From positions 1-64,000 of the IMG/VR virus record IMGVR_UViG_3300046758_000611: a DNA stretch of 64,000 bases; one strand, written 5' to 3'. Position 1 is the first letter of the stretch; the number at the start of each line of letters is the position of its first letter. The notes beneath the pieces are model-generated. The model was not told the DNA's origin. It did not search any database and saw only the letters and a program-made list of their open reading frames with translations. The translations under genes and the position numbers were made by a program. This document shows, piece by piece, positions 1 through 64,000 of the stretch. Source of the stretch: a virus.

Positions 1-33
1 ATTTATATATATCGTTTTATATTGTCAAATAGT

Positions 34-357
34 TTATAATGATTTCAAATTTTGTTTTTTCATGCGATGCACAAGAATACCGAGCAGTAATAAAAAAGCA
101 AATGGTATTACATAAAACCAAACTGAAGTTTCTACTTCTATATTTTTTTTATTTGTTTCTGATTCATAAGTGAGAGTATCGTCTACTTGACTTGAATTTA
201 AATCATCGGTGTGTGGTGCTTTGGTTTGTTCTACATTAACTATTGGTTCTTGTTGTGGAATTCCCAAACTAGAATTTCCGTAGTTAAGTATGCTTTTTTT
301 AATGCCACACGATGACAATAATACCAAGCACGTTAGTAATACAATTAATGTTTTCAT
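34..357 (-). CDS. Lipoprotein with C-terminal transmembrane helix (u-spanin-like architecture)
   Basis: Signal peptide ending in lipobox LSSC, polar low-complexity middle, C-terminal hydrophobic helix VWFYVIPFAFLLLLGILV plus basic tail; AAGGAG Shine-Dalgarno upstream. Confidence 0.6.
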   Translation of the reverse strand: MKTLIVLLTCLVLLSSCGIKKSILNYGNSSLGIPQQEPIVNVEQTKAPHTDDLNSSQVDDTLTYESETNKKNIEVETSVWFYVIPFAFLLLLGILVHRMKKQNLKSL

Positions 358-384
358 ATATAGTTCTCCTTTATCTTGAAGAAT

Positions 385-413
385 AATATACCATACATTA
401 TTCGTTATGTAAA
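385..413 (-). promoter_or_regulatory. sigma70-like promoter
   Basis: TTTACA-17 nt-TATATT with TGn extension, upstream of 34..357. Confidence 0.5.
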
Positions 414-530
414 GTTTTATTTATTTTTTGCCGTGACAAAGACAATCACATTTATTGTCTTTGCAACATGAAACAAAAAAACATTTAATCTTACAAATTA
501 ATTTTTTTATTAACATCATTATAATAAATA

Positions 531-1007
531 TTAGTGTATCACTTTAATTTTAAGTCCAGCACGAACAAAAGTTAATTTTACAAATTCTTCAAAAAAGAAG
601 ACATATGCAGGACCATCGTAGTTTTTTCTTGCTATTTCGATTTCCTTTTCGTATATCTCCATCCACTTAGTACAATCATCGTACACTTTTTTATCAACCA
701 CATCATGGGATAAATTATACCTATGAATATTCATTGCAAGTTGTAATTGATCTTTTGTTAATGTTGCATGAGTTTTAATATCTCTTTCAAACTGAATTTG
801 CATTTCTTTTTGTTTTTGAAGTTCCTCATAAGATTTTTGCAGTAACGGGTTGATTAATTCTTTCCAGTCTTTCCATTCTTCTTTACCACTCAATGCTTCT
901 TTAGGAGTGGGTGCTTTTATAAACCCATCACCCTCGGCACACGAAGTAACCAAGGGTGACATTAAAATAAAATATATAACATTTAAAAACCTAACAAAAA
1001 ATCGCAT
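531..1007 (-). CDS. Hypothetical lipoprotein
   Basis: Hydrophobic N-terminus ending VTSC; start abuts the stop of the protease gene. Confidence 0.5.
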   Translation of the reverse strand: MRFFVRFLNVIYFILMSPLVTSCAEGDGFIKAPTPKEALSGKEEWKDWKELINPLLQKSYEELQKQKEMQIQFERDIKTHATLTKDQLQLAMNIHRYNLSHDVVDKKVYDDCTKWMEIYEKEIEIARKNYDGPAYVFFFEEFVKLTFVRAGLKIKVIH

Positions 1008-2035
1008 TATCTATGCTCAATTCTGTAAGGACTCATTCCGTCAAATGGCATAATCTTTAATTCTTTTTCGAACTCATTGGATTTATCAAAACCATTCAAT
1101 AATTTATCATCAAATTTATACTTAGTCTTAATTCTATAAGGAAATGTAGACTTTACACTATACTCGTCATCGTCTCCTTCTTCATCCTTACGAATAACAC
1201 CTGTATCTTCAATTTGCATACTTAAAATTTCTTCCATAGGTGGCATTTCAACTTTAGGATCAATTGCCCACATAATATCATTCTTTTCTGCCCAACGAAT
1301 CATTCTACGCACAGGAACCATTAAATTAAATCCTTCTCCCGCACCACGCACAATCATGCCAACATATTGTCCATTTTGCAAATAAACTCCACCTCCAGAA
1401 CTTCCTGGAAATGCAGTAACGGTTGTTTGGTCATATTCAAATTTATCGAGAGTTCGTCCGACTTGTGAAATAATTCCAGTTGTCATTGAATTTGCACCCA
1501 TTTGACCAAGCAACGAACCAACGTGGAATAAATCAGTTCCAATTGGAATGATTCTATCATTTTCTTCTTTAAGATAAAAATCAACTCCGTCTTTTGCATA
1601 ATCCTTTGCACGAACCATAAGAAGTGCCAAATCATGACCATCTTCAGCATTTGAATATTTGATGATTTTCGCATCCATTTTCATTTCACCAACTCTACGA
1701 CCTTTTTCTACAAGTTCTTTTACGATTGATGCATCGTCAAATTCAACAATTTTTACAGGAGTACCTCCTTCAATAACACTACGAACTTTACGAAGATTAT
1801 CTACCACATGGGCAGCCGTCCAAACAAATGTAACTTTTTTTCCGTCAACTTCACGAATAATCATTGCACCTGAACCTTCGGAACTACTATATCGTGCTTT
1901 TGCTTTTATTGTAACCGATACATCTTGCAAGTGATCCGCAACTTCCCTTAATTGTTTATAGTTTGGTGATCCGAAAATAACATTAACGGAAATTGCCATA
2001 AAGGCCACGATTGCGAAAATCTTGCTTGAATTCAT
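1007..2035 (-). CDS. Secreted trypsin-like (S1) serine protease
   Basis: Catalytic triad motifs TAAHVV, HDLAL, FPGSSGGG; signal peptide MNSSKIFAIVAFMAISVNVIFG; ATG 2035 follows a G-rich SD, so it is preferred over the longer ORF-track start. Confidence 0.85.
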   Translation of the reverse strand: MNSSKIFAIVAFMAISVNVIFGSPNYKQLREVADHLQDVSVTIKAKARYSSSEGSGAMIIREVDGKKVTFVWTAAHVVDNLRKVRSVIEGGTPVKIVEFDDASIVKELVEKGRRVGEMKMDAKIIKYSNAEDGHDLALLMVRAKDYAKDGVDFYLKEENDRIIPIGTDLFHVGSLLGQMGANSMTTGIISQVGRTLDKFEYDQTTVTAFPGSSGGGVYLQNGQYVGMIVRGAGEGFNLMVPVRRMIRWAEKNDIMWAIDPKVEMPPMEEILSMQIEDTGVIRKDEEGDDDEYSVKSTFPYRIKTKYKFDDKLLNGFDKSNEFEKELKIMPFDGMSPYRIEHR

Positions 2036-2117
2036 AGTTTTACCCCCCTGGGTTAATTGGTTAATAATATATTTATATATATTACCCCATTGAGGGTTTT
2101 TAGTCAATTACATTAAA

Positions 2118-4601
2118 TTATTGACAACTTTCGCAAACTTCACCACGCATTTTTGCTTCTAAACTACATAAGGACGGAGAGGGTTCACCTTCTGATTCTT
2201 TATTTTCAGTTTCGGTGTTATGTTCGTCTACGTTGACACCTGTGCTTTTTTCAACAGCACTTGCGGCCAAATTACGCAAGTAGTAAGTCGTTTTCAAACC
2301 ACTTTTCCATGCGTGGAAATAAACATCGTTAAGAAACTTCATACTACTTTTATCGTTGTAAAGATTTAAACTTTGTCCTTGATCAATCCACTTTTGTCGT
2401 GCAGATGCACAATCAATAAGTTTAAATTGATCTTGTTGAAATGCGGTTTTATACTTCTCTTTGATCCAGGGTGGAATTGCTCCGTTTAGTTTCTGCAAAT
2501 CTCCATCTACACTTTTAACAAGATTGCTAAGTTCTTTTGTCCACAATCCTTCTGCTTTCATATCGTTCACAAAGTATTCATTCATCATTGTAAATTCACC
2601 ACTCAATGTAGAATACACAAAGATAACACCAAAGTTTGGTTCAATACTTTGTGAACATCCTGCAATATAACTAATTGTTGCGGTTGGAGCAATGGCCATT
2701 GTATTAGAATTACGCATTCCTTGTTTAGCAACTTTCTTTTTGAGTTTGTCCCAATCTTTACGCAATCGTACTTCATCAGAATTTCCACGAAGTTTCATAA
2801 CTTGTTTCCAAGTATCAATCGGAAATGTTCCTTGACTCCAAAGACTTCCTGAATATGAACTATAAGTTTCACGATCAAGTGCCATATCAGAAGATGCTTC
2901 AATTGCAAAATAAGAAATGTTTTCGTAAATTTCATCGGAAATACGAACTGCATCATCACTTTCGTAATTAACATTAAACTCATAAAACATATCATGCCAA
3001 CCCATTGTTCCAAGACCAACAGGACGATGATTCATATTACTTTTACGTGCTTCTTCAGTTGGATAATAATTAAGATCAATAACATTATCCAGCATACGCA
3101 TTGCAGTTTTTACACTACTTTCAAGTTTTTTGTAATCAATAGATTTTTCTCCGTGTTTGTTTACATCAACGTGTCGTTTCAAATTCACACTTGCTAAATT
3201 ACAAGTTGCAGTTTCTCCGTATTCTTTTACTGAACGAGTTCCTTCGTTATCATGAATAGTTGGTTTTGTATGAAGAAGAATTTCTGTACACAGATTACTA
3301 CTATGAACCGTTCCTTCGTGCTGATTGCTGTAACGAATATTACTTGGGTCTTTGAATGTAACCCACGGATGACCCGTTTCAAAAATACTTTTCAACATTT
3401 TCTTCCAAAGGTCTTTTGCTTTTACTTCACGAAAAACACTAAGTTCACCTTCTTGACCTTTTTTAACATATTCCCAATATTTTGTTTCAAACTTTTCACC
3501 AAAAATTTCGTGCAACTCAGGTGTTTCATTTGGACTAAACAAATACCACGGACCATCAGTTTCAACTTGCTTCATAAACAAATCAGGAATCCAATTTGCG
3601 GTATTCATATCGTGGCAACGCATTCTATCATCACCCACAGTTTTTCTTAATGCCAAAAAGTCTTCAATATCTGCGTGCCAGGTTTCAAGGTATGCACATC
3701 CCGCACCTTTTCTTTTACCACCTTGATTAACTGCAACAAGCATATCATTGTAAAGTTTCCAAAAGTAAACTGGTCCTTGATTGATTCCGTTTGTTCCTTT
3801 GATGTAACTTCCTCTTGCACGGAAATTGGTAATATCAAATCCAAGACCACCTGCGAATTTACTTTTTCTTGCTTCTTGCCATATTCCATCGAATATTCCA
3901 TCAATAGAATCATCAAATGTATTAAGATAGCAACTACTCAATTGACTATGAGTTGTTCCACTATTAAACAAAGTTGGAGTGGAACTTACTACGTCAAAGC
4001 AACTAAGTGTTTCGTAAAACTTAATTGCGTATGCTTGACGTTCTTCCGGTTTCTCGTTCAAGGCAAGACCCATTGCAATACGCATCCACATTGCTTGTGG
4101 TGTTTCCATACGTCTACCACTAATATGAAGTAAATAACGATCATATATCGTTTGAATACCAAGATACTTCCAATCCTTTTCTCGTTCAATATTAAGTTTG
4201 TCACTCAATTCACGTAAATCAAAACACTCAAGAAGTTGTTCGTTTAAAATTTCCTCTCGGACTAATTTACGCATATTTGTAATAAAACTTTTACGATACT
4301 GAAGTTCAAAAGCATCACTATCTACTCCCTCACCAAAAACTTCTTTGTAAATTGTATTAAGAAGCATTCTCGCAGCCATATAAGCATAATTCGGTTCAAA
4401 CTCAATTTTAGACCTCGCACTCATAATAAGTGATTTGTCTATTTCTACCGTTGTAACTTTATCATACAACTTGATTTTGGCATCAATCAAAACTTCACTT
4501 GCACTAACGTTATCTAAATTTTTTGCGGCTCTTTCGGCACATTTGTTGATTTTATCAACATTGAAGTCTTCTAGTCTACCATTTCTTTTCTTTACTTTCA
4601 C
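2118..4601 (-). CDS. nrdA: Ribonucleoside-diphosphate reductase class I alpha subunit with ATP cone
   Basis: ATP cone VKKRNG, TPTLFNSG, SSCY, SNLCTEI, TCNLAS, APTATIS, KTTYYLR, C-terminal CESCQ. Confidence 0.97.
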   Translation of the reverse strand: MKVKKRNGRLEDFNVDKINKCAERAAKNLDNVSASEVLIDAKIKLYDKVTTVEIDKSLIMSARSKIEFEPNYAYMAARMLLNTIYKEVFGEGVDSDAFELQYRKSFITNMRKLVREEILNEQLLECFDLRELSDKLNIEREKDWKYLGIQTIYDRYLLHISGRRMETPQAMWMRIAMGLALNEKPEERQAYAIKFYETLSCFDVVSSTPTLFNSGTTHSQLSSCYLNTFDDSIDGIFDGIWQEARKSKFAGGLGFDITNFRARGSYIKGTNGINQGPVYFWKLYNDMLVAVNQGGKRKGAGCAYLETWHADIEDFLALRKTVGDDRMRCHDMNTANWIPDLFMKQVETDGPWYLFSPNETPELHEIFGEKFETKYWEYVKKGQEGELSVFREVKAKDLWKKMLKSIFETGHPWVTFKDPSNIRYSNQHEGTVHSSNLCTEILLHTKPTIHDNEGTRSVKEYGETATCNLASVNLKRHVDVNKHGEKSIDYKKLESSVKTAMRMLDNVIDLNYYPTEEARKSNMNHRPVGLGTMGWHDMFYEFNVNYESDDAVRISDEIYENISYFAIEASSDMALDRETYSSYSGSLWSQGTFPIDTWKQVMKLRGNSDEVRLRKDWDKLKKKVAKQGMRNSNTMAIAPTATISYIAGCSQSIEPNFGVIFVYSTLSGEFTMMNEYFVNDMKAEGLWTKELSNLVKSVDGDLQKLNGAIPPWIKEKYKTAFQQDQFKLIDCASARQKWIDQGQSLNLYNDKSSMKFLNDVYFHAWKSGLKTTYYLRNLAASAVEKSTGVNVDEHNTETENKESEGEPSPSLCSLEAKMRGEVCESCQ

Positions 4602-4705
4602 TTGTAACCTTTTGTTAGTTTTTTTATATTAACATTATAATTTAATTATATAAATATATTTTACGAAATGCATCGTAAAAATACATACTATATATACAGA
4701 ATTTT

Positions 4706-6121
4706 TTAACCAATATCAACACTATCTTCTTTATTATATGAATTTTTATTGTTCATTTGGTCATACTTGGATTTTAAAAGATTCTTTGCACCATTCTCAG
4801 AATCATTCATTTCCACCATTATTTCCGCACCCTTTGTACTTTGCTCATCATATATTTCAATAACACCAGAAGAAGTGTCAACTCTACTTGGAAATGTCAA
4901 ACCATCAGGTCCAAACCGATTTTTAATGACATGAAATCTACCTGTACTACTAACCTTGTCAGTTGCTTTTCTAGACAAACTTATCACAAAGTCTGCCGTC
5001 ATTATTTTACGATAACTATCCGCAACTTTTTGTGCTTCAATAATATTATCATCTAATGACGAACGACTTGCCTGTGATGCCGTCCAAACAGGCACTCCGA
5101 GTTCGCCCGCAAGGCCTCGAAGATCCTCATAAATTCCCCCCTGCTCAACATAACTGTTGGCATTATTTCCGTGATTACCCGGAGATAAAATATCTGCATA
5201 ATCAATTACAACCATATCAACTGGGTACCCCATTGTATTTGCTAAATTTGCGTGTGCAAGAATTGTACTTACTCCTACACTTTTTGTTGGATATTCTTTA
5301 ATAAGAAGTTTTCCTTTAATATTTGCTACGACATTTTTTACTTTTTCTTCATGCTCCATTATATCTTGAAATGGAATGCCCGTGAAGCAACTATCGTAAC
5401 GAAGTCCAACATAACACTCATTAAGTTCTAATGTATAATGTAATACATTCTTACCACTTTGCATTGCCGATTTACCAAGTGATGCTAAACACCAACTTTT
5501 ACCACCTCCTGCACTACTAATAATAACACCAAGTTCTCCAGGTCCCAATCCACCATTTGTTAAATCATCAATCACGTCCCAACCTGTGTTGATTGTATCC
5601 CGAGCAGTTTCTGACATTCTTAATGCTATATCACGTGCATAATCATGCCCTATGTCACGTTCTGTTCCTGCTTTTAGTGCATCATCTACAATTCGTTTAA
5701 TAGAGTCGTATTGACCACCTTTAAGAAAGTCAACACTCTGCATAATTGCGTTTTTAAGTTTTTGATTTTTACAAAAGTTTAAAAACTCATTTTTAACAAA
5801 TTCAGCATCGTTCGTATCAACTTGTGTGAATATACTTCTAAGTTGATCAATGATTGCGGCCTTTAGTGAATCAATGTTTACATCATCACACTTAATCTTA
5901 AATACATCAAGTGTTGTTGTTCTTTTATACTTACCATAATGCGTTAAAATTTCATCTACAATCCACTTATGTGCTTCACTTTCCCAATATTCAGTTTCAA
6001 TAATATCGTGAGTTCTTTCCAAGAACTTTTTATCGTCAATTAAAGCACGAATGGTTTTACTTTGAAATGCAGTTCCAAACTTTTGTAAGGTATCCACATT
6101 ATTATTTATAGTCTCCGTCAT
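4706..6121 (-). CDS. Replicative DnaB-like (T4 gp41-like) helicase
   Basis: Walker A SSAGGGKS, YTLEL, IDYADI, VWTASQ, KNRFG. Confidence 0.92.
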   Translation of the reverse strand: MTETINNNVDTLQKFGTAFQSKTIRALIDDKKFLERTHDIIETEYWESEAHKWIVDEILTHYGKYKRTTTLDVFKIKCDDVNIDSLKAAIIDQLRSIFTQVDTNDAEFVKNEFLNFCKNQKLKNAIMQSVDFLKGGQYDSIKRIVDDALKAGTERDIGHDYARDIALRMSETARDTINTGWDVIDDLTNGGLGPGELGVIISSAGGGKSWCLASLGKSAMQSGKNVLHYTLELNECYVGLRYDSCFTGIPFQDIMEHEEKVKNVVANIKGKLLIKEYPTKSVGVSTILAHANLANTMGYPVDMVVIDYADILSPGNHGNNANSYVEQGGIYEDLRGLAGELGVPVWTASQASRSSLDDNIIEAQKVADSYRKIMTADFVISLSRKATDKVSSTGRFHVIKNRFGPDGLTFPSRVDTSSGVIEIYDEQSTKGAEIMVEMNDSENGAKNLLKSKYDQMNNKNSYNKEDSVDIG

Positions 6122-6131
6122 ATATTAAATT

Positions 6132-6160
6132 AGATTATCAAATGATTGGAATCCAATCAA
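6132..6160 (-). promoter_or_regulatory. sigma70-like promoter containing a perfect 8-bp inverted repeat (possible operator)
   Basis: TTGATT-17 nt-TAATCT; TGATTGGA-A-TCCAATCA palindrome at 6143-6159. Confidence 0.45.
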
Positions 6161-6177
6161 GACTTTTTTTAAAAAAA

Positions 6178-7257
6178 TTACGATTGTGAAGAAATCGCAT
6201 AACTATTTAGCACCGACCAAGTTTCCATTAACCAATTATGATGATTCGGAAATGCAGCCCATAATTGGTCTTCGGCAAATTTTTTACTAAACTCAAACTT
6301 ATTAAGTTCAGTCACAGGTGACTCAACATGGTCAAATATTTTTGTTTGCATACTTGCAGGTAAAATACTATCTTTAAGTTGCATCAAATCATAGTTTCTT
6401 TTTAACAATAATTGATTTTCTTCTTTTAGAAAATTTTTATACAAAGGCATCTGCGGTTTTCTGTCTTCGGAAATTTTTAATAAATCCTCAACAGACAATT
6501 TTGATTCGTTTGCAAATTCAGGGAAAGCAGTTTTTAACTTTTTTTCACCAACACCCTTTATACCTGCTATATTATCACCACGGTCTCCATCTATGGTTCG
6601 GTATACCAAAAAGTTGTTTGGGTGTATGCCATATTCAAGTAAAACTTTTTCTTGTGTATACAAAGTTCTTTTGGTGGGACTATATACTGTAACATCCTCA
6701 TCAACGAGTTGAATGAAATCTTTATCAGTACTCATTATAGTTGTCCGTTTACCAAGGCCACTAAATTTTGATCTAGCAAGTAATGCGATTACATCGTCTG
6801 CTTCTACATTATCAATGCAAATCGTAGTTACTGGTAGCATATTTAAATACTCAATGAGTTTCACAATTTGATACTTCATAGAACTTGATTCTTCACTCTG
6901 ATCCATATCTAAACTTAACGCACGATTTACACGAAATCGTACATTTTTTTTCATTTTGTAATCTGGAAATATTTTTCTTCTTCGTGTACTACCACCTTTT
7001 CCATCAAACACAACTACACATCTAGTTGGTTTTCGTAAACGAATTGCATGACCGATACTTTTTAAAAAACCTGTATATCCACCTATATGATCACCATTTT
7101 CATTTGTAGTTGGATACATACTCCAAACTCGCATGAATGTGTTCATACCATCAACTAAAAGTGTGTCGGAATTTATATCCCGTTCCACTTCTAATTCATT
7201 CTTTTTTTCTTTTGAAAATTCTTGAAATAAACTAAATATTTTACTTTTATCACTCAT
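6178..7257 (-). CDS. 5'-3' exonuclease / flap endonuclease (T4 RNase H-like)
   Basis: LLVDGMN, VVFDG, YK, EADDVIA, STDKDFIQL, GDRGDNIAGIKGVGEK (H3TH). Confidence 0.92.
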   Translation of the reverse strand: MSDKSKIFSLFQEFSKEKKNELEVERDINSDTLLVDGMNTFMRVWSMYPTTNENGDHIGGYTGFLKSIGHAIRLRKPTRCVVVFDGKGGSTRRRKIFPDYKMKKNVRFRVNRALSLDMDQSEESSSMKYQIVKLIEYLNMLPVTTICIDNVEADDVIALLARSKFSGLGKRTTIMSTDKDFIQLVDEDVTVYSPTKRTLYTQEKVLLEYGIHPNNFLVYRTIDGDRGDNIAGIKGVGEKKLKTAFPEFANESKLSVEDLLKISEDRKPQMPLYKNFLKEENQLLLKRNYDLMQLKDSILPASMQTKIFDHVESPVTELNKFEFSKKFAEDQLWAAFPNHHNWLMETWSVLNSYAISSQS

Positions 7258-8407
7258 CCGATATTGATGCCAATTCTTGTTCTACAATTGTATCATTATC
7301 TTCAAATTCAACATCTTCATCAATGACACTATTTGCAGATTCATACTGCATAACAACTTTGTCACAAATTTGAGTATATAACTCGTCTTTTAGTTCAGGA
7401 TTTTCTGCTAACAAAGTTGGAAATTCCTTTGCCATAAACTTGTGTTCATTTTCTTTAGAATCAACATAGGTGTAATATGCCCCACCTTGCTTAAATACTT
7501 TATGAGTTTTAAGTGTAGTAATCCAACTTCCCAAATCATCAATACCACGATTGAAATAAATTTCAAAGGCTGCTTTTCTTTGAGGAGGACCCATACGATT
7601 CTTAACGATTGTTGCTTCGCACTTATTTCCGATTACTTCGGTTGTAGAACCCTGTTTGATTTGTCCAAGATTCTTTAAACGAAGACGAACACTTGCGTGG
7701 AATGCCAATGCTTTACCACCACTTGTTGTCCACGGATCACCAAACATAACTCCCATCTTTTGACGAAGTTGGTTGGTGAATACTAAAGCAATTCGTTGAC
7801 GTCCTATTGTAGAAGTCAACTTACGCATTGCTTTACTAATTAGAATTGCTTTGGTTGTTGCAAATCCATCTTTACTATAATCTGCGGACATTTCTACTTT
7901 AGTTGATGCGGCCGCAACACTATCTGTCACAATAGTTACGAGTCTATCTTTGTTGCTTTTACGAATCGTTGCGATGATATTATCAATTGTTGCGAAGATG
8001 TCTTCTACAGTATCTACATGAACATACAACAACTTGGTTGTATCAACACCGATAGCAGTTAAATATTCAATACTAACACTTGTTTCCGTGTCTATATACA
8101 CTGCAACACCTCCCTTCTTTTGAGTTTCCGCAAGAATGTGACCACACAACAAACTTTTACCACTTTGTTCTAGTCCAGTTACTTCGGTGATTCGTCCCAC
8201 AGGAATTCCACCATTCGGACGATTTGAAATTGCCAAATCAAGTAAACTACTACCTGTTGGAATCCAATCGGAAATTAAAGAAGGATCATCTCCTTCATTT
8301 AAAAAGAATGCTACTTTACCTTCATCCTTATACGCAGAGTTTAGACTTTCTGCAAGTACAGATGCTAAATCTTCTGATTTTGTTTTATCTTCTTTTTTTC
8401 TTGCCAT
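7250..8407 (-). CDS. recA: RecA/UvsX recombinase
   Basis: IPTGSSLLDLA, GRITEVTGLEQSGKS, YIDTE, DSVAA, FTNQLR, TSGGKALAFHASVRL; likely start MARKK at 8407. Confidence 0.95.
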   Translation of the reverse strand: MARKKEDKTKSEDLASVLAESLNSAYKDEGKVAFFLNEGDDPSLISDWIPTGSSLLDLAISNRPNGGIPVGRITEVTGLEQSGKSLLCGHILAETQKKGGVAVYIDTETSVSIEYLTAIGVDTTKLLYVHVDTVEDIFATIDNIIATIRKSNKDRLVTIVTDSVAAASTKVEMSADYSKDGFATTKAILISKAMRKLTSTIGRQRIALVFTNQLRQKMGVMFGDPWTTSGGKALAFHASVRLRLKNLGQIKQGSTTEVIGNKCEATIVKNRMGPPQRKAAFEIYFNRGIDDLGSWITTLKTHKVFKQGGAYYTYVDSKENEHKFMAKEFPTLLAENPELKDELYTQICDKVVMQYESANSVIDEDVEFEDNDTIVEQELASISDE

Positions 8408-8424
8408 AAATTTTAAATTGATAT

Positions 8425-8453
8425 GAGGGTGGTTGGAGATGCCAACCACCCTC
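8425..8453. other. GC-rich 12-bp hairpin between the gp32 and recA genes
   Basis: GAGGGTGGTTGG-agatg-CCAACCACCCTC perfect stem; no U-tract follows it on the coding strand. Confidence 0.7.
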
Positions 8454-8461
8454 TTGGTTTT

Positions 8462-9292
8462 TTAAGACTTAAACAACTCTTCAAAAGCTGCCTCTACATC
8501 TTCCGTGGAAGTTGCATTGGGTTTACTTTTCTCTGAGGTAGCACTTGCAACTTCGGGTTGCTTTACTTCAGTTTGAGTTGATTCAACTACAACTTCATCA
8601 GTTGATACTGATTCGGCCGGTGGTGCATCTTCTTCGGACTCACCACTTACCCATTTTTCAAGAGCATCTTTCAATTCATCATAACTCAATTCTTGATAAA
8701 TTTCTGTGATTTCTGCTTGGTTGTTTGCAACTGACTCTGCGATATTCTTATTGTCAGATACAGGAGATGTGTTGGGTTTTACACGAATATTTGTTTTTGG
8801 AAATGATCGTCCTGCTTCTTCTGCCGAGAGAAACTCAATTGTGATGTCTCTTCCATTAATTGGATCAGTAATGTCTCCATAATCGGGGTCTGCAATAACT
8901 CCGAGTAGTTCTTGATATACTTCTTTACCAAAACCCCAAAAACGAACTCCTTCTGCTTCTTCACCACGAACGATGACAGGAACGAAAGTTCTCATTTTAG
9001 GCATAAGTGAACGTCCCATACGATAATCATCCTTATCTCCACTACGAGTTAACTTTTCAGCAAACTCAACGATAGGGTCTGGACGACCAAACGATTTTGG
9101 GGACAGATATGTCCGGTTGTTGATTCCATAGTGAAAGAACAATTCGATAAACGGATTATCCGGTTGGTGCATATAAGGCACAATACGAACCTGTTGTTTG
9201 CCAGGTTGAGGTTTCCATTGGTAATTCTTACGATTATTACTCTGAGAGAGGTTTGTAAGTTTTGCTTTGATTTTATCTAGGTCAATTGCCAT
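8462..9292 (-). CDS. Single-stranded DNA-binding protein (T4 gp32-like)
   Basis: WKPQPGKQQVRIVP, FHYG, FWGFGKEVY, DITDPINGRD, acidic C-terminal tail ending FEELFKS; sits next to recA. Confidence 0.85.
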   Translation of the reverse strand: MAIDLDKIKAKLTNLSQSNNRKNYQWKPQPGKQQVRIVPYMHQPDNPFIELFFHYGINNRTYLSPKSFGRPDPIVEFAEKLTRSGDKDDYRMGRSLMPKMRTFVPVIVRGEEAEGVRFWGFGKEVYQELLGVIADPDYGDITDPINGRDITIEFLSAEEAGRSFPKTNIRVKPNTSPVSDNKNIAESVANNQAEITEIYQELSYDELKDALEKWVSGESEEDAPPAESVSTDEVVVESTQTEVKQPEVASATSEKSKPNATSTEDVEAAFEELFKS

Positions 9293-9334
9293 TTTTTAAT
9301 CCTTAATTTAGTATTTGTTATTATTATTCTTAAT

Positions 9335-9363
9335 ATAATACAACTCGATTTGAATTTCGTCAA
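9335..9363 (-). promoter_or_regulatory. sigma70-like promoter for the gp32-recA-exonuclease genes
   Basis: TTGACG-17 nt-TATTAT. Confidence 0.7.
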
Positions 9364-9378
9364 TCAGAATTGTATACA

Positions 9379-9609
9379 TCAAGAGAGTTTTTCGCCATTT
9401 TCAACGAAATTGTAAAAGTCCGAAGCAATTTCTAATACTTCGTGTGTAGTTGGAATTGGTGGTATTTCTAAGGGAGTATTTTCAAATCTGGCACGACTTT
9501 CCAACTCGTCTTTTTCCATGTGCCATGCTTCCCATACCATCTCTTTTGCGTTTTTTAACACTTCTAATCGTATGCCGTGGGCATCGTATTTTTTATCTTT
9601 ATTACTCAT
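9379..9609 (-). CDS. Small hypothetical phage protein
   Basis: 76-aa ORF (IRLEVLKNA...ASDFYNFV) filling the gap, preceded by the recurrent ATATTTAT motif. Confidence 0.7.
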   Translation of the reverse strand: MSNKDKKYDAHGIRLEVLKNAKEMVWEAWHMEKDELESRARFENTPLEIPPIPTTHEVLEIASDFYNFVENGEKLS

Positions 9610-9693
9610 TTTTTAATTATTATTTAGTCAATTATATTTACTATATATAAATATATTTTACTTGAATTTTATATCAATTTCAAGGCAAAAAAA

Positions 9694-10449
9694 TTAACTT
9701 TTTTTGATCAATCTTTTCTTAGAAAGTTTAACTGCGTTTGGATTTATATCACAACCAATGTAATTGCGATTCAAAGACTTTGCTACTTCAAATGTCGTTC
9801 CACTTCCACAGTAAAAATCACCGACTAAGTCACCTTCATTGCTACTTGCTTTAATAATTCTTTCTAAAATCTTAGGATGTTTTTCACTATAATAATCAGT
9901 TGCTTTTTTAACTTTTAAACCAGATGGAATATCATCCCAAACATTTGTAGGTATCGTTCCAACTTTTAGTTTTTCTTCTGTAATATTCGGTCTATCTTGT
10001 TTTTTACTGATTACTGATTTATATGGAACTCTGATGGACATATCATTAAAAACAAAATCATCAGACTTTGTGTATACGATTATATAATCATGCTTTTTTG
10101 CAAATTCTTTTTTTCCTCGTCCACCTATATTAAATTTTACGACAATTTGATTTCTGAAATTTTCATATCCAAACACACTATCCATTAGAATTCGTATCCA
10201 ATGTACAATTCGTAAATCCATTTGTAAATAAATTGTACCGGTGTCAGACAATATACGTTTCATTTCATGCAAACGAGGAATATAATGATTGTTTATTTCG
10301 TTTTTATTTGGTTTTAAATCTGTGTAATCCTTAAATTTTTTACCAGTTCCATATAAAATATCACAATAAATTAAGTTTACACATTCAGAATCCAATTTAT
10401 TTAGAAGTGTTAAGTTATCGCAAGTATGAACTTCGTTTTCTATTTTCAC
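9694..10449 (-). CDS. DNA amino-methyltransferase (N6A/N4C, beta class), orphan
   Basis: Motif IV-like YCDILY near the N-terminus, HDYIIVY, NVWDDI, KHPKILERII, motif I DFYCGSGT near the C-terminus; no cognate endonuclease nearby. Confidence 0.85.
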   Translation of the reverse strand: MKIENEVHTCDNLTLLNKLDSECVNLIYCDILYGTGKKFKDYTDLKPNKNEINNHYIPRLHEMKRILSDTGTIYLQMDLRIVHWIRILMDSVFGYENFRNQIVVKFNIGGRGKKEFAKKHDYIIVYTKSDDFVFNDMSIRVPYKSVISKKQDRPNITEEKLKVGTIPTNVWDDIPSGLKVKKATDYYSEKHPKILERIIKASSNEGDLVGDFYCGSGTTFEVAKSLNRNYIGCDINPNAVKLSKKRLIKKS

Positions 10450-10452
10450 TTA

Positions 10453-12018
10453 TCAAAGTTTACCACCTTCGTATCTTTTAAGTTCTCCATTGTTAAATCT
10501 ATACCTAACTTCAATTTCAATGGTTTCTTTTTCGGCACCGTATCCTTCTTCTACAAGATCATATGTTAAAAGATTAATTGGTTTTTTGATAATTTCGTGT
10601 AAGTATGCCATTGTACCAGTTGCATATTTTATATCAAGTGGTCTGCCTTCAAAGTCATGTCTAAGTAATATTTCAGTATTTTTATATTTCATATTCTCCA
10701 TGTAAATAACAGGTCTTCCCATATTAACATGACGATTTACAAGTTTTTTCTTGATTGCCTTATAATCTTTGCTTACGACAACATACTTGTTTGTAGACTT
10801 ATCAAGTGCATATTCAAAATACTCATTTTTTTCACAAAACTCTTTTGTAAAAAATTCATTTAAAAAAGTTACATCGTTATAGTTTTCACGAACTTCATAG
10901 ATTTTTTCACGACCCAAATTAAGATTCTTATTCCAATATCTTTTTTCATCTCCATTGTCGCAATTTTCGTATTCCTTACCAAACTTTCCTTTATTCCAAC
11001 GATCTTCAATATCTCGCAACAAAGAATTACCAAGTTTATATGGATTATTCATGTTATATTTTCCACCTAAAACACCAGCATGATGTTTTGCATACGCAAA
11101 GATTCCTTCATCTCCTGCAAAATTACAAGTCGCCATAATATATGAATCCCAATAACTTGCCCAACCTTCATTTAGAACCTTTGTCATTCCTTGTGGACGA
11201 TAGTAAATAGATTCATCACGAATCATACTAAGAATATTTTGTTGCCAAGGTTCTAAACGACAATGGTTAATAATCATAAGCATAATATCACGTTCAGGAC
11301 GCAAGGGAAATTTATTTTCTGCTAATTTTTTTCTTTCTTCACGTTCACTTCTTTGCTTTTCAATATAATGCGTGGGATTAACATACTTTTGCATATACTC
11401 TTTAGTATCTAATCTTGTAACGTGTTCACGTGGTTGACGATCTTCAAAGTTAAATTTTGTTGCTTTCTTTAGATTACTTTCACGATAACAAAGTGAAGGA
11501 TCAATTAGATCGTCAATTGCCAAGGCCGCATTCAAAAAGTCTTTTACTTTTTTACGTCCAAAACGATCCATATACATACGAATTTTATCACTATGATTTG
11601 CCATAACATTCATCATATTACGATTAGTATGCTTGAACATAATGTTGTTCTTAAAGAAATCACTATGTGCAGTTGCGTGTGCAACAACAGTCAAATTATC
11701 AACAATAGGATTATTTCTTTGTAGGTACATATAAGTCGGATCGGTATTTACCACCATTTCATAAATCTTACCCATACCTGAATGATATTGATGATGAAGT
11801 TGTTCAAATTGTTGTCCAAAATTAAAATGTGGGTAACGAACAGGAAACCCACCATAGGCCGCAATTTCAACTATTTCATCCGCATCAAATTCTTCAATAC
11901 ATAAAGGGTATGGATCAAGTCCATTATCATAACAGGCCTTTAGTACATCAGGTATAAGTTTTGCAAGTTCTTTGCAAACTCCATATTGTAATTTATCACT
12001 TTCCCATGCAATTCCCAT
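10453..12018 (-). CDS. spoVR: SpoVR/YcgB family protein
   Basis: GFPVRYPHFNFG, IYEMVVNTDP, AHATAHSDFFKNN, TKVLNEGWASYW, NPYKLG, YNDVTFL. Confidence 0.93.
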   Translation of the reverse strand: MGIAWESDKLQYGVCKELAKLIPDVLKACYDNGLDPYPLCIEEFDADEIVEIAAYGGFPVRYPHFNFGQQFEQLHHQYHSGMGKIYEMVVNTDPTYMYLQRNNPIVDNLTVVAHATAHSDFFKNNIMFKHTNRNMMNVMANHSDKIRMYMDRFGRKKVKDFLNAALAIDDLIDPSLCYRESNLKKATKFNFEDRQPREHVTRLDTKEYMQKYVNPTHYIEKQRSEREERKKLAENKFPLRPERDIMLMIINHCRLEPWQQNILSMIRDESIYYRPQGMTKVLNEGWASYWDSYIMATCNFAGDEGIFAYAKHHAGVLGGKYNMNNPYKLGNSLLRDIEDRWNKGKFGKEYENCDNGDEKRYWNKNLNLGREKIYEVRENYNDVTFLNEFFTKEFCEKNEYFEYALDKSTNKYVVVSKDYKAIKKKLVNRHVNMGRPVIYMENMKYKNTEILLRHDFEGRPLDIKYATGTMAYLHEIIKKPINLLTYDLVEEGYGAEKETIEIEVRYRFNNGELKRYEGGKL

Positions 12019-12022
12019 AATT

Positions 12023-13177
12023 TTAAAAAGGTACTTCCTCTTCGGCAGGAGTTAATAATTTTTTAAGTGACTTTAATACATCACTTCTGTCATCCAACGA
12101 TGTGGTTACAATGGTTTTGGGATCAAGTTCACCACTTGATAATTTAGATTGAATGTGTGGTAAAAATGTTGCCCAACTTCTGATTGCTTTTACTTCTGTA
12201 ATTCCGATTAAATTAGAATACTTTTGCATCTTTTTAAGATAATCAACACACACTTCATTGTCTGAACCAAAATTTTCTCCATCACTTAAATAAAATACAT
12301 AAATATTCCACTCATCGAGAGGAAATGCCTTTTCAACAATGTCATCAACTAAGTGAAACGCACTACTAATTTGAGTTCCTCCTCCACTTTTGTATTTGTA
12401 AAACTTTTCTTGGTCTACTTCTTGAGCATGATGATCATGTACAATATATTTTACCTGAGTTTCTTGGTAAAATCGTTGCACCCAGTTATCTAAATACCAA
12501 CACAATTCACGAACAATTTCTCGTTTTTCTTCATCCATACTTGCAGAGATATCAGATACAAAAAATATTACAGCATTTGTATCAGGGTTTTCGACCGAAC
12601 TCCAACTTCTAAATTCTTTATCGTCTTTAACTGGATAAAAGTTAGATAAATCCTCAGGATCATATTCACTTGAGGAAATAAGTCGTTTGAAAGCATTTTT
12701 TAATGTTTTTCGTTTATGAAGTAAACTATTATTTCCTACTTTTGCGATACGATTCCATTTAATTTTTTCTTTAACCATCTCACCATTTTCTTTTGGAAGA
12801 AGATTGGGAAGTTGCAGTTCTTCTCCTATCATATCAAAGTAAGCATCCATACTAATTCCAACATCAATTTCGTGGCCATCACCTTCACCTTCACCACCAT
12901 CACCTGGTTGACCACCCTGCCCTTGACCTTGGGGTGGTCCTTCTCCTACTTCGTCACCTACGTCTGCCTGTCCGTTTCCAATGCCACTTCCATCGGATGG
13001 TTGCCCATAACGAAAACTCGGAAGTTCTACATGAGGAACTTTTACGACAACAAAGTCTTTTCCACGACGAGTGATTCTCTGTCCTGATTTAATATGATTT
13101 TTAAGTTTATCGGATACGTTTCCTTTAACGATATCACGATACTCTTTATGATCTTCTCTGATTCTGCGAGATGGCAT
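12023..13177 (-). CDS. yeaH: YeaH/YhbH (DUF444) family vWA-domain protein
   Basis: Gly-rich linker, ELQLPNL, MIDAS-like DISASM, SGGGTQISSA, WNIYVFYLSDGEN; lies between prkA and spoVR. Confidence 0.9.
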   Translation of the reverse strand: MPSRRIREDHKEYRDIVKGNVSDKLKNHIKSGQRITRRGKDFVVVKVPHVELPSFRYGQPSDGSGIGNGQADVGDEVGEGPPQGQGQGGQPGDGGEGEGDGHEIDVGISMDAYFDMIGEELQLPNLLPKENGEMVKEKIKWNRIAKVGNNSLLHKRKTLKNAFKRLISSSEYDPEDLSNFYPVKDDKEFRSWSSVENPDTNAVIFFVSDISASMDEEKREIVRELCWYLDNWVQRFYQETQVKYIVHDHHAQEVDQEKFYKYKSGGGTQISSAFHLVDDIVEKAFPLDEWNIYVFYLSDGENFGSDNEVCVDYLKKMQKYSNLIGITEVKAIRSWATFLPHIQSKLSSGELDPKTIVTTSLDDRSDVLKSLKKLLTPAEEEVPF

Positions 13178-13209
13178 ATAGAATTATCCGTTGATTATTA
13201 TTATTAATA

Positions 13210-15312
13210 TTAATCTTCGTCTTCGTCTGCGTCACCTCTTGCGAAAATACTACCTACATAAGTAAGAACATCCGAAGCACTATCTTCATCGTATCCAAAA
13301 GATGTAATAAGACGTTGCTTCAACGCATCAATTTTTTCAAGAAGTTCTTTGTCAACTACAGTTGCAGTATCTTGAGCAAGAGCAGATAACTTGATGCTAT
13401 CTTTGGTATCTTCAAACAACTTCTTTTCAAGTGCTTTGTATAACTGCTCATTAGAGTCGTATTTAAACTCTTTACCTTTGGCGGCAAGTCCACCCATGTA
13501 GTTCATAATTTCTCTACGAAAATCGTCTTTCATTCCCTCAGAAATTCCTATTTTTTCTTCTATACTACGCATAAGTTGTTCATTTGCAGTTTCTTCTTTT
13601 CCAGTTACAGGGTTTGTAACTTTCTCGTCCTGAATATAAGCAACAATATTATCAATATAGTTTGTGCAAGTTGCTTTTATTGCTTCTTCACTGCTACTAA
13701 GTGCCTGTTGCACTTCTCTTTTCACAATTCTGTCATATTCTTTTTCAACCATTTCAAGTCTTTCCATCATGTTCTTTTTATCATCTTCTGATGAAAACCC
13801 ACTATGACTTTTCAACCCTTCACGGATTTGTGCAAATAACATAAATGGATTTAAACTCTTAGCACCCATTCTTGGATTAACAATTGCATTGGAAAACTGA
13901 TTTTGAATGAAACGTGCTGACACCCCACCATATAATCCTTCTTTTGGAGATTCTTCTTGCATTTCTTTTACGTGTTCATCCGTAAAACCATGCACACTTT
14001 GACCATTGTAAAGTTTTGCCTTCTGAATAATACTCATATCTTGCTTTGTGCTTTCTTCTAAACGACTTACAACTGCAAATAAAGCAGCCAAATATGTTGT
14101 ATGTGGTGCAATGTGTTTGTTTACAGTACTTTTGTTATAGAAGTGATCATAAATCTTCTTTTCTTCGTCAATCTTGAGAAGGTACGGAATATCAATTTTA
14201 ATTGTTCTGTCACGAAGTGCTTCCATGAATTTGTTGTTGGTTAATTTTTCAAATTCAGCATTATTTGTATGACCAAGAATAACTTCATCAATCGGTACTT
14301 GATTGAAACGACGTGGTTTAACACGGTGTTCTTGGGTTGCCCCAAGTAAATCATATAAGAACTCAGTTTGAAGTTTAAGAATTTCTTGGAACTCAATCAA
14401 ACCACGATTTGATACGAGAAATTCTCCATCAAAATCAAATGCACGGGGATCACTTTCACTTCCGTATTCTGCTAACTTACGATAATTAATATCACCGGTA
14501 AGTTCGGTTGCATCTTGTGACTTTTCGTCTTTCGGTTGAAAAGTTCCTATACCGATGCGGTTTTTTTCTGACAATGCAACTCGTCTGACTACAATATGAT
14601 CTAGTACTTTGCGATAGTCTCCACCATGCAATTCCATTAATTGGTTATAGTAAAATTCATTTACCGGGTTTAATGCTCCATCTAATTTGATTCGATAGTC
14701 ATCTTTGTCAAGAGTTGAATTAATTTTAGAAATAATAGATTCTTTAATGTCTTCTGGTAAGAGTTTCAATGGCTCTTCGTTCATTGGACACGGAACGAGT
14801 TTTTCATTTCCACTTTCATCGGTAAGTTTCCAACTAAATGAATATAATGCACCTTCATTAGTTCGTGTGTATGCCTCAAGACCTTTTTTCAGTGCAGTAA
14901 CAATTGTAGACTTACTACTTCCAACAGGGCCGTGGAGTAATATAACACGTCGTTCTGGTCCGTAATGTCTACTTGCACTTTTAAGTATGTCCATAAACTC
15001 CATTAGATTTTCCTCAAGTCCATAAATTGAGATGTCACCGAGTCCTTCAAAGAATTTGTATCTTACATATGTTCGTTTGCAATAAGTTGTCTCGTTAGTT
15101 CCATGAGACATTACCATGTCGTATAATCTTTGATATGAATTTCTTGCGATGGTAGGTTTTTCTTCCACCATATTGATGTAATCCCAAAACGAACCTGTCC
15201 AATTTAACGATTCGTATGATTGAATTGCGTCATTGTTTTCAGACTTAATTAAAGATTCAAGACTACTTTTTGAATCTTTCTTTTTTTCTTCATATCTTTT
15301 TTTATTTTCCAT
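13210..15312 (-). CDS. prkA: PrkA/YeaG family AAA+ protein (serine protein kinase family)
   Basis: LHGPVGSSKST, CPMNEEPL, GIGTFQPKDEKSQD, SDPRAFDFDGE, NRGLIEFQE, EALRDR; likely start MENKK at 15312 (ORF track extends to 15360). Confidence 0.95.
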   Translation of the reverse strand: MENKKRYEEKKKDSKSSLESLIKSENNDAIQSYESLNWTGSFWDYINMVEEKPTIARNSYQRLYDMVMSHGTNETTYCKRTYVRYKFFEGLGDISIYGLEENLMEFMDILKSASRHYGPERRVILLHGPVGSSKSTIVTALKKGLEAYTRTNEGALYSFSWKLTDESGNEKLVPCPMNEEPLKLLPEDIKESIISKINSTLDKDDYRIKLDGALNPVNEFYYNQLMELHGGDYRKVLDHIVVRRVALSEKNRIGIGTFQPKDEKSQDATELTGDINYRKLAEYGSESDPRAFDFDGEFLVSNRGLIEFQEILKLQTEFLYDLLGATQEHRVKPRRFNQVPIDEVILGHTNNAEFEKLTNNKFMEALRDRTIKIDIPYLLKIDEEKKIYDHFYNKSTVNKHIAPHTTYLAALFAVVSRLEESTKQDMSIIQKAKLYNGQSVHGFTDEHVKEMQEESPKEGLYGGVSARFIQNQFSNAIVNPRMGAKSLNPFMLFAQIREGLKSHSGFSSEDDKKNMMERLEMVEKEYDRIVKREVQQALSSSEEAIKATCTNYIDNIVAYIQDEKVTNPVTGKEETANEQLMRSIEEKIGISEGMKDDFRREIMNYMGGLAAKGKEFKYDSNEQLYKALEKKLFEDTKDSIKLSALAQDTATVVDKELLEKIDALKQRLITSFGYDEDSASDVLTYVGSIFARGDADEDED

Positions 15313-15319
15313 AACCATT

Positions 15320-15348
15320 ACCTTATATTTTTTTTGTGAGTGAGTCAA
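15320..15348 (-). promoter_or_regulatory. Possible sigma70-like promoter of the prkA operon
   Basis: TTGACT-17 nt-TAAGGT, just upstream of ATG 15312. Confidence 0.4.
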
Positions 15349-15356
15349 ATGTTTTA

Positions 15357-15755
15357 TCAAATATTTTGAATTTTAAACAATTTTGTATCAATTTTTCTAA
15401 TGTCACCCGTAGGTGAAGTTAATAATATACAATTTTCATAATTGTTCCAATTAATTTGGAATTTCAAATCAAGAAGACCGTTATTTAAATGTTTAATTAG
15501 CATATTCAGTGAATTTATTGTGTATATAGTGTTTGAATCTTTTTTTCTATGAACACTTATAGTATTACTAAAGAAGTTACTTTTATTTAGTAAAGCAGAA
15601 TTTATATTGTATGTCAAATAAATCTCATTTAAATCATCGACATTCTGCAAAGCATACACTTTTCCGAATAAAATATCATAAAAACTCGAAACCTGCTTGA
15701 TAATTTCATTATAGTTCTGAATATCTGTAAATGTACAAAGTAGTTGAGTTTTCAT
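15357..15755 (-). CDS. Hypothetical phage protein
   Basis: Likely start MKTQLLCTF at 15755; HRKKDSNTIYTINSLN segment; directly downstream of the polymerase gene. Confidence 0.65.
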   Translation of the reverse strand: MKTQLLCTFTDIQNYNEIIKQVSSFYDILFGKVYALQNVDDLNEIYLTYNINSALLNKSNFFSNTISVHRKKDSNTIYTINSLNMLIKHLNNGLLDLKFQINWNNYENCILLTSPTGDIRKIDTKLFKIQNI

Positions 15756-15807
15756 TAATAATAACCTTTTTATTTTGTTAGTTATCCATAAATATATATT
15801 AGAAAAC

Positions 15808-17079
15808 TCAAACATGGATTTCTGCTAAATCTCCATAACTTCCTCCAGCATATAGTTTTAAAGGAAACTGGTCATCTGGATTCATAATTTTTATTATATC
15901 CTTAATCGAATTAAACTCACATTTATGCAAATCAAACAAAAAAGCATCGTATGTATACAACGATAAATTTATTTGTTTTCCATTAATAAATTGTAAAATA
16001 TTTTTCAAAACCTTGCAATTTCTTTCAGTTTCTGCTGATTGTAGTAAATAATTAAAAACTTTATATGGGTTTGGTTTATCTTCAAATACATCAGAATATA
16101 TTCTCCTTTTATATATCCAAGTTTCTACAAAATTATTTTTTTGATAGAAATCTTTAACTTCCATGATATAGTCGTGTATTGATTTCATAAATGGAACATT
16201 ATCAATTATATCTTGGGTTATTCCACCGTACATTAAATTAAATGTAATCTTCTTGGAAAGATCATACTCTTCTTCTGTTAATTCGTCTTTCCCGTGATAC
16301 AGTTTACCTAGATATGTGTGTAAAGATTCGTTGGGTAAATTATATCCTACATGATTGGCAAATAATCTCAAATGATAACTTTCATAATCAATCATTGCCA
16401 TAGCACCGTCATCTCCGTATCTACTTACATAATCGTTTCGTTCTCCTTCCTTTTTATTTAATGCAAGAAAATTTATATTGTTATATCGATTACTTGGTCT
16501 TGATGTTGGTGTGAATAAATTATATTGAGTGCTAAGTAATCTATTATTCTTTTCGGAAAATATTTTACTTTTTTCCAGTTCACATAATACTTCACTTAAA
16601 TCATTTATAAATTTGTCGGTTGGTGATTCGTATGTGTTTAGTGCATTTTTAATACTTTCGAAGGTATCGTTGAACTTTTTTAAAATCATCATTATAGGAA
16701 TTGATTTATTACTTTTACATCTCGGTAAATCAATTTGAATTTTACTTTTATTTCTATAATAAACATGAAGAGATATATCAACTGAGTTTTCAAAACTTAC
16801 AATATGATTTGTATCCTTTTTATTTACTATTATTTTTCTACAAGAAGATTTTGCAATTTTATCAAGCACTCGTGTATCAATATTCACAACATCAGGATGT
16901 GAAAAGGATACTGCAAATGTATCATTATTATCTATATTTTTAATTAATAAAACTAATGGTTTTACTTCAATTGGGTGAGTTTCCTGTTCTTCTACGAATA
17001 AGTGAAAAAAAAATTGTTCTGTACTATCAAGTTTACTAAGTAAATGTTTGAATTCGGATATTGTTTCAACAAAATGCAT
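15808..17079 (-). CDS. Compact family A DNA polymerase
   Basis: TSRPS (TGRLS-like), motif A IDYESYHLR, motif B KKITFNLMYG, NYLLQSAE, motif C YTYDAFLFD; likely start MHFVE at 17079. Confidence 0.8.
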   Translation of the reverse strand: MHFVETISEFKHLLSKLDSTEQFFFHLFVEEQETHPIEVKPLVLLIKNIDNNDTFAVSFSHPDVVNIDTRVLDKIAKSSCRKIIVNKKDTNHIVSFENSVDISLHVYYRNKSKIQIDLPRCKSNKSIPIMMILKKFNDTFESIKNALNTYESPTDKFINDLSEVLCELEKSKIFSEKNNRLLSTQYNLFTPTSRPSNRYNNINFLALNKKEGERNDYVSRYGDDGAMAMIDYESYHLRLFANHVGYNLPNESLHTYLGKLYHGKDELTEEEYDLSKKITFNLMYGGITQDIIDNVPFMKSIHDYIMEVKDFYQKNNFVETWIYKRRIYSDVFEDKPNPYKVFNYLLQSAETERNCKVLKNILQFINGKQINLSLYTYDAFLFDLHKCEFNSIKDIIKIMNPDDQFPLKLYAGGSYGDLAEIHV

Positions 17080-17089
17080 TTCGTTTATC

Positions 17090-17118
17090 ATAATACGAAA
17101 TGATTTTTAACTTGTCAA
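17090..17118 (-). promoter_or_regulatory. sigma70-like promoter of the polymerase gene
   Basis: TTGACA-17 nt-TATTAT. Confidence 0.7.
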
Positions 17119-17552
17119 TATGAATTTTTATAAAATTGTGTGACAGATGGAATTTTATTTTTTATTCCACTAAATTTTTTTTCTGCGTTGTTCAGTACAA
17201 GTGTATTATGTTCAATTACTCCCAATTCATTTTTGATATTTCCAGTAGATATAGAATTTAAGTCTCCTGCTATTTTCCAATCAAATTGTATAATTTCAAA
17301 AAAATTCGAGTTTTTAAATCCATTGTATTGATTTATACCAACCTCAACAATTCTATACCGTGGGTCACTTGATTTTTTTATAAAATATCTTGTTATAAAT
17401 TTATTTAAATAATCATCTTTTGTGATTTCTATAATTTCTTCCTCAGGAAATTCCGAAAGATCCCGCAAATTCATTCGTGTTTGTGATACGAGTAATTGCG
17501 AATAAAACGAGTTCAATTCTTCGTTTTCTGTGATATTTTTATTACTTTTCAT
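17115..17552 (-). CDS. Hypothetical protein (end of baseplate operon)
   Basis: 145-aa ORF overlapping the stop of the upstream gene. Confidence 0.6.
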   Translation of the reverse strand: MKSNKNITENEELNSFYSQLLVSQTRMNLRDLSEFPEEEIIEITKDDYLNKFITRYFIKKSSDPRYRIVEVGINQYNGFKNSNFFEIIQFDWKIAGDLNSISTGNIKNELGVIEHNTLVLNNAEKKFSGIKNKIPSVTQFYKNSY

Positions 17553-20379
17553 TTGAATTTGGTCTTAGTATTGCACGAACTGTAGTTTCCCAATCACCAT
17601 TTTGAACTGCATGATCGATTGCAGTTATTTGCCATATTCCGTTCATGAACCAATGAGTTGGAATTCCTGTACAATTGAAAGCATCAAGCATTCTTAGACC
17701 TTCAATTCCATCGATAGTCAATGTCATTTCACATCCATCTATCGGTTGATTATATCCTTTTACTGCGTTTTCAGGAATCATATCACTTGTCATTGATTCT
17801 TTTACCCTAGCTGTATCTATATCAACGCATTGTATGTCGTATCCCGCAAGAGTTCCTTTCATTGGAATTATAAAATATTCCTTGTTAGTTTTTTCCGCCT
17901 CATCGTCTTCTTCAGTAGTTTCTTCTCTCACCACACCCGGAATTACTTTCACACCCTCTACTTCTTTTAAAATTCTATCGTTTTTACTTCGTTGATAAAA
18001 CGCAACCTGTGCGTCATCGTGTCTATCGTACACAACCATTGATTTTAATTCGGCAGGAACTTGTATGTCCAAATCAAGTCCACGAACTATACTATTTTTT
18101 TGATGTGCTCTGAAAATATATGCTTTATTATCTCGTTTTATCGTTTCAACAGTTTTATTTCCGTAAAACTTCATATCACGTATTGTTAGTTTAGTTTCAT
18201 TTGAAGTGTTTGAATCAAGTGGAACTACTCTAAAATCCCATATATCACAACACGCAGTTGATATTTTTTTCAGTATCGCATCTAACATTGTGATAATTGT
18301 TTTGTGATTTTTTACCGCATCTTTTATAACTGTGGTGTTTATATACAAATCCCTCAACCTTCCACTCATTCCCTTGGTACCAGGTAGAAAGTCTGGAAAT
18401 GGCTGCGATGGATATAAAACATTTTTATGTTTTTGAACAACTGTAATCACAGAGTGTAAGTTATCTCGCATATTCGTTGCAATACCCGTTTTACTTGTTG
18501 ATGCGTATATTTCATTTAATCTTAATTGTGCATTTGCCGTTTTTCCAAAAGTGTTATTTTTTGCGAGTGCATTTGCGGTCATTGTTCCGTAGAAAATTGT
18601 AGAAGTTGAACCATCAAACTTCTTACTTCTGTTTCTACGTGGTGCAACCGCATTTGGTATCAACAAAACATTTCCATCGGTTGATTTTATATTCGGATGT
18701 GCTATACAACGAGAATTTGCTATATCAAGACGATATAAATCTCCTTTTGTTTTAACTTTTCTTGAAAAGAAGTTGTTTATTATGACACTCAGCATATATA
18801 ATGATATAAATTTATCTTCGTTATCCCCGGCATGATAAACATTTCCTTTGTCTGCTTCACTCGGAGCATAAACATGACGATATGCTCTTAGTTTTTTTAA
18901 AAATTCTGAGGAATTAACCCCAAGATCATTGATTGATCTTGAATTTCCTCCGAAAGTACCAGTACCACTATCACCTTCCGCAAGATCAACAACTATATCA
19001 TCCAAGTCTTCTTCTATAAATTTTTTAAAATTTGAAAGTTTTGTAGGTTCTTCAGAATCTGCACTTTGTACTTTTTTATTTTGTGCTTTTGTTGCATCAT
19101 TGGTCATCATCTTAGCAACTTGAGCCATGCTAGTTAACTCTACACTACAATCATACCCACCGTCTTGTCTAAGTGAATAACTATAATTACTTATCATACC
19201 GATAGCAAAACTATAATTGCCTTTACCAGATTTCATTTTCTCATGGCATACGTGGCCATCATTAAATAAACCTACCAACCCAGTCGGTCTTGAAATTAGT
19301 TTACCCTCCGCATCAGCACCTGCACTTATATTTTGTTTACGACCTTCATTTTTTCTACGAGCATTCACAAGTTTTGCTTCACTTTCTGTTAAAGAACCTC
19401 CACGACCTTTTGCTAAAACATAGTTTGAAGAACCATCTGCAACATCAGGTGATCCTGTATACATTTTTCCAGGTCTTCCTACATTTTTTAAATCAATTAG
19501 TGCTTCTCTTGGAAAATGATTCCAGCCAAACTCTACAATAGCAGTTACACCAACCGTAAAAAAGTAAGGTTGAAGGTAATCTAATTGTGATCTACTCCAA
19601 CACACAAATTCAATTGTGGTTTTTCGTTCACCTGTTGCTATTCCAGAATATTCTACTTTTACATTCATTACACCAGGTGGTGGACGATGTTTAAAATCTG
19701 CTTCTTCAACTTGATGTGGATTACCCTGTGCATCAAATCCTAATACATTTTTATGTGTTTTACTTGGATCTTTAGAAAATCCATAGTTATCATCAAAACT
19801 TTCAACACCATGCATGATAAAACCTTCATGTATAGGCAATCCAATTTTATTATCCTGTGTTGTTGCATTTGATACAAATCGTGCCCATGCAGTTTTTGGT
19901 CCACGATAAATTGTATCTACATACTGATCATCAAGAAAACCTTGACTTCCTATTCCTAAATCTTTATCTCCAAATTCAGTTGAAGCATGAGTCCCACGAT
20001 CATTTGTACCTGTTCTTTCAGTTGGATAATGCATTCCATAATTTTTTTCTCTTCGCATTAACTCTCCACGTACATAATTTTGAATATGGGTAATATCTGA
20101 TCCAGTTGCACCGTCTTCCCAATCTGTGGATAATAAATCAATATCATCCTTTGCCAATAACATTGGTTCATAATTTAAAAGTTGAATTTCGGCATCCTTT
20201 GCGGTTGCGTATTGTGGTGCTATTTTACCAGATTCACTTTTTGCTTTTTCTTTTTCTTTTTCTTTATCACCAAACAACCCACCGAATGGTAATTTTGATT
20301 TATTTGATAATCCACCACCATGCGATCCAAGTAAATTACTTGCTAAATTTTTTGCACTACTTGAAATGGGTAAGTTCAT
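17542..20379 (-). CDS. Putative baseplate hub protein
   Basis: Follows TMP, tube initiator and LysM genes; C-terminal beta-rich MTLTIDGIEG...WQITAIDHAVQNGDWETTV resembles the end of gp27/VgrG-type hubs. Confidence 0.55.
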   Translation of the reverse strand: MNLPISSSAKNLASNLLGSHGGGLSNKSKLPFGGLFGDKEKEKEKAKSESGKIAPQYATAKDAEIQLLNYEPMLLAKDDIDLLSTDWEDGATGSDITHIQNYVRGELMRREKNYGMHYPTERTGTNDRGTHASTEFGDKDLGIGSQGFLDDQYVDTIYRGPKTAWARFVSNATTQDNKIGLPIHEGFIMHGVESFDDNYGFSKDPSKTHKNVLGFDAQGNPHQVEEADFKHRPPPGVMNVKVEYSGIATGERKTTIEFVCWSRSQLDYLQPYFFTVGVTAIVEFGWNHFPREALIDLKNVGRPGKMYTGSPDVADGSSNYVLAKGRGGSLTESEAKLVNARRKNEGRKQNISAGADAEGKLISRPTGLVGLFNDGHVCHEKMKSGKGNYSFAIGMISNYSYSLRQDGGYDCSVELTSMAQVAKMMTNDATKAQNKKVQSADSEEPTKLSNFKKFIEEDLDDIVVDLAEGDSGTGTFGGNSRSINDLGVNSSEFLKKLRAYRHVYAPSEADKGNVYHAGDNEDKFISLYMLSVIINNFFSRKVKTKGDLYRLDIANSRCIAHPNIKSTDGNVLLIPNAVAPRRNRSKKFDGSTSTIFYGTMTANALAKNNTFGKTANAQLRLNEIYASTSKTGIATNMRDNLHSVITVVQKHKNVLYPSQPFPDFLPGTKGMSGRLRDLYINTTVIKDAVKNHKTIITMLDAILKKISTACCDIWDFRVVPLDSNTSNETKLTIRDMKFYGNKTVETIKRDNKAYIFRAHQKNSIVRGLDLDIQVPAELKSMVVYDRHDDAQVAFYQRSKNDRILKEVEGVKVIPGVVREETTEEDDEAEKTNKEYFIIPMKGTLAGYDIQCVDIDTARVKESMTSDMIPENAVKGYNQPIDGCEMTLTIDGIEGLRMLDAFNCTGIPTHWFMNGIWQITAIDHAVQNGDWETTVRAILRPNSNEK

Positions 20380-20382
20380 TTA

Positions 20383-20673
20383 TTAATTGTTAATTTTATT
20401 ATGATCTAAGATAATTTCACCAAGTTCAGTTGGAATTCTTAATTGAGTTCCTGGATTAACAAACATTGTTCCTTTGATTCCGTTTGCATTTGCAATAACC
20501 CACCAGTATCTCGGATTTTTGTAGAACCTGTTTGCCAGATGATCGAGTCTTGTTTTCTCAACCATAACCACAAAAACATCCGATTCACGATTTCTAATTT
20601 TATTTAATAAAGTAGTTTCAAGAACTTCTTTATTATCCTCTCGGAATTTTGTTTTTACTTTTGCGTATCTCAT
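20383..20673 (-). CDS. LysM-domain baseplate protein (gp53/tail X-like)
   Basis: RLDHLANRFYKNPRYWWVIANANGI...PGTQLRIP. Confidence 0.85.
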   Translation of the reverse strand: MRYAKVKTKFREDNKEVLETTLLNKIRNRESDVFVVMVEKTRLDHLANRFYKNPRYWWVIANANGIKGTMFVNPGTQLRIPTELGEIILDHNKINN

Positions 20674-20681
20674 AATTTAAA

Positions 20682-22790
20682 TTATACACCAGGAATTGGT
20701 ATTGATATATCAGTATTACCATTACACTCTTCACAACTACTAAAATTTGTTAGTGAACCTGATTTTATACTAAAATCTGATACTTGTACATCATATTTAC
20801 CAGGTAGAAACCCTTTACCAAATAAGAATTCTTCAAATAGTTCCCTAACCATTATTTGGTCACTTGACACTGTTTTTGCTAATTGCATTGATTGTAAAAA
20901 CCGGTAACAACCATCCATTTTACCAAATGATGCCCCATCTTGCGTATAATCACCAATAGTAACAACCGAATCGGTGGGGATGCTCCACGCACTATCAGTT
21001 TTCATTATACCCACAATAGGACGGATGTTAGTGCCAGAGCCTGTACAATATTCCAACGCAACCCATTCGTCATTAGAATCATCTTTTGTTGGTGTTGGTG
21101 TTGGATCAACTGAAATATTAGTAGTTGCTGAGTCACTGTTTGGTGTGCTGATGTTTTGATTATTCTTGTTGTTTTGTCTTTGAATTGCTTCTTCTTCTCG
21201 GTCTTGTTCTTCAAACTCACGGAAATTTATCGTAGACATATCACTTGGTTCTTGAAAATCCTGTGTATCATATTCAGATTCTTCTTTGTAGTGTATTAAT
21301 TGCTCATTAAACGAACCATTTTTATCATAGGAAGTTCGTACATCTTTCGTAACATATACCGCAGTTCCATCCTCTTTGTTATGACCAAAGTGCCTTTGTT
21401 TTGTTTTTGGAGCATTTTTCTCTAATAATTGCATACTAACTGTGATTTCACAACTTTTTGGGTATCTCGCAGCTTTCCCCTTGCGAAATATATTATCATT
21501 CAAATATGTGTACTCAGACAAACGATCATCTTCGTTGTTTCCAAGTTCCCAATTAGATTCTGGTAGTGTTAATCCAACTGACTTTATTAAAACAGGTTGT
21601 TCTAAGTAAATATCACCTAAATTAAACTCAACAATCGGAGGTATAATGAATGAAGAATAAGTCTCACTTATCGGACCACTTTCACTTTCATTTGTGTAAC
21701 CTGCTGGACGTGTTAGTCCAACTAAATAATTAATTCGTTGCCACATAGGATGTAACTCTGCCAAACTAAATGATACACATTCAAAACTTAAATTTACATT
21801 CCGTGTAAATCCTTGATATACACCAACAACATCTGCACGACCTAGATATTGTGTTTCTATCCAAGTTGCATCGTGTTGATCGTCAAGTGATTTTAAATAA
21901 CTTCTAAATGGAATAAATTTTCTATTTACCAAATCGTGAAAATATAAAGGCATGAAATCCAAGTTAGCATATTTTTTTGGAAGTCTATTAAGATTTGTAT
22001 CATCACCCTCTGTTGAGTCAAGTACACTCAATGCATTATATTTATCTATACGTTCCTCATAGGTTGCATCGTATTTTGGTAATCTTTTGTTTACTGTGAT
22101 TTTGTTGATATTAGTTTCGTTATGATCAAATTTATCCTCATATCTAACTCGTTTACCTTCATCCACCAAATTTGTTATTTCATCTCTTGTTTTTGTATCT
22201 CCTGCTATGACTTTTTTACCCTCACGATTATTGGCATCCAAGTTTTCAAGTGCAGTATCATATTGAGATTGAAAGTTTTGAAAATTTTTATCACGAAGAC
22301 CTATATCAAATCCGTGCTTTTCGTCTTTAAATTTATTAAAATTCATTAATAATTCTTCGTCATCTCTTTTTCTTTTTTCGTAAATTTCTTCTGTTCGTTC
22401 GTTAATTTGCTTATTTATATCTGTATTTGTACTATCTGCCCCATGTAAAGGTCCTGATGTTTCGTATTCTGTTACTGGTTTATGAACATCACTAGCACGG
22501 TTTTGCTTGTGACCATCGTGATATAAGTTTTGTTTTAATATAGTTTCTAAATAACCATTTTTTGTTGAACCTCCACTTGGTTTCGCAAAAACGGTTGAAG
22601 GTCTTTTATCGGAAGAAGATTGTAGTGTATTATTTTTTCTTCTTTCAATTTCCGAAAATGCGTCTTTATCTTCTTTTGTTATATCTTTATCCATGTCTGA
22701 ATCAACCGGAACTCCTGGTAATGTACCAGGTACTGTAGGTGATACAGGAGTTTTATCACGATTTGCGAATGGATCATACGGAATTGCCAT
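20682..22790 (-). CDS. Putative tail tube initiator / baseplate protein with C-terminal Cys-containing domain
   Basis: Immediately after the TMP; tube-like core FRSYLKSLDD...W...YLGRAD...YQGFTRNVNLSF; Thr/Pro linker and Cys-containing C-terminus. Confidence 0.55.
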   Translation of the reverse strand: MAIPYDPFANRDKTPVSPTVPGTLPGVPVDSDMDKDITKEDKDAFSEIERRKNNTLQSSSDKRPSTVFAKPSGGSTKNGYLETILKQNLYHDGHKQNRASDVHKPVTEYETSGPLHGADSTNTDINKQINERTEEIYEKRKRDDEELLMNFNKFKDEKHGFDIGLRDKNFQNFQSQYDTALENLDANNREGKKVIAGDTKTRDEITNLVDEGKRVRYEDKFDHNETNINKITVNKRLPKYDATYEERIDKYNALSVLDSTEGDDTNLNRLPKKYANLDFMPLYFHDLVNRKFIPFRSYLKSLDDQHDATWIETQYLGRADVVGVYQGFTRNVNLSFECVSFSLAELHPMWQRINYLVGLTRPAGYTNESESGPISETYSSFIIPPIVEFNLGDIYLEQPVLIKSVGLTLPESNWELGNNEDDRLSEYTYLNDNIFRKGKAARYPKSCEITVSMQLLEKNAPKTKQRHFGHNKEDGTAVYVTKDVRTSYDKNGSFNEQLIHYKEESEYDTQDFQEPSDMSTINFREFEEQDREEEAIQRQNNKNNQNISTPNSDSATTNISVDPTPTPTKDDSNDEWVALEYCTGSGTNIRPIVGIMKTDSAWSIPTDSVVTIGDYTQDGASFGKMDGCYRFLQSMQLAKTVSSDQIMVRELFEEFLFGKGFLPGKYDVQVSDFSIKSGSLTNFSSCEECNGNTDISIPIPGV

Positions 22791-22819
22791 ATATTTAAAT
22801 ATATAAAAGTATATATTTT

Positions 22820-25800
22820 TTAATCAGGTTGTACTTTTGCTATTGCAGTACTTACTTTCTTTCCGTCTAGGTTTACAGCAATTCCTCCGGACTTCATTAA
22901 AGCAATTAACTCACTTAATTTTTTCTCAATTGCTCCATCTGCTACTTCACGTGTATCAACAACAGTAGACGGTGATGGTTCTGACATAATCGTAGATATA
23001 GAGGGTGGAATTGTGGTATCCACAGATTGAGCAAGTTGCTCTATTTGAATTCCTGTTTGTAGTTCTTCATTTCCTTCGTCTGTTTCTGCAACGGAAAAAG
23101 GATTAAATGCTTCTCCAGGTGCAACTTGTGGAGATATGCTCATCATACCCGGATCACCAAAATCTACATTCCCACTTTCATCTTGTTTCCAATCAAAAAC
23201 ATTTAATGGTTTTTCAGGAACTTGAATATTTTCATAAGACTGAAATTGTTCTTGTGCTTTTTCTTGTATCATTCTTTCCATGTAATTGTTTTCCATTTGG
23301 AACTTATTTACATCAAGATACGTTGATTCACCTCGTCTTCTGTTTTCTTCACTTGATTCAATTAGTGATTTGTTTGTACCAATGTAAGATTGTAAATCTT
23401 CGATACTTGCATCACTGTGTGATCTCTTAAACAATTCATATTTTTTATCAACTTCAGGTTTCTTGAAATCGCCTGTCAAATTTGCAAAACTTTCACCAAG
23501 GGAGGATGTGTTTGTAGTTTTCTCAATATCGTCTGTCAAGTTTGCAAAACTTTCACCGAGAGATGATGTGTTTGTAGTTGTAGTTGCAAATGACGATGAT
23601 TTTGTTGGCATAATATCAGGTGATCCGTCTCCAATTCCCATGCGAATCATGTCTGCTTCTGAATTTACATTTGGTGGTAAAAATCCTCCACCTTCAGACG
23701 AACCACCGATACCCGTTCCCATTTGCTTAAGTGCCTCGATTTTTTCAATATTCAAATTATTAATATTTTCACACAATGAATAAAGTTCTGCATTTATGTC
23801 TTTTAGTGTTTGTATAATTGGATCGTCTACATTAGCAAATGCACTTAAAGATTCTGTTAATTTTACTCCAAGAAGTTCAATGTTTGAAACTGCACTTGGA
23901 TCAATTCCTTTTGCAACTTCACTTAAATCTCGTAAACTTGTGGTTAAAGAGATTTCTTTTACATTCGCAATTTTTGATACACCTTCAACGAATCTAACCA
24001 ATGATGATCCTGCTGATCTAAAAAAGTTTCCTATATCTTTTCCTTCACCGTCATTTAAATAATCAGAAAATTGTTCAACCCCTTTACCCAAACTTGTTAA
24101 GGTATTTCCGAAATTTGATGATATACTGATACCTGATAATGAAACGAGAGCATTGGATAACAATGCCATTTGGTTTACAAATGTACCTGTCATTGTTTCC
24201 ATTTCATCATCGTTTAGATAATCTAAGAATTCTTCTATTCCATGACCAAGACTTTGAAGATTTTCTCCAAATTGCTCTGTTATCTGAATTCCGGATAATG
24301 ATTTTAGTGCAGTTGAAAGTGAAAGCATTTGACTTGAAAATTTCTGTGTCATCGTTTCCATTTCATTATCGTTTAGATAATCCAAGAATTCTTCTATTCC
24401 TTTTCCTAAATTTTCTATCGTTGCACCAAAGCCGTCTGATATGTTTAACCCAGACAACGATGATATTGCTTTTCCCAGTGACATCATCTGTGATGAAAAT
24501 TGATCAGTAACTACACTTAATTCATCATCATCTAAATAATCTATAAACTCTTCAAGGCCTTCACCAAAGTTTTCTAGTGTATCTCCGATATTTGATTTAA
24601 TATTTAGACTTGAAAATTTCGTAAGTGCAGAACCTAAGTTTGATAGGTTTTTACCCAAACTTGAACTTACTTTTGCAAGATCAGCATCGTCCATATAATC
24701 AATAAAGTCTTCAAGACCTTCACCGAAGTCTTCTAGTTTATCACCAATGTCAGATTGAATATTAAGTGTGCTAAATGTATTTAAAGCATTTCCAAGATCA
24801 CTTAAATTTGATGCCAATGCACCACTTACTTCTGCTAAATCGGCATCGGACATATAATCAATAAAGTCTTCAAGACCTTCACCGAAGTCTTCTAGTTTAT
24901 CACCAATGTCAGATTGAATATTAAGTGTGCTAAATGTATTTAATGCGTTACCAAGTGCAGATAAATTAGATGCTAAACTTCCACTTACTTCTGCTAAATC
25001 TGCATCATCCATGTAATCAATAAAGTCTTCAAGTCCTTCTCCAAAGTCTTCTAGCTTATCACCAATATCGGATTGAATGTTCAAGGTGCTAAAAGTTTTT
25101 AGTGCATTGCCAAGATCAGTCAAATTTTTTGACAAACTTGCACTTACTTCTGCTAAATCAGCATCATCCATATAATCAATAAAGTCTTCTAGTCCTTCAC
25201 CAAAATCCTCAAGTTTATCACCAATATCAGATTGTATATTCAGAGTACTAAAAGTTTTTAATGCGTTTCCAAGATCATTCAAATTTTTTGATAAACTTAC
25301 ACTTACTTCTGCTAGATCAGCATCGTCCATATAATCAATGAAGTCTTCAAGACCCTCACCGAAATCTTCAAGTTGATCTCCGAGATCACTGCTTATATTT
25401 AAATTTGCAAATCCACGCAAAGCATTACCAAGTGCAGATAAGTTTGCAGATAAACTTACACTTACCTCTGCTAAATCAGCATCGTCCATATAATCAATGA
25501 AGTCTTCAAGACCCTCACCGAAATCTTCAAGTTGATCTCCGAGATCACCACTTATATTTAAATTTGAAAATCCTCGCAAAGCATTGCCAAGTGCAGTTAA
25601 ATTTGTTGATAAACTAACACTAACTGTTGCCAAGTCAGCATCGTCCATATAATCAATGAAGTCTTCAAGGCCTTCTCCGAAGTCTTCAAGTATATTACCT
25701 AGTTCTGAATTTATATTTAATGTTGAGAATGTTGAAATTGCCGATCCTAATTTTTTTAGATTTACAGACAGACTATCACTTATTGTTGCTAAATCCGCAT

Positions 25801-28800
25801 CTGCCATATAATCAATAAAGTCTTCAAGACCTTCACCAAAATCTTCAAGGTGGTCACCCAAATCAGGATTAATTTGTACACTTGCAAATGAATTTAATGC
25901 CTTTCCGATTGCATCTAGATTAGCAGGTAATGTTTTGGACATTGTATCTAAATCTGCATCTACCATATAATCAACAAAATCTTCAAGACCTTCTCCCAAG
26001 TCTTCAAGTCCATCACCAAGATCATCACCTACATCAGCAGTTATATTCATATCAGCAAGTTTCTTCAAAGAATCAGTTAATATTTTAAGATGAGGTCCTG
26101 CTGATTGCATTGAGTCTTCTACATCGGTAACCGAATCAGCAACCATTTTAAGAGCAGACGTTCCCCGTTGAACCGAGGGTAATATTCTTCCAATTTGTGA
26201 AAATGATTCTCCAAGTGAAGTAATAGTCTCTACTTGCTCCATATTAATCATTGTAAGTGCCATCGCAAGACGTGCCATAGAATATGAAATTAAATCCAAT
26301 ACACCAAGAGTTTCATCTGAAATTGATGCAAATTCATTGAGTTGATCAACCATTTTCTTGAGTGGTGCTTGTGACATTTCTACACCTCCACCTCCTGCGG
26401 CTGCTTGAGGTTTTTCTTCATCATCATCTCCACCAAACATTCCTGTAAATCCAGAAAATAAACTACTCATAAATCCCTCAGGTTCTTTTGCAACTGGGGC
26501 ATTACCGAGTATAGATGACATCAACTCAGGTAATACCGTTGATAATTGTTGAATTGGTGCAATATCTACATTTGATATTTGACTCAATCCATTTGCAACT
26601 GCTTCTAGTCCTACACCTAACATAAATGCTTGATCAGCAAAAGCAAATAATTCCGTCAAAGGACCAAACATATCATCCATTGGCATTGCTTCTGCATCTT
26701 TCATGGGATTCAATGAATCTATAAATCCGGATGCAGTATTTTTCAATGAACCTAAAATAGATGCTTCTTCTTCACCAGAAAATGCTCTTCTTAAATTTCT
26801 AATTGACTCGGAAACTGCATCAAGTGCATCTGTATCTATTCTACTTAAAACAGTTGTACCTATCGCAAGTTTTTCAATACCCATGCCCAATCCTTCAAAA
26901 TCTTTAGCATAAGGAGCAAGTTTTAATATTTCGTCAAATGGACCTTTAGCAGCCTCCTCCGAAGCATCACGAAATGGATTTACTGCATTTACCATATCCG
27001 ATCCAAAATTTACAAAAGAACTAGCAAGTCCACCTACAGCCTGACCAACTTGAGCAAATGCTAAACTTGATAATGCACCGGATACTGCGTATATAGCAAT
27101 TGCGGCCGATCCAATTTGTCCTGCCATTTCACCAAGTTGTTTTAAATAACCAACCGTAGATTCCAGTCCTCCACTGAGAACCTCAAGTCCCAAACCAACA
27201 ACCATTACGGCCGCACCGAATGTAAGAAGAGAACCAGACATTAAAGTTAAACTAATTGCTCCTAATGCAATAAATGGTAATAATGGTCCCAATGCAGCCA
27301 CAGCAAGTGCTATTCCAAATAAATTTGCAATTGATTCACCTGTAATTTGATTTAACGCATCCGCAGTTAAACTTAATCCCAATCCAAACAAAGACATTCC
27401 CACTCCTGCTACTAACAAAGCAACGGAAAACGGAATCAATGCAGCCGTCATAACTCCAATTGCAACCGCACCAAGAACTATAAAAGGTAGCATCAGTCCA
27501 ACAAGAGATATTGCCATTCCAAGATTAACAAGAAGTTCCGGTGCATTTGCATCACTTAACATTTGAAATCCGAGACCAACCAACGCAACTCCTGCTCCAA
27601 ACGCAAGCATAGCAACTGCTAATGGTATTAATGCAACACCAAGAATCGCAAATGCACCTGCCGTCAATAATATAAAAGGAGTTAATGGTGCAATTAATGC
27701 CATAGCACCAGCAAACAACATAAGACTTGCGGCTGCCTCTGGTAAATCTTTCATGGTATCCATTACCATGCTCATTCCATATCCAAATAATGCCACTCCT
27801 GCTCCTGCTAATGCTATTCCAATTCCAAACGGTATCAATGCAACACCAAATGCAGCCAATCCTAATCCTGCAACTGCAAGTGTAGGAGCAAGCATTGCCA
27901 TTGCACCAACAAAAATTCCAAAATTAAATGCGGCTGCGGGTAATTCAGATGAATGATCAATAAGTTGTTTTACACCAAATGCGAACAGTGTTAAACCCAT
28001 ACCGGCCGCAAGTAATCCAATCGAAAACGGAATTAATGCCAATCCAAGTATTCCAATTGAAACGGATGCTAATATTAATAAAGGAGACATAATTCCAATA
28101 AATGCAAATGCAGAACCAAGTGCATATATCATTCCAATATCACCCATAGACATTGATTGTATTGTTTCTATTACTTTACCAAATGCCGAGGCAATAATAT
28201 TAACTGCCGTTGCAAATGCCATGGCTGCTAATCCAAATACAAGCATAGCACCACCAACTGCAGCCAATGCACCAGCACCTGCTAAAATAACCGGAGAAAG
28301 TTTACCAAGCAATCCAGCAACAACTGCCAAAGCAGTAATCGCACCAATTCCAAGTAACACCGCAGAAAATGGAACATTTGCGAACATTTGAAAAGCAAAT
28401 GCGGCCGGGATAAGTGAAGCACCTAAAATCGCAACTGCGGCCGCACCTTTTATCATATCGTCACTTCCTTTGCTAAGTAATTTAGAAACTAGCACCAAAG
28501 CACCTATTGCAAATAAACCTTTTATAACACCTTCCCATGTTACTTCACCGAATTCCTGAAATGCTTTTGCTGAAATAAATAATGCACCGGCTAATATTGC
28601 TAATGCTCCGGCTGCTTTTAGTAAACCAGTTGTATCTATTTTCGCAAATTTATCAGCAAATCCAGGTCCTTTATTTGCGGCTGCGGATGGTTTTGGTGTT
28701 GCGGATTTAATTGGACTACCTCTTCCAAACGCCCCCACTCCACTTGGTGGTGGAATCGGTGGAGCACCGGAAGTAGTTCCACCTGCTGAAAATGCTGTTT

Positions 28801-31147
28801 TGATTGCAGAACCTAACCCTGCTACTTTTTTCAATGCTCCTTTTATCATATCACCAAATGAAGAAAATAGTCCTGTCATAGAAGTAGAACCCATTTTCAT
28901 TGCGACTGCGAGTGCAACTCCAAGTGATCCAACGATTGTTATTGCCGTACTTCCAAAGTCACTGAAACGTTCTTTCAAACGACTTGTATCACCTGTAATA
29001 GCCGCAATTAGATCACCTATTAACGCAAATGGTGCAACGATTAATTTTAATAAAAATCCTATAACCTTTAATATAGGTACAAGTGCCGACATAAATCCAT
29101 TTACAACAGGTAATAATGCTTCACCGAGTTCTACCATCATTTGATTAAATTGATTTTGCAGAGCATTCATTTTTGCTTGTTGAATTTCTTGCTTCATTCT
29201 TGCTTCTGCTTGTTGTGCTAAACTTTTTTCTTCACCACCACGAAGTGCTTCCAACTGCTTTTGATACTCAGCGGCCAGTTCTGGGTTTTCACGTGCAAAC
29301 TCAGCATTTTCTTTTTCAATTTTATTCATCTTGGTGAGTTCTTCTACACTCGTTCCAAGTGCTTCTGCAAGTGCTTGCTTTTGAAAACGATTCATGCGAT
29401 CAAATCCACCCATTTCTTTCATGATACGTAATTGCTCTTTTTGCATACCTGCTAAATCACCATCCATTGCAAGTTGTCGCATTTTTTGAAAATTAACATG
29501 ACGTCCCATCATGCTTGCCAATTTCATTTCCGATGAAATACTACTTTCAAAATCAAGTAAGTGACTTGCAGTTGCGGCCGCAGAATCTAAACTACTTCCC
29601 ATGCGTCTTGCTTCAACGGCTGCGGCTGCTAGATTTCTTGGCATATTACCAATTGCTAATATTGCATCCTCACTTGCGTTTGCAACATCTTCCATAACTT
29701 TACCAGCAGGAACTCCAGCAAGATTACTAAGTTCGGCAGTTGCAAGTGTTAAGTTTTGTGCTACTTCATCACTTGGTGCTCCCATTTCCATAAACTTAAC
29801 TAAAGCACCTGCGGCTGCATCTTGACTAATTCCTAATCCTGCACTTAACTTTGAAACTAATTCTATTTGTCCACGTGTAACATGATTAACATTTCCAAAT
29901 TCTTCTACTAATGCTTTTGCTGATCCAACTGCTTCTTCAATACTTACTCCAAAATATGCCAATTCTTTGTTTACTGAAATGGCATCTTTTTGTATTTGTT
30001 CCATTGCTCCATACGACAATCCAAGTTCGTTGCGAAATTCCTGTGTAGATTTTTCAAGTGCTTGAAATCTTGAAAATGCTAATGCCAATAATGCTACTAT
30101 ACTTCCAATTATTAATACAGGACCAGTTAACACGGAAGTCAACATAGAACCTATTCCTTTAATTGCACCCATCATTTCGGTGGATCCTGCTTTTAATGAA
30201 TCTGTCAATGTTGCTCCGGGTTTTCCCGCAACCTCTGCCATTTTAAGAAATCCAGCCGTAAAATCTTCTTTTACTTTGTTGGTTGCTTTTTCTAATGGTT
30301 TTTGTACACTTGATGCCAGAATTCCTCCTATCAATGGAATTTTTTTGATTGTGTTTGTAATTCCACTAGACATATTATCGATTTCACTATGAAATTCCTT
30401 AATTAAATCTTTGTTATTTTCTAGTAGTTTTTTGAAATTAGGTCCTAGACGTTCAAGAACACGTTCTAGTTTTTCAGTTGCATCAAGTTGTTCTTTCGTA
30501 GATTCTACCAAAGCATCTGAGTTGTGTTTCATTTGTGCTCTGATGATGTCTATATCTTTTTCTTTCTCAACTATGTCACTTATTTTTTTTAATTCTTCAT
30601 CTCTTATTTTAACGAGTCCTGCTTGTTGACCTATTATATCTGCGATTCGTGTTTTTTCTTTTCCAATAGTCTCACCTATTTCTTTGACTTTGTTTAATTG
30701 ATCGGTATATCCTACATCTAATTTATCCATCAAAGAAAGTTTTGTTTGTGCCATGGCCAATTCACTTTGCAAATTTGGCATAAGTTTGTTGTTCGATTCT
30801 TCTATTAACTTCTGCCCCAATGCTACTTTGTCATTTATTGCAGATGTTTGCTCGGTTATTTTTAATTCGACTTCTTTGTCGTCTTTTGCTTTTGATAATT
30901 CGTTTACAAGGTCTACCGACTCTTTTTTCATTTTTTCAAGCATAGAAGCAGATGCAGTAAGTTGTGTTGATAATTCTTTTACTTTATCACCACCTACAAT
31001 ATTTATTGCAGAATCTATTTCACCTGAACTTAGATTTTCAGATATTTGCTTAGTTATATCATTAATTTGGTTTTGGGTAGGAAGTAACCCATCTCCAATT
31101 GATTTTTGAAGATTAGAAGTAAAATCTATTACATCTTTATCGTCCAT
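22820..31147 (-). CDS. Tape measure protein (2775 aa)
   Basis: Very long Ala/Gly/Leu-rich helical protein downstream of the tube and chaperone genes; LLDFESSISSEM core, long hydrophobic region, internal tandem repeats. Confidence 0.85.
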   Translation of the reverse strand: MDDKDVIDFTSNLQKSIGDGLLPTQNQINDITKQISENLSSGEIDSAINIVGGDKVKELSTQLTASASMLEKMKKESVDLVNELSKAKDDKEVELKITEQTSAINDKVALGQKLIEESNNKLMPNLQSELAMAQTKLSLMDKLDVGYTDQLNKVKEIGETIGKEKTRIADIIGQQAGLVKIRDEELKKISDIVEKEKDIDIIRAQMKHNSDALVESTKEQLDATEKLERVLERLGPNFKKLLENNKDLIKEFHSEIDNMSSGITNTIKKIPLIGGILASSVQKPLEKATNKVKEDFTAGFLKMAEVAGKPGATLTDSLKAGSTEMMGAIKGIGSMLTSVLTGPVLIIGSIVALLALAFSRFQALEKSTQEFRNELGLSYGAMEQIQKDAISVNKELAYFGVSIEEAVGSAKALVEEFGNVNHVTRGQIELVSKLSAGLGISQDAAAGALVKFMEMGAPSDEVAQNLTLATAELSNLAGVPAGKVMEDVANASEDAILAIGNMPRNLAAAAVEARRMGSSLDSAAATASHLLDFESSISSEMKLASMMGRHVNFQKMRQLAMDGDLAGMQKEQLRIMKEMGGFDRMNRFQKQALAEALGTSVEELTKMNKIEKENAEFARENPELAAEYQKQLEALRGGEEKSLAQQAEARMKQEIQQAKMNALQNQFNQMMVELGEALLPVVNGFMSALVPILKVIGFLLKLIVAPFALIGDLIAAITGDTSRLKERFSDFGSTAITIVGSLGVALAVAMKMGSTSMTGLFSSFGDMIKGALKKVAGLGSAIKTAFSAGGTTSGAPPIPPPSGVGAFGRGSPIKSATPKPSAAANKGPGFADKFAKIDTTGLLKAAGALAILAGALFISAKAFQEFGEVTWEGVIKGLFAIGALVLVSKLLSKGSDDMIKGAAAVAILGASLIPAAFAFQMFANVPFSAVLLGIGAITALAVVAGLLGKLSPVILAGAGALAAVGGAMLVFGLAAMAFATAVNIIASAFGKVIETIQSMSMGDIGMIYALGSAFAFIGIMSPLLILASVSIGILGLALIPFSIGLLAAGMGLTLFAFGVKQLIDHSSELPAAAFNFGIFVGAMAMLAPTLAVAGLGLAAFGVALIPFGIGIALAGAGVALFGYGMSMVMDTMKDLPEAAASLMLFAGAMALIAPLTPFILLTAGAFAILGVALIPLAVAMLAFGAGVALVGLGFQMLSDANAPELLVNLGMAISLVGLMLPFIVLGAVAIGVMTAALIPFSVALLVAGVGMSLFGLGLSLTADALNQITGESIANLFGIALAVAALGPLLPFIALGAISLTLMSGSLLTFGAAVMVVGLGLEVLSGGLESTVGYLKQLGEMAGQIGSAAIAIYAVSGALSSLAFAQVGQAVGGLASSFVNFGSDMVNAVNPFRDASEEAAKGPFDEILKLAPYAKDFEGLGMGIEKLAIGTTVLSRIDTDALDAVSESIRNLRRAFSGEEEASILGSLKNTASGFIDSLNPMKDAEAMPMDDMFGPLTELFAFADQAFMLGVGLEAVANGLSQISNVDIAPIQQLSTVLPELMSSILGNAPVAKEPEGFMSSLFSGFTGMFGGDDDEEKPQAAAGGGGVEMSQAPLKKMVDQLNEFASISDETLGVLDLISYSMARLAMALTMINMEQVETITSLGESFSQIGRILPSVQRGTSALKMVADSVTDVEDSMQSAGPHLKILTDSLKKLADMNITADVGDDLGDGLEDLGEGLEDFVDYMVDADLDTMSKTLPANLDAIGKALNSFASVQINPDLGDHLEDFGEGLEDFIDYMADADLATISDSLSVNLKKLGSAISTFSTLNINSELGNILEDFGEGLEDFIDYMDDADLATVSVSLSTNLTALGNALRGFSNLNISGDLGDQLEDFGEGLEDFIDYMDDADLAEVSVSLSANLSALGNALRGFANLNISSDLGDQLEDFGEGLEDFIDYMDDADLAEVSVSLSKNLNDLGNALKTFSTLNIQSDIGDKLEDFGEGLEDFIDYMDDADLAEVSASLSKNLTDLGNALKTFSTLNIQSDIGDKLEDFGEGLEDFIDYMDDADLAEVSGSLASNLSALGNALNTFSTLNIQSDIGDKLEDFGEGLEDFIDYMSDADLAEVSGALASNLSDLGNALNTFSTLNIQSDIGDKLEDFGEGLEDFIDYMDDADLAKVSSSLGKNLSNLGSALTKFSSLNIKSNIGDTLENFGEGLEEFIDYLDDDELSVVTDQFSSQMMSLGKAISSLSGLNISDGFGATIENLGKGIEEFLDYLNDNEMETMTQKFSSQMLSLSTALKSLSGIQITEQFGENLQSLGHGIEEFLDYLNDDEMETMTGTFVNQMALLSNALVSLSGISISSNFGNTLTSLGKGVEQFSDYLNDGEGKDIGNFFRSAGSSLVRFVEGVSKIANVKEISLTTSLRDLSEVAKGIDPSAVSNIELLGVKLTESLSAFANVDDPIIQTLKDINAELYSLCENINNLNIEKIEALKQMGTGIGGSSEGGGFLPPNVNSEADMIRMGIGDGSPDIMPTKSSSFATTTTNTSSLGESFANLTDDIEKTTNTSSLGESFANLTGDFKKPEVDKKYELFKRSHSDASIEDLQSYIGTNKSLIESSEENRRRGESTYLDVNKFQMENNYMERMIQEKAQEQFQSYENIQVPEKPLNVFDWKQDESGNVDFGDPGMMSISPQVAPGEAFNPFSVAETDEGNEELQTGIQIEQLAQSVDTTIPPSISTIMSEPSPSTVVDTREVADGAIEKKLSELIALMKSGGIAVNLDGKKVSTAIAKVQPD
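23475..23579 (-). repeat. Tandem duplication with 60-bp period in the TMP C-terminus
   Basis: Two copies encoding TTNTSSLGESFANLT(D/G)D. Confidence 0.85.
24040..26100 (-). repeat. About 13 tandem 159-bp (53-aa) coding repeats in the TMP
   Basis: Unit EDFGEGLEDFIDYMDDADLAEVSxSLxxNLxxLGNALxxFxxLNIxSDxGDxL; identical DNA words 159 nt apart (about 25343 and 25502). Confidence 0.95.
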
Positions 31148-31150
31148 TTA

Positions 31151-31408
31151 TTAAAGTTCGATATAGTCTTTTACTTTTGGGTCGTTTGCTAATGCTTTTT
31201 TTAAATCTTCTTTACTTGATAATCCAATTCTTTTTAGTTCTTGACGAAATTTTTCTGTGTCGTTGATATATTGTTGTAAAGAATTTGCCAAACGAGGGTC
31301 TTCTAATTTGCCTTTTGCAATTTTTCTTGCCTTTCCATTGAAAATTGCATTTACAATTCCACCGATGAATTCATTTAATTGTTGTTCTTGTTCTGTTATA
31401 TTTTTCAT
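31151..31408 (-). CDS. Hypothetical protein
   Basis: 85-aa ORF before the TMP, preceded by the TATTTATA motif; N-terminal ITE/LNE sites. Confidence 0.65.
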   Translation of the reverse strand: MKNITEQEQQLNEFIGGIVNAIFNGKARKIAKGKLEDPRLANSLQQYINDTEKFRQELKRIGLSSKEDLKKALANDPKVKDYIEL

Positions 31409-31437
31409 GTCATTAATTAGAGTTATGTTATAAATAC

Positions 31438-31470
31438 AAAAAGTCGTATATATTGATAAATATACGACTT
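31438..31470 (-). terminator. Intrinsic terminator
   Basis: AAGTCGTATA/TATACGACTT stem running into a T tract on the minus strand, 35 nt after the stop of the frameshift extension. Confidence 0.6.
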
Positions 31471-31504
31471 CTGTAAATTAAGTTAAATGATTAACTAAAT
31501 AATG

Positions 31505-31756
31505 CTATCTAAAAGATGACCTACTTGGCATAGAAGGTTTGCTTGGCATACTCGGAGATTTTGACTTCGCAGATGCTTGTGCTTTTTCAACTTGTTCGTT
31601 TTCTTTATTGCGTATGTCAACGAGTTTTCTGATATAAAATCTGCGAAGATATATCGGTAGATTATACACAATATCTTGTGTAAATCCTCCTTGACTATAA
31701 TAAGCAAGATTAAAAACTTCTTCGTGAAGTTGAATTCTATACTCGGGTGGAAGGGT
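31505..31756 (-). CDS. Start-less +1-frame extension of the tail/baseplate chaperone (gp51/GT-like), probably reached by frameshifting
   Basis: 83 sense codons TLPPEYRIQLHEEVFNLAYYSQGGFTQDIVYNLPIYLRRFYIRKLVDIRNKENEQVEKAQ...SSFR-TAG, starting right after a T7 run (31757-31763); in-frame TGA just upstream and no start codon near its 5' end. Confidence 0.7.
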   Translation of the reverse strand, partial: TLPPEYRIQLHEEVFNLAYYSQGGFTQDIVYNLPIYLRRFYIRKLVDIRNKENEQVEKAQASAKSKSPSMPSKPSMPSRSSFR

Positions 31757-32681
31757 AAAAAAAGTCGACCCCCAAAGGGATCGTCATCCTTTCTTCATAT
31801 CCAGTATCTTCCGATTCAAAATTAAATGTCATGTCTAAATCAGGAGTATTTTCCTTGATATGCTCACGAAATGCCAAACTATCACGTGCAAGAAGTTCAC
31901 GATCAACAAATTGCTTGATTGAATTACGATCATCATTTCCATCAATTGCTTTGATAACATATTTCAATCGTGTTGTTACTTCGTTAGTTTCATTTTTATT
32001 TTTTGTAAACTTCTTCATTGCTTTAAGTTCAGCATCAATGTTTTGTTCGTCTTTATGAGACAACAAACTCCAATGTACTTTCTTTTTGCAAAATGGAAGT
32101 TCAAACTCAAACAAATTAGAACCACGTTCGTAATTTTCAAAATCAAATTCCTTTGGTTCGATCTTTGATAAATCAATTACATCTTGTACATCTTCGTTTG
32201 TGGATGGGTCTTTAAACTTAATGTTATAATCTTTTCCGTAAGCAAGAATTCTGGCTGCTATAAAAATCGCATTTTTATCACCAACCAATACATCATCAAG
32301 ATTAACACCTGGTGTTGCAATCAATGCTTCAAGAAGTTTGTCAAGAACGACTCCCTTTTTGATTAAATTTTGACTCGTAAGAATATCTTCTTCACGTGCA
32401 GTCATGTATTTAATATCAATTTTACCAGATGCAAGTGGTGAATTTGGTTCATAAAACCAACCACGACTTGGTAAATCTACAACTTCAGTAGGATATTCTA
32501 CCTTTTGCACAACATCAGTTGACTTACTTGCACTAGAAGGAGCAGTATTTTGCGTACTTGTTGCTTCTGTGCGTGTGCTTTGTGTTGTTGCACTTGAATT
32601 TGCAGTTGATGCGTTATTGTTGCGTTGCAATGCCTCTCTTACTTCCTGAGGAATGTCTACTTTATCATTTTCATTTGCCAT
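31737..32681 (-). CDS. Baseplate hub / tail assembly chaperone (T4 gp26-like)
   Basis: VDLPSRG, YMTAREEDIL, GDKNAIFIAARILAYG, C-terminal IPLGVDFFYP; between tube and TMP. Confidence 0.8.
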   Translation of the reverse strand: MANENDKVDIPQEVREALQRNNNASTANSSATTQSTRTEATSTQNTAPSSASKSTDVVQKVEYPTEVVDLPSRGWFYEPNSPLASGKIDIKYMTAREEDILTSQNLIKKGVVLDKLLEALIATPGVNLDDVLVGDKNAIFIAARILAYGKDYNIKFKDPSTNEDVQDVIDLSKIEPKEFDFENYERGSNLFEFELPFCKKKVHWSLLSHKDEQNIDAELKAMKKFTKNKNETNEVTTRLKYVIKAIDGNDDRNSIKQFVDRELLARDSLAFREHIKENTPDLDMTFNFESEDTGYEERMTIPLGVDFFYPSTRV

Positions 32682-32716
32682 AATTTGTAACCTTTTAAAT
32701 TGTATATTTTATATAT

Positions 32717-32745
32717 ACTATAAATATACATATATACGATGGCAA
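32717..32745 (-). promoter_or_regulatory. sigma70-like promoter overlapping the ATATTTAT motif
   Basis: TTGCCA-17 nt-TATAGT. Confidence 0.45.
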
Positions 32746-32760
32746 GTTTTTTTTACAAGT

Positions 32761-33105
32761 TTATGATTTTAATGCAAACTTTAAAATATCACTGTGTTCA
32801 CTATAATCAAAAAACTCTTTATCTTTTTTATTCTTCCAAGATTTATATACCAAAATACCAAGTTTAGCATCACTAATTACTATTCGTTTTCCACCCTTAG
32901 TAATAAACTCCATTCTACCGGAAGAAGTATCAACATCGTAATTTCTTTGAAATGTTCCTTTTTTAACTTTTGCCAACAAAAATTTAAGAAGTGAATTCAT
33001 TGCAGAACTAAGTCCTTCGGTTACTTCTGCTTTTTCGTATTCATTTTTTATTTCGCAAAAAAGTTCATTTACTGTTTTATTAAAGTTTGTTGTATCCATA
33101 ATCAT
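32761..33105 (-). CDS. Hypothetical protein
   Basis: 114-aa ORF between tube and chaperone genes; true start may be ATG 33099. Confidence 0.6.
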   Translation of the reverse strand: MIMDTTNFNKTVNELFCEIKNEYEKAEVTEGLSSAMNSLLKFLLAKVKKGTFQRNYDVDTSSGRMEFITKGGKRIVISDAKLGILVYKSWKNKKDKEFFDYSEHSDILKFALKS

Positions 33106-33117
33106 AAATATATATTT

Positions 33118-33152
33118 AAAAAAAAAAACTTCTCAAGAAGAGAAGTTTTTTT
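33118..33152. terminator. Intrinsic terminator after the tail tube gene (bidirectional)
   Basis: A-run-CTTCTC/GAGAAG-T-run hairpin. Confidence 0.75.
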
Positions 33153-33177
33153 AAGTTTAAAAAACTGGAAAGTTTTT

Positions 33178-33669
33178 TTAGTATTGGAGAATTGCGTAAT
33201 CGTATGAAAGAGTAAGTTCAACGGTTGAGAATTCACCGGTTGACCAATCAAGTGTACCTGGGTTCATGTTATTCACGAACGCACCCTTTATCGTCCACTC
33301 TTCAACATAATCACCGACAGGACCGAGAACGTTGATTGTAAGATCCTTTTTGTAGAAGTCAGCATAACCATTTCTTCCAGTAACAGATTCGTGAGAAAGA
33401 CGAATCCACTCCATTGCAGCCTGTGCTCCACTTGGAACTACCGGATCGTAAAGTGTGATTGAGATGTCCTGCCATTCTGCTTTACCTGCTCTAAGTTTGC
33501 GTTTAATATTGATATGATCAATTGTTTGAACGTCAATAGCAAGATTCGGACGTGCCGTTGCTTTAATAAGATAAGATGGAAGACCATCGATGTACATGAT
33601 AAAACGATTTTGTGTCTTCGGTTCAAATGCCGTAAAGAACATTTCCTGTGTTTCAACTACTTGTGCCAT
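33178..33669 (-). CDS. Tail tube protein (T4 gp19-like)
   Basis: FEPKTQNRF, WQDISITLYD, AMEWI, VEEWTIKGAF, LTLSYDYA; GGAG SD. Confidence 0.9.
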   Translation of the reverse strand: MAQVVETQEMFFTAFEPKTQNRFIMYIDGLPSYLIKATARPNLAIDVQTIDHINIKRKLRAGKAEWQDISITLYDPVVPSGAQAAMEWIRLSHESVTGRNGYADFYKKDLTINVLGPVGDYVEEWTIKGAFVNNMNPGTLDWSTGEFSTVELTLSYDYAILQY

Positions 33670-33786
33670 AATTTTATTTCTCCAGTTTTTGTGTTTAAAT
33701 TATATTCTATAAATATGTGATTAATTTTTGAAAAGTTGTTTTTTCATCTAATAATAATTATTTACAATAAACGAAAATATACATAT

Positions 33787-34485
33787 TTATTTTTCTTTTC
33801 TTAACTTTTGTCCAACGAGTTTAGCAGACCCATATAATACTGCTCCTACAAATTGAATATGTTGAGGTCCTGGCCATGGAAAGGACAACCCAACAACACC
33901 AGTCGCAAACAATGTTAGCAACGCCATGCCCTCAGGTCCTGCGAATAGTGTAGACAATGTAAATCCACCACCAAGTGCCATAATCATATCCCCCATATCA
34001 AAGTCGTAATCTGCATTTCCTGTAAATGTCATATTCAACCAAATATAAATTAATATACCTGCAACTGCCAATCCTGCTATTCTTTTTGTTTTTGGATGCT
34101 TGGCAAGGAATGCATCTAAGTCTTTTAATTTATCTTCAGTCCATCGTCCTACCTTTGTACTTGCAATATATTCACCAATTGCTTTAATAACTTGTTTATA
34201 TGCTTTAAATCCTGCTTTAACAATTGAAAACAACTTTGTCATACTAAATTTGATCTTAGCAAAAAACTTAAAAACTATTTTATTTTTAAAAAGTTTTACT
34301 AAATCTAGTAACTTTACTTTCACCAAATCTTTTAGTTCTTTTACGAAAGACCATATTTTTTTCAAAGACGATGGAATTGCAATTTCATTCAAGTTTGTTT
34401 CGTTCGTAATATTAATTGAATCAACAAATTTACAAAATTCATTATATTGAATTTCAGATACAATCTCAGTTAATGTCATTGTCAT
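33787..34485 (-). CDS. Hypothetical membrane protein
   Basis: Amphipathic basic N-half; hydrophobic segments IAGLAVAGILIYIWL and GMALLTLFATGVVGLSF. Confidence 0.7.
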   Translation of the reverse strand: MTMTLTEIVSEIQYNEFCKFVDSINITNETNLNEIAIPSSLKKIWSFVKELKDLVKVKLLDLVKLFKNKIVFKFFAKIKFSMTKLFSIVKAGFKAYKQVIKAIGEYIASTKVGRWTEDKLKDLDAFLAKHPKTKRIAGLAVAGILIYIWLNMTFTGNADYDFDMGDMIMALGGGFTLSTLFAGPEGMALLTLFATGVVGLSFPWPGPQHIQFVGAVLYGSAKLVGQKLRKEK

Positions 34486-34507
34486 AGCTATAAATATATA
34501 TGATCAC

Positions 34508-34541
34508 AAAAAAAAGACCCTCTAAACAGAGGGTCTTTTTT
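34508..34541. terminator. Intrinsic terminator after the sheath gene
   Basis: AAAAAGACCCTCT-aaac-AGAGGGTCTTTTT. Confidence 0.85.
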
Positions 34542-34564
34542 CTTTTTTTGTTTACAATTACAAA

Positions 34565-37231
34565 TTATGCACCAAATGATGCTCCAGTTGACTGAACGTT
34601 AAAGTCAAGTACGATGTACTCAACTGCACGTGCAGGTTGGATGAAAATTTGTCCATACATAATGTTTCTGTCAATCATATCCGCAGTATTATTACTTTCG
34701 TCCATAATTACACGGAAAGCATACAATCCAAGTCTTTGTTGTACATTTTCAAGATAAGGATTAACTATACCCAAGAAACGATTACGTGTTGCGGTTACAT
34801 TTTGCTCGAAAATTAAGAATCGTGCAGAACTTGCAATGAACTTCTTAAGGTTGATAAGAAGACGTCTTACATTAATTCTATCCAATGCACTTGCATTTCT
34901 TTGCAATGTTTTCTGACCGAAAGCAACAATACCTTGACCAGGAAATGCGGCGATTGGGTTAACTTTACCTTCATAAAGTGTATCTCTTTCAGCAAAGTTT
35001 AATCTATCCATAACAGATACTGCTGACTCAATTCCACCACGATTAAGTCCGGCAGGAGCAAACCACTCAGCAGAACGTTGGTCATTAGAAGCATATACTG
35101 CCATCATCAATGCACTCGGAGGATATGGAACAATACGGTTAGTTGCCGGATCAATGATCTTAACCCAAGGATAATATGTAGCCGCATAGTTTGAATCAAG
35201 TGTAGATGCTTGTGAAACTGCATCGTCTACACGACCTGGTTGATTATGAGCACTTACACAATCAAGGATATAGAAGCAATCTTCACGGGTTTCACAAAGA
35301 TCAACACCACGATTAATTACAGTTCTATGAAGATCAAGACTCAATCCAGGTGTTACGAGCAAGTTAATATCAAACTCGTCCTGATTGCTTAATGCCTGAA
35401 ATGCACGAATATAACCTTGTGTCCCGGATGAAAATCGTCCAGAACAATCAAGACCCTGTACATTAGAAGGAGAAATATTTTTCCCTGTATTAATAGGATG
35501 TCCAGGAGCATGGCCATCAAATCCTTGTTGGAAACCAACCAAGAATCTTCTAAGTTTGCTTGTTTCAATTTCTTCAGAAACCGAAGGACTTGTATCAATA
35601 GCACTAACGGCAAATTCTTCAACTACTCCATCGACTTCCTCTTTATATGATCCGGGTTTGTCCATGTAATATCCAAGACCTGCTTCTCCAGCATCATTAG
35701 GGATCGGAGCAAACAGTTCAAAAGTGTCTTTCTGAGAACGTGGCATATCTAAAATACCATCTGGTGTATCTTCTGTAAATACCGCACCATTAAAGTAACG
35801 ACCTGGATTTCTTTCATATTGAGAAACATGACTGAAAATAGGTTGTGGAACTTCAAGTCCACCTACTGGTGACATATATGAAGCATGACCATAAGGCATT
35901 GCATTTGCAGGAGCAACCATATCAGGATTCAATTCAATACGAATCCAACGACTTGAGTTTCCATAGTCACCGTGCTCAGTTACTTTACCACGTGAGTCAA
36001 TTGTTGTAAAACGGTCACCTATTACACGTGCGACAAAGTTAGGACTAAGTGGGTCAAGTGTAAGAGCATCGTAGTTTTCAATTACATTTTGGGTTTTGTC
36101 GTTATCAAGAAATCCACGAACAACCAAACTAAATGTACCATAATCCGAACCAGAAATGCTACCAGGAGTTCTGACATTATATATACCAATTTTGATTTCA
36201 CGATTTGCACTTGTTCCCATATTACGAGTATAAACTCTAAACAAGTCGTATCTACGTCCACTAATTTCTTGGGACTGAATATAAGGTGTTACTGCTGGAC
36301 GACACGCAAACTCACCACCTTCACCGAATGTTGACAAATCAACTTCTTCTTCACCTTCTGCATTAAGAGTAGTATTTTGAAACTGCATTGTTTCTCCTTC
36401 ACCAATCGCAGCCTCTACATCACAACTTAAACGATAAGTTACACCTGCAAATACATTTGCATATATTCTTTCTTGTTCGTTTTCAAAATAGCAATGGAAA
36501 TATGCAGGTTCTACATTTTTCTTAGCAGCCCTACCAAATACATTATGCAAACTATCAGGATCACGTGGATCAAGTGAGAACGCATAATCACTAGGAATTT
36601 CATTTCCGTTTTCGTCTTCTTTATCTCCAACATTTTGAACAACTCCGTCTTCATCGGTAGTTCTTAATTTAAGTGTTGAACGAAGATTTGAACTAACAAC
36701 GGTATTTCCATCAGCATCTTCAGTTTCAGAATAAAACATTACATCAGTTAATGAGTCGACCTCAGAACCACGGAAACCACTAAGGTCTACAATTGACTCT
36801 CCACCAGGAGAAACAATCAAAGCATTTGCTAAGACACCGATAACACTATCGTCACCGACTTCAACTGGACAACTGCCACTTTCCAATCCGTAGTATGCTT
36901 CGTATTTTTCGTCATCTACTGATTCTACCGTTGCTTTAATAATGAGTGCATCTTTCTGCTCATATCCACCGAGTGATCCGACTCGTACTATTGTTACCAC
37001 ACCTTGTTGTTGTAAATATTCACTTGCAGTAAATGGTTGATAATAATCACCATCTGCTGTGCCAAATAAATCTTCCAACTCTGCGGCTGAAGTTACGATG
37101 GTTGGTGCATATGCGGGACCTCTGTTAAAAGGACCAACAACTGCTCCACCTATATTTTGAACTCCTTGTGAAAGAAGTGATGAATCGATTTCATTCGTGA
37201 AAACTGCTGGACTAATTGTTCGTTCTGCCAT
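34565..37231 (-). CDS. Contractile tail sheath protein (T4 gp18-like)
   Basis: SPAVFTNEID, GPFNRGP, YAATYYPWV, WFAPAGLNRG, GQKTLQ, LDRINVRRL, IQPARAVEYI; AGGAG SD. Confidence 0.95.
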   Translation of the reverse strand: MAERTISPAVFTNEIDSSLLSQGVQNIGGAVVGPFNRGPAYAPTIVTSAAELEDLFGTADGDYYQPFTASEYLQQQGVVTIVRVGSLGGYEQKDALIIKATVESVDDEKYEAYYGLESGSCPVEVGDDSVIGVLANALIVSPGGESIVDLSGFRGSEVDSLTDVMFYSETEDADGNTVVSSNLRSTLKLRTTDEDGVVQNVGDKEDENGNEIPSDYAFSLDPRDPDSLHNVFGRAAKKNVEPAYFHCYFENEQERIYANVFAGVTYRLSCDVEAAIGEGETMQFQNTTLNAEGEEEVDLSTFGEGGEFACRPAVTPYIQSQEISGRRYDLFRVYTRNMGTSANREIKIGIYNVRTPGSISGSDYGTFSLVVRGFLDNDKTQNVIENYDALTLDPLSPNFVARVIGDRFTTIDSRGKVTEHGDYGNSSRWIRIELNPDMVAPANAMPYGHASYMSPVGGLEVPQPIFSHVSQYERNPGRYFNGAVFTEDTPDGILDMPRSQKDTFELFAPIPNDAGEAGLGYYMDKPGSYKEEVDGVVEEFAVSAIDTSPSVSEEIETSKLRRFLVGFQQGFDGHAPGHPINTGKNISPSNVQGLDCSGRFSSGTQGYIRAFQALSNQDEFDINLLVTPGLSLDLHRTVINRGVDLCETREDCFYILDCVSAHNQPGRVDDAVSQASTLDSNYAATYYPWVKIIDPATNRIVPYPPSALMMAVYASNDQRSAEWFAPAGLNRGGIESAVSVMDRLNFAERDTLYEGKVNPIAAFPGQGIVAFGQKTLQRNASALDRINVRRLLINLKKFIASSARFLIFEQNVTATRNRFLGIVNPYLENVQQRLGLYAFRVIMDESNNTADMIDRNIMYGQIFIQPARAVEYIVLDFNVQSTGASFGA

Positions 37232-37343
37232 TTCTGGATTCTCCTGTTTGGGTTGTTATGTATTGTATAATTAAAGTTTGACCTTTTTTAGAATAAATAT
37301 TCCTAAAAATTTTCAAAGTTTAATATTTATAGACAAATAGTAA

Positions 37344-37616
37344 TTATTTTTTAATATATACCCCAAATTGTACATCTATTTCACCGTCACCATATTTTTC
37401 AAACAAACGTTCCTTAAATAAAATTTCTCGTTTTGTTATGTCATTAAAATCGGTATGTGCTTCACTTGTTAAATTTTCAATATTTGACAATTTGTCTTTA
37501 AGTTGCTTTTTTTCAATTTCAAGTTCACCTAGTGATAATACGATTTGTTGGTAATCGGAGTTTAATCTCGTAATTTCAGATATTTCATCTTTACTTAATT
37601 CTATTTTATTTTCCAT
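37344..37616 (-). CDS. Small coiled-coil hypothetical protein
   Basis: Heptad-rich ORF ending KYGDGEIDVQFG; ATG 37616. Confidence 0.65.
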   Translation of the reverse strand: MENKIELSKDEISEITRLNSDYQQIVLSLGELEIEKKQLKDKLSNIENLTSEAHTDFNDITKREILFKERLFEKYGDGEIDVQFGVYIKK

Positions 37617-37623
37617 CAAATTA

Positions 37624-37652
37624 ATGATATGTAATAATTAACAAAAAATCAA
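37624..37652 (-). promoter_or_regulatory. sigma70-like promoter
   Basis: TTGATT-17 nt-TATCAT just upstream of ATG 37616. Confidence 0.5.
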
Positions 37653-37664
37653 GTATAAATAATT

Positions 37665-38900
37665 TTAAAGTTTTACTAAATTAATTTTCACTATTTGAAC
37701 AGATGATTCATGTACTTCTATATTCAATTTATATTCAGCATTTATAGTCTGTTCGTATATTTCACTTGGTTTTAACTGAATTTCATTTCCAAGATAATCC
37801 CACACAAATACTTCATCTTCATTTTCATTTATTTTAGTTGTTATGTAAAATTGTGACTCTTCTGTTTCTATCGTATAAAACTCCTCATCCATCTGAAGAC
37901 GAAGTTCATATTTGTTTTCGGTATTGTTAATAAATACATTTTGCGTTTTTCTATCTAATATAATATTTTTCAAACCAGTTGTGCTTGTATTATTTAAATG
38001 TTCATTTTTAAAACTTGAACTATTTTTATCATATTCTACACCCCAAACAATTTTTCTTGGTGTCAGAGAAAGTTTAGATGTAGTTTTATTATCAAATATC
38101 TCAGGTAATAAAAAGGCATTTACAGTTGCACTAAATGTGGTAGTCACATTTCTATCTTCCCCCTCGGCAGATTCAACCGAATTAGAGAAACTATCTATTT
38201 TAGTTTTAAATTTAAATCCAGATGGATCACCCCAGTAGTCATCACTTGCAAATGTTATTTTTTCTACAAGAGTATTCATCTGTTCAACGTATTCCGTTGA
38301 CATGGTAAAATCATAAGTTAAATCAACACGGTCTGGGAATGTAATATTATGAACTTGGTAAACTTTATTTACATCGTTTAACAAACTAAATCGGTCATAC
38401 ATATTTTTTGAATCAAACTTTTTAACAAACGGAACACTTAATTGATTATTGATTGGTGAAAAGTTATCATCTTTAGTTACACTCGTTCTTATAAAAATAA
38501 TCATTGGCCTTTGTGCCTGTCCCTTTGTATCACGAAAAAAACCATCATTTTGAATTGCACTCCATCGTTCAGGTGAAGCATGACGAACAGGAACTGTTAC
38601 AAGTGACCCACCCGTGTCAACTACTTCGGGTTTTATTACTTTTACAAAATAGTCATACAATATATTATCAATATCAAGTAAAGTTATAGAATAATCACTA
38701 AATGAAGTATTTTCCATTCTCATTTTCTCGGCACGGTTATCAGAATAATCCGAAGACTTAGATTGTTTGATATTTGATAATTGTTGATTATTATCTAAAT
38801 TTGGTGGTAATTTACCCAAAGAACTTGTAAATTCGTCTTTATTAGTCGACAAATTTCTTAATGTAATAAATGGATTATTAACTGAATTGAAATTTCCCAC
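37665..38900 (-). CDS. Tail terminator / sheath stabiliser (T4 gp15-like) with C-terminal extension
   Basis: VPVRHASPERW, PMIIFIRT, PDRVDLTYDF, QMNTLVEKI; lies between the neck genes and the sheath. Confidence 0.6.
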   Translation of the reverse strand: MGNFNSVNNPFITLRNLSTNKDEFTSSLGKLPPNLDNNQQLSNIKQSKSSDYSDNRAEKMRMENTSFSDYSITLLDIDNILYDYFVKVIKPEVVDTGGSLVTVPVRHASPERWSAIQNDGFFRDTKGQAQRPMIIFIRTSVTKDDNFSPINNQLSVPFVKKFDSKNMYDRFSLLNDVNKVYQVHNITFPDRVDLTYDFTMSTEYVEQMNTLVEKITFASDDYWGDPSGFKFKTKIDSFSNSVESAEGEDRNVTTTFSATVNAFLLPEIFDNKTTSKLSLTPRKIVWGVEYDKNSSSFKNEHLNNTSTTGLKNIILDRKTQNVFINNTENKYELRLQMDEEFYTIETEESQFYITTKINENEDEVFVWDYLGNEIQLKPSEIYEQTINAEYKLNIEVHESSVQIVKINLVKL

Positions 38901-39367
38901 TATAAATTCCTTTCCGATATATTAAGTTTGCTTAATCTCGTAAGATGACCATTACACAATAAACTAAAGTTTTTTTCTGGTTGACCACCTAAAAATTGAT
39001 TTTCAGTAATTGCACTTATTTCAAAATAAGAATTTTCCCAAAATATAATGTCACCATTTTCAGGATAAAATCCTTTAAGTTCACATAATTTTTGATGAAA
39101 ACGAAATATAACTCCTTTTTTTACATCAGGTCCAAATCCTTCATAACTCGTGGTTTCTGGATTCGTTTCAACTAAACAAGAAGTTTCAATACCAGGATAA
39201 TAAAATTTATTTATGCTTTCACCATATACATTTTCATGTGTGTGTGATGTATCTATTTTAAATAAAATAATTATTTGTTCTATTATATCAAGCATTAATT
39301 CACCGGAAAGACTATTCATTAAACGAACATCTCTTCTTGAAAAGTATCTTCCTCGTGATCTTGACAT
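38900..39367 (-). CDS. Neck / head-closure protein (T4 gp14-like)
   Basis: NVYGES, PENGDIIFW, YFEI; follows the gp13-like gene. Confidence 0.65.
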   Translation of the reverse strand: MSRSRGRYFSRRDVRLMNSLSGELMLDIIEQIIILFKIDTSHTHENVYGESINKFYYPGIETSCLVETNPETTSYEGFGPDVKKGVIFRFHQKLCELKGFYPENGDIIFWENSYFEISAITENQFLGGQPEKNFSLLCNGHLTRLSKLNISERNL

Positions 39368-39370
39368 TTT

Positions 39371-40747
39371 TTATCCTATATACAAAAAGTTTGGTACTTT
39401 TCTTAAATTTTCTTGTAAGTTATCAGAGATTTGATTTAACGACTCACTTGTTGTACTGCGACTTGTGACTTCTAAATCTTCTCTTAACTCTGTTATTAAT
39501 TGTTCTTTTTCGGTGGCAGCCTCTGATCTTAGTGCATCTCCATCTAATGATGTTTCTCCACCTGGTATTGGTAAACTTTGATATTTTGATCGCACAGAAC
39601 CCAATAATTCTTTACACAATGCCAAGTAATATTTCATAATCCAACGTTTCCCAACATCATTGATTGTGGAAAAACTATGAAATTGATATGGTGCATTACT
39701 TACATCCGTAATTGCATCGGAAGACGAATATGATAAACCTGAGTCATATGATTTAGGTGTTCCATCATTTAAACCAGTTTGTGTATTATCAACAACCACT
39801 TGCTCGGTCGTTTCCTCGGTAACTTCCGTTTGAGTTTTCGGCATAACATTAAATTCATCAGCATCTACATAACCCTGAACTGCGGCTATATCTCGTTCTC
39901 TTTTAAATACATAATCAAAATATAAAGTATAATCTTTAGTTGGTATTGGAAAAATTGTAAGTTTATTGTTAATTAATTCAAAACTATAAGCACTTCTTCT
40001 TATCTGTTCATTAAATTCAATTGCCTGTAAACGAAGTAAATCTTCATTGATTGGTCTTAATAAAAACTGAGTACCTTTTGGTGACATACCACTCCAACCA
40101 AATTCACTTAGCATATTTGATGCAGACATACCAGAGTTGGACATTGGGTCATAGATTTTATTTATACTCGGAGGTGGTTCGTGAAATACTCTTTTTACTT
40201 CTATTTTTTCTAACTTTTTTTCACCGGTGTGTGGGTCTTCATAGTAATAATTAAACATTCCTTGTAAATCATATGTTTGAACACCCCGTTTGACTTCAAG
40301 GCCTGCCCGTCTCCAATCAACATTTCCACCTGCCCCCACTTCAGCACCATATGCCTCGGACAATTTTAAATAAAATGGTAATGGTTGAGTTTGTAAAACA
40401 GATGTAGTTAAATTTACACTTGTAGATGTACCACGTAAACTATACATATTTTGCTTAATTGAGAATTGATTTATTTGAGCACTATATTCAGTTACTGCTT
40501 CTTCATAACAAGCATAAAATTGAACATCTATCATTTCAACATCCACGATGGGAAAACCAAGACGAGTTGCAGCCCAAGCTGCGGCCTTTGGAGCAAAGGA
40601 CACAAATTCAACATCATTATCAAAAAACCCAAACGGAGTTTTTCCTATTGGTGATGATGTTTTACCGTCCCAACGAACTCTTTCAAGTTCATGCATTTTA
40701 TCATTGGGACTTTGGGTTTCTTCTTCATATTCTTCGTTGTTTTCCAT
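39371..40747 (-). CDS. Neck / adaptor protein (T4 gp13-like)
   Basis: RLGFPIVDVEM, WIMKYYLALCKELLGSVRSKY, IPGGETSLDG; directly after the capsid gene. Confidence 0.75.
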   Translation of the reverse strand: MENNEEYEEETQSPNDKMHELERVRWDGKTSSPIGKTPFGFFDNDVEFVSFAPKAAAWAATRLGFPIVDVEMIDVQFYACYEEAVTEYSAQINQFSIKQNMYSLRGTSTSVNLTTSVLQTQPLPFYLKLSEAYGAEVGAGGNVDWRRAGLEVKRGVQTYDLQGMFNYYYEDPHTGEKKLEKIEVKRVFHEPPPSINKIYDPMSNSGMSASNMLSEFGWSGMSPKGTQFLLRPINEDLLRLQAIEFNEQIRRSAYSFELINNKLTIFPIPTKDYTLYFDYVFKRERDIAAVQGYVDADEFNVMPKTQTEVTEETTEQVVVDNTQTGLNDGTPKSYDSGLSYSSSDAITDVSNAPYQFHSFSTINDVGKRWIMKYYLALCKELLGSVRSKYQSLPIPGGETSLDGDALRSEAATEKEQLITELREDLEVTSRSTTSESLNQISDNLQENLRKVPNFLYIG

Positions 40748-40794
40748 GAATATAAATATGATAAAGAAATATATTAAGTATTTTAATTATGAAT

Positions 40795-40826
40795 AAAAAA
40801 AGAGAGGTCCCGAAGAACCTCTCTTT
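40795..40826 (-). terminator. Intrinsic terminator after the capsid gene, with C(UUCG)G tetraloop
   Basis: Minus strand AGAGAGGTTC-TTCG-GGACCTCTCT followed by a T run. Confidence 0.9.
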
Positions 40827-40851
40827 AAATTTTTGATCGTTTGCTCTAAGA

Positions 40852-42279
40852 TTAAATCTTATCTGCGTTATTAACAGAGATCTTACCATAGAATTCAGGA
40901 CGTACCATTTTCTTAGCATAACGAGTCATAACCCCACGACGTGGTGTGAAGTTCACTGGATCGTATACCAATGGTGTTTGAATTAATGGGATATATGGAG
41001 CATAAACCGCACCTGTTTCTAAGAAGTTTGCACCTCTGAAACCTACGAGAACGTCACCACTTGTCATGTATGGGTTCTTGTAAACTTGGAAACGATTGTT
41101 CAATGCACCTACCTTGGTAACACCCATTGCGAACTGAGACTGATTTCCGTCTGTATCAGCTGCATATCCTGGGATACTCTCAAGAACGGTAGCAACTTGT
41201 GGAGAACATACGAGGAAGTTTGCACCACCACGAAGAGTCAATTGATGAATTTTGTTACTCATTGATTGAATCTTTGTTCCGAGTTTCTGGAACAATGTTC
41301 CTTGAGTTTCACCACCTTGTAATCCAGCGGTTGCGTCAAATGCAGTTGCATCAACGGTACCAGCATTAACGATAAGCATATCAAGAATTTCCAAGTCAAT
41401 TTCCATTGAAACATACTCGGAAAGAAGTGATGTTAATTCTGCTTCTGCGTCAATACTATGATAAGCATTAAGGTCTTGTGCCAACTCAGGTGTCCACACT
41501 GCTTTTAACTTACGTGTTTTTGCAACGATTGGTTCACTTTTAAGTTCCAAGTTAACTTCAGGGATACCAGCATCTTGTGATCCTGTTACTGCACCTTCGG
41601 TAGCATCGTCAGCTGCTTCAAAGTCACCACGTGTGATGTCTGTTGTTGCGACATGATAATGAAGTGTTCCGTCAGCAGTTGCTTTGTTGTCTCCGTCAAG
41701 AGAAGTTTCTGCTCCACCTCCGTCTACAACTTTAAATGCACGAACACCGTCAAGGTCTGCGTCAGTTGCAACGTCAACTCCAACTTCTTGACCAGTTGTG
41801 ATAGCAACTGTTTGGTCGTTAAGAGAATAACCATGACGACCTGCTCCGTAAAGACCACCTTCTGCTTTGTCAGTTGATTTTGTTGCTCCAGAACCACCAA
41901 ACAAACTACCACTTGCTTGACGTGATTGTGCTGTTCCGTATTTGAAGTCTAAATAGAAAATCAATCCTGATGGAAGATTCATTGGTTGAACCGAAACGAA
42001 TTCCTTCGCAGCGATTTCTGCAAATACACGACGAACGAGAGGAAGTGCTACTCCACTCCATTCTTCTGATCCAGAAGATGTTCCTGTACGTGAACCTTCA
42101 TCAATTAATTGCTTTGCCTGATTTTCAAGAAGAATTGCCATTCCACTTTTTTCTGTATCTGTATCGATACCTTCTAATAAACCAGTCTTTTCCCACTTTG
42201 AAACTAACCCACGGGTTTCTGCCATAAGTTTTTGTTGTGGATTCTGACTGTTTTGTAATAATTTACTAATCTCACTCAT
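40852..42279 (-). CDS. Major capsid protein (T4 gp23-like)
   Basis: LLENQ, PLVRRVF, VQPMNLPSGLIF, AKTRKLKA, ELAQDL, IDAEAEL, YAPYIPL, TPRRGVMTRY. Confidence 0.96.
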   Translation of the reverse strand: MSEISKLLQNSQNPQQKLMAETRGLVSKWEKTGLLEGIDTDTEKSGMAILLENQAKQLIDEGSRTGTSSGSEEWSGVALPLVRRVFAEIAAKEFVSVQPMNLPSGLIFYLDFKYGTAQSRQASGSLFGGSGATKSTDKAEGGLYGAGRHGYSLNDQTVAITTGQEVGVDVATDADLDGVRAFKVVDGGGAETSLDGDNKATADGTLHYHVATTDITRGDFEAADDATEGAVTGSQDAGIPEVNLELKSEPIVAKTRKLKAVWTPELAQDLNAYHSIDAEAELTSLLSEYVSMEIDLEILDMLIVNAGTVDATAFDATAGLQGGETQGTLFQKLGTKIQSMSNKIHQLTLRGGANFLVCSPQVATVLESIPGYAADTDGNQSQFAMGVTKVGALNNRFQVYKNPYMTSGDVLVGFRGANFLETGAVYAPYIPLIQTPLVYDPVNFTPRRGVMTRYAKKMVRPEFYGKISVNNADKI

Positions 42280-42331
42280 TTTATTTTTTCCTTTTGAATT
42301 TTAGTTGTTGTTTTTTCTAACAGTTTTTAAA

Positions 42332-43672
42332 TTAAACTATCCCTGCAAGTTTTTTGAATCGGTTAGCAAGTTCATTGCCTTCTGATAAAATCTGCTTGGA
42401 TGGTTTAGTTGATTTTATTGCTTTTGATGCCATTCCTTCAGAAATTGACTTTTTTTCTATTGTTTTTGCTTTTGGTGCAGTTGCAACAGATTTTTGTACT
42501 TTTTCTTCAGATTGTTCGTTGATTGAACGGAATGATTCACCAAGAGTTGCGTAAACAAGTTTTGCTTCACGAACATTCTTCGTAAGATCAAAACTTTCTA
42601 CTACTTTTAATTTTTGTGATTCTGCAAGTGCGAACTCTTTAAACAATTTATTTGTATAAAGAAGTTTTGCATTTAACAAATTCACTTCATTCAACTTACC
42701 ACGCAAATATTTGTAGACCTTGCGGTATTCATCGTTTTCTTTTTGAAGTTTTTCGTTTTCTGTTTTCATTTCAGACAAATCGGTATTTCCAACTTCTTCT
42801 TCAATATTTGATTCTTCCTCAAGTTCTTTGAGAATTTCTTCAAGATTGATTTCTTCGTCTTCGTCTTCTTCTTCGTCTTCTTCTGAACATGAACTTTCTT
42901 CGATTGACTCTTCATCAGATTCTTCAGATTCTTCTTCATCGGATTCTTCAACAATCTCGATGTCAATTTCTTCATCAATATCTTCTGCTTCGTCTTCAGC
43001 CTCTTCTTCTGTTAATGAAGGGTCTCCTGATTCACAATCTGCACAATCTGCCACATCGACATGATTGTCTTTCGTTCCTATATCGGATGAGTCGGATTGC
43101 TCTTCTACTGACTCTTCATCTTCTTCAGATTCTTCTGCTTCAACTTCTTCTGCGTCTTCAACTTCATCTTCTTCACTAATTTCAAGTTCTGCTTCAAGTT
43201 CTTTAATGATATTTTCGAGATTGATTTCGTCGTCAGATTCTTCGTCTTCTGCTTCATCATCTAATTCAAGTTCTTCTTCAGCACCGGCGTCTGCTTCTTC
43301 AGATTCCTCGTCCGATTCCTCGTCCGATTCTTCTTCAGATTCTTCTTCAGATTCAAGTTCATCTTCGATTTCATCTTCAACTGATTCTTCGTCTTCTTCG
43401 GAATAACTTCCTTCTTCGACTTCTTCAGCAGATTCTTCTTCAGACTCTTCTGTTTCTTCTTCAGAAATTTCAGGTTCGATTTCTATGGAATCTTCTGCAT
43501 CTAAATCTTCAGATTCTTCTGCGTCTAATTCTTCGTCTTCTCTTAACTTTTTTGTAAGCATACTTTGCAAACGAGGTGCAAATGCTTCTTCTAAAGCAAG
43601 ACGGGCATTGGCTAATGCTGTTTCACGGACTGCTTTTGCGTCTGCGATTGCTTCTTGTAATAATTTACTCAT
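42332..43672 (-). CDS. Prohead core / scaffolding protein, highly acidic
   Basis: Immediately upstream of the capsid gene; long E/D/S-rich centre, coiled-coil LNEVNLLNAKLLY, C-terminal RFKKLAGI. Confidence 0.75.
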   Translation of the reverse strand: MSKLLQEAIADAKAVRETALANARLALEEAFAPRLQSMLTKKLREDEELDAEESEDLDAEDSIEIEPEISEEETEESEEESAEEVEEGSYSEEDEESVEDEIEDELESEEESEEESDEESDEESEEADAGAEEELELDDEAEDEESDDEINLENIIKELEAELEISEEDEVEDAEEVEAEESEEDEESVEEQSDSSDIGTKDNHVDVADCADCESGDPSLTEEEAEDEAEDIDEEIDIEIVEESDEEESEESDEESIEESSCSEEDEEEDEDEEINLEEILKELEEESNIEEEVGNTDLSEMKTENEKLQKENDEYRKVYKYLRGKLNEVNLLNAKLLYTNKLFKEFALAESQKLKVVESFDLTKNVREAKLVYATLGESFRSINEQSEEKVQKSVATAPKAKTIEKKSISEGMASKAIKSTKPSKQILSEGNELANRFKKLAGIV

Positions 43673-43819
43673 GATTTTTGTTTTTTTCCTATGTTCTAAA
43701 GTTATTATAAAACTCTAATTGATGAAACTTTTTTGACGTGTTTCCAATATATGTGGAAGCATTTGTAAAATAAATATATACTTACGTATGAAAATATTTT
43801 AAAAATATATAAAAAATTT

Positions 43820-43849
43820 AAAAAAAAAGAGAAGAAACCTTCTCTTTTT
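43820..43849. terminator. Intrinsic terminator
   Basis: A-run-GAGAAG/CTTCTC-T-run hairpin after 43868..44452. Confidence 0.7.
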
Positions 43850-43867
43850 CATTTTTTAAACTAAAAT

Positions 43868-44452
43868 TTATATAACTTTTCGGTCTCCTAAAATGCGATT
43901 AAGTCGTTCCGAAAGAGTTAAAGTAGACCAATCTTTACTTGCCTTGTAAGTTTTTCCATCGATCTCGATTTTATTTTGATCATCGGAAGACTCTTTAACT
44001 TTGTATGTTTTTCCATCAACTTCAAATTCTTCTTCTCCGTCTTCTTTTGCTTGGGTAACAGCTGCACCGAAAGCATTGCCTTCCTCCACATCTTCCTCAT
44101 CCTCTTCGTGTGTATCACACGATGACTCTTCTAGTTCGTCTTCACCGACAAATTCTTCTGTGTCTTCTTGTTCGGTGATTTCCTTTTTTTCTTTTAATTT
44201 ATATTTTTTTCCACCAACTTCGAATTCTTCTTCCCCATTTTCACGGGCATTTTTTACTGCGGCTCCAAATGCGTTACCTTCTTCAATGTTTTCGTCATCG
44301 GAATTTTCATCTGATTCTTCTTGTTTTTTAAGAATTGCTTTCTTTAATGGTTCAGGAAGTTTTTCTTGTGCTTTGGTAAGACCCTCAAACAATTCAAGTT
44401 CGGATATTACTTCTTTAATAATTTTTTTAAGTTCAGTTCTTGTGATTTTCAT
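43868..44452 (-). CDS. Putative internal head protein with duplicated module
   Basis: N-terminal ELKKIIKEVISE; two copies of EEGNAFGAAVxxAxExGEEEFEVxGKxYKxKE. Confidence 0.6.
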   Translation of the reverse strand: MKITRTELKKIIKEVISELELFEGLTKAQEKLPEPLKKAILKKQEESDENSDDENIEEGNAFGAAVKNARENGEEEFEVGGKKYKLKEKKEITEQEDTEEFVGEDELEESSCDTHEEDEEDVEEGNAFGAAVTQAKEDGEEEFEVDGKTYKVKESSDDQNKIEIDGKTYKASKDWSTLTLSERLNRILGDRKVI

Positions 44453-44473
44453 AATATTTTATATTTTAAGGTT

Positions 44474-45166
44474 TTAGAAATTTTTACTAACAAATAATTT
44501 ATTGTAGTTTTTTAATATTGATTCATCATCATACTCAAATTTATTGATATGTTTATTTGTACTTTCTTCGATATATTTTACTACCAAAGAACTAATCTGA
44601 GATATATCATTTTCATGTAATTCATTTAATGAATCACTTTTATTGCTCGCATCTTTAATGATGATGTTGGCAAACTTGCTAAATGTTGTTGGATCAAACA
44701 TTTCGTTTGCTCTTTTAACTGATATGTTTTCAATAATTGGTTGAATGGTAAATTCATTAATATCAGAGTTTTCAATAATAGTTTCTACCTGTTCCGTAAC
44801 AAATGATTCGTTCGTTTCACTGAGAATTACATTGTTTTTACCAGAAATTCTTTCAAACGATTTATACGCAGACATGGTCTGTTCCATTAAAGTTCCGTAA
44901 AATTTAGGATTTGGTATAAAATCATAAACATCAATTTCTCCTTTGTAATAACCACCAAAACGTGACTCTTCACAAGAATGAAAATTTAAATTGGTTTGCT
45001 TTGCATACTCATTTACATCAGAAACAGTACCTTCTAATACTTTTTCTATGACATATCCATTAAATCCAAGACTTTTTTTATTTAGTGTTCCCTCAATTTC
45101 ACCTTTAAATGAAATTGTTTCAAGTATTTGTTTTTGAACAAGATTTTTAATTTGTTGTTTATTCAT
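44474..45166 (-). CDS. Hypothetical head-region protein
   Basis: Likely start MNKQQIKNLVQKQILE, overlapping the upstream stop (ATGAATAA). Confidence 0.6.
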   Translation of the reverse strand: MNKQQIKNLVQKQILETISFKGEIEGTLNKKSLGFNGYVIEKVLEGTVSDVNEYAKQTNLNFHSCEESRFGGYYKGEIDVYDFIPNPKFYGTLMEQTMSAYKSFERISGKNNVILSETNESFVTEQVETIIENSDINEFTIQPIIENISVKRANEMFDPTTFSKFANIIIKDASNKSDSLNELHENDISQISSLVVKYIEESTNKHINKFEYDDESILKNYNKLFVSKNF

Positions 45167-45608
45167 TGTTATGTTCCTGTGAAATTTCAAAGTATCTATT
45201 TAATATATTACCCATATCCTCGTATAGTCCTTGCATTCGTTGAGTGTATACCTGTCGTTCGGTTGCGGTCTTATGAAATTGTTTTGCAAGTGATTTTAAT
45301 TCTGATAGATTTCTTTTTACACTAACTGCATCAAACCAGTCATCTGTTTCACTTAACATATATTTTGAAGCAGATGAAATGATATTGCACACATCCTCTG
45401 CAATATCTAAATCCTTTATTTCTGTATTGATATGCTTTTGGTAATTTCCAAATTTATTTATTTTCTCACTGGAAATTTGCTTTTCTTCACTTGACATTTT
45501 TTCATCATGAAATAATGACTCAGTTAATATATCTTCAGAAACTTCATATTTTTTAATTTCTTCAGATATAACATCCTCGATAAGTTTTTTCAATTCCGAT
45601 TTTTTCAT
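45159..45608 (-). CDS. Hypothetical head-region protein
   Basis: MKKSELKKLIEDVISEE start; LYEDMGNILNRYF; coupled to the protease gene. Confidence 0.65.
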   Translation of the reverse strand: MKKSELKKLIEDVISEEIKKYEVSEDILTESLFHDEKMSSEEKQISSEKINKFGNYQKHINTEIKDLDIAEDVCNIISSASKYMLSETDDWFDAVSVKRNLSELKSLAKQFHKTATERQVYTQRMQGLYEDMGNILNRYFEISQEHNNE

Positions 45609-46237
45609 TTTACAGAGTCTCCCAGTTCTCCTAGTATTTCATGTATAATAGACTCTACATTACAGAACTTAGTACAAACACGACCGGCGGTAATAGTTTT
45701 GTCCACATTCACAGATTCGTTCATCGCAACTGGCTCCAAGAAAGCACCCCGTGTTGAAGGGTTGCTAACGAAATCAAATGCGACCAATTCAAAATCATCG
45801 TTAACCATTGTTTTACCCTCACTCTCACGAGTTGTTCCCATTCCACGTGAACTAATACCAAGAGTGATTCCTGATTTAAATAACTCACGGAGAATATTAC
45901 CAGCAGGTGTGCTTAAAACTTCAACCGTACCAAGCAAGTTGTCGTTTTCCCACCACATCTTTGTTACATTGTGACTTACATTTTGAAGATTTACTACACT
46001 GCTCTCTGGATGATCAAGTTCTCCAAGTGCTCTCTTATCGTCTATAAGTTCTTGATATTTAGTTGCTTCTCGTTCAAGAAGATCACGACTATATATACGA
46101 CCATTTTGATTTTGTTCTTTTGCTTTTTGCAAAATACCCTGTACAACTAGATTACCGTTGTTTTTATCTATACTTTCATTTATTTGAGTTCTGTTGAACT
46201 CAAATGGCATTGTTGATACTAAAACTTGCTTTGTCAT
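45605..46237 (-). CDS. Prohead core protease (T4 gp21-like)
   Basis: NQNGRIY, ALGELDHP, NVSH, TPAGNI, GISSRGMG, DFVSNPS. Confidence 0.95.
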   Translation of the reverse strand: MTKQVLVSTMPFEFNRTQINESIDKNNGNLVVQGILQKAKEQNQNGRIYSRDLLEREATKYQELIDDKRALGELDHPESSVVNLQNVSHNVTKMWWENDNLLGTVEVLSTPAGNILRELFKSGITLGISSRGMGTTRESEGKTMVNDDFELVAFDFVSNPSTRGAFLEPVAMNESVNVDKTITAGRVCTKFCNVESIIHEILGELGDSVK

Positions 46238-46299
46238 ATTATATAAGTATATATCTAAAAATAAATATTTATATCTATTTTGACAAAGTCCGTATAAAT

Positions 46300-46773
46300 T
46301 TAACTAGCAGTATCTTCTCTCGATATAGTATCTGTTGTAACATACTCCTCCACACCTTGGTTAGTATGGGTGGATTTAGAGTTTAATAAATTGATTTCGT
46401 GTGTACACGCCAACCCAACATTTTTTAGTGACTTGATTATATTGTCTATACTATTTCTTGCCGATAAAAGAGTTTTTGTTAAGTCGACTGAACTGAAACC
46501 TTTTCCACTTACAGATGTGTTGCAACTAATTGAATATCCATATAAATTGGTTCTGTCGTCTTTGTTGATTAAAATTTTTGTTTTTGCTTCATCAGTTCCG
46601 AGTGTAAGATGTAGACCATTTGAACTTTCTTTCCAATTATCAGATAAAGCACCTTTTAATTCATGTTTCCACACATCTGACTTAGTAACTCGTGTCTTGC
46701 TCAATTTCTTAGTCAAGTTTTTTCTCTCAAAATTACTTGCATTAATTATATCCATTCGTGTACAATCTTCCAT
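46300..46773 (-). CDS. Hypothetical protein
   Basis: 157-aa ORF in operon context. Confidence 0.55.
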   Translation of the reverse strand: MEDCTRMDIINASNFERKNLTKKLSKTRVTKSDVWKHELKGALSDNWKESSNGLHLTLGTDEAKTKILINKDDRTNLYGYSISCNTSVSGKGFSSVDLTKTLLSARNSIDNIIKSLKNVGLACTHEINLLNSKSTHTNQGVEEYVTTDTISREDTAS

Positions 46774-46778
46774 AATAT

Positions 46779-47243
46779 TTACCTCATGTTTCTAAGTTTA
46801 TCAGAAATTCTTGATATTCTTTCATCTATTTTTGATATAAACTTATTTGTTGTTTTCCAATACAATTTACTGTCTGTCCTTGTTTCGTTTTTAAATTTTT
46901 CCGCAACACTAATTAATTTTTCAATTTCTGTTAAATTTTTATTAATCTCACGGATAGTAATTCCAATTTTTTGTACAGGTGTATAATCCGGATGATCACG
47001 GAATAAATGGAATAAACTTTTTCCTTCGTGTATTGTATTCTTGTGCTTTTCTTTTGAAATTTTAAAATCAAATACTTCAGCTGATTTCTTTATTGAATCT
47101 TTGTGTTCTTCTTCACTGTCTTCTTTATCAAATGCAAATGGTGTAGAGTATCCATCTATATTTGATGTAGAGTTTAATTCACTTAATTGTTTTTTAATAT
47201 AAAGACGAACCAATTCTCTAAATTTTTTTTCAGTTAGATTCAT
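46779..47243 (-). CDS. Hypothetical head-region protein
   Basis: FRELVRLYIKKQLSE, GYSTPFAF; overlaps the upstream stop. Confidence 0.6.
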   Translation of the reverse strand: MNLTEKKFRELVRLYIKKQLSELNSTSNIDGYSTPFAFDKEDSEEEHKDSIKKSAEVFDFKISKEKHKNTIHEGKSLFHLFRDHPDYTPVQKIGITIREINKNLTEIEKLISVAEKFKNETRTDSKLYWKTTNKFISKIDERISRISDKLRNMR

Positions 47244-48099
47244 GCTTTTTGATCTCTTTGATTAACTCATATGACATAAGCAATGTAGTTACTTGTGAAT
47301 CTCTCACTACACGACCATCACAGATTTTATCAAGTTGAGTAACAACCTCATCTAATTTAATTGCGACAACTGCATCGTCAATTATACTTTCTTTCAAATC
47401 TATAAGTTCTTTTTTAACGTTTGGTATTTCTTTATTTACATATTCACGCAAACTATTTGTATTTGAAATATTGTTTATATAGTTTTTAAGAAGAGTTTGT
47501 TGCCTTTCATCTAAACTACTATATTTTTTATTAAAATTATTTACAAGCAATCTATAACTAATAAGTCTTAAATCTTCATTTTGCTTTTCATAGGTTTCAA
47601 CTATTTCATCATTTTTTAAATAATTTGATTTTGTATTAAGAATGTTTTGCACTATTGTACTCTTTGACTCGAATAATTCTTTTGGATCACAGAATACATT
47701 TGGCGTCTTGCTTTCAAATAATTTATAAATACTTGCGTATGTTTTATAGTTTCGGATTTTAGAACGAAGAAAATCATCGATTGGGTAGTTGTCTTTCATC
47801 TCACGAACCAAATTATATCTTGCTTTACTCAAATTTAACGAATCTAATTTTGAGTGAGATTGCACCACAACCTCCAAAAACTTTTCAGCAGAAGACTCAT
47901 CGGTAAAAGTTTCTTCCATAAGCAATTGATATAATCTTTGCTCCTGACCCAACACACTTTCTTCCGAAAAGTATTTTCTCATAAGTTTATTTGCGTAAGA
48001 CTGTTTATTATCATTGAGAATATCTGCTGTAATTTGGCGTACCAATAACTCGAATAATATTCCGGTATTTTTAAATTTGCTATGTTTTAATTTTTTCAC
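47230..48099 (-). CDS. Hypothetical protein downstream of the portal gene
   Basis: KHSKFKNTGILFELLVRQIT start, helical, FNKKYSSL. Confidence 0.7.
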   Translation of the reverse strand: MKKLKHSKFKNTGILFELLVRQITADILNDNKQSYANKLMRKYFSEESVLGQEQRLYQLLMEETFTDESSAEKFLEVVVQSHSKLDSLNLSKARYNLVREMKDNYPIDDFLRSKIRNYKTYASIYKLFESKTPNVFCDPKELFESKSTIVQNILNTKSNYLKNDEIVETYEKQNEDLRLISYRLLVNNFNKKYSSLDERQQTLLKNYINNISNTNSLREYVNKEIPNVKKELIDLKESIIDDAVVAIKLDEVVTQLDKICDGRVVRDSQVTTLLMSYELIKEIKKHESN

Positions 48100-48177
48100 G
48101 TGAAGTTGCGATGGTAATGTATATAAATATAAATATAGTTAATATTTGTTAAATTTAATTATCATGTAAATTTTATT

Positions 48178-49998
48178 TTAATCTAATTTTACCTGTTTCT
48201 CTAGATTTTCAACAAAATTTTTTGCATCTTGCTCAGTTTCAACTATTAAATGTTGTGGGTTTGAATCTTCTGTATTCTGCTTTCTTGTTAAAAACTGATC
48301 AAGTTTTTCTAAGTCAGATTCTAACTTAAGTGGACTTTCACTTGTCCGTCCAGATACTTTTCGTTCATCTGCACCAAGTGGGTCACGACCCATTGGTTTG
48401 TCATCCGGGTGGTCATACTTGTTGTGTCTATTTTTTCGTTTTTCTTCTTCTCGTTTTCTTTTATGAACATTATCATCATCAGACTCTTCAAAATTAAAAG
48501 AACCTCCACCTTCATCATCACCACCGTCTTCTGTTGAATCATTAGAACTTTGGTCAGCCGGATCTATTCCTTCATTTTGAATGCTTTCCAATCGAAAAAA
48601 TTCTTTAGCATCATCTACAAAATCATTACGAATTCCTTCTACTTCATCTTCTGCAAGACCAAATATTTTATCATATATCCAATCTTTAGAAAACATTTTT
48701 GCATCAACCATATCACGTGCAGTATTTAATTTTTCGGATAGAATTCTAACACGTTCCTCTTCAAAAATAGTAGACGGGTTTGTAAGTGATAAATTAAAAT
48801 CAACAAGTTTACTATCTTTGTATCCCTGTGAATAAAGATGAACTACTGCTATTTTCGTAAGTTCACTTAGTAAAATTCGTTGAACCCGTTCTATTGTTCT
48901 TGCAAATCTTATATCTTCAGCCGCAAGTGTTGCTTTTCCTGTTATTCCTTCTTCATACCCTAGAAATGCTTTTGGTATTTTAAGTGCGGACATCATTTTG
49001 TTTTTTACATACTCAATATCTTCAGTTCCATCATACGTCATTCCTCCTAAACTTTCTATACGAGTACCACTATCACCGCCACGCACAGGTAAGAAAAAGT
49101 CTTCTGTCATATTTTGTAGATTAAACTTTAAATTATAATCACCAGTTTGTTGGTCTACATAAGGAACTTTTTTCATCTTATTAATAACTTTTTGCATAAA
49201 GTTATCAACTTCGTTCGGTGGGATATTACCAATATCAATGTAAAACATTCTTTTTTCAGGTGCTCTCATAATTCTATGAATAAGCATTGCGTCTTCCATT
49301 AGTTGAAGTTGCTTCCACGAACGTCTAGCAGATTCAATCATGCTTTTTCCGTATGGTAAAAAGTTTGTATCACCGAGCAATCTAAAGTGAGCAATTTCAT
49401 AATTTTCGTATGATGCTTTTGCAGAACCTTCCTGTTTAAAGCAAACATATGATGGATTTTCAGGATCCATATCCTCAAGTCGTGTCATTTCATACGTTGA
49501 AATTGGTTTTACGTTTAAAACTCCATACTCAGGTTCAATCTCTAAATGTAAATAAAAATCACCATACTTACACATATTTCGTGTCCATCCCCATAAATTA
49601 AATTCAATATTTAATATCTCGTAAAAAAGATTTTCTAAGATACCCTTTACATTGGAATCTTGACTGGAAATTTTTAAAACTTCACCAAATTCACTTTTAG
49701 TTGTGCATTCATCCGAATATATGTCCAACGCACTTGATAAAATTGGGTCATTATCCATGACATCATAATCATTGAATAACTCTAATCTAGCAGTTTGAAA
49801 TCCTATACTATTGTGCATACTTACATAATCACTATACATTGTATGCATTCTATTGTACTTATCACGAACACTACTCGAATGCTGAATATCATCTGTGTCT
49901 ACAACTTTAAGTTTTTTTCCACCTACATTTCTAACTACTACATCCGAAGAAAATAATCTTTTTAGACCTGCGAATAATTTATTTTTTGGTTTTGCCAT
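48178..49998 (-). CDS. Portal protein (T4 gp20-like)
   Basis: LQLMEDAMLIHRIMRAPEKRMFYIDIGNIP, EDFFLPVRG, ALKIPKAFL, EDIRFARTI. Confidence 0.95.
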   Translation of the reverse strand: MAKPKNKLFAGLKRLFSSDVVVRNVGGKKLKVVDTDDIQHSSSVRDKYNRMHTMYSDYVSMHNSIGFQTARLELFNDYDVMDNDPILSSALDIYSDECTTKSEFGEVLKISSQDSNVKGILENLFYEILNIEFNLWGWTRNMCKYGDFYLHLEIEPEYGVLNVKPISTYEMTRLEDMDPENPSYVCFKQEGSAKASYENYEIAHFRLLGDTNFLPYGKSMIESARRSWKQLQLMEDAMLIHRIMRAPEKRMFYIDIGNIPPNEVDNFMQKVINKMKKVPYVDQQTGDYNLKFNLQNMTEDFFLPVRGGDSGTRIESLGGMTYDGTEDIEYVKNKMMSALKIPKAFLGYEEGITGKATLAAEDIRFARTIERVQRILLSELTKIAVVHLYSQGYKDSKLVDFNLSLTNPSTIFEEERVRILSEKLNTARDMVDAKMFSKDWIYDKIFGLAEDEVEGIRNDFVDDAKEFFRLESIQNEGIDPADQSSNDSTEDGGDDEGGGSFNFEESDDDNVHKRKREEEKRKNRHNKYDHPDDKPMGRDPLGADERKVSGRTSESPLKLESDLEKLDQFLTRKQNTEDSNPQHLIVETEQDAKNFVENLEKQVKLD

Positions 49999-50019
49999 TT
50001 TTTTACTTATAAGTTTAAA

Positions 50020-50048
50020 ATTTTAGTATACTAATGATAAAACGTCAA
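50020..50048 (-). promoter_or_regulatory. sigma70-like promoter upstream of the portal gene
   Basis: TTGACG-17 nt-TAAAAT. Confidence 0.55.
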
Positions 50049-50050
50049 GT

Positions 50051-50659
50051 TTATAGATCCAGGTCACTGGCTGCCCCTATAATGTCACCTCCATCAAATC
50101 CTTGAAAAGGACCCAATGGATTTTTTTCTTTTTTAAGTGTATCAATGTTTTTTTCTCCGGAGTACAAAACATATTCGACTTTTTCATCTACAATTAAAAT
50201 TAAAACACTTATTTTCCATCCAGTTGTGTGTACATTTTTTCTAAAATTAAGAACATCGAGTATAACACTTCCTTCTCTTTGATTTTTTAATTTTTCTAAA
50301 TTAATTTCATATGCAAGTCCATCTTCTCTGGCAGCCAGAGTTTTAAGAACTCCTGAAGGTAATTCAATTTTATTAAATAAAGTATATCTAGAAGGACTAT
50401 CAAGTTTAAATTTTTCCATTATATCAAGATATGTTAATTTTTTAACATTTGGAATATTTTCAAGATCAAGTCCAATTTTTACTAAATCAATATATGTTGT
50501 TTTCCCGACTTCAATTTTATTAACTAAATCTTCTACTTCAGCATATGACTTATAGGTTGTTTCTGTGTAAATTTGTTGTGTTGGTAGTAGTGACTGACAT
50601 CCTGTGTTGAATAAAACAGAAAAAAGTATCAGTAATAAAGATGTTTTATTTGCTTTCAT
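50051..50659 (-). CDS. Lipoprotein (SmpA/BamE-like motif)
   Basis: Start MKANK at 50659 with AAGGA SD; hydrophobic stretch then NTGC; KIEVGKTTYIDL. Confidence 0.6.
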   Translation of the reverse strand: MKANKTSLLLILFSVLFNTGCQSLLPTQQIYTETTYKSYAEVEDLVNKIEVGKTTYIDLVKIGLDLENIPNVKKLTYLDIMEKFKLDSPSRYTLFNKIELPSGVLKTLAAREDGLAYEINLEKLKNQREGSVILDVLNFRKNVHTTGWKISVLILIVDEKVEYVLYSGEKNIDTLKKEKNPLGPFQGFDGGDIIGAASDLDL

Positions 50660-50673
50660 TTTTGATTTCCTTT

Positions 50674-52263
50674 TTAAAATAACCAATTGATATTTTCTTT
50701 TTGACCATTTACCGTATTCATTTCATATGGATTGTTTGTTAATCCAGATTTACCAAACGGAGTTGAATCTAATTGATTTGAACTTCCCATGTAATCGAAC
50801 AAACTTTTTTGAGTTTGTACATTTTCACTTCTAAATCTCAATGCAGTATCTCTTACCCACAATGACATACACAAACTTAATGTTAAATCATCATTATATC
50901 CTTGCATTGCTTCTGCTCGTTGACCATTCCATACAAATGTAAATAATTCTTCAATCGTTCGTTCTGATTGTATTTCGACCTCTTTTTCACGAACATAACT
51001 TTCCATTTTGGAAATTATTAATGGTCTCGTTTTTATAGAGGTTGTAAATCCAGGAACTTGCTTCTTTTCCATACGATTTATTTTATTAGTATGTTGTGTA
51101 AGTTCATCTATATATTGAAAATCTCGTTGTGTATAATATAAATTACTATAACCTTTATCTATAATTTGTTGTAATACTGCCCACCCTATATTCGCATTTT
51201 CCACTACAAGTAAAGCATTATTAAACTCACTTGCTACTGCCACAAGAAGATTTCCGTAATCTTTTGTTTCTATATCTCCTTTAAATTCTGCGACTTGTTT
51301 TACATTATCTACATCAAATACATGAAATGCACTTTTATCACGACCGTCTCCTCTTGCAACATCGGCAGAAACTACATAGTGTTTATTGTGGTTCGCATAT
51401 TCCCATAACCAATATTCTTTATTAGCACCTCGTTTTTCTATTGGTTCTTTTACTAAATTGTTTTTATACCAATCAAGAATAGAAGCATCTACTACCGAAC
51501 GACCACTGCTTATAAAATCACAATCACACTCTTGGGCTGCGTCCTTTTCTCCAAGAACCTTTGTCTGTAAATCTCTCCACTTTTGATCACGTTCAGGGTG
51601 TAATGACCAGTGCAAATTAATTGGATTGAAATCATTTGATCCGTCCATAGTACCAACCCACGTTTTGTGGAAGAAATTACCAATTCCGTTTGGAGTAGAA
51701 AGTAAAATAGAACGACCACCTGTTGTAATTGTAGATTGCGATGCAGTCCATATTTCTTCCATATTCGTAATGAACGCACACTCGTCCACGATAAGTAAAC
51801 TCAGAGAGGATGAACGGGAAGCATCTACACTACTTGAAGCCGCACGAATATTACTTCCGTTTTTAAAACGCATACTTAATTTATTTTTTTCAGTACACTC
51901 ACTTCGCAACCAACTCGGTAAATGCTCAGACATATGCGTTACTTTTGTAACAATATTCTTTGCAGTTTCTTGGTTAATAGCAATACAAAGAATACTTTTA
52001 TCTGTAAAAAAGGTCATCAACCACAAAGCATAACCCGATACTAAAGTTGATATACCCATTTGCCTTGCTTTTAATACAATATTAAATTGCTCGTCACGAA
52101 AACTCTCTAAAGTTTTTTCTTGAAAATCATACAAATGAAATGGTATTGTACCCATAGTTGGGTGCTGAATTTTACAATACTTTTTCATAAAATATGCAGG
52201 TGACTTTAAACACTCAGCATATTCTTGTTTTATTATTTCTCGTAACGGAATTTTATTACCCAT
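50674..52263 (-). CDS. Terminase large subunit (T4 gp17-like)
   Basis: LKARQMGIST, Walker B LLIVDECAF, LSTPNG, SADVARG, DKSAF, VENANIG, NDDLTLS. Confidence 0.95.
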   Translation of the reverse strand: MGNKIPLREIIKQEYAECLKSPAYFMKKYCKIQHPTMGTIPFHLYDFQEKTLESFRDEQFNIVLKARQMGISTLVSGYALWLMTFFTDKSILCIAINQETAKNIVTKVTHMSEHLPSWLRSECTEKNKLSMRFKNGSNIRAASSSVDASRSSSLSLLIVDECAFITNMEEIWTASQSTITTGGRSILLSTPNGIGNFFHKTWVGTMDGSNDFNPINLHWSLHPERDQKWRDLQTKVLGEKDAAQECDCDFISSGRSVVDASILDWYKNNLVKEPIEKRGANKEYWLWEYANHNKHYVVSADVARGDGRDKSAFHVFDVDNVKQVAEFKGDIETKDYGNLLVAVASEFNNALLVVENANIGWAVLQQIIDKGYSNLYYTQRDFQYIDELTQHTNKINRMEKKQVPGFTTSIKTRPLIISKMESYVREKEVEIQSERTIEELFTFVWNGQRAEAMQGYNDDLTLSLCMSLWVRDTALRFRSENVQTQKSLFDYMGSSNQLDSTPFGKSGLTNNPYEMNTVNGQKENINWLF

Positions 52264-52299
52264 TACAGATAAATATGTATATATTTAATTTTCTTATAA

Positions 52300-52334
52300 T
52301 ATAAAAGTTTCGACGATACCTTGAAACTTTTATA
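52300..52334 (-). terminator. Possible terminator hairpin
   Basis: TATAAAAGTTTC/GAAACTTTTATA inverted repeat overlapping the stop of 52330..52956. Confidence 0.4.
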
Positions 52335-52956
52335 AATCTATATCAGCATACTCTTGAAGGTTATTTTCTACTTCTTTTAAACGAGTTTCTAATTCTTCCA
52401 AGTCGTTTTCAAGTTCTTTCATAATTTCATCTTTGTTTGGAAGATTCCATTGTTCAAGTGAACCATCCTCGTTTAAAAACTTTGGATCATTTGTAATGTG
52501 TTCTTTTGATTCTACTAATTTTGTTTTAGTATCTAATAAAAAACTAAGTTCATTTTCGAGCATAGTCTTTTTTTCATATACTTCGTATTTTCCTTCATCT
52601 TTAAGTTTTTGTTCATATTCTTGAACACAATCAAAGCACATTCCTTTCATCGCAAGCATTCTTTTATCTAAGTATTTTGTGTGATCAACTGTACACATTT
52701 TCTTTGGACAATTGGGTGCTTCTCGTAAACTTTTTCGCACAGTATCCATTAGAGTTTCTGTTCTTACCTTGGAGTTAGTTCCAACTTGCTTCCACTCTTT
52801 TCCATCTTTGTCGGTCCAAATTTCACCTGGCTGTCTTATTACAAGTTCTTCAACTTCTCCTTCGTAACCATGAACTTTAGGAAGTTCTTCTCCTTGAAAC
52901 AACTTACGTGATCGTTTAATCACATACTTAATATCATCTTTATCCATTTTTGCCAT
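52330..52956 (-). CDS. Hypothetical protein with Cys pairs and coiled coil
   Basis: CPKKMC and CFDC, C-terminal heptads; likely start MAKMDK at 52956. Confidence 0.65.
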   Translation of the reverse strand: MAKMDKDDIKYVIKRSRKLFQGEELPKVHGYEGEVEELVIRQPGEIWTDKDGKEWKQVGTNSKVRTETLMDTVRKSLREAPNCPKKMCTVDHTKYLDKRMLAMKGMCFDCVQEYEQKLKDEGKYEVYEKKTMLENELSFLLDTKTKLVESKEHITNDPKFLNEDGSLEQWNLPNKDEIMKELENDLEELETRLKEVENNLQEYADIDL

Positions 52957-52963
52957 ATCCAAT

Positions 52964-52992
52964 ATTATCACACTTTTTTTCTAGTTTGTCAA
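52964..52992 (-). promoter_or_regulatory. sigma70-like promoter with extended -10
   Basis: TTGACA-17 nt-GATAAT preceded by TGn. Confidence 0.65.
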
Positions 52993-52995
52993 ATA

Positions 52996-53427
52996 TTAAG
53001 ATAATTTTTCAAATGATTTTACGCATTCATCTAAAAAAACGTTTATTAAAAAGTTTAAATACAAATTTCTATATTTATCTCGTTGAGAATCACTTAAATC
53101 ATATTGCATAAATCTTAATTCTTCGGAACAATGTTCTTCTTTTCTCATTCTATCCTGTATACACAGAATGACTTTTTTTACAGAGCAGTGTTCTTCTCCG
53201 TATCCATATAAATATCCACAATGTAATGATAGTTTTAGTCCTTCATCTTGAATAGAAACTACAAACTCTCTATCAAGATACTTAACTGGTTTAGGTAAGA
53301 CTGCACGTTGTGATGTTCTGAATTTGGTACATACCGATGATATTTCTTTTTCAACTTCAATTGATTTTAAATAAATGTTACCATTTAACTTAATCATACT
53401 TTCCTTTTTTAAAGTCTTTTCTATCAT
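52996..53427 (-). CDS. Hypothetical protein
   Basis: 143-aa ORF overlapping the upstream gene. Confidence 0.5.
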   Translation of the reverse strand: MIEKTLKKESMIKLNGNIYLKSIEVEKEISSVCTKFRTSQRAVLPKPVKYLDREFVVSIQDEGLKLSLHCGYLYGYGEEHCSVKKVILCIQDRMRKEEHCSEELRFMQYDLSDSQRDKYRNLYLNFLINVFLDECVKSFEKLS

Positions 53428-54448
53428 ATGACTTTTTACTTTTCATTGGTCTACTTTTAGGCATTGTTTGTTTTCTTACCTTATTATAGGCATCAAGTTT
53501 TGTTAATAGTTTTTTTTGTTTTGCTTCCGACAATTTTTTTATTTTATGCACTAGCATTTTAATATATTCTTTTTTGCTACCACGACCTTTGAAATAAGGA
53601 CTTTTGTCACTCAGCATTTTTGCAACATCAAGTATTGCTTTTAAATCTTTTAAATTTTCTTGCTCTTCCTTTCCTTCGTTGGTAGGAACTTTATTTGGTA
53701 AATCATCATGATCAGTTTTTGCCATTTTTTTTGCATCCTTTTTTGTCATGCCATTTGCTATTTTTTTTATTTTTGTATATAAATCAGTATCCACATCAGT
53801 CTTCTTTAAATCTCCTTTGTTGTAAGCATGAACCATTCCAAATAATCTTTGTTGTGATTTCGATACTGATTTTTCTGTTATAGGTCCATCTAATTTCGTA
53901 AACTCAACATAATATATATTTGTTTTGGGAGATTGAAAGATTTTTCCACCTACGTTCTTTTTGTGCTGAATTGCTTCTTTTTTGCTTTTGAAAGAAAAAG
54001 GTTTTAGTTTTCCATTAATATATTGTGCAGATACTTCTAATTTAGAACCATTTACACCGAGTGTAAAAACTCCGTGCTTATTTTCATTTACTGCATTTTT
54101 ATTATTAATTTTACTTCTTACTTTTTTAATTCTTTCTTTTTCTTTTTGTTTTACTTTAGGCAATAACTTTCTTGAAATTTTGTTAATCACAGCTGTTTTT
54201 GTTGCAAGTTTTTTATCTATAAATTCTTTTTGACTAAGAGATAATTCTTGATACTTTTTTCCTCCTGCCAATTTTTTTACTAATATATTTTTTGCGGCCT
54301 TATCTGCTACCTTTTTTAGTTTCGCAGGGGACTTCATTCTTTTTGCAAGTAGTTTTCTTTTAATTGCACGTTTTTTTGCAGTTCTTTTTGCTGATCTTGC
54401 AAGTTTAATTCGTGCAGCCCTTGATAATTTTTTTTCGTTTGTTTTCAC
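53390..54448 (-). CDS. Highly basic modular protein, putative internal head / DNA-binding protein
   Basis: Lys/Arg-rich N-terminal module and KSVSKSQQRLFGMV module, separated by VNE/ITE/TNE/LSE sites. Confidence 0.55.
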   Translation of the reverse strand: MKTNEKKLSRAARIKLARSAKRTAKKRAIKRKLLAKRMKSPAKLKKVADKAAKNILVKKLAGGKKYQELSLSQKEFIDKKLATKTAVINKISRKLLPKVKQKEKERIKKVRSKINNKNAVNENKHGVFTLGVNGSKLEVSAQYINGKLKPFSFKSKKEAIQHKKNVGGKIFQSPKTNIYYVEFTKLDGPITEKSVSKSQQRLFGMVHAYNKGDLKKTDVDTDLYTKIKKIANGMTKKDAKKMAKTDHDDLPNKVPTNEGKEEQENLKDLKAILDVAKMLSDKSPYFKGRGSKKEYIKMLVHKIKKLSEAKQKKLLTKLDAYNKVRKQTMPKSRPMKSKKSYDRKDFKKGKYD

Positions 54449-54449
54449 T

Positions 54450-56978
54450 TTAAAATCTCATTATACCCATAATTTGATTTATAGGAGCAAATGTTCCGGT
54501 TAGTTTATATGTTCCACCTTTATATTGAAATACAACACCTTCTGTTGGTGCGATTGCGTTGCTTCCACCAATAGAATTAAGACGATTGAGATTTTTATTT
54601 AACTTCTCCATGTCTTTCTTAAACTTATCAGGTGATTCAACAGAACCAATCTTTTTTGATTCTAATGTTTTAACATGAACATCAAGTGCCTTTGCTATAT
54701 CATCACTTCCTCCGGCCGCAACGAATCCTTTTACATTCTTTAATACTTCCGCACCCAATTTCAAAAAGATGAATTGAAATGGCCACATATTTTCTTCAAA
54801 TTGTTTTGTAACATCTTCTTTTTCAAACTTAGTAACCCACGCAAGTAACTTTGGATGATCAGATAATTCTTTTTTAATTGTAGTAATTTTATTGGACTTA
54901 TCGTTATATGCCCAACGACCGATGAGTGCCTCGTATACTTTTGATGGAAATATCTCTTTAGTTTTTGTTTGTTGCTTATTTAATAAATCTCTCCACCAAG
55001 AATCATGATACTTCATTACTTTGTCGTTGTCTTTTAATCTAAATTTATTTTTAAGTTTATCTATTTTAGCAGAATACTTTGTATAAGAATCTCCGAATGT
55101 TTTGCTTTTAGGAAGTTCCACAACAATTGGTGCGTTCAGTGAATAACGACTTTGAACATCTGCGTTTATTTGTTTAAGCATACCTTTAAGCATTCTTGCA
55201 GAGTCTTTAAGTTCACTTGTTATATCGTTTCCCTCGGAATCTACACTAACTGCTTTTCCTGCGGAATCATATGCTTGTGTTCCGTGAAATACCAACATAT
55301 CTACATTTTGAGGAATAACATTTTGTGTTGCGGGTGTCATTACCTCTATATTCATAAAACGTTCACCTTCACGAAATACTTTATTCTTTTGTGCATCAGT
55401 AAGACCCGATATAGCAGTTTCCAAATCTTCAACTGCACTTACAAACGCATCACGAATATTATCAGGACGATCAGCAAATATACTAGAAAATTCTTTTACA
55501 TTAGGTGCGGCTGCTCCTGCATTTTTTAAATGTCCTTGATTTCTTGCAGCCACCAATTCACCATCTTTCCAAGAAAACATTAAATTTTGACCATCAAGTT
55601 TTTCAGTAACTTCTTTTTCAACATTTAGTTCACCTGCCAACGACCTACGAATCATTTCTTTTAAATCGGCAAATGTTAAATCACGATCATCGAAAGGATG
55701 ACTCATATGACCAGCCGCACCTCCTTCTGTGATTATTTTGCTTTCCTTTATAGCATGACCTTCAACTCCTTTATCAATTTCTTCACTACCACTTGCTTCT
55801 TTGCTAGATGAATCAATTGTATTTTTATCAACAAGGTCTTCATCTCCTTGTTCGTTGTTCTTACGAATGGATTTTTCAGAACCAACAAAGTCTACAAGTT
55901 TGTATCCTACAGTTTCGGCAACATTTTCAATGAAGTTAACCCATTGATCGTGGGCATTTGAAGTTTCTTCTGTATTAATTTGATTTGTAGGTGATCCTAC
56001 ATCAAAATCACCAGAAGGATAAAAAGATACCGCAGGAACTGGACCAGAGTATTTTCCCCACTCACGATAATCTGCGTTACGACCTAATCCGTTTTTTCCA
56101 ACCACAAAGTCAAGCACATCATAACCAAGTTGCTTTGCACGGTTTGATGTGTAACTTTCATAAGACTCACCTGGATAATAAACAGAAGGTCCATCATCAA
56201 CCATTGATTTTCCCATTGAAGATATTGAACTTATTTCGTTTATTATACTTGGAAATTTTTCAATAAGTTTTTCAAACTTTGGATATTCATTTAAAAAGTT
56301 TTCAAAAATTTCTTCGTTTTCAAATAATGTTCCGAACTTCTTAGTAAGATACTTAAATATTTTTTCATCATACCAACCGAAGAGCTCTTCAAATGCTTGA
56401 ATCTTTGTCATTTCATCGTGTTCAGGACTACCCAATAAATCACGAATCCGAGTACCACTTACTTCTTTTCCCAAGACCTTGATACTTACATGAGGAGCAA
56501 CAATAAAATAACCATGTTCACCGTATGGTTTTAGATCATTTTTATTTTTCTCATATGATTGATAGTATGCAGGTGATCCATCTGCTTTAGTTGTTTTGAG
56601 ACGACCTGCATCTTTTTCTCCAAAAATATAAACCACCGCAGTTGTATTCGGATTATACTTTTTTAAAATCTCTTCGCATACATACGGATTTTTTACTTTA
56701 ACTACATTCTTAACTCCATGCTTCGTCCATACCAGTTTCTTTTCTTTAAAATTCAAAGGACTTTTTGTGGCATCGGTTTTATTACTCGTAGCAACATATG
56801 CTTTATCAAACTTACCATCTAACCACTTGTATGTTTTGTAATGATGCACACCTGCCGGTTGAAATCTACCAGGATAAATTCCAATTACCTTTTTTATTTT
56901 AGGTGATTCATTCAACAACTCTTCAACCATAAAGTCGGTTAAGTCATTTGCAAGTGAGTTAGTGTTTTTGTAATTCAT
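54450..56978 (-). CDS. HIGH-type (cytidylyltransferase-like) nucleotidyltransferase fused to a KxDG ligase-like domain
   Basis: N-domain IYPGRFQPAGVHH...GEKDAGR...VSGTRIR; C-domain after ITEGGAAGH with TEKLDGQN, NIEV, VFHG, TEGVVF, YKLTG. Confidence 0.65.
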   Translation of the reverse strand: MNYKNTNSLANDLTDFMVEELLNESPKIKKVIGIYPGRFQPAGVHHYKTYKWLDGKFDKAYVATSNKTDATKSPLNFKEKKLVWTKHGVKNVVKVKNPYVCEEILKKYNPNTTAVVYIFGEKDAGRLKTTKADGSPAYYQSYEKNKNDLKPYGEHGYFIVAPHVSIKVLGKEVSGTRIRDLLGSPEHDEMTKIQAFEELFGWYDEKIFKYLTKKFGTLFENEEIFENFLNEYPKFEKLIEKFPSIINEISSISSMGKSMVDDGPSVYYPGESYESYTSNRAKQLGYDVLDFVVGKNGLGRNADYREWGKYSGPVPAVSFYPSGDFDVGSPTNQINTEETSNAHDQWVNFIENVAETVGYKLVDFVGSEKSIRKNNEQGDEDLVDKNTIDSSSKEASGSEEIDKGVEGHAIKESKIITEGGAAGHMSHPFDDRDLTFADLKEMIRRSLAGELNVEKEVTEKLDGQNLMFSWKDGELVAARNQGHLKNAGAAAPNVKEFSSIFADRPDNIRDAFVSAVEDLETAISGLTDAQKNKVFREGERFMNIEVMTPATQNVIPQNVDMLVFHGTQAYDSAGKAVSVDSEGNDITSELKDSARMLKGMLKQINADVQSRYSLNAPIVVELPKSKTFGDSYTKYSAKIDKLKNKFRLKDNDKVMKYHDSWWRDLLNKQQTKTKEIFPSKVYEALIGRWAYNDKSNKITTIKKELSDHPKLLAWVTKFEKEDVTKQFEENMWPFQFIFLKLGAEVLKNVKGFVAAGGSDDIAKALDVHVKTLESKKIGSVESPDKFKKDMEKLNKNLNRLNSIGGSNAIAPTEGVVFQYKGGTYKLTGTFAPINQIMGIMRF

Positions 56979-57508
56979 TTAGTTTCAAGAATTTCTGCTA
57001 AGATAGTTCTTATTTGGTTTCTAAGTTTTTGCTCGTATACTTTTCGTGAAATGAAACGATTAAATTCACCCTTTGACATTCCAGTAAGTTCATCTGCCAT
57101 TTCATCAAATCCCTTTCTTTGTAAAAACGCAACAACTTTATCTTTTGCTTTTAAAATACTTGTATGTAATCCTGACATAAAATCAATTGCCTTTTTGTAC
57201 TCAGGACTTGTTAATTTAATTTCATTTGTTTTTTTCATTTTATTTGATTCCTCGTATTGTGACATATAAAAGTCTTCATCAGATGCAGCTGCCTGAAAAT
57301 CTCTCCAAGCTTGTTCTGCTTCTTTTCCCACCATTATTACTTTTCCTTTTGGATAATAAAGTATTTCATCTCCTTTTTTAAATTTAATGCCACCCTTGCG
57401 AAGTCTTCGTTGTACAGGTAGTCTTTGTTCACCAGATACTCCATCATATTTTGATTTCATCCAAAATGGATCGTCTTTATATCTTTTATATTCTGATATG
57501 TTTTTCAT
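56975..57508 (-). CDS. Hypothetical protein
   Basis: YKDDPFWMKSKY...FKKGDEILYYP; C-terminal KLRNQIRTILAE. Confidence 0.6.
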   Translation of the reverse strand: MKNISEYKRYKDDPFWMKSKYDGVSGEQRLPVQRRLRKGGIKFKKGDEILYYPKGKVIMVGKEAEQAWRDFQAAASDEDFYMSQYEESNKMKKTNEIKLTSPEYKKAIDFMSGLHTSILKAKDKVVAFLQRKGFDEMADELTGMSKGEFNRFISRKVYEQKLRNQIRTILAEILETK

Positions 57509-57511
57509 AAG

Positions 57512-57838
57512 TTATCCTTCTATATAATCTATGGGTTTGTTTGTTTTAATGTTTTTCTTACAGGCCTCTTTTTTTTCAAAATACATATATGGAGAATTTT
57601 TGATATACCACTCTGTACAATGATAGACGGTTCCACTTAAGATAGGTCCTTCCGTACTCATTGATTCTGTAAACGAACCTATAAATTCATATTTGTGTTT
57701 TTCTTTTAAAAAACGGTTTGCCATATTTTTTGACCAAGATTCATTTCCTTCTTTTTTTGTTTCAAAACTATATTTCTCACCCGACTTTGCGAGTTCAAGT
57801 TTATATGATTCACCTAAACTTTCGGATACTAAATTCAT
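57512..57838 (-). CDS. Hypothetical protein
   Basis: 108-aa ORF coupled to the kinase gene. Confidence 0.5.
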   Translation of the reverse strand: MNLVSESLGESYKLELAKSGEKYSFETKKEGNESWSKNMANRFLKEKHKYEFIGSFTESMSTEGPILSGTVYHCTEWYIKNSPYMYFEKKEACKKNIKTNKPIDYIEG

Positions 57839-58869
57839 TAATCAAACTTCTCCGATTTAATTTTCATGTAAAATCTAGTAAATTCGTCACTATCTAGTTC
57901 TAAACTTTCAACTAATCTTGATAATACTGCCAAATTCCGTTGAGGTGATAGATTAAACTTTTCTATTATATAAATTGTACGACTCAAATATCGTTCAAGG
58001 TCTGCTGGTAAAATTGCTTTATCAATTTCATTTAATAGTTGTTCAGTAACACGATTTCTTTTATCACCACTTTTGCTCATTTTATCGTATGCCATCATCA
58101 TTTTGATCCATTTCTTTCCAATTGGATTTTTAATTGGTTTTGAAATAAATTTTGCTACCTCTTTCATAAGTCGTGGAACTAAATCTAATCTACCAGGTTT
58201 TGTTTTACTACGAGTATCTTCTGAATTGTCTACTATAACAAAGTTTGCTTTGAACAAACCTTGAAACTTACCAAGATTTTTTTGGACATCTGTCCAAATA
58301 TCCTTTACTATTTTTCGTGGAAGTTTTCTTTTACGCATTGCGTTTCTTTGTTGTGCGACATCAAGTGTTGTGTTTACAAACACCATATAACAATCGTATC
58401 CTAGTTTTTCAAGTTCTTTTTTTTGCTTTGATATTTTGTTATAGTTGTCACCTGTCCCATCAACAATAATACCCAAACGACCATCTTTAAATAACTCAAA
58501 TTGTTTAAGCATTATTTTCTTCGCACGGGAACGAATACTATTTGGATCATCACTTGTTACTTTGGCAAATGTTTCATCATCCATTTTAGATAAATTCAGA
58601 TCATATCCTGCCTTTTTAAGTAATATTTCAAATGCAGGATCACTGTTTACAATCTTTAAACCACTTGGTGATAAATTTTTTGCATCCGGTGGAAAATTGA
58701 ATAATGTATCAACAGTAGCAGATTTACCAGAACCAGGTCCTCCTGCTAAAAATACTGCTTTTAAAATACCAGGATCATATACACCCTCTACAAGTGTAAA
58801 GTATCCTTTACGCAATCCTGCTTTAATCAGGGTTTCTTGGACTTTTTGATTTTCTTCGGATTTTTCCAT
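57838..58869 (-). CDS. P-loop kinase (Zeta toxin / polynucleotide kinase / AAA_33-like)
   Basis: FLAGGPGSGKS, IVNSD, IIVDGTG, lid motif AQQRNAMRKR. Confidence 0.8.
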   Translation of the reverse strand: MEKSEENQKVQETLIKAGLRKGYFTLVEGVYDPGILKAVFLAGGPGSGKSATVDTLFNFPPDAKNLSPSGLKIVNSDPAFEILLKKAGYDLNLSKMDDETFAKVTSDDPNSIRSRAKKIMLKQFELFKDGRLGIIVDGTGDNYNKISKQKKELEKLGYDCYMVFVNTTLDVAQQRNAMRKRKLPRKIVKDIWTDVQKNLGKFQGLFKANFVIVDNSEDTRSKTKPGRLDLVPRLMKEVAKFISKPIKNPIGKKWIKMMMAYDKMSKSGDKRNRVTEQLLNEIDKAILPADLERYLSRTIYIIEKFNLSPQRNLAVLSRLVESLELDSDEFTRFYMKIKSEKFD

Positions 58870-58912
58870 AAATACAATTCAGGTACATAATAAATATATA
58901 TCTAAATATGTT

Positions 58913-61513
58913 TTATGCTCCGTATTTTATCTTACTAAATGAACCTTCTTTTTGAATTTCTACAATTTCATCCACCATATCTCGCATAACATCCAAATGG
59001 CTAATGACTACGATGAACTCAAATTGCCCCTTTAAATAGGTAAATAGATTAAATACACTACTGATGTTATCTCCGTCTAATGTACCCCACCCTTCATCAA
59101 TAACAAGGAAATTAGAACGAGGAAGACTGCTTACATTGATAAGTGCCACACGCATAGCAATACTGCTTATGAATCGTTCCATGCCACTACACATCTCTAA
59201 AGGCCAATGACGATCTTCATAAGTAATCTTTGAGTAAATGTGTTTTCCGTCCATTTCAAGATTCATGCCGAAATCAACGATTTGAGAAAGAATATTATTA
59301 ACCTCACTTTCAATACTAGGAATAGTTTTAGAAATAAGTTCATATGAAATACCATCTCGTTTTACTGCATCAAGATATAGTTCATATCCTCGTTTTTTTC
59401 TTTCATAACTTTTTGCCTCTTCGATAGATGAAAGAACATCTTCGTGTTCTTTTTCAACAATCTTAACTTCACCAAAAAGAGTTTGAAGTTTTTCTGTTTC
59501 TTCATTTGCTATTAAATTCACTTTTGTAAGTTTATTTTGTATATCAGCAACTTCAACTTGTAAAGATTTATTAAATTCAATAATATCTTTACATTCATAA
59601 TATTCGTTGATACTTTTTTCATTTAATAGAATATCCTTTTCAAGTGATTCTATCATACTTGACAATGCAAGAATCTTGGCATCTGTTTGATTTATTTCAT
59701 AAGAAAGTTGTGTATTTTCTGATTTTAAATTATTATACAATTCATAATCACTATCAACATTTTTATATATTTCAAGTTGTTGTTCAAATTCATTTTTTCT
59801 CTTAACAAGTTCATCTGCATCTGCTTTATCTTTATCAAGTTCTTTTTTAGTAATTTCCGCACTTTCTATCAAATTTTTTGAATTAGTAACACAATGCTTA
59901 CAATTAGGATCGTATTCATGACTATCATAATGTTTCAATTTATCAAGTTTAGCATTAACTGATGTTCTTAATACTGCCAAATCTTTATCGACTAAATTTA
60001 TATTTTCACGAATTTTTAAGACATCTACATATTTTTCTTCTATACCGTCAAGTTCAGATATTTTTTTGAATTTTAGTGATTTATCGTTTGATAACTTCTT
60101 CTTTTTATCAGACTCAAGTGAACGATTATCTTTTGCCACATCAAGTCTTTCTTTTAAGTTTGTTTTATTAAATTCTAATTTATCTATATCTACGGATGCT
60201 TCCTCAAATGAGCAATTTTTAAATTGTGCATTTTTGTCTGCCAATTCTTTATTTAGTTTTTTCTGTTTTAATAAAGCAATATTAGTTCTACTATCCTGTT
60301 CATTGTATTGATGTTTAACATCTTCTAATTTTTCTTGAACATTGTTTAATGTTTCATCAAAATCTTCACGATTAAATCTTTTTAAAAGTGCGTTTATTTC
60401 TTTTATATCTTCCGATGCAGTTGTATGTAACTGATCGAACATATCTATTCCCATAAACTGAGCAAGTAAATCTTTTCTCTCACTTTGACTTTTATCTATA
60501 AAAATTGCATTATTATTTTGCAAACTAAGTGTAGTCAAAACAAAATCATCATATGACCCGACATGATCACGTATTACTGCATTGGTTCCTGCTCTTTGTT
60601 CTCCGTTTAGTGAAATTGTTTGACCTTCTTCATCATGTTTCCAGAAATCAACAACAACCGTTACATCTCCGTTCTTTTTAGTAGTTGCAGTTCTTTCTAT
60701 AAAATAATTTACTCCACTTATTTCAAAATTAAGTTTACAGTAAAAATTATCAGTTTGTGTATTCAATACGTGTGCGGCCTTGAATGCACGATCACATTTA
60801 TCAAATAAACAAAAACTCAAAGCACTCATCACACTACTTTTACCACTTGCATTTGAGGCAAATAATCCCATAACACTTTTCATGTTTGAAAAGTCTATTA
60901 TGTTTCCATCTCCGTAACTAAACATATTACCGAATTCAAACTTCTTTGGTTTCCAAATACAATTTCTTAAAACTTCTTTTACTACCAACTTTTCATTTAT
61001 TTCTTTGTTGATATCAAGAGCAGTTTTTACTTGCTCATCATCAACAACAAAATTCCTGCGAAGATAATCTTCTATTAAATCATTTTGAACTTGTATTGTA
61101 GTAATGTCACCGAAATCAAATTTATTATCACGATCATATTTTTTTGCCTCGGAAATTGCATCACAACGAGTTACATTCAAATCACTTATATTTGTTTTCT
61201 TTCGTATATCTGCTATAATTTCTTTAGTTTCAGTTGCAGTAGTATTATATACCTTTACACGAAGTCTTGCTTTTCTTGGTAATAAACTAAGATCACTAAT
61301 ACACTTTCCATCACGAACTACAATTGTATAATATCCATAATCATTGTGAACTTCGTGGTGCGTATGTGTTTGATTATTTAAGTCCCACAAAACATATCCA
61401 TGACCATTTGGTTTTTCACCGTGATTTTGTTGAATCATACTACCAGAATAAACAACAATTGGTTTATTCTTATTGTGTCTTTTTACTTTTATATATGTTT
61501 CTTTATCTTCCAT
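58913..61513 (-). CDS. sbcC: Rad50/SbcC (gp46-like) ATPase carrying the C-terminal part of an Mre11/SbcD nuclease at its N-terminus
   Basis: N-terminal VVYSGSMIQQNHGE...HGYVLWD; NMFSYG, Walker A SNASGKSS, coiled coil with zinc hook CKHC, signature CSGMERF, Walker B IDEGWGTLD, VISH; ATG 61513. Confidence 0.9.
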   Translation of the reverse strand: MEDKETYIKVKRHNKNKPIVVYSGSMIQQNHGEKPNGHGYVLWDLNNQTHTHHEVHNDYGYYTIVVRDGKCISDLSLLPRKARLRVKVYNTTATETKEIIADIRKKTNISDLNVTRCDAISEAKKYDRDNKFDFGDITTIQVQNDLIEDYLRRNFVVDDEQVKTALDINKEINEKLVVKEVLRNCIWKPKKFEFGNMFSYGDGNIIDFSNMKSVMGLFASNASGKSSVMSALSFCLFDKCDRAFKAAHVLNTQTDNFYCKLNFEISGVNYFIERTATTKKNGDVTVVVDFWKHDEEGQTISLNGEQRAGTNAVIRDHVGSYDDFVLTTLSLQNNNAIFIDKSQSERKDLLAQFMGIDMFDQLHTTASEDIKEINALLKRFNREDFDETLNNVQEKLEDVKHQYNEQDSRTNIALLKQKKLNKELADKNAQFKNCSFEEASVDIDKLEFNKTNLKERLDVAKDNRSLESDKKKKLSNDKSLKFKKISELDGIEEKYVDVLKIRENINLVDKDLAVLRTSVNAKLDKLKHYDSHEYDPNCKHCVTNSKNLIESAEITKKELDKDKADADELVKRKNEFEQQLEIYKNVDSDYELYNNLKSENTQLSYEINQTDAKILALSSMIESLEKDILLNEKSINEYYECKDIIEFNKSLQVEVADIQNKLTKVNLIANEETEKLQTLFGEVKIVEKEHEDVLSSIEEAKSYERKKRGYELYLDAVKRDGISYELISKTIPSIESEVNNILSQIVDFGMNLEMDGKHIYSKITYEDRHWPLEMCSGMERFISSIAMRVALINVSSLPRSNFLVIDEGWGTLDGDNISSVFNLFTYLKGQFEFIVVISHLDVMRDMVDEIVEIQKEGSFSKIKYGA

Positions 61514-62429
61514 GTGTAACAATTTTCAAAATATTTTCACCAACATCTGTGTCACTTAAGAACGGACTGAGGTGCATATGACCTTGGTTCGGAAAGTACA
61601 TATTTGGTCCTAGAAATGGAACTCTATTTTCAAGGTTGTTTAAATCTCCTCCGTTTTGTTGCCAAACAACTCCTTTTGGCCCGAACATCTGGTGAATATA
61701 GTCGGTTGTGATAACAGTTCTGGTGCCCAGAGCAGATGCCATATTTGTAAGACACCCCTCAGAACCAATTACAAAATCACAATTTTTTATTAAACTTGCA
61801 GTAAAAGAAAACTTACTTGTAGAATTAATAGTTGGATATCGTTTAGAAATTGTGTCTTCGAGACCAAGTGCAAATAGAATTACCCTCGGATGATGTTCCA
61901 TGCAATTAATTATATCAAATGTGTTTCTTGTTTTTTGTCCATATCCAGAACCAGTTTCTCCACCGTCTGCGTTATTGTATTCTTCTTCAGTAAATAAGAA
62001 ACTTTTTTTATGCCAATCCATTTGGTATCCGACTTTTATTATATCAGACTTCCAGTCACCTATGTTTTCTAGTTCCTGCATACTTTTTTCAATTGCATAG
62101 TCAAGAATAGTATTTGTAAAAATTTCAAAGGTATCGTCAAAATTTTTTATTTCACATATTTTTTGAAATTGTGAAGTAATTGATTCGTATGGATTTAATG
62201 TGGAGTTGCCAGAAATTAAATTATATACTTTATCGTATACACCCTCGTTTTCCATAAAAAAAACTTTATCTATATACGGATTGCAATTTAATAACTCAAG
62301 TGGTTGTAAATAATTTATATCAAAGTGAATTTCACATAACTTGTTTTGCTTTATTTTTTTAGCAACACTACTTGCAAGTAGAATATCACCAATGTGAATA
62401 TTTCTACATTTTATCAGTATCTTACTCAT
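61503..62429 (-). CDS. GT-B glycosyltransferase (GT9 / heptosyltransferase-like)
   Basis: HIGDILLASS...KKIK, LLNCNPYIDKV, ASLIKNCDFVIGSEGCLTNMASALGTRTV match the N- and C-lobe patterns of GT9 enzymes. Confidence 0.75.
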   Translation of the reverse strand: MSKILIKCRNIHIGDILLASSVAKKIKQNKLCEIHFDINYLQPLELLNCNPYIDKVFFMENEGVYDKVYNLISGNSTLNPYESITSQFQKICEIKNFDDTFEIFTNTILDYAIEKSMQELENIGDWKSDIIKVGYQMDWHKKSFLFTEEEYNNADGGETGSGYGQKTRNTFDIINCMEHHPRVILFALGLEDTISKRYPTINSTSKFSFTASLIKNCDFVIGSEGCLTNMASALGTRTVITTDYIHQMFGPKGVVWQQNGGDLNNLENRVPFLGPNMYFPNQGHMHLSPFLSDTDVGENILKIVTHGR

Positions 62430-63126
62430 CTGCTATATTCCAACCATCAAGTTTATATTTATCTTGATTGCTTTCTGCTATAAATTTATGTTCAGTTTGA
62501 TATTCCTGTAAAACTTGGTATTTGTGTATATCACCTAACATTACTATGTCATATCCGTCAAACATACCCAAATCAATATCACCACCCATGACCACATACC
62601 CCACGTCTGTGCGACTTCTTTTTACTGCTCCGTGATAAACTGCTATCTTAGTTTTAATTGATTCATCTTTTATGTCAAATCCACGAACATAATTACTCGG
62701 ATCGTCTAATATACTAAAAACACTAACTGCAACATCTCCTATTTTATATAACCCACTATTCTTTAAATAAAAAAGATTTTCATCATCCATCATATCCATT
62801 ATTGGAGATAAAACATCAAGACGGTCAGGATTATTTAAATTACAATCATGGTTTCCTGCAATTACGAGAGTTGGGTGTAGTTTTGAACATTCACGTAAAA
62901 AAGATGATATTTGGTGAATAAGTTCAGGACTCATTTCTGTTTTAGCATGAGCAATATCTCCACCAATAAAAATAATAGCATTATCGTAGTTATCTTCTTT
63001 AACTTGATTATAGAAGTTTTCAAAAACCTGAGAATATTCTGTATGCCTCTTTACATTTCGAATGTGTATATCTGCAAGATGGTATACTTTTTCAATATTT
63101 TTTAAATCTGTTTTTAACTCAAGCAT
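62422..63126 (-). CDS. sbcD: Mre11/SbcD (gp47-like) metallophosphoesterase, N-terminal part
   Basis: LADIH, GGDIAH, AGNHD, YHG, LGDIHK; the YSGS motif and capping region are absent here and present in 58913..61513. Confidence 0.88.
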   Translation of the reverse strand: MLELKTDLKNIEKVYHLADIHIRNVKRHTEYSQVFENFYNQVKEDNYDNAIIFIGGDIAHAKTEMSPELIHQISSFLRECSKLHPTLVIAGNHDCNLNNPDRLDVLSPIMDMMDDENLFYLKNSGLYKIGDVAVSVFSILDDPSNYVRGFDIKDESIKTKIAVYHGAVKRSRTDVGYVVMGGDIDLGMFDGYDIVMLGDIHKYQVLQEYQTEHKFIAESNQDKYKLDGWNIADE

Positions 63127-64000
63127 AATTTCTGTTTCATCAACTCACCAAAATCAAGTAGTTTGGTATTTTTTATTTTAGTAATCACCCGAAGAAATCC
63201 TACATCAGATGCATCCTCATCTTCCATTTTAACTAATCTAACTTTTATATTTTCCTTCATAAGAGATTCAGACATACTAATTGCATTTTTGTATGCATCA
63301 CTATCCAACACAATCGTAATTTCTTTTACATCGTGTTCTACTAATTTTAATCTTAACTTATTTGGAATGTTTTTACCAAGCAGGGGAATGGCATTTCTTC
63401 TTATCGCCATTGCATCAAAAACTCCTTCGCAAAAAATAATGGGTTCTTCGTAGTTTATTTGATTTTCAAAAACAACTACATCTTTACTAACAGGTGGGTT
63501 TTTGTATTTAAGATATGCAGATCCTGTATAGTCCCTTGCTAGAAAGTAATTTAGTTTGTTGTTGCAATCAAATGACGGAACTATAATACGACCACCGTAA
63601 TCCCCACCCGAACAATATCCTATTTCATATCGTTCCATGTCATATGATTGTATATTTCTTTTTTTCAAATAATTTAATGCCTTAGAGTAATCTAATTCAT
63701 TTCTATAATCACTTAGTTTTTTATATTCATATGGCAATGAAATAAATTGTTGTTCTGCATTTTCAAGTTTGGTATTCTTGGGTAACTTTACTATTTTTGA
63801 CAACTCAGCAAAATAATTATTTGGAACTTGTAATCTTTTAAACAATGAAAATATACTACGACCTTTTGCGTTGGTATCAATCCAACTTTGCCACCTCTGA
63901 GTAACGAGATTTACTGCCAACTTAGGTTTTCTATGATGAGAAAATGGGCATATAAACATAACCTCGTCTTTAGAGACGATTTTACCTGCTCCTAATACTT
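63114..64000 (-). CDS. DNA primase (DnaG/gp61-like TOPRIM), 5' end beyond the window
   Basis: YLKKRNI, RIIVP, YFLAR, KYKNP, CEGVFDA, LDSDA, EDASD; the frame stays open to the window edge (VLGAGKIVSKDEVMFICP). Confidence 0.88.
   Translation of the reverse strand, partial: VLGAGKIVSKDEVMFICPFSHHRKPKLAVNLVTQRWQSWIDTNAKGRSIFSLFKRLQVPNNYFAELSKIVKLPKNTKLENAEQQFISLPYEYKKLSDYRNELDYSKALNYLKKRNIQSYDMERYEIGYCSGGDYGGRIIVPSFDCNNKLNYFLARDYTGSAYLKYKNPPVSKDVVVFENQINYEEPIIFCEGVFDAMAIRRNAIPLLGKNIPNKLRLKLVEHDVKEITIVLDSDAYKNAISMSESLMKENIKVRLVKMEDEDASDVGFLRVITKIKNTKLLDFGELMKQKLCLS

Follow-up and report, generated by a model that had tools for sequence, protein, structure and literature searches.

In the window, by which we mean the whole 64,000 nt stretch analysed here (positions 1 to 64,000 of the IMG/VR record IMGVR_UViG_3300046758_000611), homologues of prkA/yeaG, yeaH/yhbH and spoVR/ycgB reside in the genome of this uncultured marine T4-like phage itself as part of a ~6.1 kb cassette inserted between the small ORF o152 and gp32. 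The three genes were inherited together and, relative to the sampled bacteria, form a phage-only clade with those of huge phages. Our proposal that the trio represents a functional version of the cellular module, inherited within phages and used for breakdown or remodelling of the host proteome in the replication phase, is in our view about equally likely to be right or wrong, and the physiological role and activity of the phage proteins are what we infer by analogy. The features of the locus are as follows, in the direction of transcription.

15808-17091: weak PolA-like ORF (27 bits against a cut-off of 34.3)
15357..15815, minus strand: small ORF o152, upstream insertion boundary
13210..15318, minus strand: prkA/yeaG homologue (PF08298 and PF06798), 702 aa from the ATG at 15318, with an N-terminal AAA+ domain (Walker A GPVGSSKS) and a PrkA C-terminal domain
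12023..13177, minus strand: yeaH/yhbH homologue (DUF444, PF04285)
10453..12018, minus strand: spoVR/ycgB homologue, 521 aa (PF04293)
9694..10449, minus strand: N6/N4 DNA methyltransferase (PF01555, 1.5e-42)
9379..9609, minus strand: 76-aa ORF, final gene of the cassette (49-89% identity at the same position, in close relatives only)
8462..9292, minus strand: gp32 single-strand DNA-binding protein (PF08804 and phrog_1192), downstream insertion boundary

The trio genes are direct neighbours on the minus strand, prkA first, then yeaH and spoVR, with gaps of 32 nt (13178-13209) between PrkA and YeaH and 4 nt (12019-12022) between YeaH and SpoVR. A preliminary description of this DNA, made from the letters alone, had proposed three intact, tightly spaced genes with exactly these gaps, and the ORFs and Pfam assignments confirmed it; the motifs that it had picked out (GPVGSSKS, DISAS, HATAH and NEGWA) were all found in invariant alignment columns, and the AT-rich composition that it had likened to that of the flanking phage genes was reflected in a GC content of 0.33-0.36 over the trio as compared with ~0.33 in the remainder of the window. 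Downstream of the trio, the methylase and the 76-aa ORF are followed by gp32, UvsX/RecA, an exonuclease, DnaB and the large subunit of ribonucleotide reductase (RNR), and genes for a tail sheath, a gp23-type capsid and a portal lie further along the same record. The placement of the trio between a polymerase and gp32/recA was accordingly right on the gp32 and UvsX/RecA side, whereas the "polymerase" is the PolA-like ORF that scores below its cut-off. Similarly, the segment limits of 10453-15348 were sound with regard to the genes but not to the PrkA start. The open frame of PrkA reaches back to a TTG at 15360; because the ATG at 15318 was called as the start in two independent assemblies, a stop codon lies inside the leader upstream of the PrkA start in the relative L005, and the PrkA proteins of L027 and L028 can be aligned only from approximately residue 15, the true start is most likely the ATG at 15318 rather than 15348 or 15360. 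Promoter and terminator scans gave the same counts as shuffled sequence, the T4 late-promoter motif TATAAATA had no match near the trio on the gene strand, and an Rfam search of 8-18 kb returned no match.

Relatives were collected with gp32 as an unbiased search seed independent of the trio. All three genes were present in 27/27 close relatives (gp32 at least 84% identical) and in 0/38 distant ones (gp32 44-64%), and o152 and gp32, which are 6043-6117 nt apart in the window's lineage, are separated by 74-152 nt in 12 distant relatives. These observations demonstrated that the trio, the DNA methylase and the 76-aa ORF constitute a cassette of ~6.1 kb gained by this one lineage of marine T4-like myoviruses, and that the trio is lineage-specific and lies outside the core gene set of this T4-like family, as the preliminary description had held. 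The methylase tracks the trio, being present in all 27 close relatives and missing from the distant ones, and is probably not part of the AAA+/vWA/SpoVR machine. On gene content, the trio is dispensable for the wider phage group, since LR756508 and Flavobacterium phage immuto, the closest GenBank relatives by capsid, are without it. Meanwhile, its synteny is repeated in approximately 35 independent IMG/VR assemblies, in addition to Logan and ENA assemblies. The dN/dS values of the trio were 0.007-0.085 (PrkA 0.055, from the comparison with L027 only; YeaH 0.007-0.085; SpoVR 0.024-0.064); gp32, UvsX and DnaB gave 0.011-0.14, and the ORFs lying upstream 0.14-0.45. The trio is under strong purifying selection, like gp32 and UvsX.

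The survey of phages and the trees against cellular homologues that had been suggested at the outset were carried out; the trio was found in other phages, and in the trees for PrkA, SpoVR and DUF444 the 21 phage rows were set off by a single branch, with SH-aLRT values of 99, 100 and 97, respectively. In all three, the window's lineage grouped with huge phages and away from the bacteria sampled, with the same split between phages and bacteria. Among more than 600 bacterial relatives of PrkA, even the best 80 were only 52-56% identical to the window's protein, and the donor of the cassette was, as far as these sequence comparisons indicate, probably another large phage and not a bacterium. When the trio was searched by megablast in 50,697 phage records, no match was obtained, and there is thus no close cultured relative among them, while the PHROGs collection contains all three families. 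On whether the likely host group has a trio of its own, the single data point is the control genome of Bacteroides thetaiotaomicron, in which SpoVR is missing.

Judged by its domains, its P-loop and its full-length likeness, the first protein is a member of the PrkA/YeaG family. It matched PF08298 with 288 bits (1e-85) and PF06798 with 242 bits (9e-72) at a cut-off of 25 bits, its Walker A motif GPVGSSKS was invariant in an alignment of 16 PrkA sequences, and it was ~55% identical to the solved structure 9xip_A, named "serine protein kinase", with an E value of 7e-214 over residues 44-708; a literature search found no paper describing PDB entries 9xip, 9xiq and 9xir. The second protein, YeaH (PF04285, 232 bits, 1e-68), begins with a helix, continues with a loop rich in Gly, Pro and acidic residues (positions 53-100) and ends in a C-terminal domain which, in the predicted model (pLDDT 76), has a vWA fold with a full MIDAS site. 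The MIDAS residues D209-x-S211-x-S213, T268 and D299 are all present in invariant columns, and a Foldseek search with the model retrieved vWA structures with an E value of 4e-8 and a probability of 1.0, NorD and the MIDAS domain of Rea1 among them.

The third protein matched the SpoVR profile PF04293 with 358 bits (8e-107), covering profile positions 5-405 of 407, and its invariant columns include H64, E87...N91, H114, H118 and N283-E-G-x-A287, which reads N283-E-G-W-A287 in the window. In the predicted model (pLDDT 81, pTM 0.77), H114-A-T-A-H118 lies on a helix, and H142 follows 24 residues past H118. A wide structural search with this model using VIA-align returned zincin-type folds or close relatives in all of the top 50 rows (Z 11.3 to 6.0); the alignments to them spanned ~180-200 residues, the best (Z 11.3) covering 184 residues at an rmsd of 3.7, and the model is largely helical. 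A Foldseek search of the PDB gave no match with an E value of 0.001 or lower, the search of BFVD gave one unnamed viral protein only, Pfam searches with pieces of SpoVR at E values up to 10 gave no peptidase family, and no papers tying SpoVR to zinc or peptidases were found in the literature. For a largely helical model, structural matches with Z near 11 are suggestive, not conclusive, of a zincin-like fold. In the zincin motif HExxH, the catalytic Glu that acts as general base directly follows the first His. SpoVR has HATAH in its place, the family consensus being H-A-x-G-H, and because this Glu is missing we did not file SpoVR as a zincin peptidase of the Peptidase MA type; by its motif, it may be a pseudo-enzyme or a different kind of hydrolase.

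The co-folding that had likewise been suggested was run for YeaH and SpoVR, and gave ipSAE values of 0.80, 0.80 and 0.79 as compared with 0.00 for the best control. At least 87% of the contacts agreed between runs, with partner pLDDT values of at least 72. The ipSAE mark for this pair is attained by 58/80 solved complexes and 2/110 mismatched pairs, counts that are rough here, where our own alignments were used. Since no relative of YeaH or of SpoVR is present in the PDB, the predicted complex does not reproduce a known structure. The predicted interface showed no enrichment of invariant columns (4/51 and 5/65, versus ~9-10% elsewhere). In this model, YeaH is predicted to bind SpoVR via its N-terminus, leaving the vWA/MIDAS domain free; the predicted contacts join YeaH residues 1-16 and 52-83 to residues 47-77 and 398-472 of SpoVR. 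The vWA/MIDAS domain of YeaH, the zincin-like model of SpoVR and the predicted binding between the two lend support to the "AAA+/vWA/metalloprotein machine" envisaged in the preliminary description, whereas its suggestion that the phage controls host dormancy gained no such support.

As to what such a machine might do, E. coli YeaG/SpdA was recently found to be required for non-specific, starvation-induced bulk proteolysis that yields amino acids and ATP (PMC13684143, October 2026), with which the earlier suggestion that the phage degrades host proteins in starved cells fits. In that PNAS study yeaG alone was tested, and YeaG, YeaH or YcgB was not demonstrated to be the protease itself; cofitness of yeaG, yeaH and ycgB is known from six bacteria (10.1101/072470). 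In the mechanism we propose, PrkA would form an ATP-driven AAA+ ring, the N-terminal helix and Gly-rich loop of YeaH would clamp SpoVR, and the free vWA/MIDAS domain would connect the two with PrkA or with substrates. SpoVR would contribute a zincin-shaped, non-canonical metal site, and the assembled trio would degrade or remodel cytoplasmic proteins, so that a phage in its replication phase could convert the host proteome into amino acids and energy in the manner of the YeaG-dependent starvation proteolysis of E. coli. A more specific version is possible though doubtful, namely that the trio itself is the starvation protease complex, in which YeaH holds SpoVR, the hydrolase with a non-canonical zincin fold, and the PrkA ring feeds it. 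T4-like and huge phages would then share a form of this complex found in phages only, which spread between them as a cassette and which, where the host is poor in nutrients, turns its proteome into amino acids and ATP. The occurrence of the trio in several very divergent phage groups, together with the tight selection on it, argues for one self-sufficient unit that works outside its native stress regulon as well. Together with the versions found in phages, the predicted contact of YeaH with SpoVR and the zincin-like SpoVR model would offer handles for reconstitution of the machine. For the ecology of marine phages, the trio would mean that recycling of the proteome joins the recycling of nucleotides and energy for which large phages are already known to carry genes.

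Phage kinases acting on host proteins are known, as in the case of T7 gp0.7, and the trio could by this model be a signalling device in which PrkA, a Ser/Thr kinase regulated by YeaH and SpoVR or acting on them as substrates, phosphorylates host proteins and resets metabolism without bulk proteolysis. We consider this unlikely. The annotation of the family is that of a serine kinase, PF06798 is a kinase-like C-domain, and a signalling pathway of the three genes was proposed in the cofitness paper (10.1101/072470); the biochemistry of PrkA is, however, disputed, the protein being described as a kinase (YeaG, whose autophosphorylation and phosphorylation of AceA are cited in PMC9512850), as a weak protease (PMC9512850) or as neither (PMC13001217), and Bacillus PrkA was without kinase activity in two careful studies (PMC9512850, PMC13001217). 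Moreover, deletion of yeaG in E. coli leads to loss of bulk proteolysis (PMC13684143), and a zincin-like SpoVR and a vWA adaptor would be atypical as kinase partners.

We regard as distinctly unlikely a metal-cofactor or assembly chaperone, in which the AAA+/vWA pair would, in the manner of MoxR-vWA pairs, remodel one specific target, such as SpoVR itself or a phage metalloenzyme such as RNR, to load or extract metal. The E. coli phenotype is global rather than target-specific (PMC13684143), bacteria have the trio without linkage to RNR, and the cassette of the close relatives lies between o152 and gp32, not beside RNR, even though the RNR large subunit is 6-8 kb from the trio and nrdB just past the record's edge. 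Such a role would be consistent with the adjoining genes for an AAA+ protein and a MIDAS-vWA protein, with NorD and the Rea1 MIDAS among the structural matches, and with the predicted holding of SpoVR, the bearer of the conserved His residues, by YeaH.

Counter-defence or another phage-specific use, whereby the module disables particular host proteins such as defence factors or stress regulators without feeding the phage, appears quite improbable as well. No fewer than three groups of phages (the clade of T4-like and huge phages, the Thermus phages and RsoM2USA) carry the whole trio in very divergent versions, which suggests a general benefit, and the DNA methylase of the cassette is a typical anti-restriction gene; on the other hand, PADLOC gave no meaningful match to defence systems, the trio proteins have no evident specificity domain, and the cellular homologue acts non-specifically (PMC13684143).

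Finally, a recent insertion from the host, a chimeric assembly or functionless cargo in decay, to which the IMG/VR label "provirus" and the cellular nature of the three families might point and the first two of which the preliminary description had itself raised, is scarcely credible and already contradicted by the present data: dozens of assemblies share the junctions independently of one another, neither GC nor skew shows a compositional break, no integrase (PF00589) was found in the record or four relatives, bacterial PrkA identity stops at the 52-56% given above, all motifs are intact, and dN/dS is at most 0.085.

The preferred reading, a phage-inherited copy of a proteome-remodelling module, can be set beside three kinds of known system. 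The MoxR-class pairs of AAA+ and vWA-MIDAS remodelling proteins comprise NorQ-NorD, CbbQ-CbbO and RavA-ViaA, and the AAA+ metalloproteases include FtsH/YME1. In the former, as in the window, the ATPase gene adjoins the MIDAS-vWA gene, and the modelled vWA domain of YeaH is structurally like NorD and the Rea1 MIDAS; an AAA+ motor with a zincin-shaped partner would recall FtsH in trans. Unlike either, the window's PrkA has a kinase-like C-domain and its third partner SpoVR is without the HExxH Glu, and unlike in the MoxR class YeaH is predicted to hold SpoVR by its N-terminus rather than by the vWA domain, and we claim membership of the trio in neither.

The cellular module, PrkA/YeaG(SpdA)-YeaH/YhbH-SpoVR/YcgB, comprises the same three Pfam families as the trio. 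Its genes are yeaGH and ycgB in E. coli and prkA-yhbH and spoVR in B. subtilis, and form one operon in most bacteria. The window's order of prkA, yeaH and spoVR is that of most of the 80 bacterial loci fetched, and the Walker A, MIDAS and SpoVR motifs are shared and invariant. In contrast to the cellular module, the trio lies inside the replication module of a lytic-type T4-like phage, and control by RpoS/NtrC or sigma-E is presumably missing. The window's PrkA belongs to a long subtype of ~690-700 aa, only ~26-29% identical to the YeaG type (the Enterobacter LAU1 record and RsoM2USA).

Among phages, all three genes are annotated and clustered, as in the window, in the Thermus phages phiYS40, TMA, YS40_Isch, phiLo, MN1 and Lalka, and in the Ralstonia jumbo phage RsoM2USA they are ORF30, 29 and 28, in the same order as in the window and listed singly in PMC8504454. 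Identities between these and the window's proteins are 26-33% for PrkA and 21-26% for SpoVR, and phiYS40 differs in having the order DUF444-SpoVR-x-PrkA. In the PrkA tree the Thermus and RsoM2USA copies, one of which served as the outgroup, were separated from the window's clade by long branches, which suggests that these trios have separate origins. Closer are the huge uncultured phages of ~500-640 kb (LR756511 and IMG/VR records), which have the window's gene order, PrkA proteins 47-51% identical to its own and gp23-type capsid genes, but differ in genome size and flanks, several of them having homing inteins in SpoVR or an extra 0.7-2.4 kb between PrkA and DUF444. As phages with the trio were already known (phiYS40, RsoM2USA), the window is a well-supported example of such a phage-borne module rather than a new kind of system.

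The trio was found to comprise three contiguous ORFs on one strand, with the Pfam scores of all three far over the cut-offs:

13210-15360, minus strand, open frame of PrkA/YeaG, with AAA_PrkA and PrkA C-terminal domains
12023-13177, minus strand, DUF444 (YeaH/YhbH)
10453-12018, minus strand, SpoVR (YcgB)

These coordinates bore out the gaps of 32 and 4 nt given in the preliminary description, and the motifs read there (GPVGSSKS, DISAS, HATAH, and NEGWA) were all found, each in invariant alignment columns. The start of PrkA is most likely the ATG at 15318, giving a product of 702 aa, since two independent assemblies call it and a stop lies within the upstream leader in the related viral locus L005. 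PrkA shares ~55% identity with a 'serine protein kinase' of solved structure (PDB 9xip, 9xiq, and 9xir; 30 chains in three entries), for which a literature search found no describing paper.

The trio is flanked by phage genes on both sides. Downstream lie an N6/N4 methylase, a 76-aa ORF, gp32, UvsX/RecA, an exonuclease, DnaB, and the RNR large subunit, and upstream the small ORF o152 followed by a weak PolA-like ORF; tail sheath, gp23-type capsid, and portal genes are located farther away in the window. The closest cultured relatives by capsid, Flavobacterium phage immuto (53%) and Microcystis phage Mel-JY01 (50%), both lack the trio. Adjoining the RNR large subunit, a 366-aa ORF (1007-2107, minus strand) is entered in the assembly gene table as a Trypsin_2 (PF13365) serine protease, a second protease-like gene of the same region. 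PHROG searches gave no match to the 2775-aa and 945-aa ORFs (22820-31147 and 17542-20379, both minus strand), nor did a Pfam search with the latter.

A host insert or chimera, near identity to a bacterial chromosome being an expected sign, was rejected: out of more than 600 bacterial relatives of PrkA, the 80 best matches, from Myxococcota, Planctomycetota, Bdellovibrionota, and Chloroflexota, were only 52-56% identical, composition was continuous, and no tyrosine integrase was found in the window's record or four relatives. Synteny was also recurrent. Among 167 relatives found in IMG/VR with PrkA as query, every sufficiently long locus kept the order PrkA, DUF444, SpoVR; the exact synteny of the window was common to ~35 contigs from different samples, and the identical gene string was recovered in Logan and ENA assemblies. 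IMG/VR does list the record (170 kb) as 'provirus', probably due to the pipeline having cut the contig just before nrdB, with a cellular-looking gene cluster lying beyond. In the Logan contig of the same phage (SRR32281493_3983, 11008-19222), the stretch just beyond window position 1 encodes nrdB, DUF2784, an Ldh_2-family dehydrogenase, a thiolase, a FadB-like enoyl-CoA hydratase/3-hydroxyacyl-CoA dehydrogenase, and an acyl-CoA dehydrogenase. These genes share strand, GC, and skew with the phage genes, the thiolase was also found in three related viral records of IMG/VR, and the cluster may constitute a phage-carried fatty-acid beta-oxidation island.

Because loci found with PrkA necessarily contain PrkA, the survey was repeated with gp32 as query, independently of the trio genes. 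In the close set (gp32 identity of 84% or higher, upstream sequence of 6.5 kb or longer), 27/27 loci contained all three trio genes along with the methylase and the 76-aa ORF, with o152 and gp32 6043-6117 nt apart, whereas none of the 38 distant loci (gp32 44-64%) carried any trio gene, and in 12 of these o152 lay 74-152 nt from gp32. It follows that the ancestor of the window's lineage gained the trio in a cassette of ~6.1 kb, which has been kept since. The trio was thus rightly placed outside the core gene set by the preliminary description, being lineage-specific and absent from all 38 distant relatives of the wider family. Pairwise dN/dS values between the window and four relatives were 0.024-0.064 for SpoVR, 0.007-0.085 for DUF444, 0.055 (a single figure) for PrkA, 0.011-0.14 for gp32, UvsX, and DnaB, and 0.14-0.45 for the upstream PolA-like and 945-aa ORFs.

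Conservation was also observed to shift sharply at the PrkA start (15357-22790 versus 4706-15318). Identity to most relatives was 80-98% for the genes from PrkA to DnaB and only 30-63% for o152 and the PolA-like, 145-aa, 945-aa, and 702-aa ORFs upstream of the shift, which marks a mosaic or fast-evolving block. Separately, TATAAATA was commoner than expected in the window (18 occurrences versus 8.65), for example at 4649, 9646, 32719, 33708, 40751, and 48122 on the plus strand, with no copy between 9694 and 17552. Most plus-strand copies are intergenic; along the gene strand these have the form TATTTATA and often precede a start codon by 37-48 nt, and the element may be promoter-like.

Trees against cellular homologues, a check named in the preliminary description, set the phage rows apart from bacteria for all three genes. 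In a FastTree analysis covering 120 PrkA sequences, three groups were starred: the window's lineage together with its sister group of phages, a group of huge phages including the uncultured phage LR756511, and bacteria. With IQ-TREE, under both LG+G4 and LG+C20, 21/21 phage PrkA rows fell on one side of a branch versus 30 bacterial rows (SH-aLRT 99), and the same split was recovered for SpoVR and DUF444 (100 and 97), in unrooted trees that sample only the closest bacterial relatives and hold two long phage stems. In the huge-phage group, a gp23-type capsid gene is present in every sufficiently long record, and CheckV completeness estimates imply genomes of ~500 kb. The simplest reading would be that the trio is a long-time resident of large phages, moving between them as a unit.

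The predicted structures pointed to an association between two of the products. In the YeaH model (pLDDT 76), an N-terminal helix and a Gly-rich loop precede a vWA domain matching integrin-type, NorD, and Rea1 MIDAS structures. The SpoVR model (pLDDT 81, pTM 0.77) gave no match with Foldseek; in a wide VIA-align search, the top 50 rows were all zincin-type folds or close relatives, including DUF885, M1 aminopeptidases, M32, thermolysin, M61, M3, ACE, and YbeY (best match Z 11.3, 184 residues, rmsd 3.7). A helix following two strands bears the invariant H114-x-x-x-H118, and H142 comes 24 residues past H118, a modeled arrangement with the zincin layout. SpoVR was not accepted as a peptidase, since Ala replaces the catalytic Glu. 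Complex prediction for SpoVR with YeaH gave ipSAE values of 0.80, 0.80, and 0.79 versus 0.00 for the best control; the mark was reached by roughly 58/80 solved complexes and 2/110 mismatched pairs, counts that are approximate as own alignments were used. At least 87% of contacts agreed between runs, and partner pLDDT was at least 72. No PDB relatives of YeaH or SpoVR were found, and the prediction therefore does not reproduce a solved related structure. The prediction supports binding of YeaH to SpoVR through YeaH residues 1-16, 38-83, and 104-107, leaving the vWA domain free.

Gene spacing in huge phages is consistent with this predicted complex. In L058, L059, L064, L073, and L074, an additional 0.7-2.4 kb separates PrkA from DUF444, and DUF444 and SpoVR are mostly adjacent, with a further gap of ~1.1-1.9 kb between these two genes in L073 and L074. 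Three huge-phage SpoVR genes (L047, 11239-14061; L053, 11283-14204; L070, 12197-16321) contain inteins (Hint plus LAGLIDADG, Cys first and His-Asn last) at two sites, N91/T92 (EMVVN|T) and A287/S288 (NEGWA|S), both occupied in L070.

The trio is already known in phages, being annotated in Thermus phage phiYS40 and relatives; in the Ralstonia jumbo phage RsoM2USA, its genes were given singly (PMC8504454). Low identity to the window's PrkA (26-33%) and long branches away from its clade in the PrkA tree suggest separate origins for these very divergent trios. All three families are present in PHROGs. PrkA and SpoVR occur together in only 16/50,697 phage records. What the window contributes is a clear case of a cassette gained and then retained, and the prediction of the YeaH-SpoVR complex.

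In six bacteria, yeaG, yeaH, and ycgB are cofit (10.1101/072470). PrkA has variously been described as a kinase, as a weak ATP-dependent protease (PMC9512850), and as neither (PMC13001217). E. coli YeaG, renamed SpdA, is needed for the non-specific breakdown of proteins that starvation induces as a supply of amino acids and ATP (PMC13684143; PNAS, October 2026), in a paper that leaves YeaH and YcgB unmentioned. Because of this requirement, the phage trio would most likely serve, by carry-over from E. coli YeaG, in recycling of the host proteome. Such proteome recycling would parallel the nucleotide recycling genes of the same phage, located a few kilobases away.

Follow-up and report, generated by a model that had tools for sequence, protein, structure and literature searches.

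We identified in a marine phage a locus of three overlapping minus-strand ORFs, encoding the N-terminal half of SbcD, a GT9-like cargo protein, and a C-terminal half that includes SbcC, which is probably a fractured gene: a phage sbcD-sbcC (Mre11-Rad50) fusion broken in the hairpin of an insert, with non-covalent reassembly of its products, a mobile-trait history, and a glycosyltransferase-like gene in the gap. The locus lies in a 64,000-nt viral contig (IMGVR_UViG_3300046758_000611), the whole of which is referred to here as the window. The fractured-gene arrangement itself is already known; the novelty here lies in a cargo that is not an endonuclease and in the variety of related forms.

Organization of the split locus

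The sbcD N-half (62422..63126, minus strand) encodes 234 aa comprising SbcD motifs I–V and an acidic C-terminal tail, and the cargo gene that follows (61503..62429, minus strand) encodes a putative GT-B, GT9-like glycosyltransferase of 308 aa. The third open frame (58913..61522, minus strand) holds the remaining Mre11 domain fused to SbcC/Rad50. The start of the C-half is a conserved ATG at 61513, kept in relatives as MEDKE, MDEVKE, or MDEPK, which yields a protein of 866 aa that begins MEDKETYIKVKRHNKNKPIVVYSGSMIQQNHGE. A first-pass annotation of this DNA had described split Mre11 motifs and a GT-like ORF that fills the gap and overlaps both neighbors, and we confirmed this organization. The junction strings were found where they had been placed (GATGAGTAAG at 62430-62421 and CATGGAAGATAA at 61514-61503), and the overlaps are therefore 8 nt between the N-half stop and the start of the GT-like ORF (ATGAGTAA, 62422..62429, minus strand; overlaps also occur in relatives L004–L008) and 11 nt between the C-half start and the stop of the GT-like ORF (ATGGAAGATAA, 61503..61513, minus strand), with the ATG conserved in relatives. 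The overlapping codons suggest translational coupling, and through them the cargo gene is probably co-expressed. The first-pass annotation also noted that the arrangement would lodge the cargo in an important locus, which may conceivably be of selective benefit. Such stop/start overlap is not universal among split relatives, in which spacers of 69 and 173 nt exist.

All five phosphoesterase motifs (DIH, GGD, GNHD, YHG, and GDIH) reside within the N-half, where they read ADIHIR, GGDIAH, GNHD, YHG, and GDIH, and they are invariant in alignment A2. The N-half matches Pfam Metallophos above the cut-off (E = 8.8e-8, positions 2–190 of 191) as well as phrog_100, annotated as 'SbcD-like'. Alone, it is without two core strands and the capping domain of Mre11. 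In relatives of the same gene, GNHD|C is the site of a LAGLIDADG intein.

Alignments show that the YSGS strand, the HGY strand, and the capping domain are contributed by the C-half, so that a complete calcineurin-like beta-sandwich with capping domain is present only in both polypeptides jointly. The remaining Mre11 domain (60944..61462, minus strand), aligned to unsplit fusions and to Thermotoga Mre11, contains the VVYSGS strand, QQNHGE, HGY, and the capping domain. It is followed by the SbcC/Rad50 part (58913..60943, minus strand), in whose translation we read Walker A (NASGKSS), a coiled coil with the CxxC zinc hook (DPNCKHC), the signature (SGMERF), and Walker B (LVIDEGWG). The C-half matches phrog_77, annotated as 'SbcC-like' (E = 9e-43), and its matches to Pfam SMC_N and SbcC_Walker_B are both under the Pfam cut-offs.

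The break maps to the hairpin turn of an insert

Among the relatives, the unsplit fusion is the norm, as expected if the locus derives from an ancestral SbcD-SbcC fusion: among the best 150 of 3188 matches, most are fusions without a split, about 1050 aa long. In the window this conserved single-gene enzyme is broken at one point into two adjacent ORFs, while intact relatives exist. The protein of Microcystis phage Mel-JY01 (WWT39521.1; PP395634.1) belongs to the same family, has a primase gene upstream as in the window, shares the motifs on either side of the break point, and is about 40% identical over the N-half (tblastn). In contrast to the window, it is a single 1066-aa ORF with a 12-residue loop in place of the insert, the break, and the cargo gene.

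A short canonical loop at this position had been stated in the first-pass annotation, and indeed the unsplit Mel-JY01 protein aligns gap-free to Thermotoga Mre11 across GHIH...YPGS. In 134 unsplit relatives the loop measures 12–13 aa in 77, 16–21 aa in 37, and 37–51 aa in 7. In the window, GDIH and YSGS are separated by 33 + 21 residues, approximately 41 extra. The extra residues reported to flank the break are thus present but not specific to it, as a 37–51-residue insert exists unbroken in the fusions P0120, P0175, and P0224, where both tails are joined in a single continuous stretch.

The fold of the insert is taken from one modelled long-insert relative, P0120, with pLDDT of 88.8 overall and 92–96 across the insert. 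The whole model matches Mre11/SbcD structures (Foldseek probability 1.0, TMt 0.57–0.72), and the insert is predicted to form a beta-strand (215–222), an alpha-helix (223–231), and two further beta-strands (235–240 and 243–250). The break of the split forms maps onto the turn at 241–242 of this insert, and all split forms break in the hairpin turn. By the alignment of relatives and the P0120 model, the break once assigned to a surface loop is located to a surface hairpin. Aligned with split and unsplit relatives and with the P0120 model, the N-tail (residues 208–234, EYQTEHKFIAESNQDKYKLDGWNIADE, net charge −4; 62425..62505, minus strand) would supply the insert mini-domain with its three leading elements (beta-alpha-beta), and the C-head (residues 1–17, MEDKETYIKVKRHNKNK, net charge +3; 61463..61513, minus strand) with its last beta-strand. 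In 11 of 12 lineages the N-tail carries a net negative charge and the C-head a net positive one; extra, oppositely charged tails of this kind are absent from most intact relatives.

Gap contents and distribution of split forms

The break had been tied to the glycosyltransferase cargo, and this claim did not hold up: relatives broken at the same turn hold homing-endonuclease-like genes or nothing. This makes it most likely that the GT arrived later, in a gap that a mobile endonuclease had made or used. Of the nine split lineages, only the window's clade has the GT9-like gene in the gap, five have no cargo (L017, L019, L020, L022, and L070), and three have a homing-endonuclease-like gene. The L023 gap contains a complete ORF with a Zn-ribbon, NUMOD3, and a Vsr-like endonuclease; the L015 gap ORF, which is cut by the contig end, matches a homing-endonuclease phrog and has the same N-terminal module as L023; and the L002 gap contains a TnsA-like PD-(D/E)xK endonuclease. 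The gap gene of the window instead encodes a protein with a predicted GT-B fold, with no homologue of the L023 endonuclease in the window's record and no endonuclease remnant visible in the window. The GT may have replaced a homing endonuclease gene, or the gap could have been empty when it arrived. The same three-gene layout recurs in at least 12 independent contigs from different metagenomes (L004–L009, L027–L030, L106, and L107), with 76–94% protein identity and synonymous divergence throughout.

Split and long-insert forms are scattered on the nuclease-domain tree, as expected of a mobile element. Their union in one clade was rejected by an AU test (lnL difference 452, p-AU 0.0001), the tested group being defined by the trait and the test run after the first tree had been viewed, on a tree of only ∼200 columns with many weakly supported deep branches. 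The nearest relatives of split forms include unsplit short-loop proteins (P0131-P0143, 74%; P0124-P0127, 71%; P0218-P0181, 65%).

An order of events in which the split came first, with no mobile element involved, appears unlikely. A stop and a start would have mutated into the hairpin turn of a pre-existing insert, and the gap would have been colonized later and independently by endonuclease genes or the GT. Unsplit long-insert forms do exist, five of the nine split lineages are cargo-less, and one of these, L020, is colinear with unsplit P0175 (66% identical), the sole difference being a stop and a start at the hairpin turn. However, the scatter of insert and split forms among short-loop relatives 65–74% identical would require lateral spread or repeated exact loss; the endonuclease genes in the same gap in three lineages and the LAGLIDADG inteins at the same locus both point to mobile-element traffic; and decay after loss of the endonuclease would account just as well for the cargo-less and fused forms. 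We favor the reading in which the insert and the break would behave as a mobile trait that goes with free-standing homing endonuclease genes, such as the Vsr-like or TnsA-like genes in the gaps of relatives.

It is conceivable, though doubtful, that the tail-coding insert is moreover a portable self-complementing adaptor, part of a mobile cassette (acidic beta-alpha-beta tail, stop, cargo, start, basic beta-strand) moving between phage sbcDC genes. If so, the cassette would carry a protein-level antidote to its own break, the clasp mini-domain, as a non-splicing counterpart of an intein, and would leave a neutral 'safe-harbour' gap that is later filled by ordinary genes (e.g., a glycosyltransferase) or healed to a 45-aa scar.

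Selection and predicted reassembly of the two halves

In comparisons with six relatives, dN/dS was below 0.3 for every part of the locus, with 0.03–0.11 for the N-half core, 0.08–0.29 for the tails, 0.07–0.23 for the cargo, 0.05–0.09 for the Mre11 remainder of the C-half, and 0.09–0.17 for the SbcC/Rad50 part, values that are approximate with dS near saturation (0.6–2.8). Both halves, previously judged intact, and the cargo gene are by this measure under purifying selection.

Co-folding of the N-half with C-half residues 1–190 supports the earlier proposal that the halves re-associate with their tails in contact (ipSAE 0.90; best of 3 controls 0.01), although this result may reflect no more than what the model had learned from solved structures of Mre11, given that each chain is one half of the same domain. 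Of 80 solved complexes, 58 attained this ipSAE mark, as did 2 of 110 mismatched pairs, counts that hold only roughly because our own alignments were used. The runs shared at least 92% of contacts, with partner pLDDT of at least 73. Strands of the C-half are inserted into the N-half sheet in these models, N-half 13–16 pairing with C-half 40–45 and N-half 195–197 with C-half 20–22, and tail residues 206–234 contact C-head residues 5–17.

On the favored reading, a phage sbcD-sbcC fusion would have become two separately translated genes by a break in the hairpin turn of an inserted ∼45-aa beta-alpha-beta-beta mini-domain, which lies after phosphoesterase motif V and before the next core strand (YSGS). 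The 234-aa N-half, with all metal-binding motifs, would reassemble non-covalently with the 866-aa C-half by beta-sheet complementation, the latter providing Rad50 along with the capping domain and the two core strands that the N-half lacks. Together, the acidic N-tail and basic C-head would act as a clasp by restoring the mini-domain, and neither RNA nor protein splicing would be involved.

We consider it very unlikely that the halves no longer cooperate, with the N-half a stand-alone phosphoesterase or a decaying remnant and the C-half an SbcC-like ATPase without a working nuclease domain. Some solo activity of the N-half is conceivable, as it holds every metal-binding motif, but the two core strands and the capping domain are missing from it. 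Only the N-core has a lower dN/dS than the Mre11 remnant of the C-half, the tails stay within 0.08–0.29, and the 234/866-aa layout is kept in the 12 or more contigs described above and in several distant lineages; the placement of C-half strands in the N-half sheet by the co-fold also argues against loss of cooperation.

Even less probable is removal of the interruption by a group I/II intron, a split intein, or ribosomal bypassing to give a single SbcDC polypeptide. Introns and inteins are frequent in phage DNA-metabolism genes, and the intein at GNHD|C in relatives would fit such a scheme. In the window, however, neither an intron nor an intein was found: Rfam families gave no match at E ≤ 1 over 58000–64000, no intein domain was detected in the window's proteins, and no unusual RNA folding was found at either junction. 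The overlapping ORFs leave no non-coding room, and a group I/II intron was rejected on the Rfam result, the overlaps, and the junction folding. Split inteins have N- and C-intein blocks, the N-intein being about 100 aa, with catalytic Cys/Ser at the junctions and a terminal Asn. The tails of 27 and 17 aa are too short for this, start with Glu, end with Lys, and are retained inside unsplit proteins, and a split intein was rejected as well. The tails are conserved as protein and persist within unsplit mature proteins, the gaps of cargo-less split forms range from −11 to 173 nt, and we know of no precedent for a 927-nt ribosomal bypass. The record is a metagenomic assembly, but an assembly artefact or chimeric contig has a negligible chance of explaining a layout repeated, with synonymous divergence, in at least 12 contigs from different samples.

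Comparison with known fractured genes

Dassa, London, Stoddard, Schueler-Furman, and Pietrokovski (Dassa et al. 2009, NAR 37:2560; PMC2677866), who defined the Vsr-like endonuclease family, described an SbcD-like gene from GOS Lake Gatun that is interrupted by a Vsr-like ORF, with no intein present, and whose upstream and downstream ORFs have extra tails of 25 aa and 9 aa, respectively. As in the window, the SbcD-like gene lies in two ORFs without an intein, a free-standing gene between them overlaps the downstream half, and extra residues occur between consecutive conserved motifs. Compared by description, the break site appears to be identical. The GOS locus has the same kind of Vsr-like endonuclease as our L023 and probably L015, whereas the window's gap gene encodes a GT-B, GT9-like enzyme and not an endonuclease. 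Their report concerns a single locus, with no unsplit insert-bearing forms, cargo-less forms, or SbcC fusion reported.

In Aeromonas phage Aeh1, the essential DNA-metabolism gene nrdA is split by the free-standing homing endonuclease gene mobE, and Crona et al. (2011, NAR 39:1381; PMC3045599), who cite earlier work by Friedrich et al., found the tails of the split NrdA to be essential for activity. Separately translated halves, short oppositely charged tails at the break, and the absence of RNA or protein splicing are common to Aeh1 and the window; the tail requirement is that of Aeh1. The two differ in the target enzyme and the endonuclease family, and the polarity of the tails is reversed: in Aeh1 it is the upstream half that ends in a basic tail and the downstream half that begins with an acidic one. 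In addition, the window's two tails are predicted to make up one folded mini-domain, which is found unbroken as well, and the window's cargo is not an endonuclease. Given these two reports, we rejected a description of the arrangement as unprecedented. The window has no endonuclease in the gap, while relatives L002, L015, and L023 have one; the locus therefore works like a fractured gene of the Aeh1 nrdA/Dassa type, in a variant without an endonuclease in the gap.

The cargo gene

The AF2 model of the cargo protein has a GT-B fold (pLDDT 91), and its top 9 Foldseek matches are GT9 enzymes (probability 1.0, TM 0.43–0.54), the best being 3tov, WaaF, WaaC, and TibC. With the GT9 heptosyltransferases (WaaC, WaaF, TibC, and the Veillonella GT9 structure 3tov) it shares the two-Rossmann-domain GT-B fold and the N-terminal pattern ILIxxxxxIGD...NPYID, but it is only 10–13% identical to them, reaches a TM of just 0.43–0.54, and is about 30–40 residues shorter. 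We found no Pfam GT9 (Glyco_transf_9) match at E ≤ 0.1, a weak heptosyltransferase III N-terminal match (E = 4.4e-4), and a TIGR02201 score of 19.4 bits against a cut-off of 170, confined to the N-terminal 59 residues. The label 'GT9-like' from the first-pass annotation is accordingly kept for the predicted fold and not for the sequence profile. The gene that now fills the gap in the window's clade was probably recruited from a phage sugar-modification cluster and would have been retained under purifying selection; its distant homologues sit in sugar-enzyme gene clusters.

Three overlapping ORFs encode a split SbcD-SbcC

The window belongs to a 170-kb virus record (IMG/VR), and ORF calling placed every large ORF of the window on the minus strand, among them three consecutive ORFs that fill 58913-63126. 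The first of these (62422..63126, 234 aa; the N-half) covers almost all of the Pfam Metallophos profile and matches a PHROG annotated as SbcD-like. The second (61503..62429, 308 aa) is the GT-like cargo gene. The third (58913..61522; the C-half) yields 866 aa from an ATG at 61513 that is conserved in relatives, begins MEDKETYIKVKRHNKNKPIVVYSGSMIQQNHGE, and matches an SbcC-like PHROG (E 9e-43); Walker A, the CxxC hook, the signature motif and Walker B can all be read from its translation. The N-half stop and GT start overlap in ATGAGTAA, and the GT stop and C-half start in ATGGAAGATAA, both correctly located by the first-pass annotation. Its claim that an Mre11 domain is split into two ORFs is borne out by the Pfam and PHROG assignments of the halves and by relatives that are mostly unsplit. 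Between 58500 and 64000 there are fewer promoter-like sites than in shuffled sequence and no terminators inside the three genes, and RNA folding at the two junctions gave z-scores of -0.44 and 0.02.

The two genes directly following sbcC encode a 343-aa Zeta-toxin/AAA_33-type P-loop kinase (57838-58869, minus strand), syntenic in L004-L008 (contigs of relatives), and an 842-aa protein (54450-56978, minus strand) with weak cytidylyltransferase-like and ligase-like Pfam matches. Another ORF of the window is very long, at 2775 aa (22820-31147, minus strand).

The break lies in a mini-domain that also occurs unbroken

Searched against 1.84 billion representative proteins, the N-half gave 3188 matches. 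Among the best 150 of these, most are proteins of about 1040-1070 aa whose match ends at N-half residues 206-214, just past GDIH. The closest isolate, Microcystis phage Mel-JY01, encodes sbcDC as one 1066-aa protein reading ...GDIHKMQYMDTERRLAYPGSLIQQNFGE..., just downstream of a primase-like gene with one small ORF between; no gap is needed to align this stretch with Thermotoga Mre11 (GHIH...YPGSLI). The loop from GDIH to the Y-x-G-S strand, measured in 134 unsplit relatives, is 12-13 residues long in 77, 16-21 in 37 and 37-51 in 7, so that the canonical loop is indeed short, as had been supposed. In the window the same interval comprises 33 + 21 residues, about 41 above the norm. The earlier estimate of about 45 extra residues was therefore close, but the extra residues are not peculiar to the break: a handful of unsplit fusions, P0120 (1097 aa), P0175 (1089 aa) and P0224 among them, carry homologues of both tails as one unbroken stretch (for example ...GDIHKYQILQDYKTNYVVCDLHQKSSYIKNGWKQLYEDNNNFLMSRYDETKPIVVYPGS).

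We modelled P0120 residues 1-420 with AlphaFold2 (pLDDT 88.8 overall, 92-96 across the insert). Structure comparison matched it as a whole to solved Mre11/SbcD structures, and the insert folds compactly as beta(215-222)-alpha(223-231)-beta(235-240)-turn-beta(243-250). In all split forms the N-half stops a few residues past a conserved G-W and the C-half begins just ahead of the last strand (Y-x-K-V-K-R), so that the break falls at the 241-242 turn (P0120 numbering). The split, cargo-less L020 is colinear with the unsplit P0175 (66% identical), the sole difference being a stop and a start at the turn. The tails are thus predicted to be halves of one folded mini-domain that also occurs unbroken, which is a new finding. 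The N-tail (27 aa at the end of the window's N-half) and the C-head (17 aa at the start of its C-half) differ in charge: in 11 of 12 lineages the former is net acidic, the latter net basic. Split forms share the tail motif E-x-E-h-x-K-Y-h-x-x-G-W, and their tails (26-59% identical) have diverged about as much as the cores (42-49%), indicating that the tails are homologous and old rather than convergent; a recent transfer of the tails was rejected on the same figures.

Gap contents and history of the split

A GT-like gene occupies the gap in the window's clade only. The gap of LR756508.1, a 484-kb uncultured phage, holds a 305-aa Zn-ribbon protein with a TnsA-like PD-(D/E)xK domain (PF08722, E 5.8e-6) and no homology to the window's cargo. 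In contigs L023 and L024 it holds a 284-aa Zn-ribbon, NUMOD3 and Vsr-like endonuclease (PvuRts1I-like_N, E 7.9e-7; DUF559; motif IECDGDYWH) of the family described by Dassa et al. 2009; the window's record has no homologue of it. The L015 gap gene, an ORF ending at the contig edge, matches a homing-endonuclease phrog and shares the N-terminal module of the L023/L024 gene. There is no gene in the gap of L017, L019, L020, L022 and L070, where the halves range from overlapping by 11 nt to lying 173 nt apart. Relatives are mostly unsplit, as asked in the first-pass annotation, and some are split around an endonuclease gene or an empty gap.

Three split proteins have their nearest relatives among unsplit, short-loop forms (P0131 with P0143, 74% identity; P0124 with P0127, 71%; P0218 with P0181, 65%), and share only 42-52% identity with other split forms. 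Trees of the nuclease core require nine changes of the split state, 5-6 of them forced by well-supported branches. An AU test rejected a tree holding all split and long-insert forms together (lnL difference 452, p 0.0001). This scatter, combined with old homologous tails, has the pattern of a mobile insertion, with either gain via lateral transfer or loss via recombination with uninterrupted alleles. Between L023 and P0127 we found no clear dip in identity past the immediate flanks of the insert that would mark a co-conversion tract. That the break came from mutation and the gap was colonised later is a genuine, though unlikely, alternative to an endonuclease-first history. The natural states of sbcDC (short loop, unbroken insert, and a break that is empty or holds either an endonuclease gene or a metabolic one) make the order of events testable rather than a matter of guesswork.

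A LAGLIDADG intein of about 320 aa interrupts the split relatives P0124 (L023:5001-6656) and P0196 (L025:5001-6638) as well, at GNHD|C, with Cys as the +1 residue; intein and loop fracture in one gene mark it as a hot spot for selfish elements. The neighbourhood of sbcDC is rich in free-standing endonuclease genes. In Mel-JY01 (L001:3265-3777), L023 (3632-4042) and L025 (1399-1860) the primase-sbcDC block is immediately preceded by GIY-YIG (SegE-like) genes. At the position taken by the primase gene in other relatives, L025 has a 335-aa ORF (4028-5035) that weakly matches TnsA-like endonucleases and runs into the start of the N-half bearing the intein.

The arrangement is recurrent and under selection

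As far as sequence can tell, an intron, an intein or ribosomal bypass is excluded as an account of the interruption. Rfam found nothing in 58000-64000 at E <= 1 and no intein domain occurs in the window's proteins; moreover, the ORFs overlap, unsplit proteins keep the tails, and split forms without cargo exist. The three-gene layout with overlapping boundaries recurs in at least 12 contigs from different metagenomes (L004-L009, L027-L030, L106 and L107), which contradicts a misassembly, and the split layout with the embedded GT is common in marine metagenomes. Pairwise dN/dS between the window and six of these contigs was 0.03-0.11 for the N-core, 0.08-0.29 for the N-tail, 0.07-0.23 for the GT gene, 0.05-0.09 for the Mre11 remnant in the C-half and 0.09-0.17 for its Rad50 part, values that are approximate because dS is close to saturation and that all lie far below 1. 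Neither half shows relaxed selection (0.03-0.29 across the N-half, Mre11 remnant and Rad50 part), contradicting decay of one half.

Predicted reassembly of the halves

When the N-half was co-folded with C-half residues 1-190, using a separate alignment for each chain, an interface was found, as the proposal of a re-associating enzyme anticipated, with an ipSAE of 0.90 as compared to 0.01 for the best of three controls. The ipSAE mark had been calibrated on solved complexes (reached by 58/80) and mismatched pairs (2/110). The runs had at least 92% of contacts in common, and the partner pLDDT was at least 73. The lowest-error contacts join N-half strand 13-16 with C-half 40-45, and N-half 195-197 and 203-205 with C-half 20-22, and are modelled as beta-sheet complementation; in the tails, N-half residues 206-234 contact C-half residues 5-17. 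Since Mre11 structures have been solved and both chains come from a single domain, the high score may stem from what the model learned from those structures, and indicates likeness rather than binding.

Relation to known fractured genes

The window carries a fractured gene, an arrangement already known in kind. One GOS locus of this sort was reported by Dassa et al. 2009 (PMC2677866): a Vsr-like ORF interrupts an SbcD-like gene, no intein is present, and extra tails of 25 aa and 9 aa lie between consecutive motifs. In phage Aeh1 the tails of the mobE-split NrdA are essential and were proposed to come with the endonuclease (Crona et al. 2011, PMC3045599); they are oppositely charged, a feature of which the acidic N-tail and basic C-head here are reminiscent. 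New with respect to both reports are a gap gene that is not an endonuclease gene, is under purifying selection and has become fixed in an abundant clade of marine phages, the spectrum of natural states for one gene, and the SbcC fusion of the split SbcD. Fractured genes illustrate how essential enzymes persist when selfish DNA invades them, with no splicing of RNA or protein. That an ordinary, selected gene can occupy such a gap could represent one route for cargo gain inside an essential phage operon, and a natural split site with a small clasp in Mre11 may serve studies of Mre11-Rad50 assembly or protein engineering.

The GT9-like cargo gene

The label GT9-like holds for the fold of the 308-aa cargo protein but not for its sequence, which has no Pfam family. 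Its AF2 model (pLDDT 91) has a GT-B fold whose best structural matches are the GT9 enzymes 3tov, WaaF, WaaC and TibC (probability 1.0, TM 0.43-0.54); the N-terminus weakly resembles heptosyltransferase III (E 4.4e-4, scoring far short of the cut-off). Among 113 homologues, the embedded GT forms about 80 protein clusters (90% identity level), each at least 51% identical to the window's, and all homologues at this level with contigs examined sit in the same sbcD gap. At 42% identity or less, contigs were examined for three homologues, and all three are surrounded by GT2, GT7, epimerase, aminotransferase and methyltransferase genes. With distant homologues in sugar-gene clusters and close ones in the sbcD gap, the GT gene was probably recruited into the gap from a sugar pathway. 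The window's record has one copy of it. GT7-like, GT2 and NAD-dependent epimerase genes lie beyond the window, 35-50 kb away (97305-97883, 107621-108037 and 115012-115695 of the full record), and are possible partners of the cargo gene. One sugar-gene cluster holding a distant GT9-like homologue also contains a Tad3 Pfam match (PF25185; L013:7577-7948).
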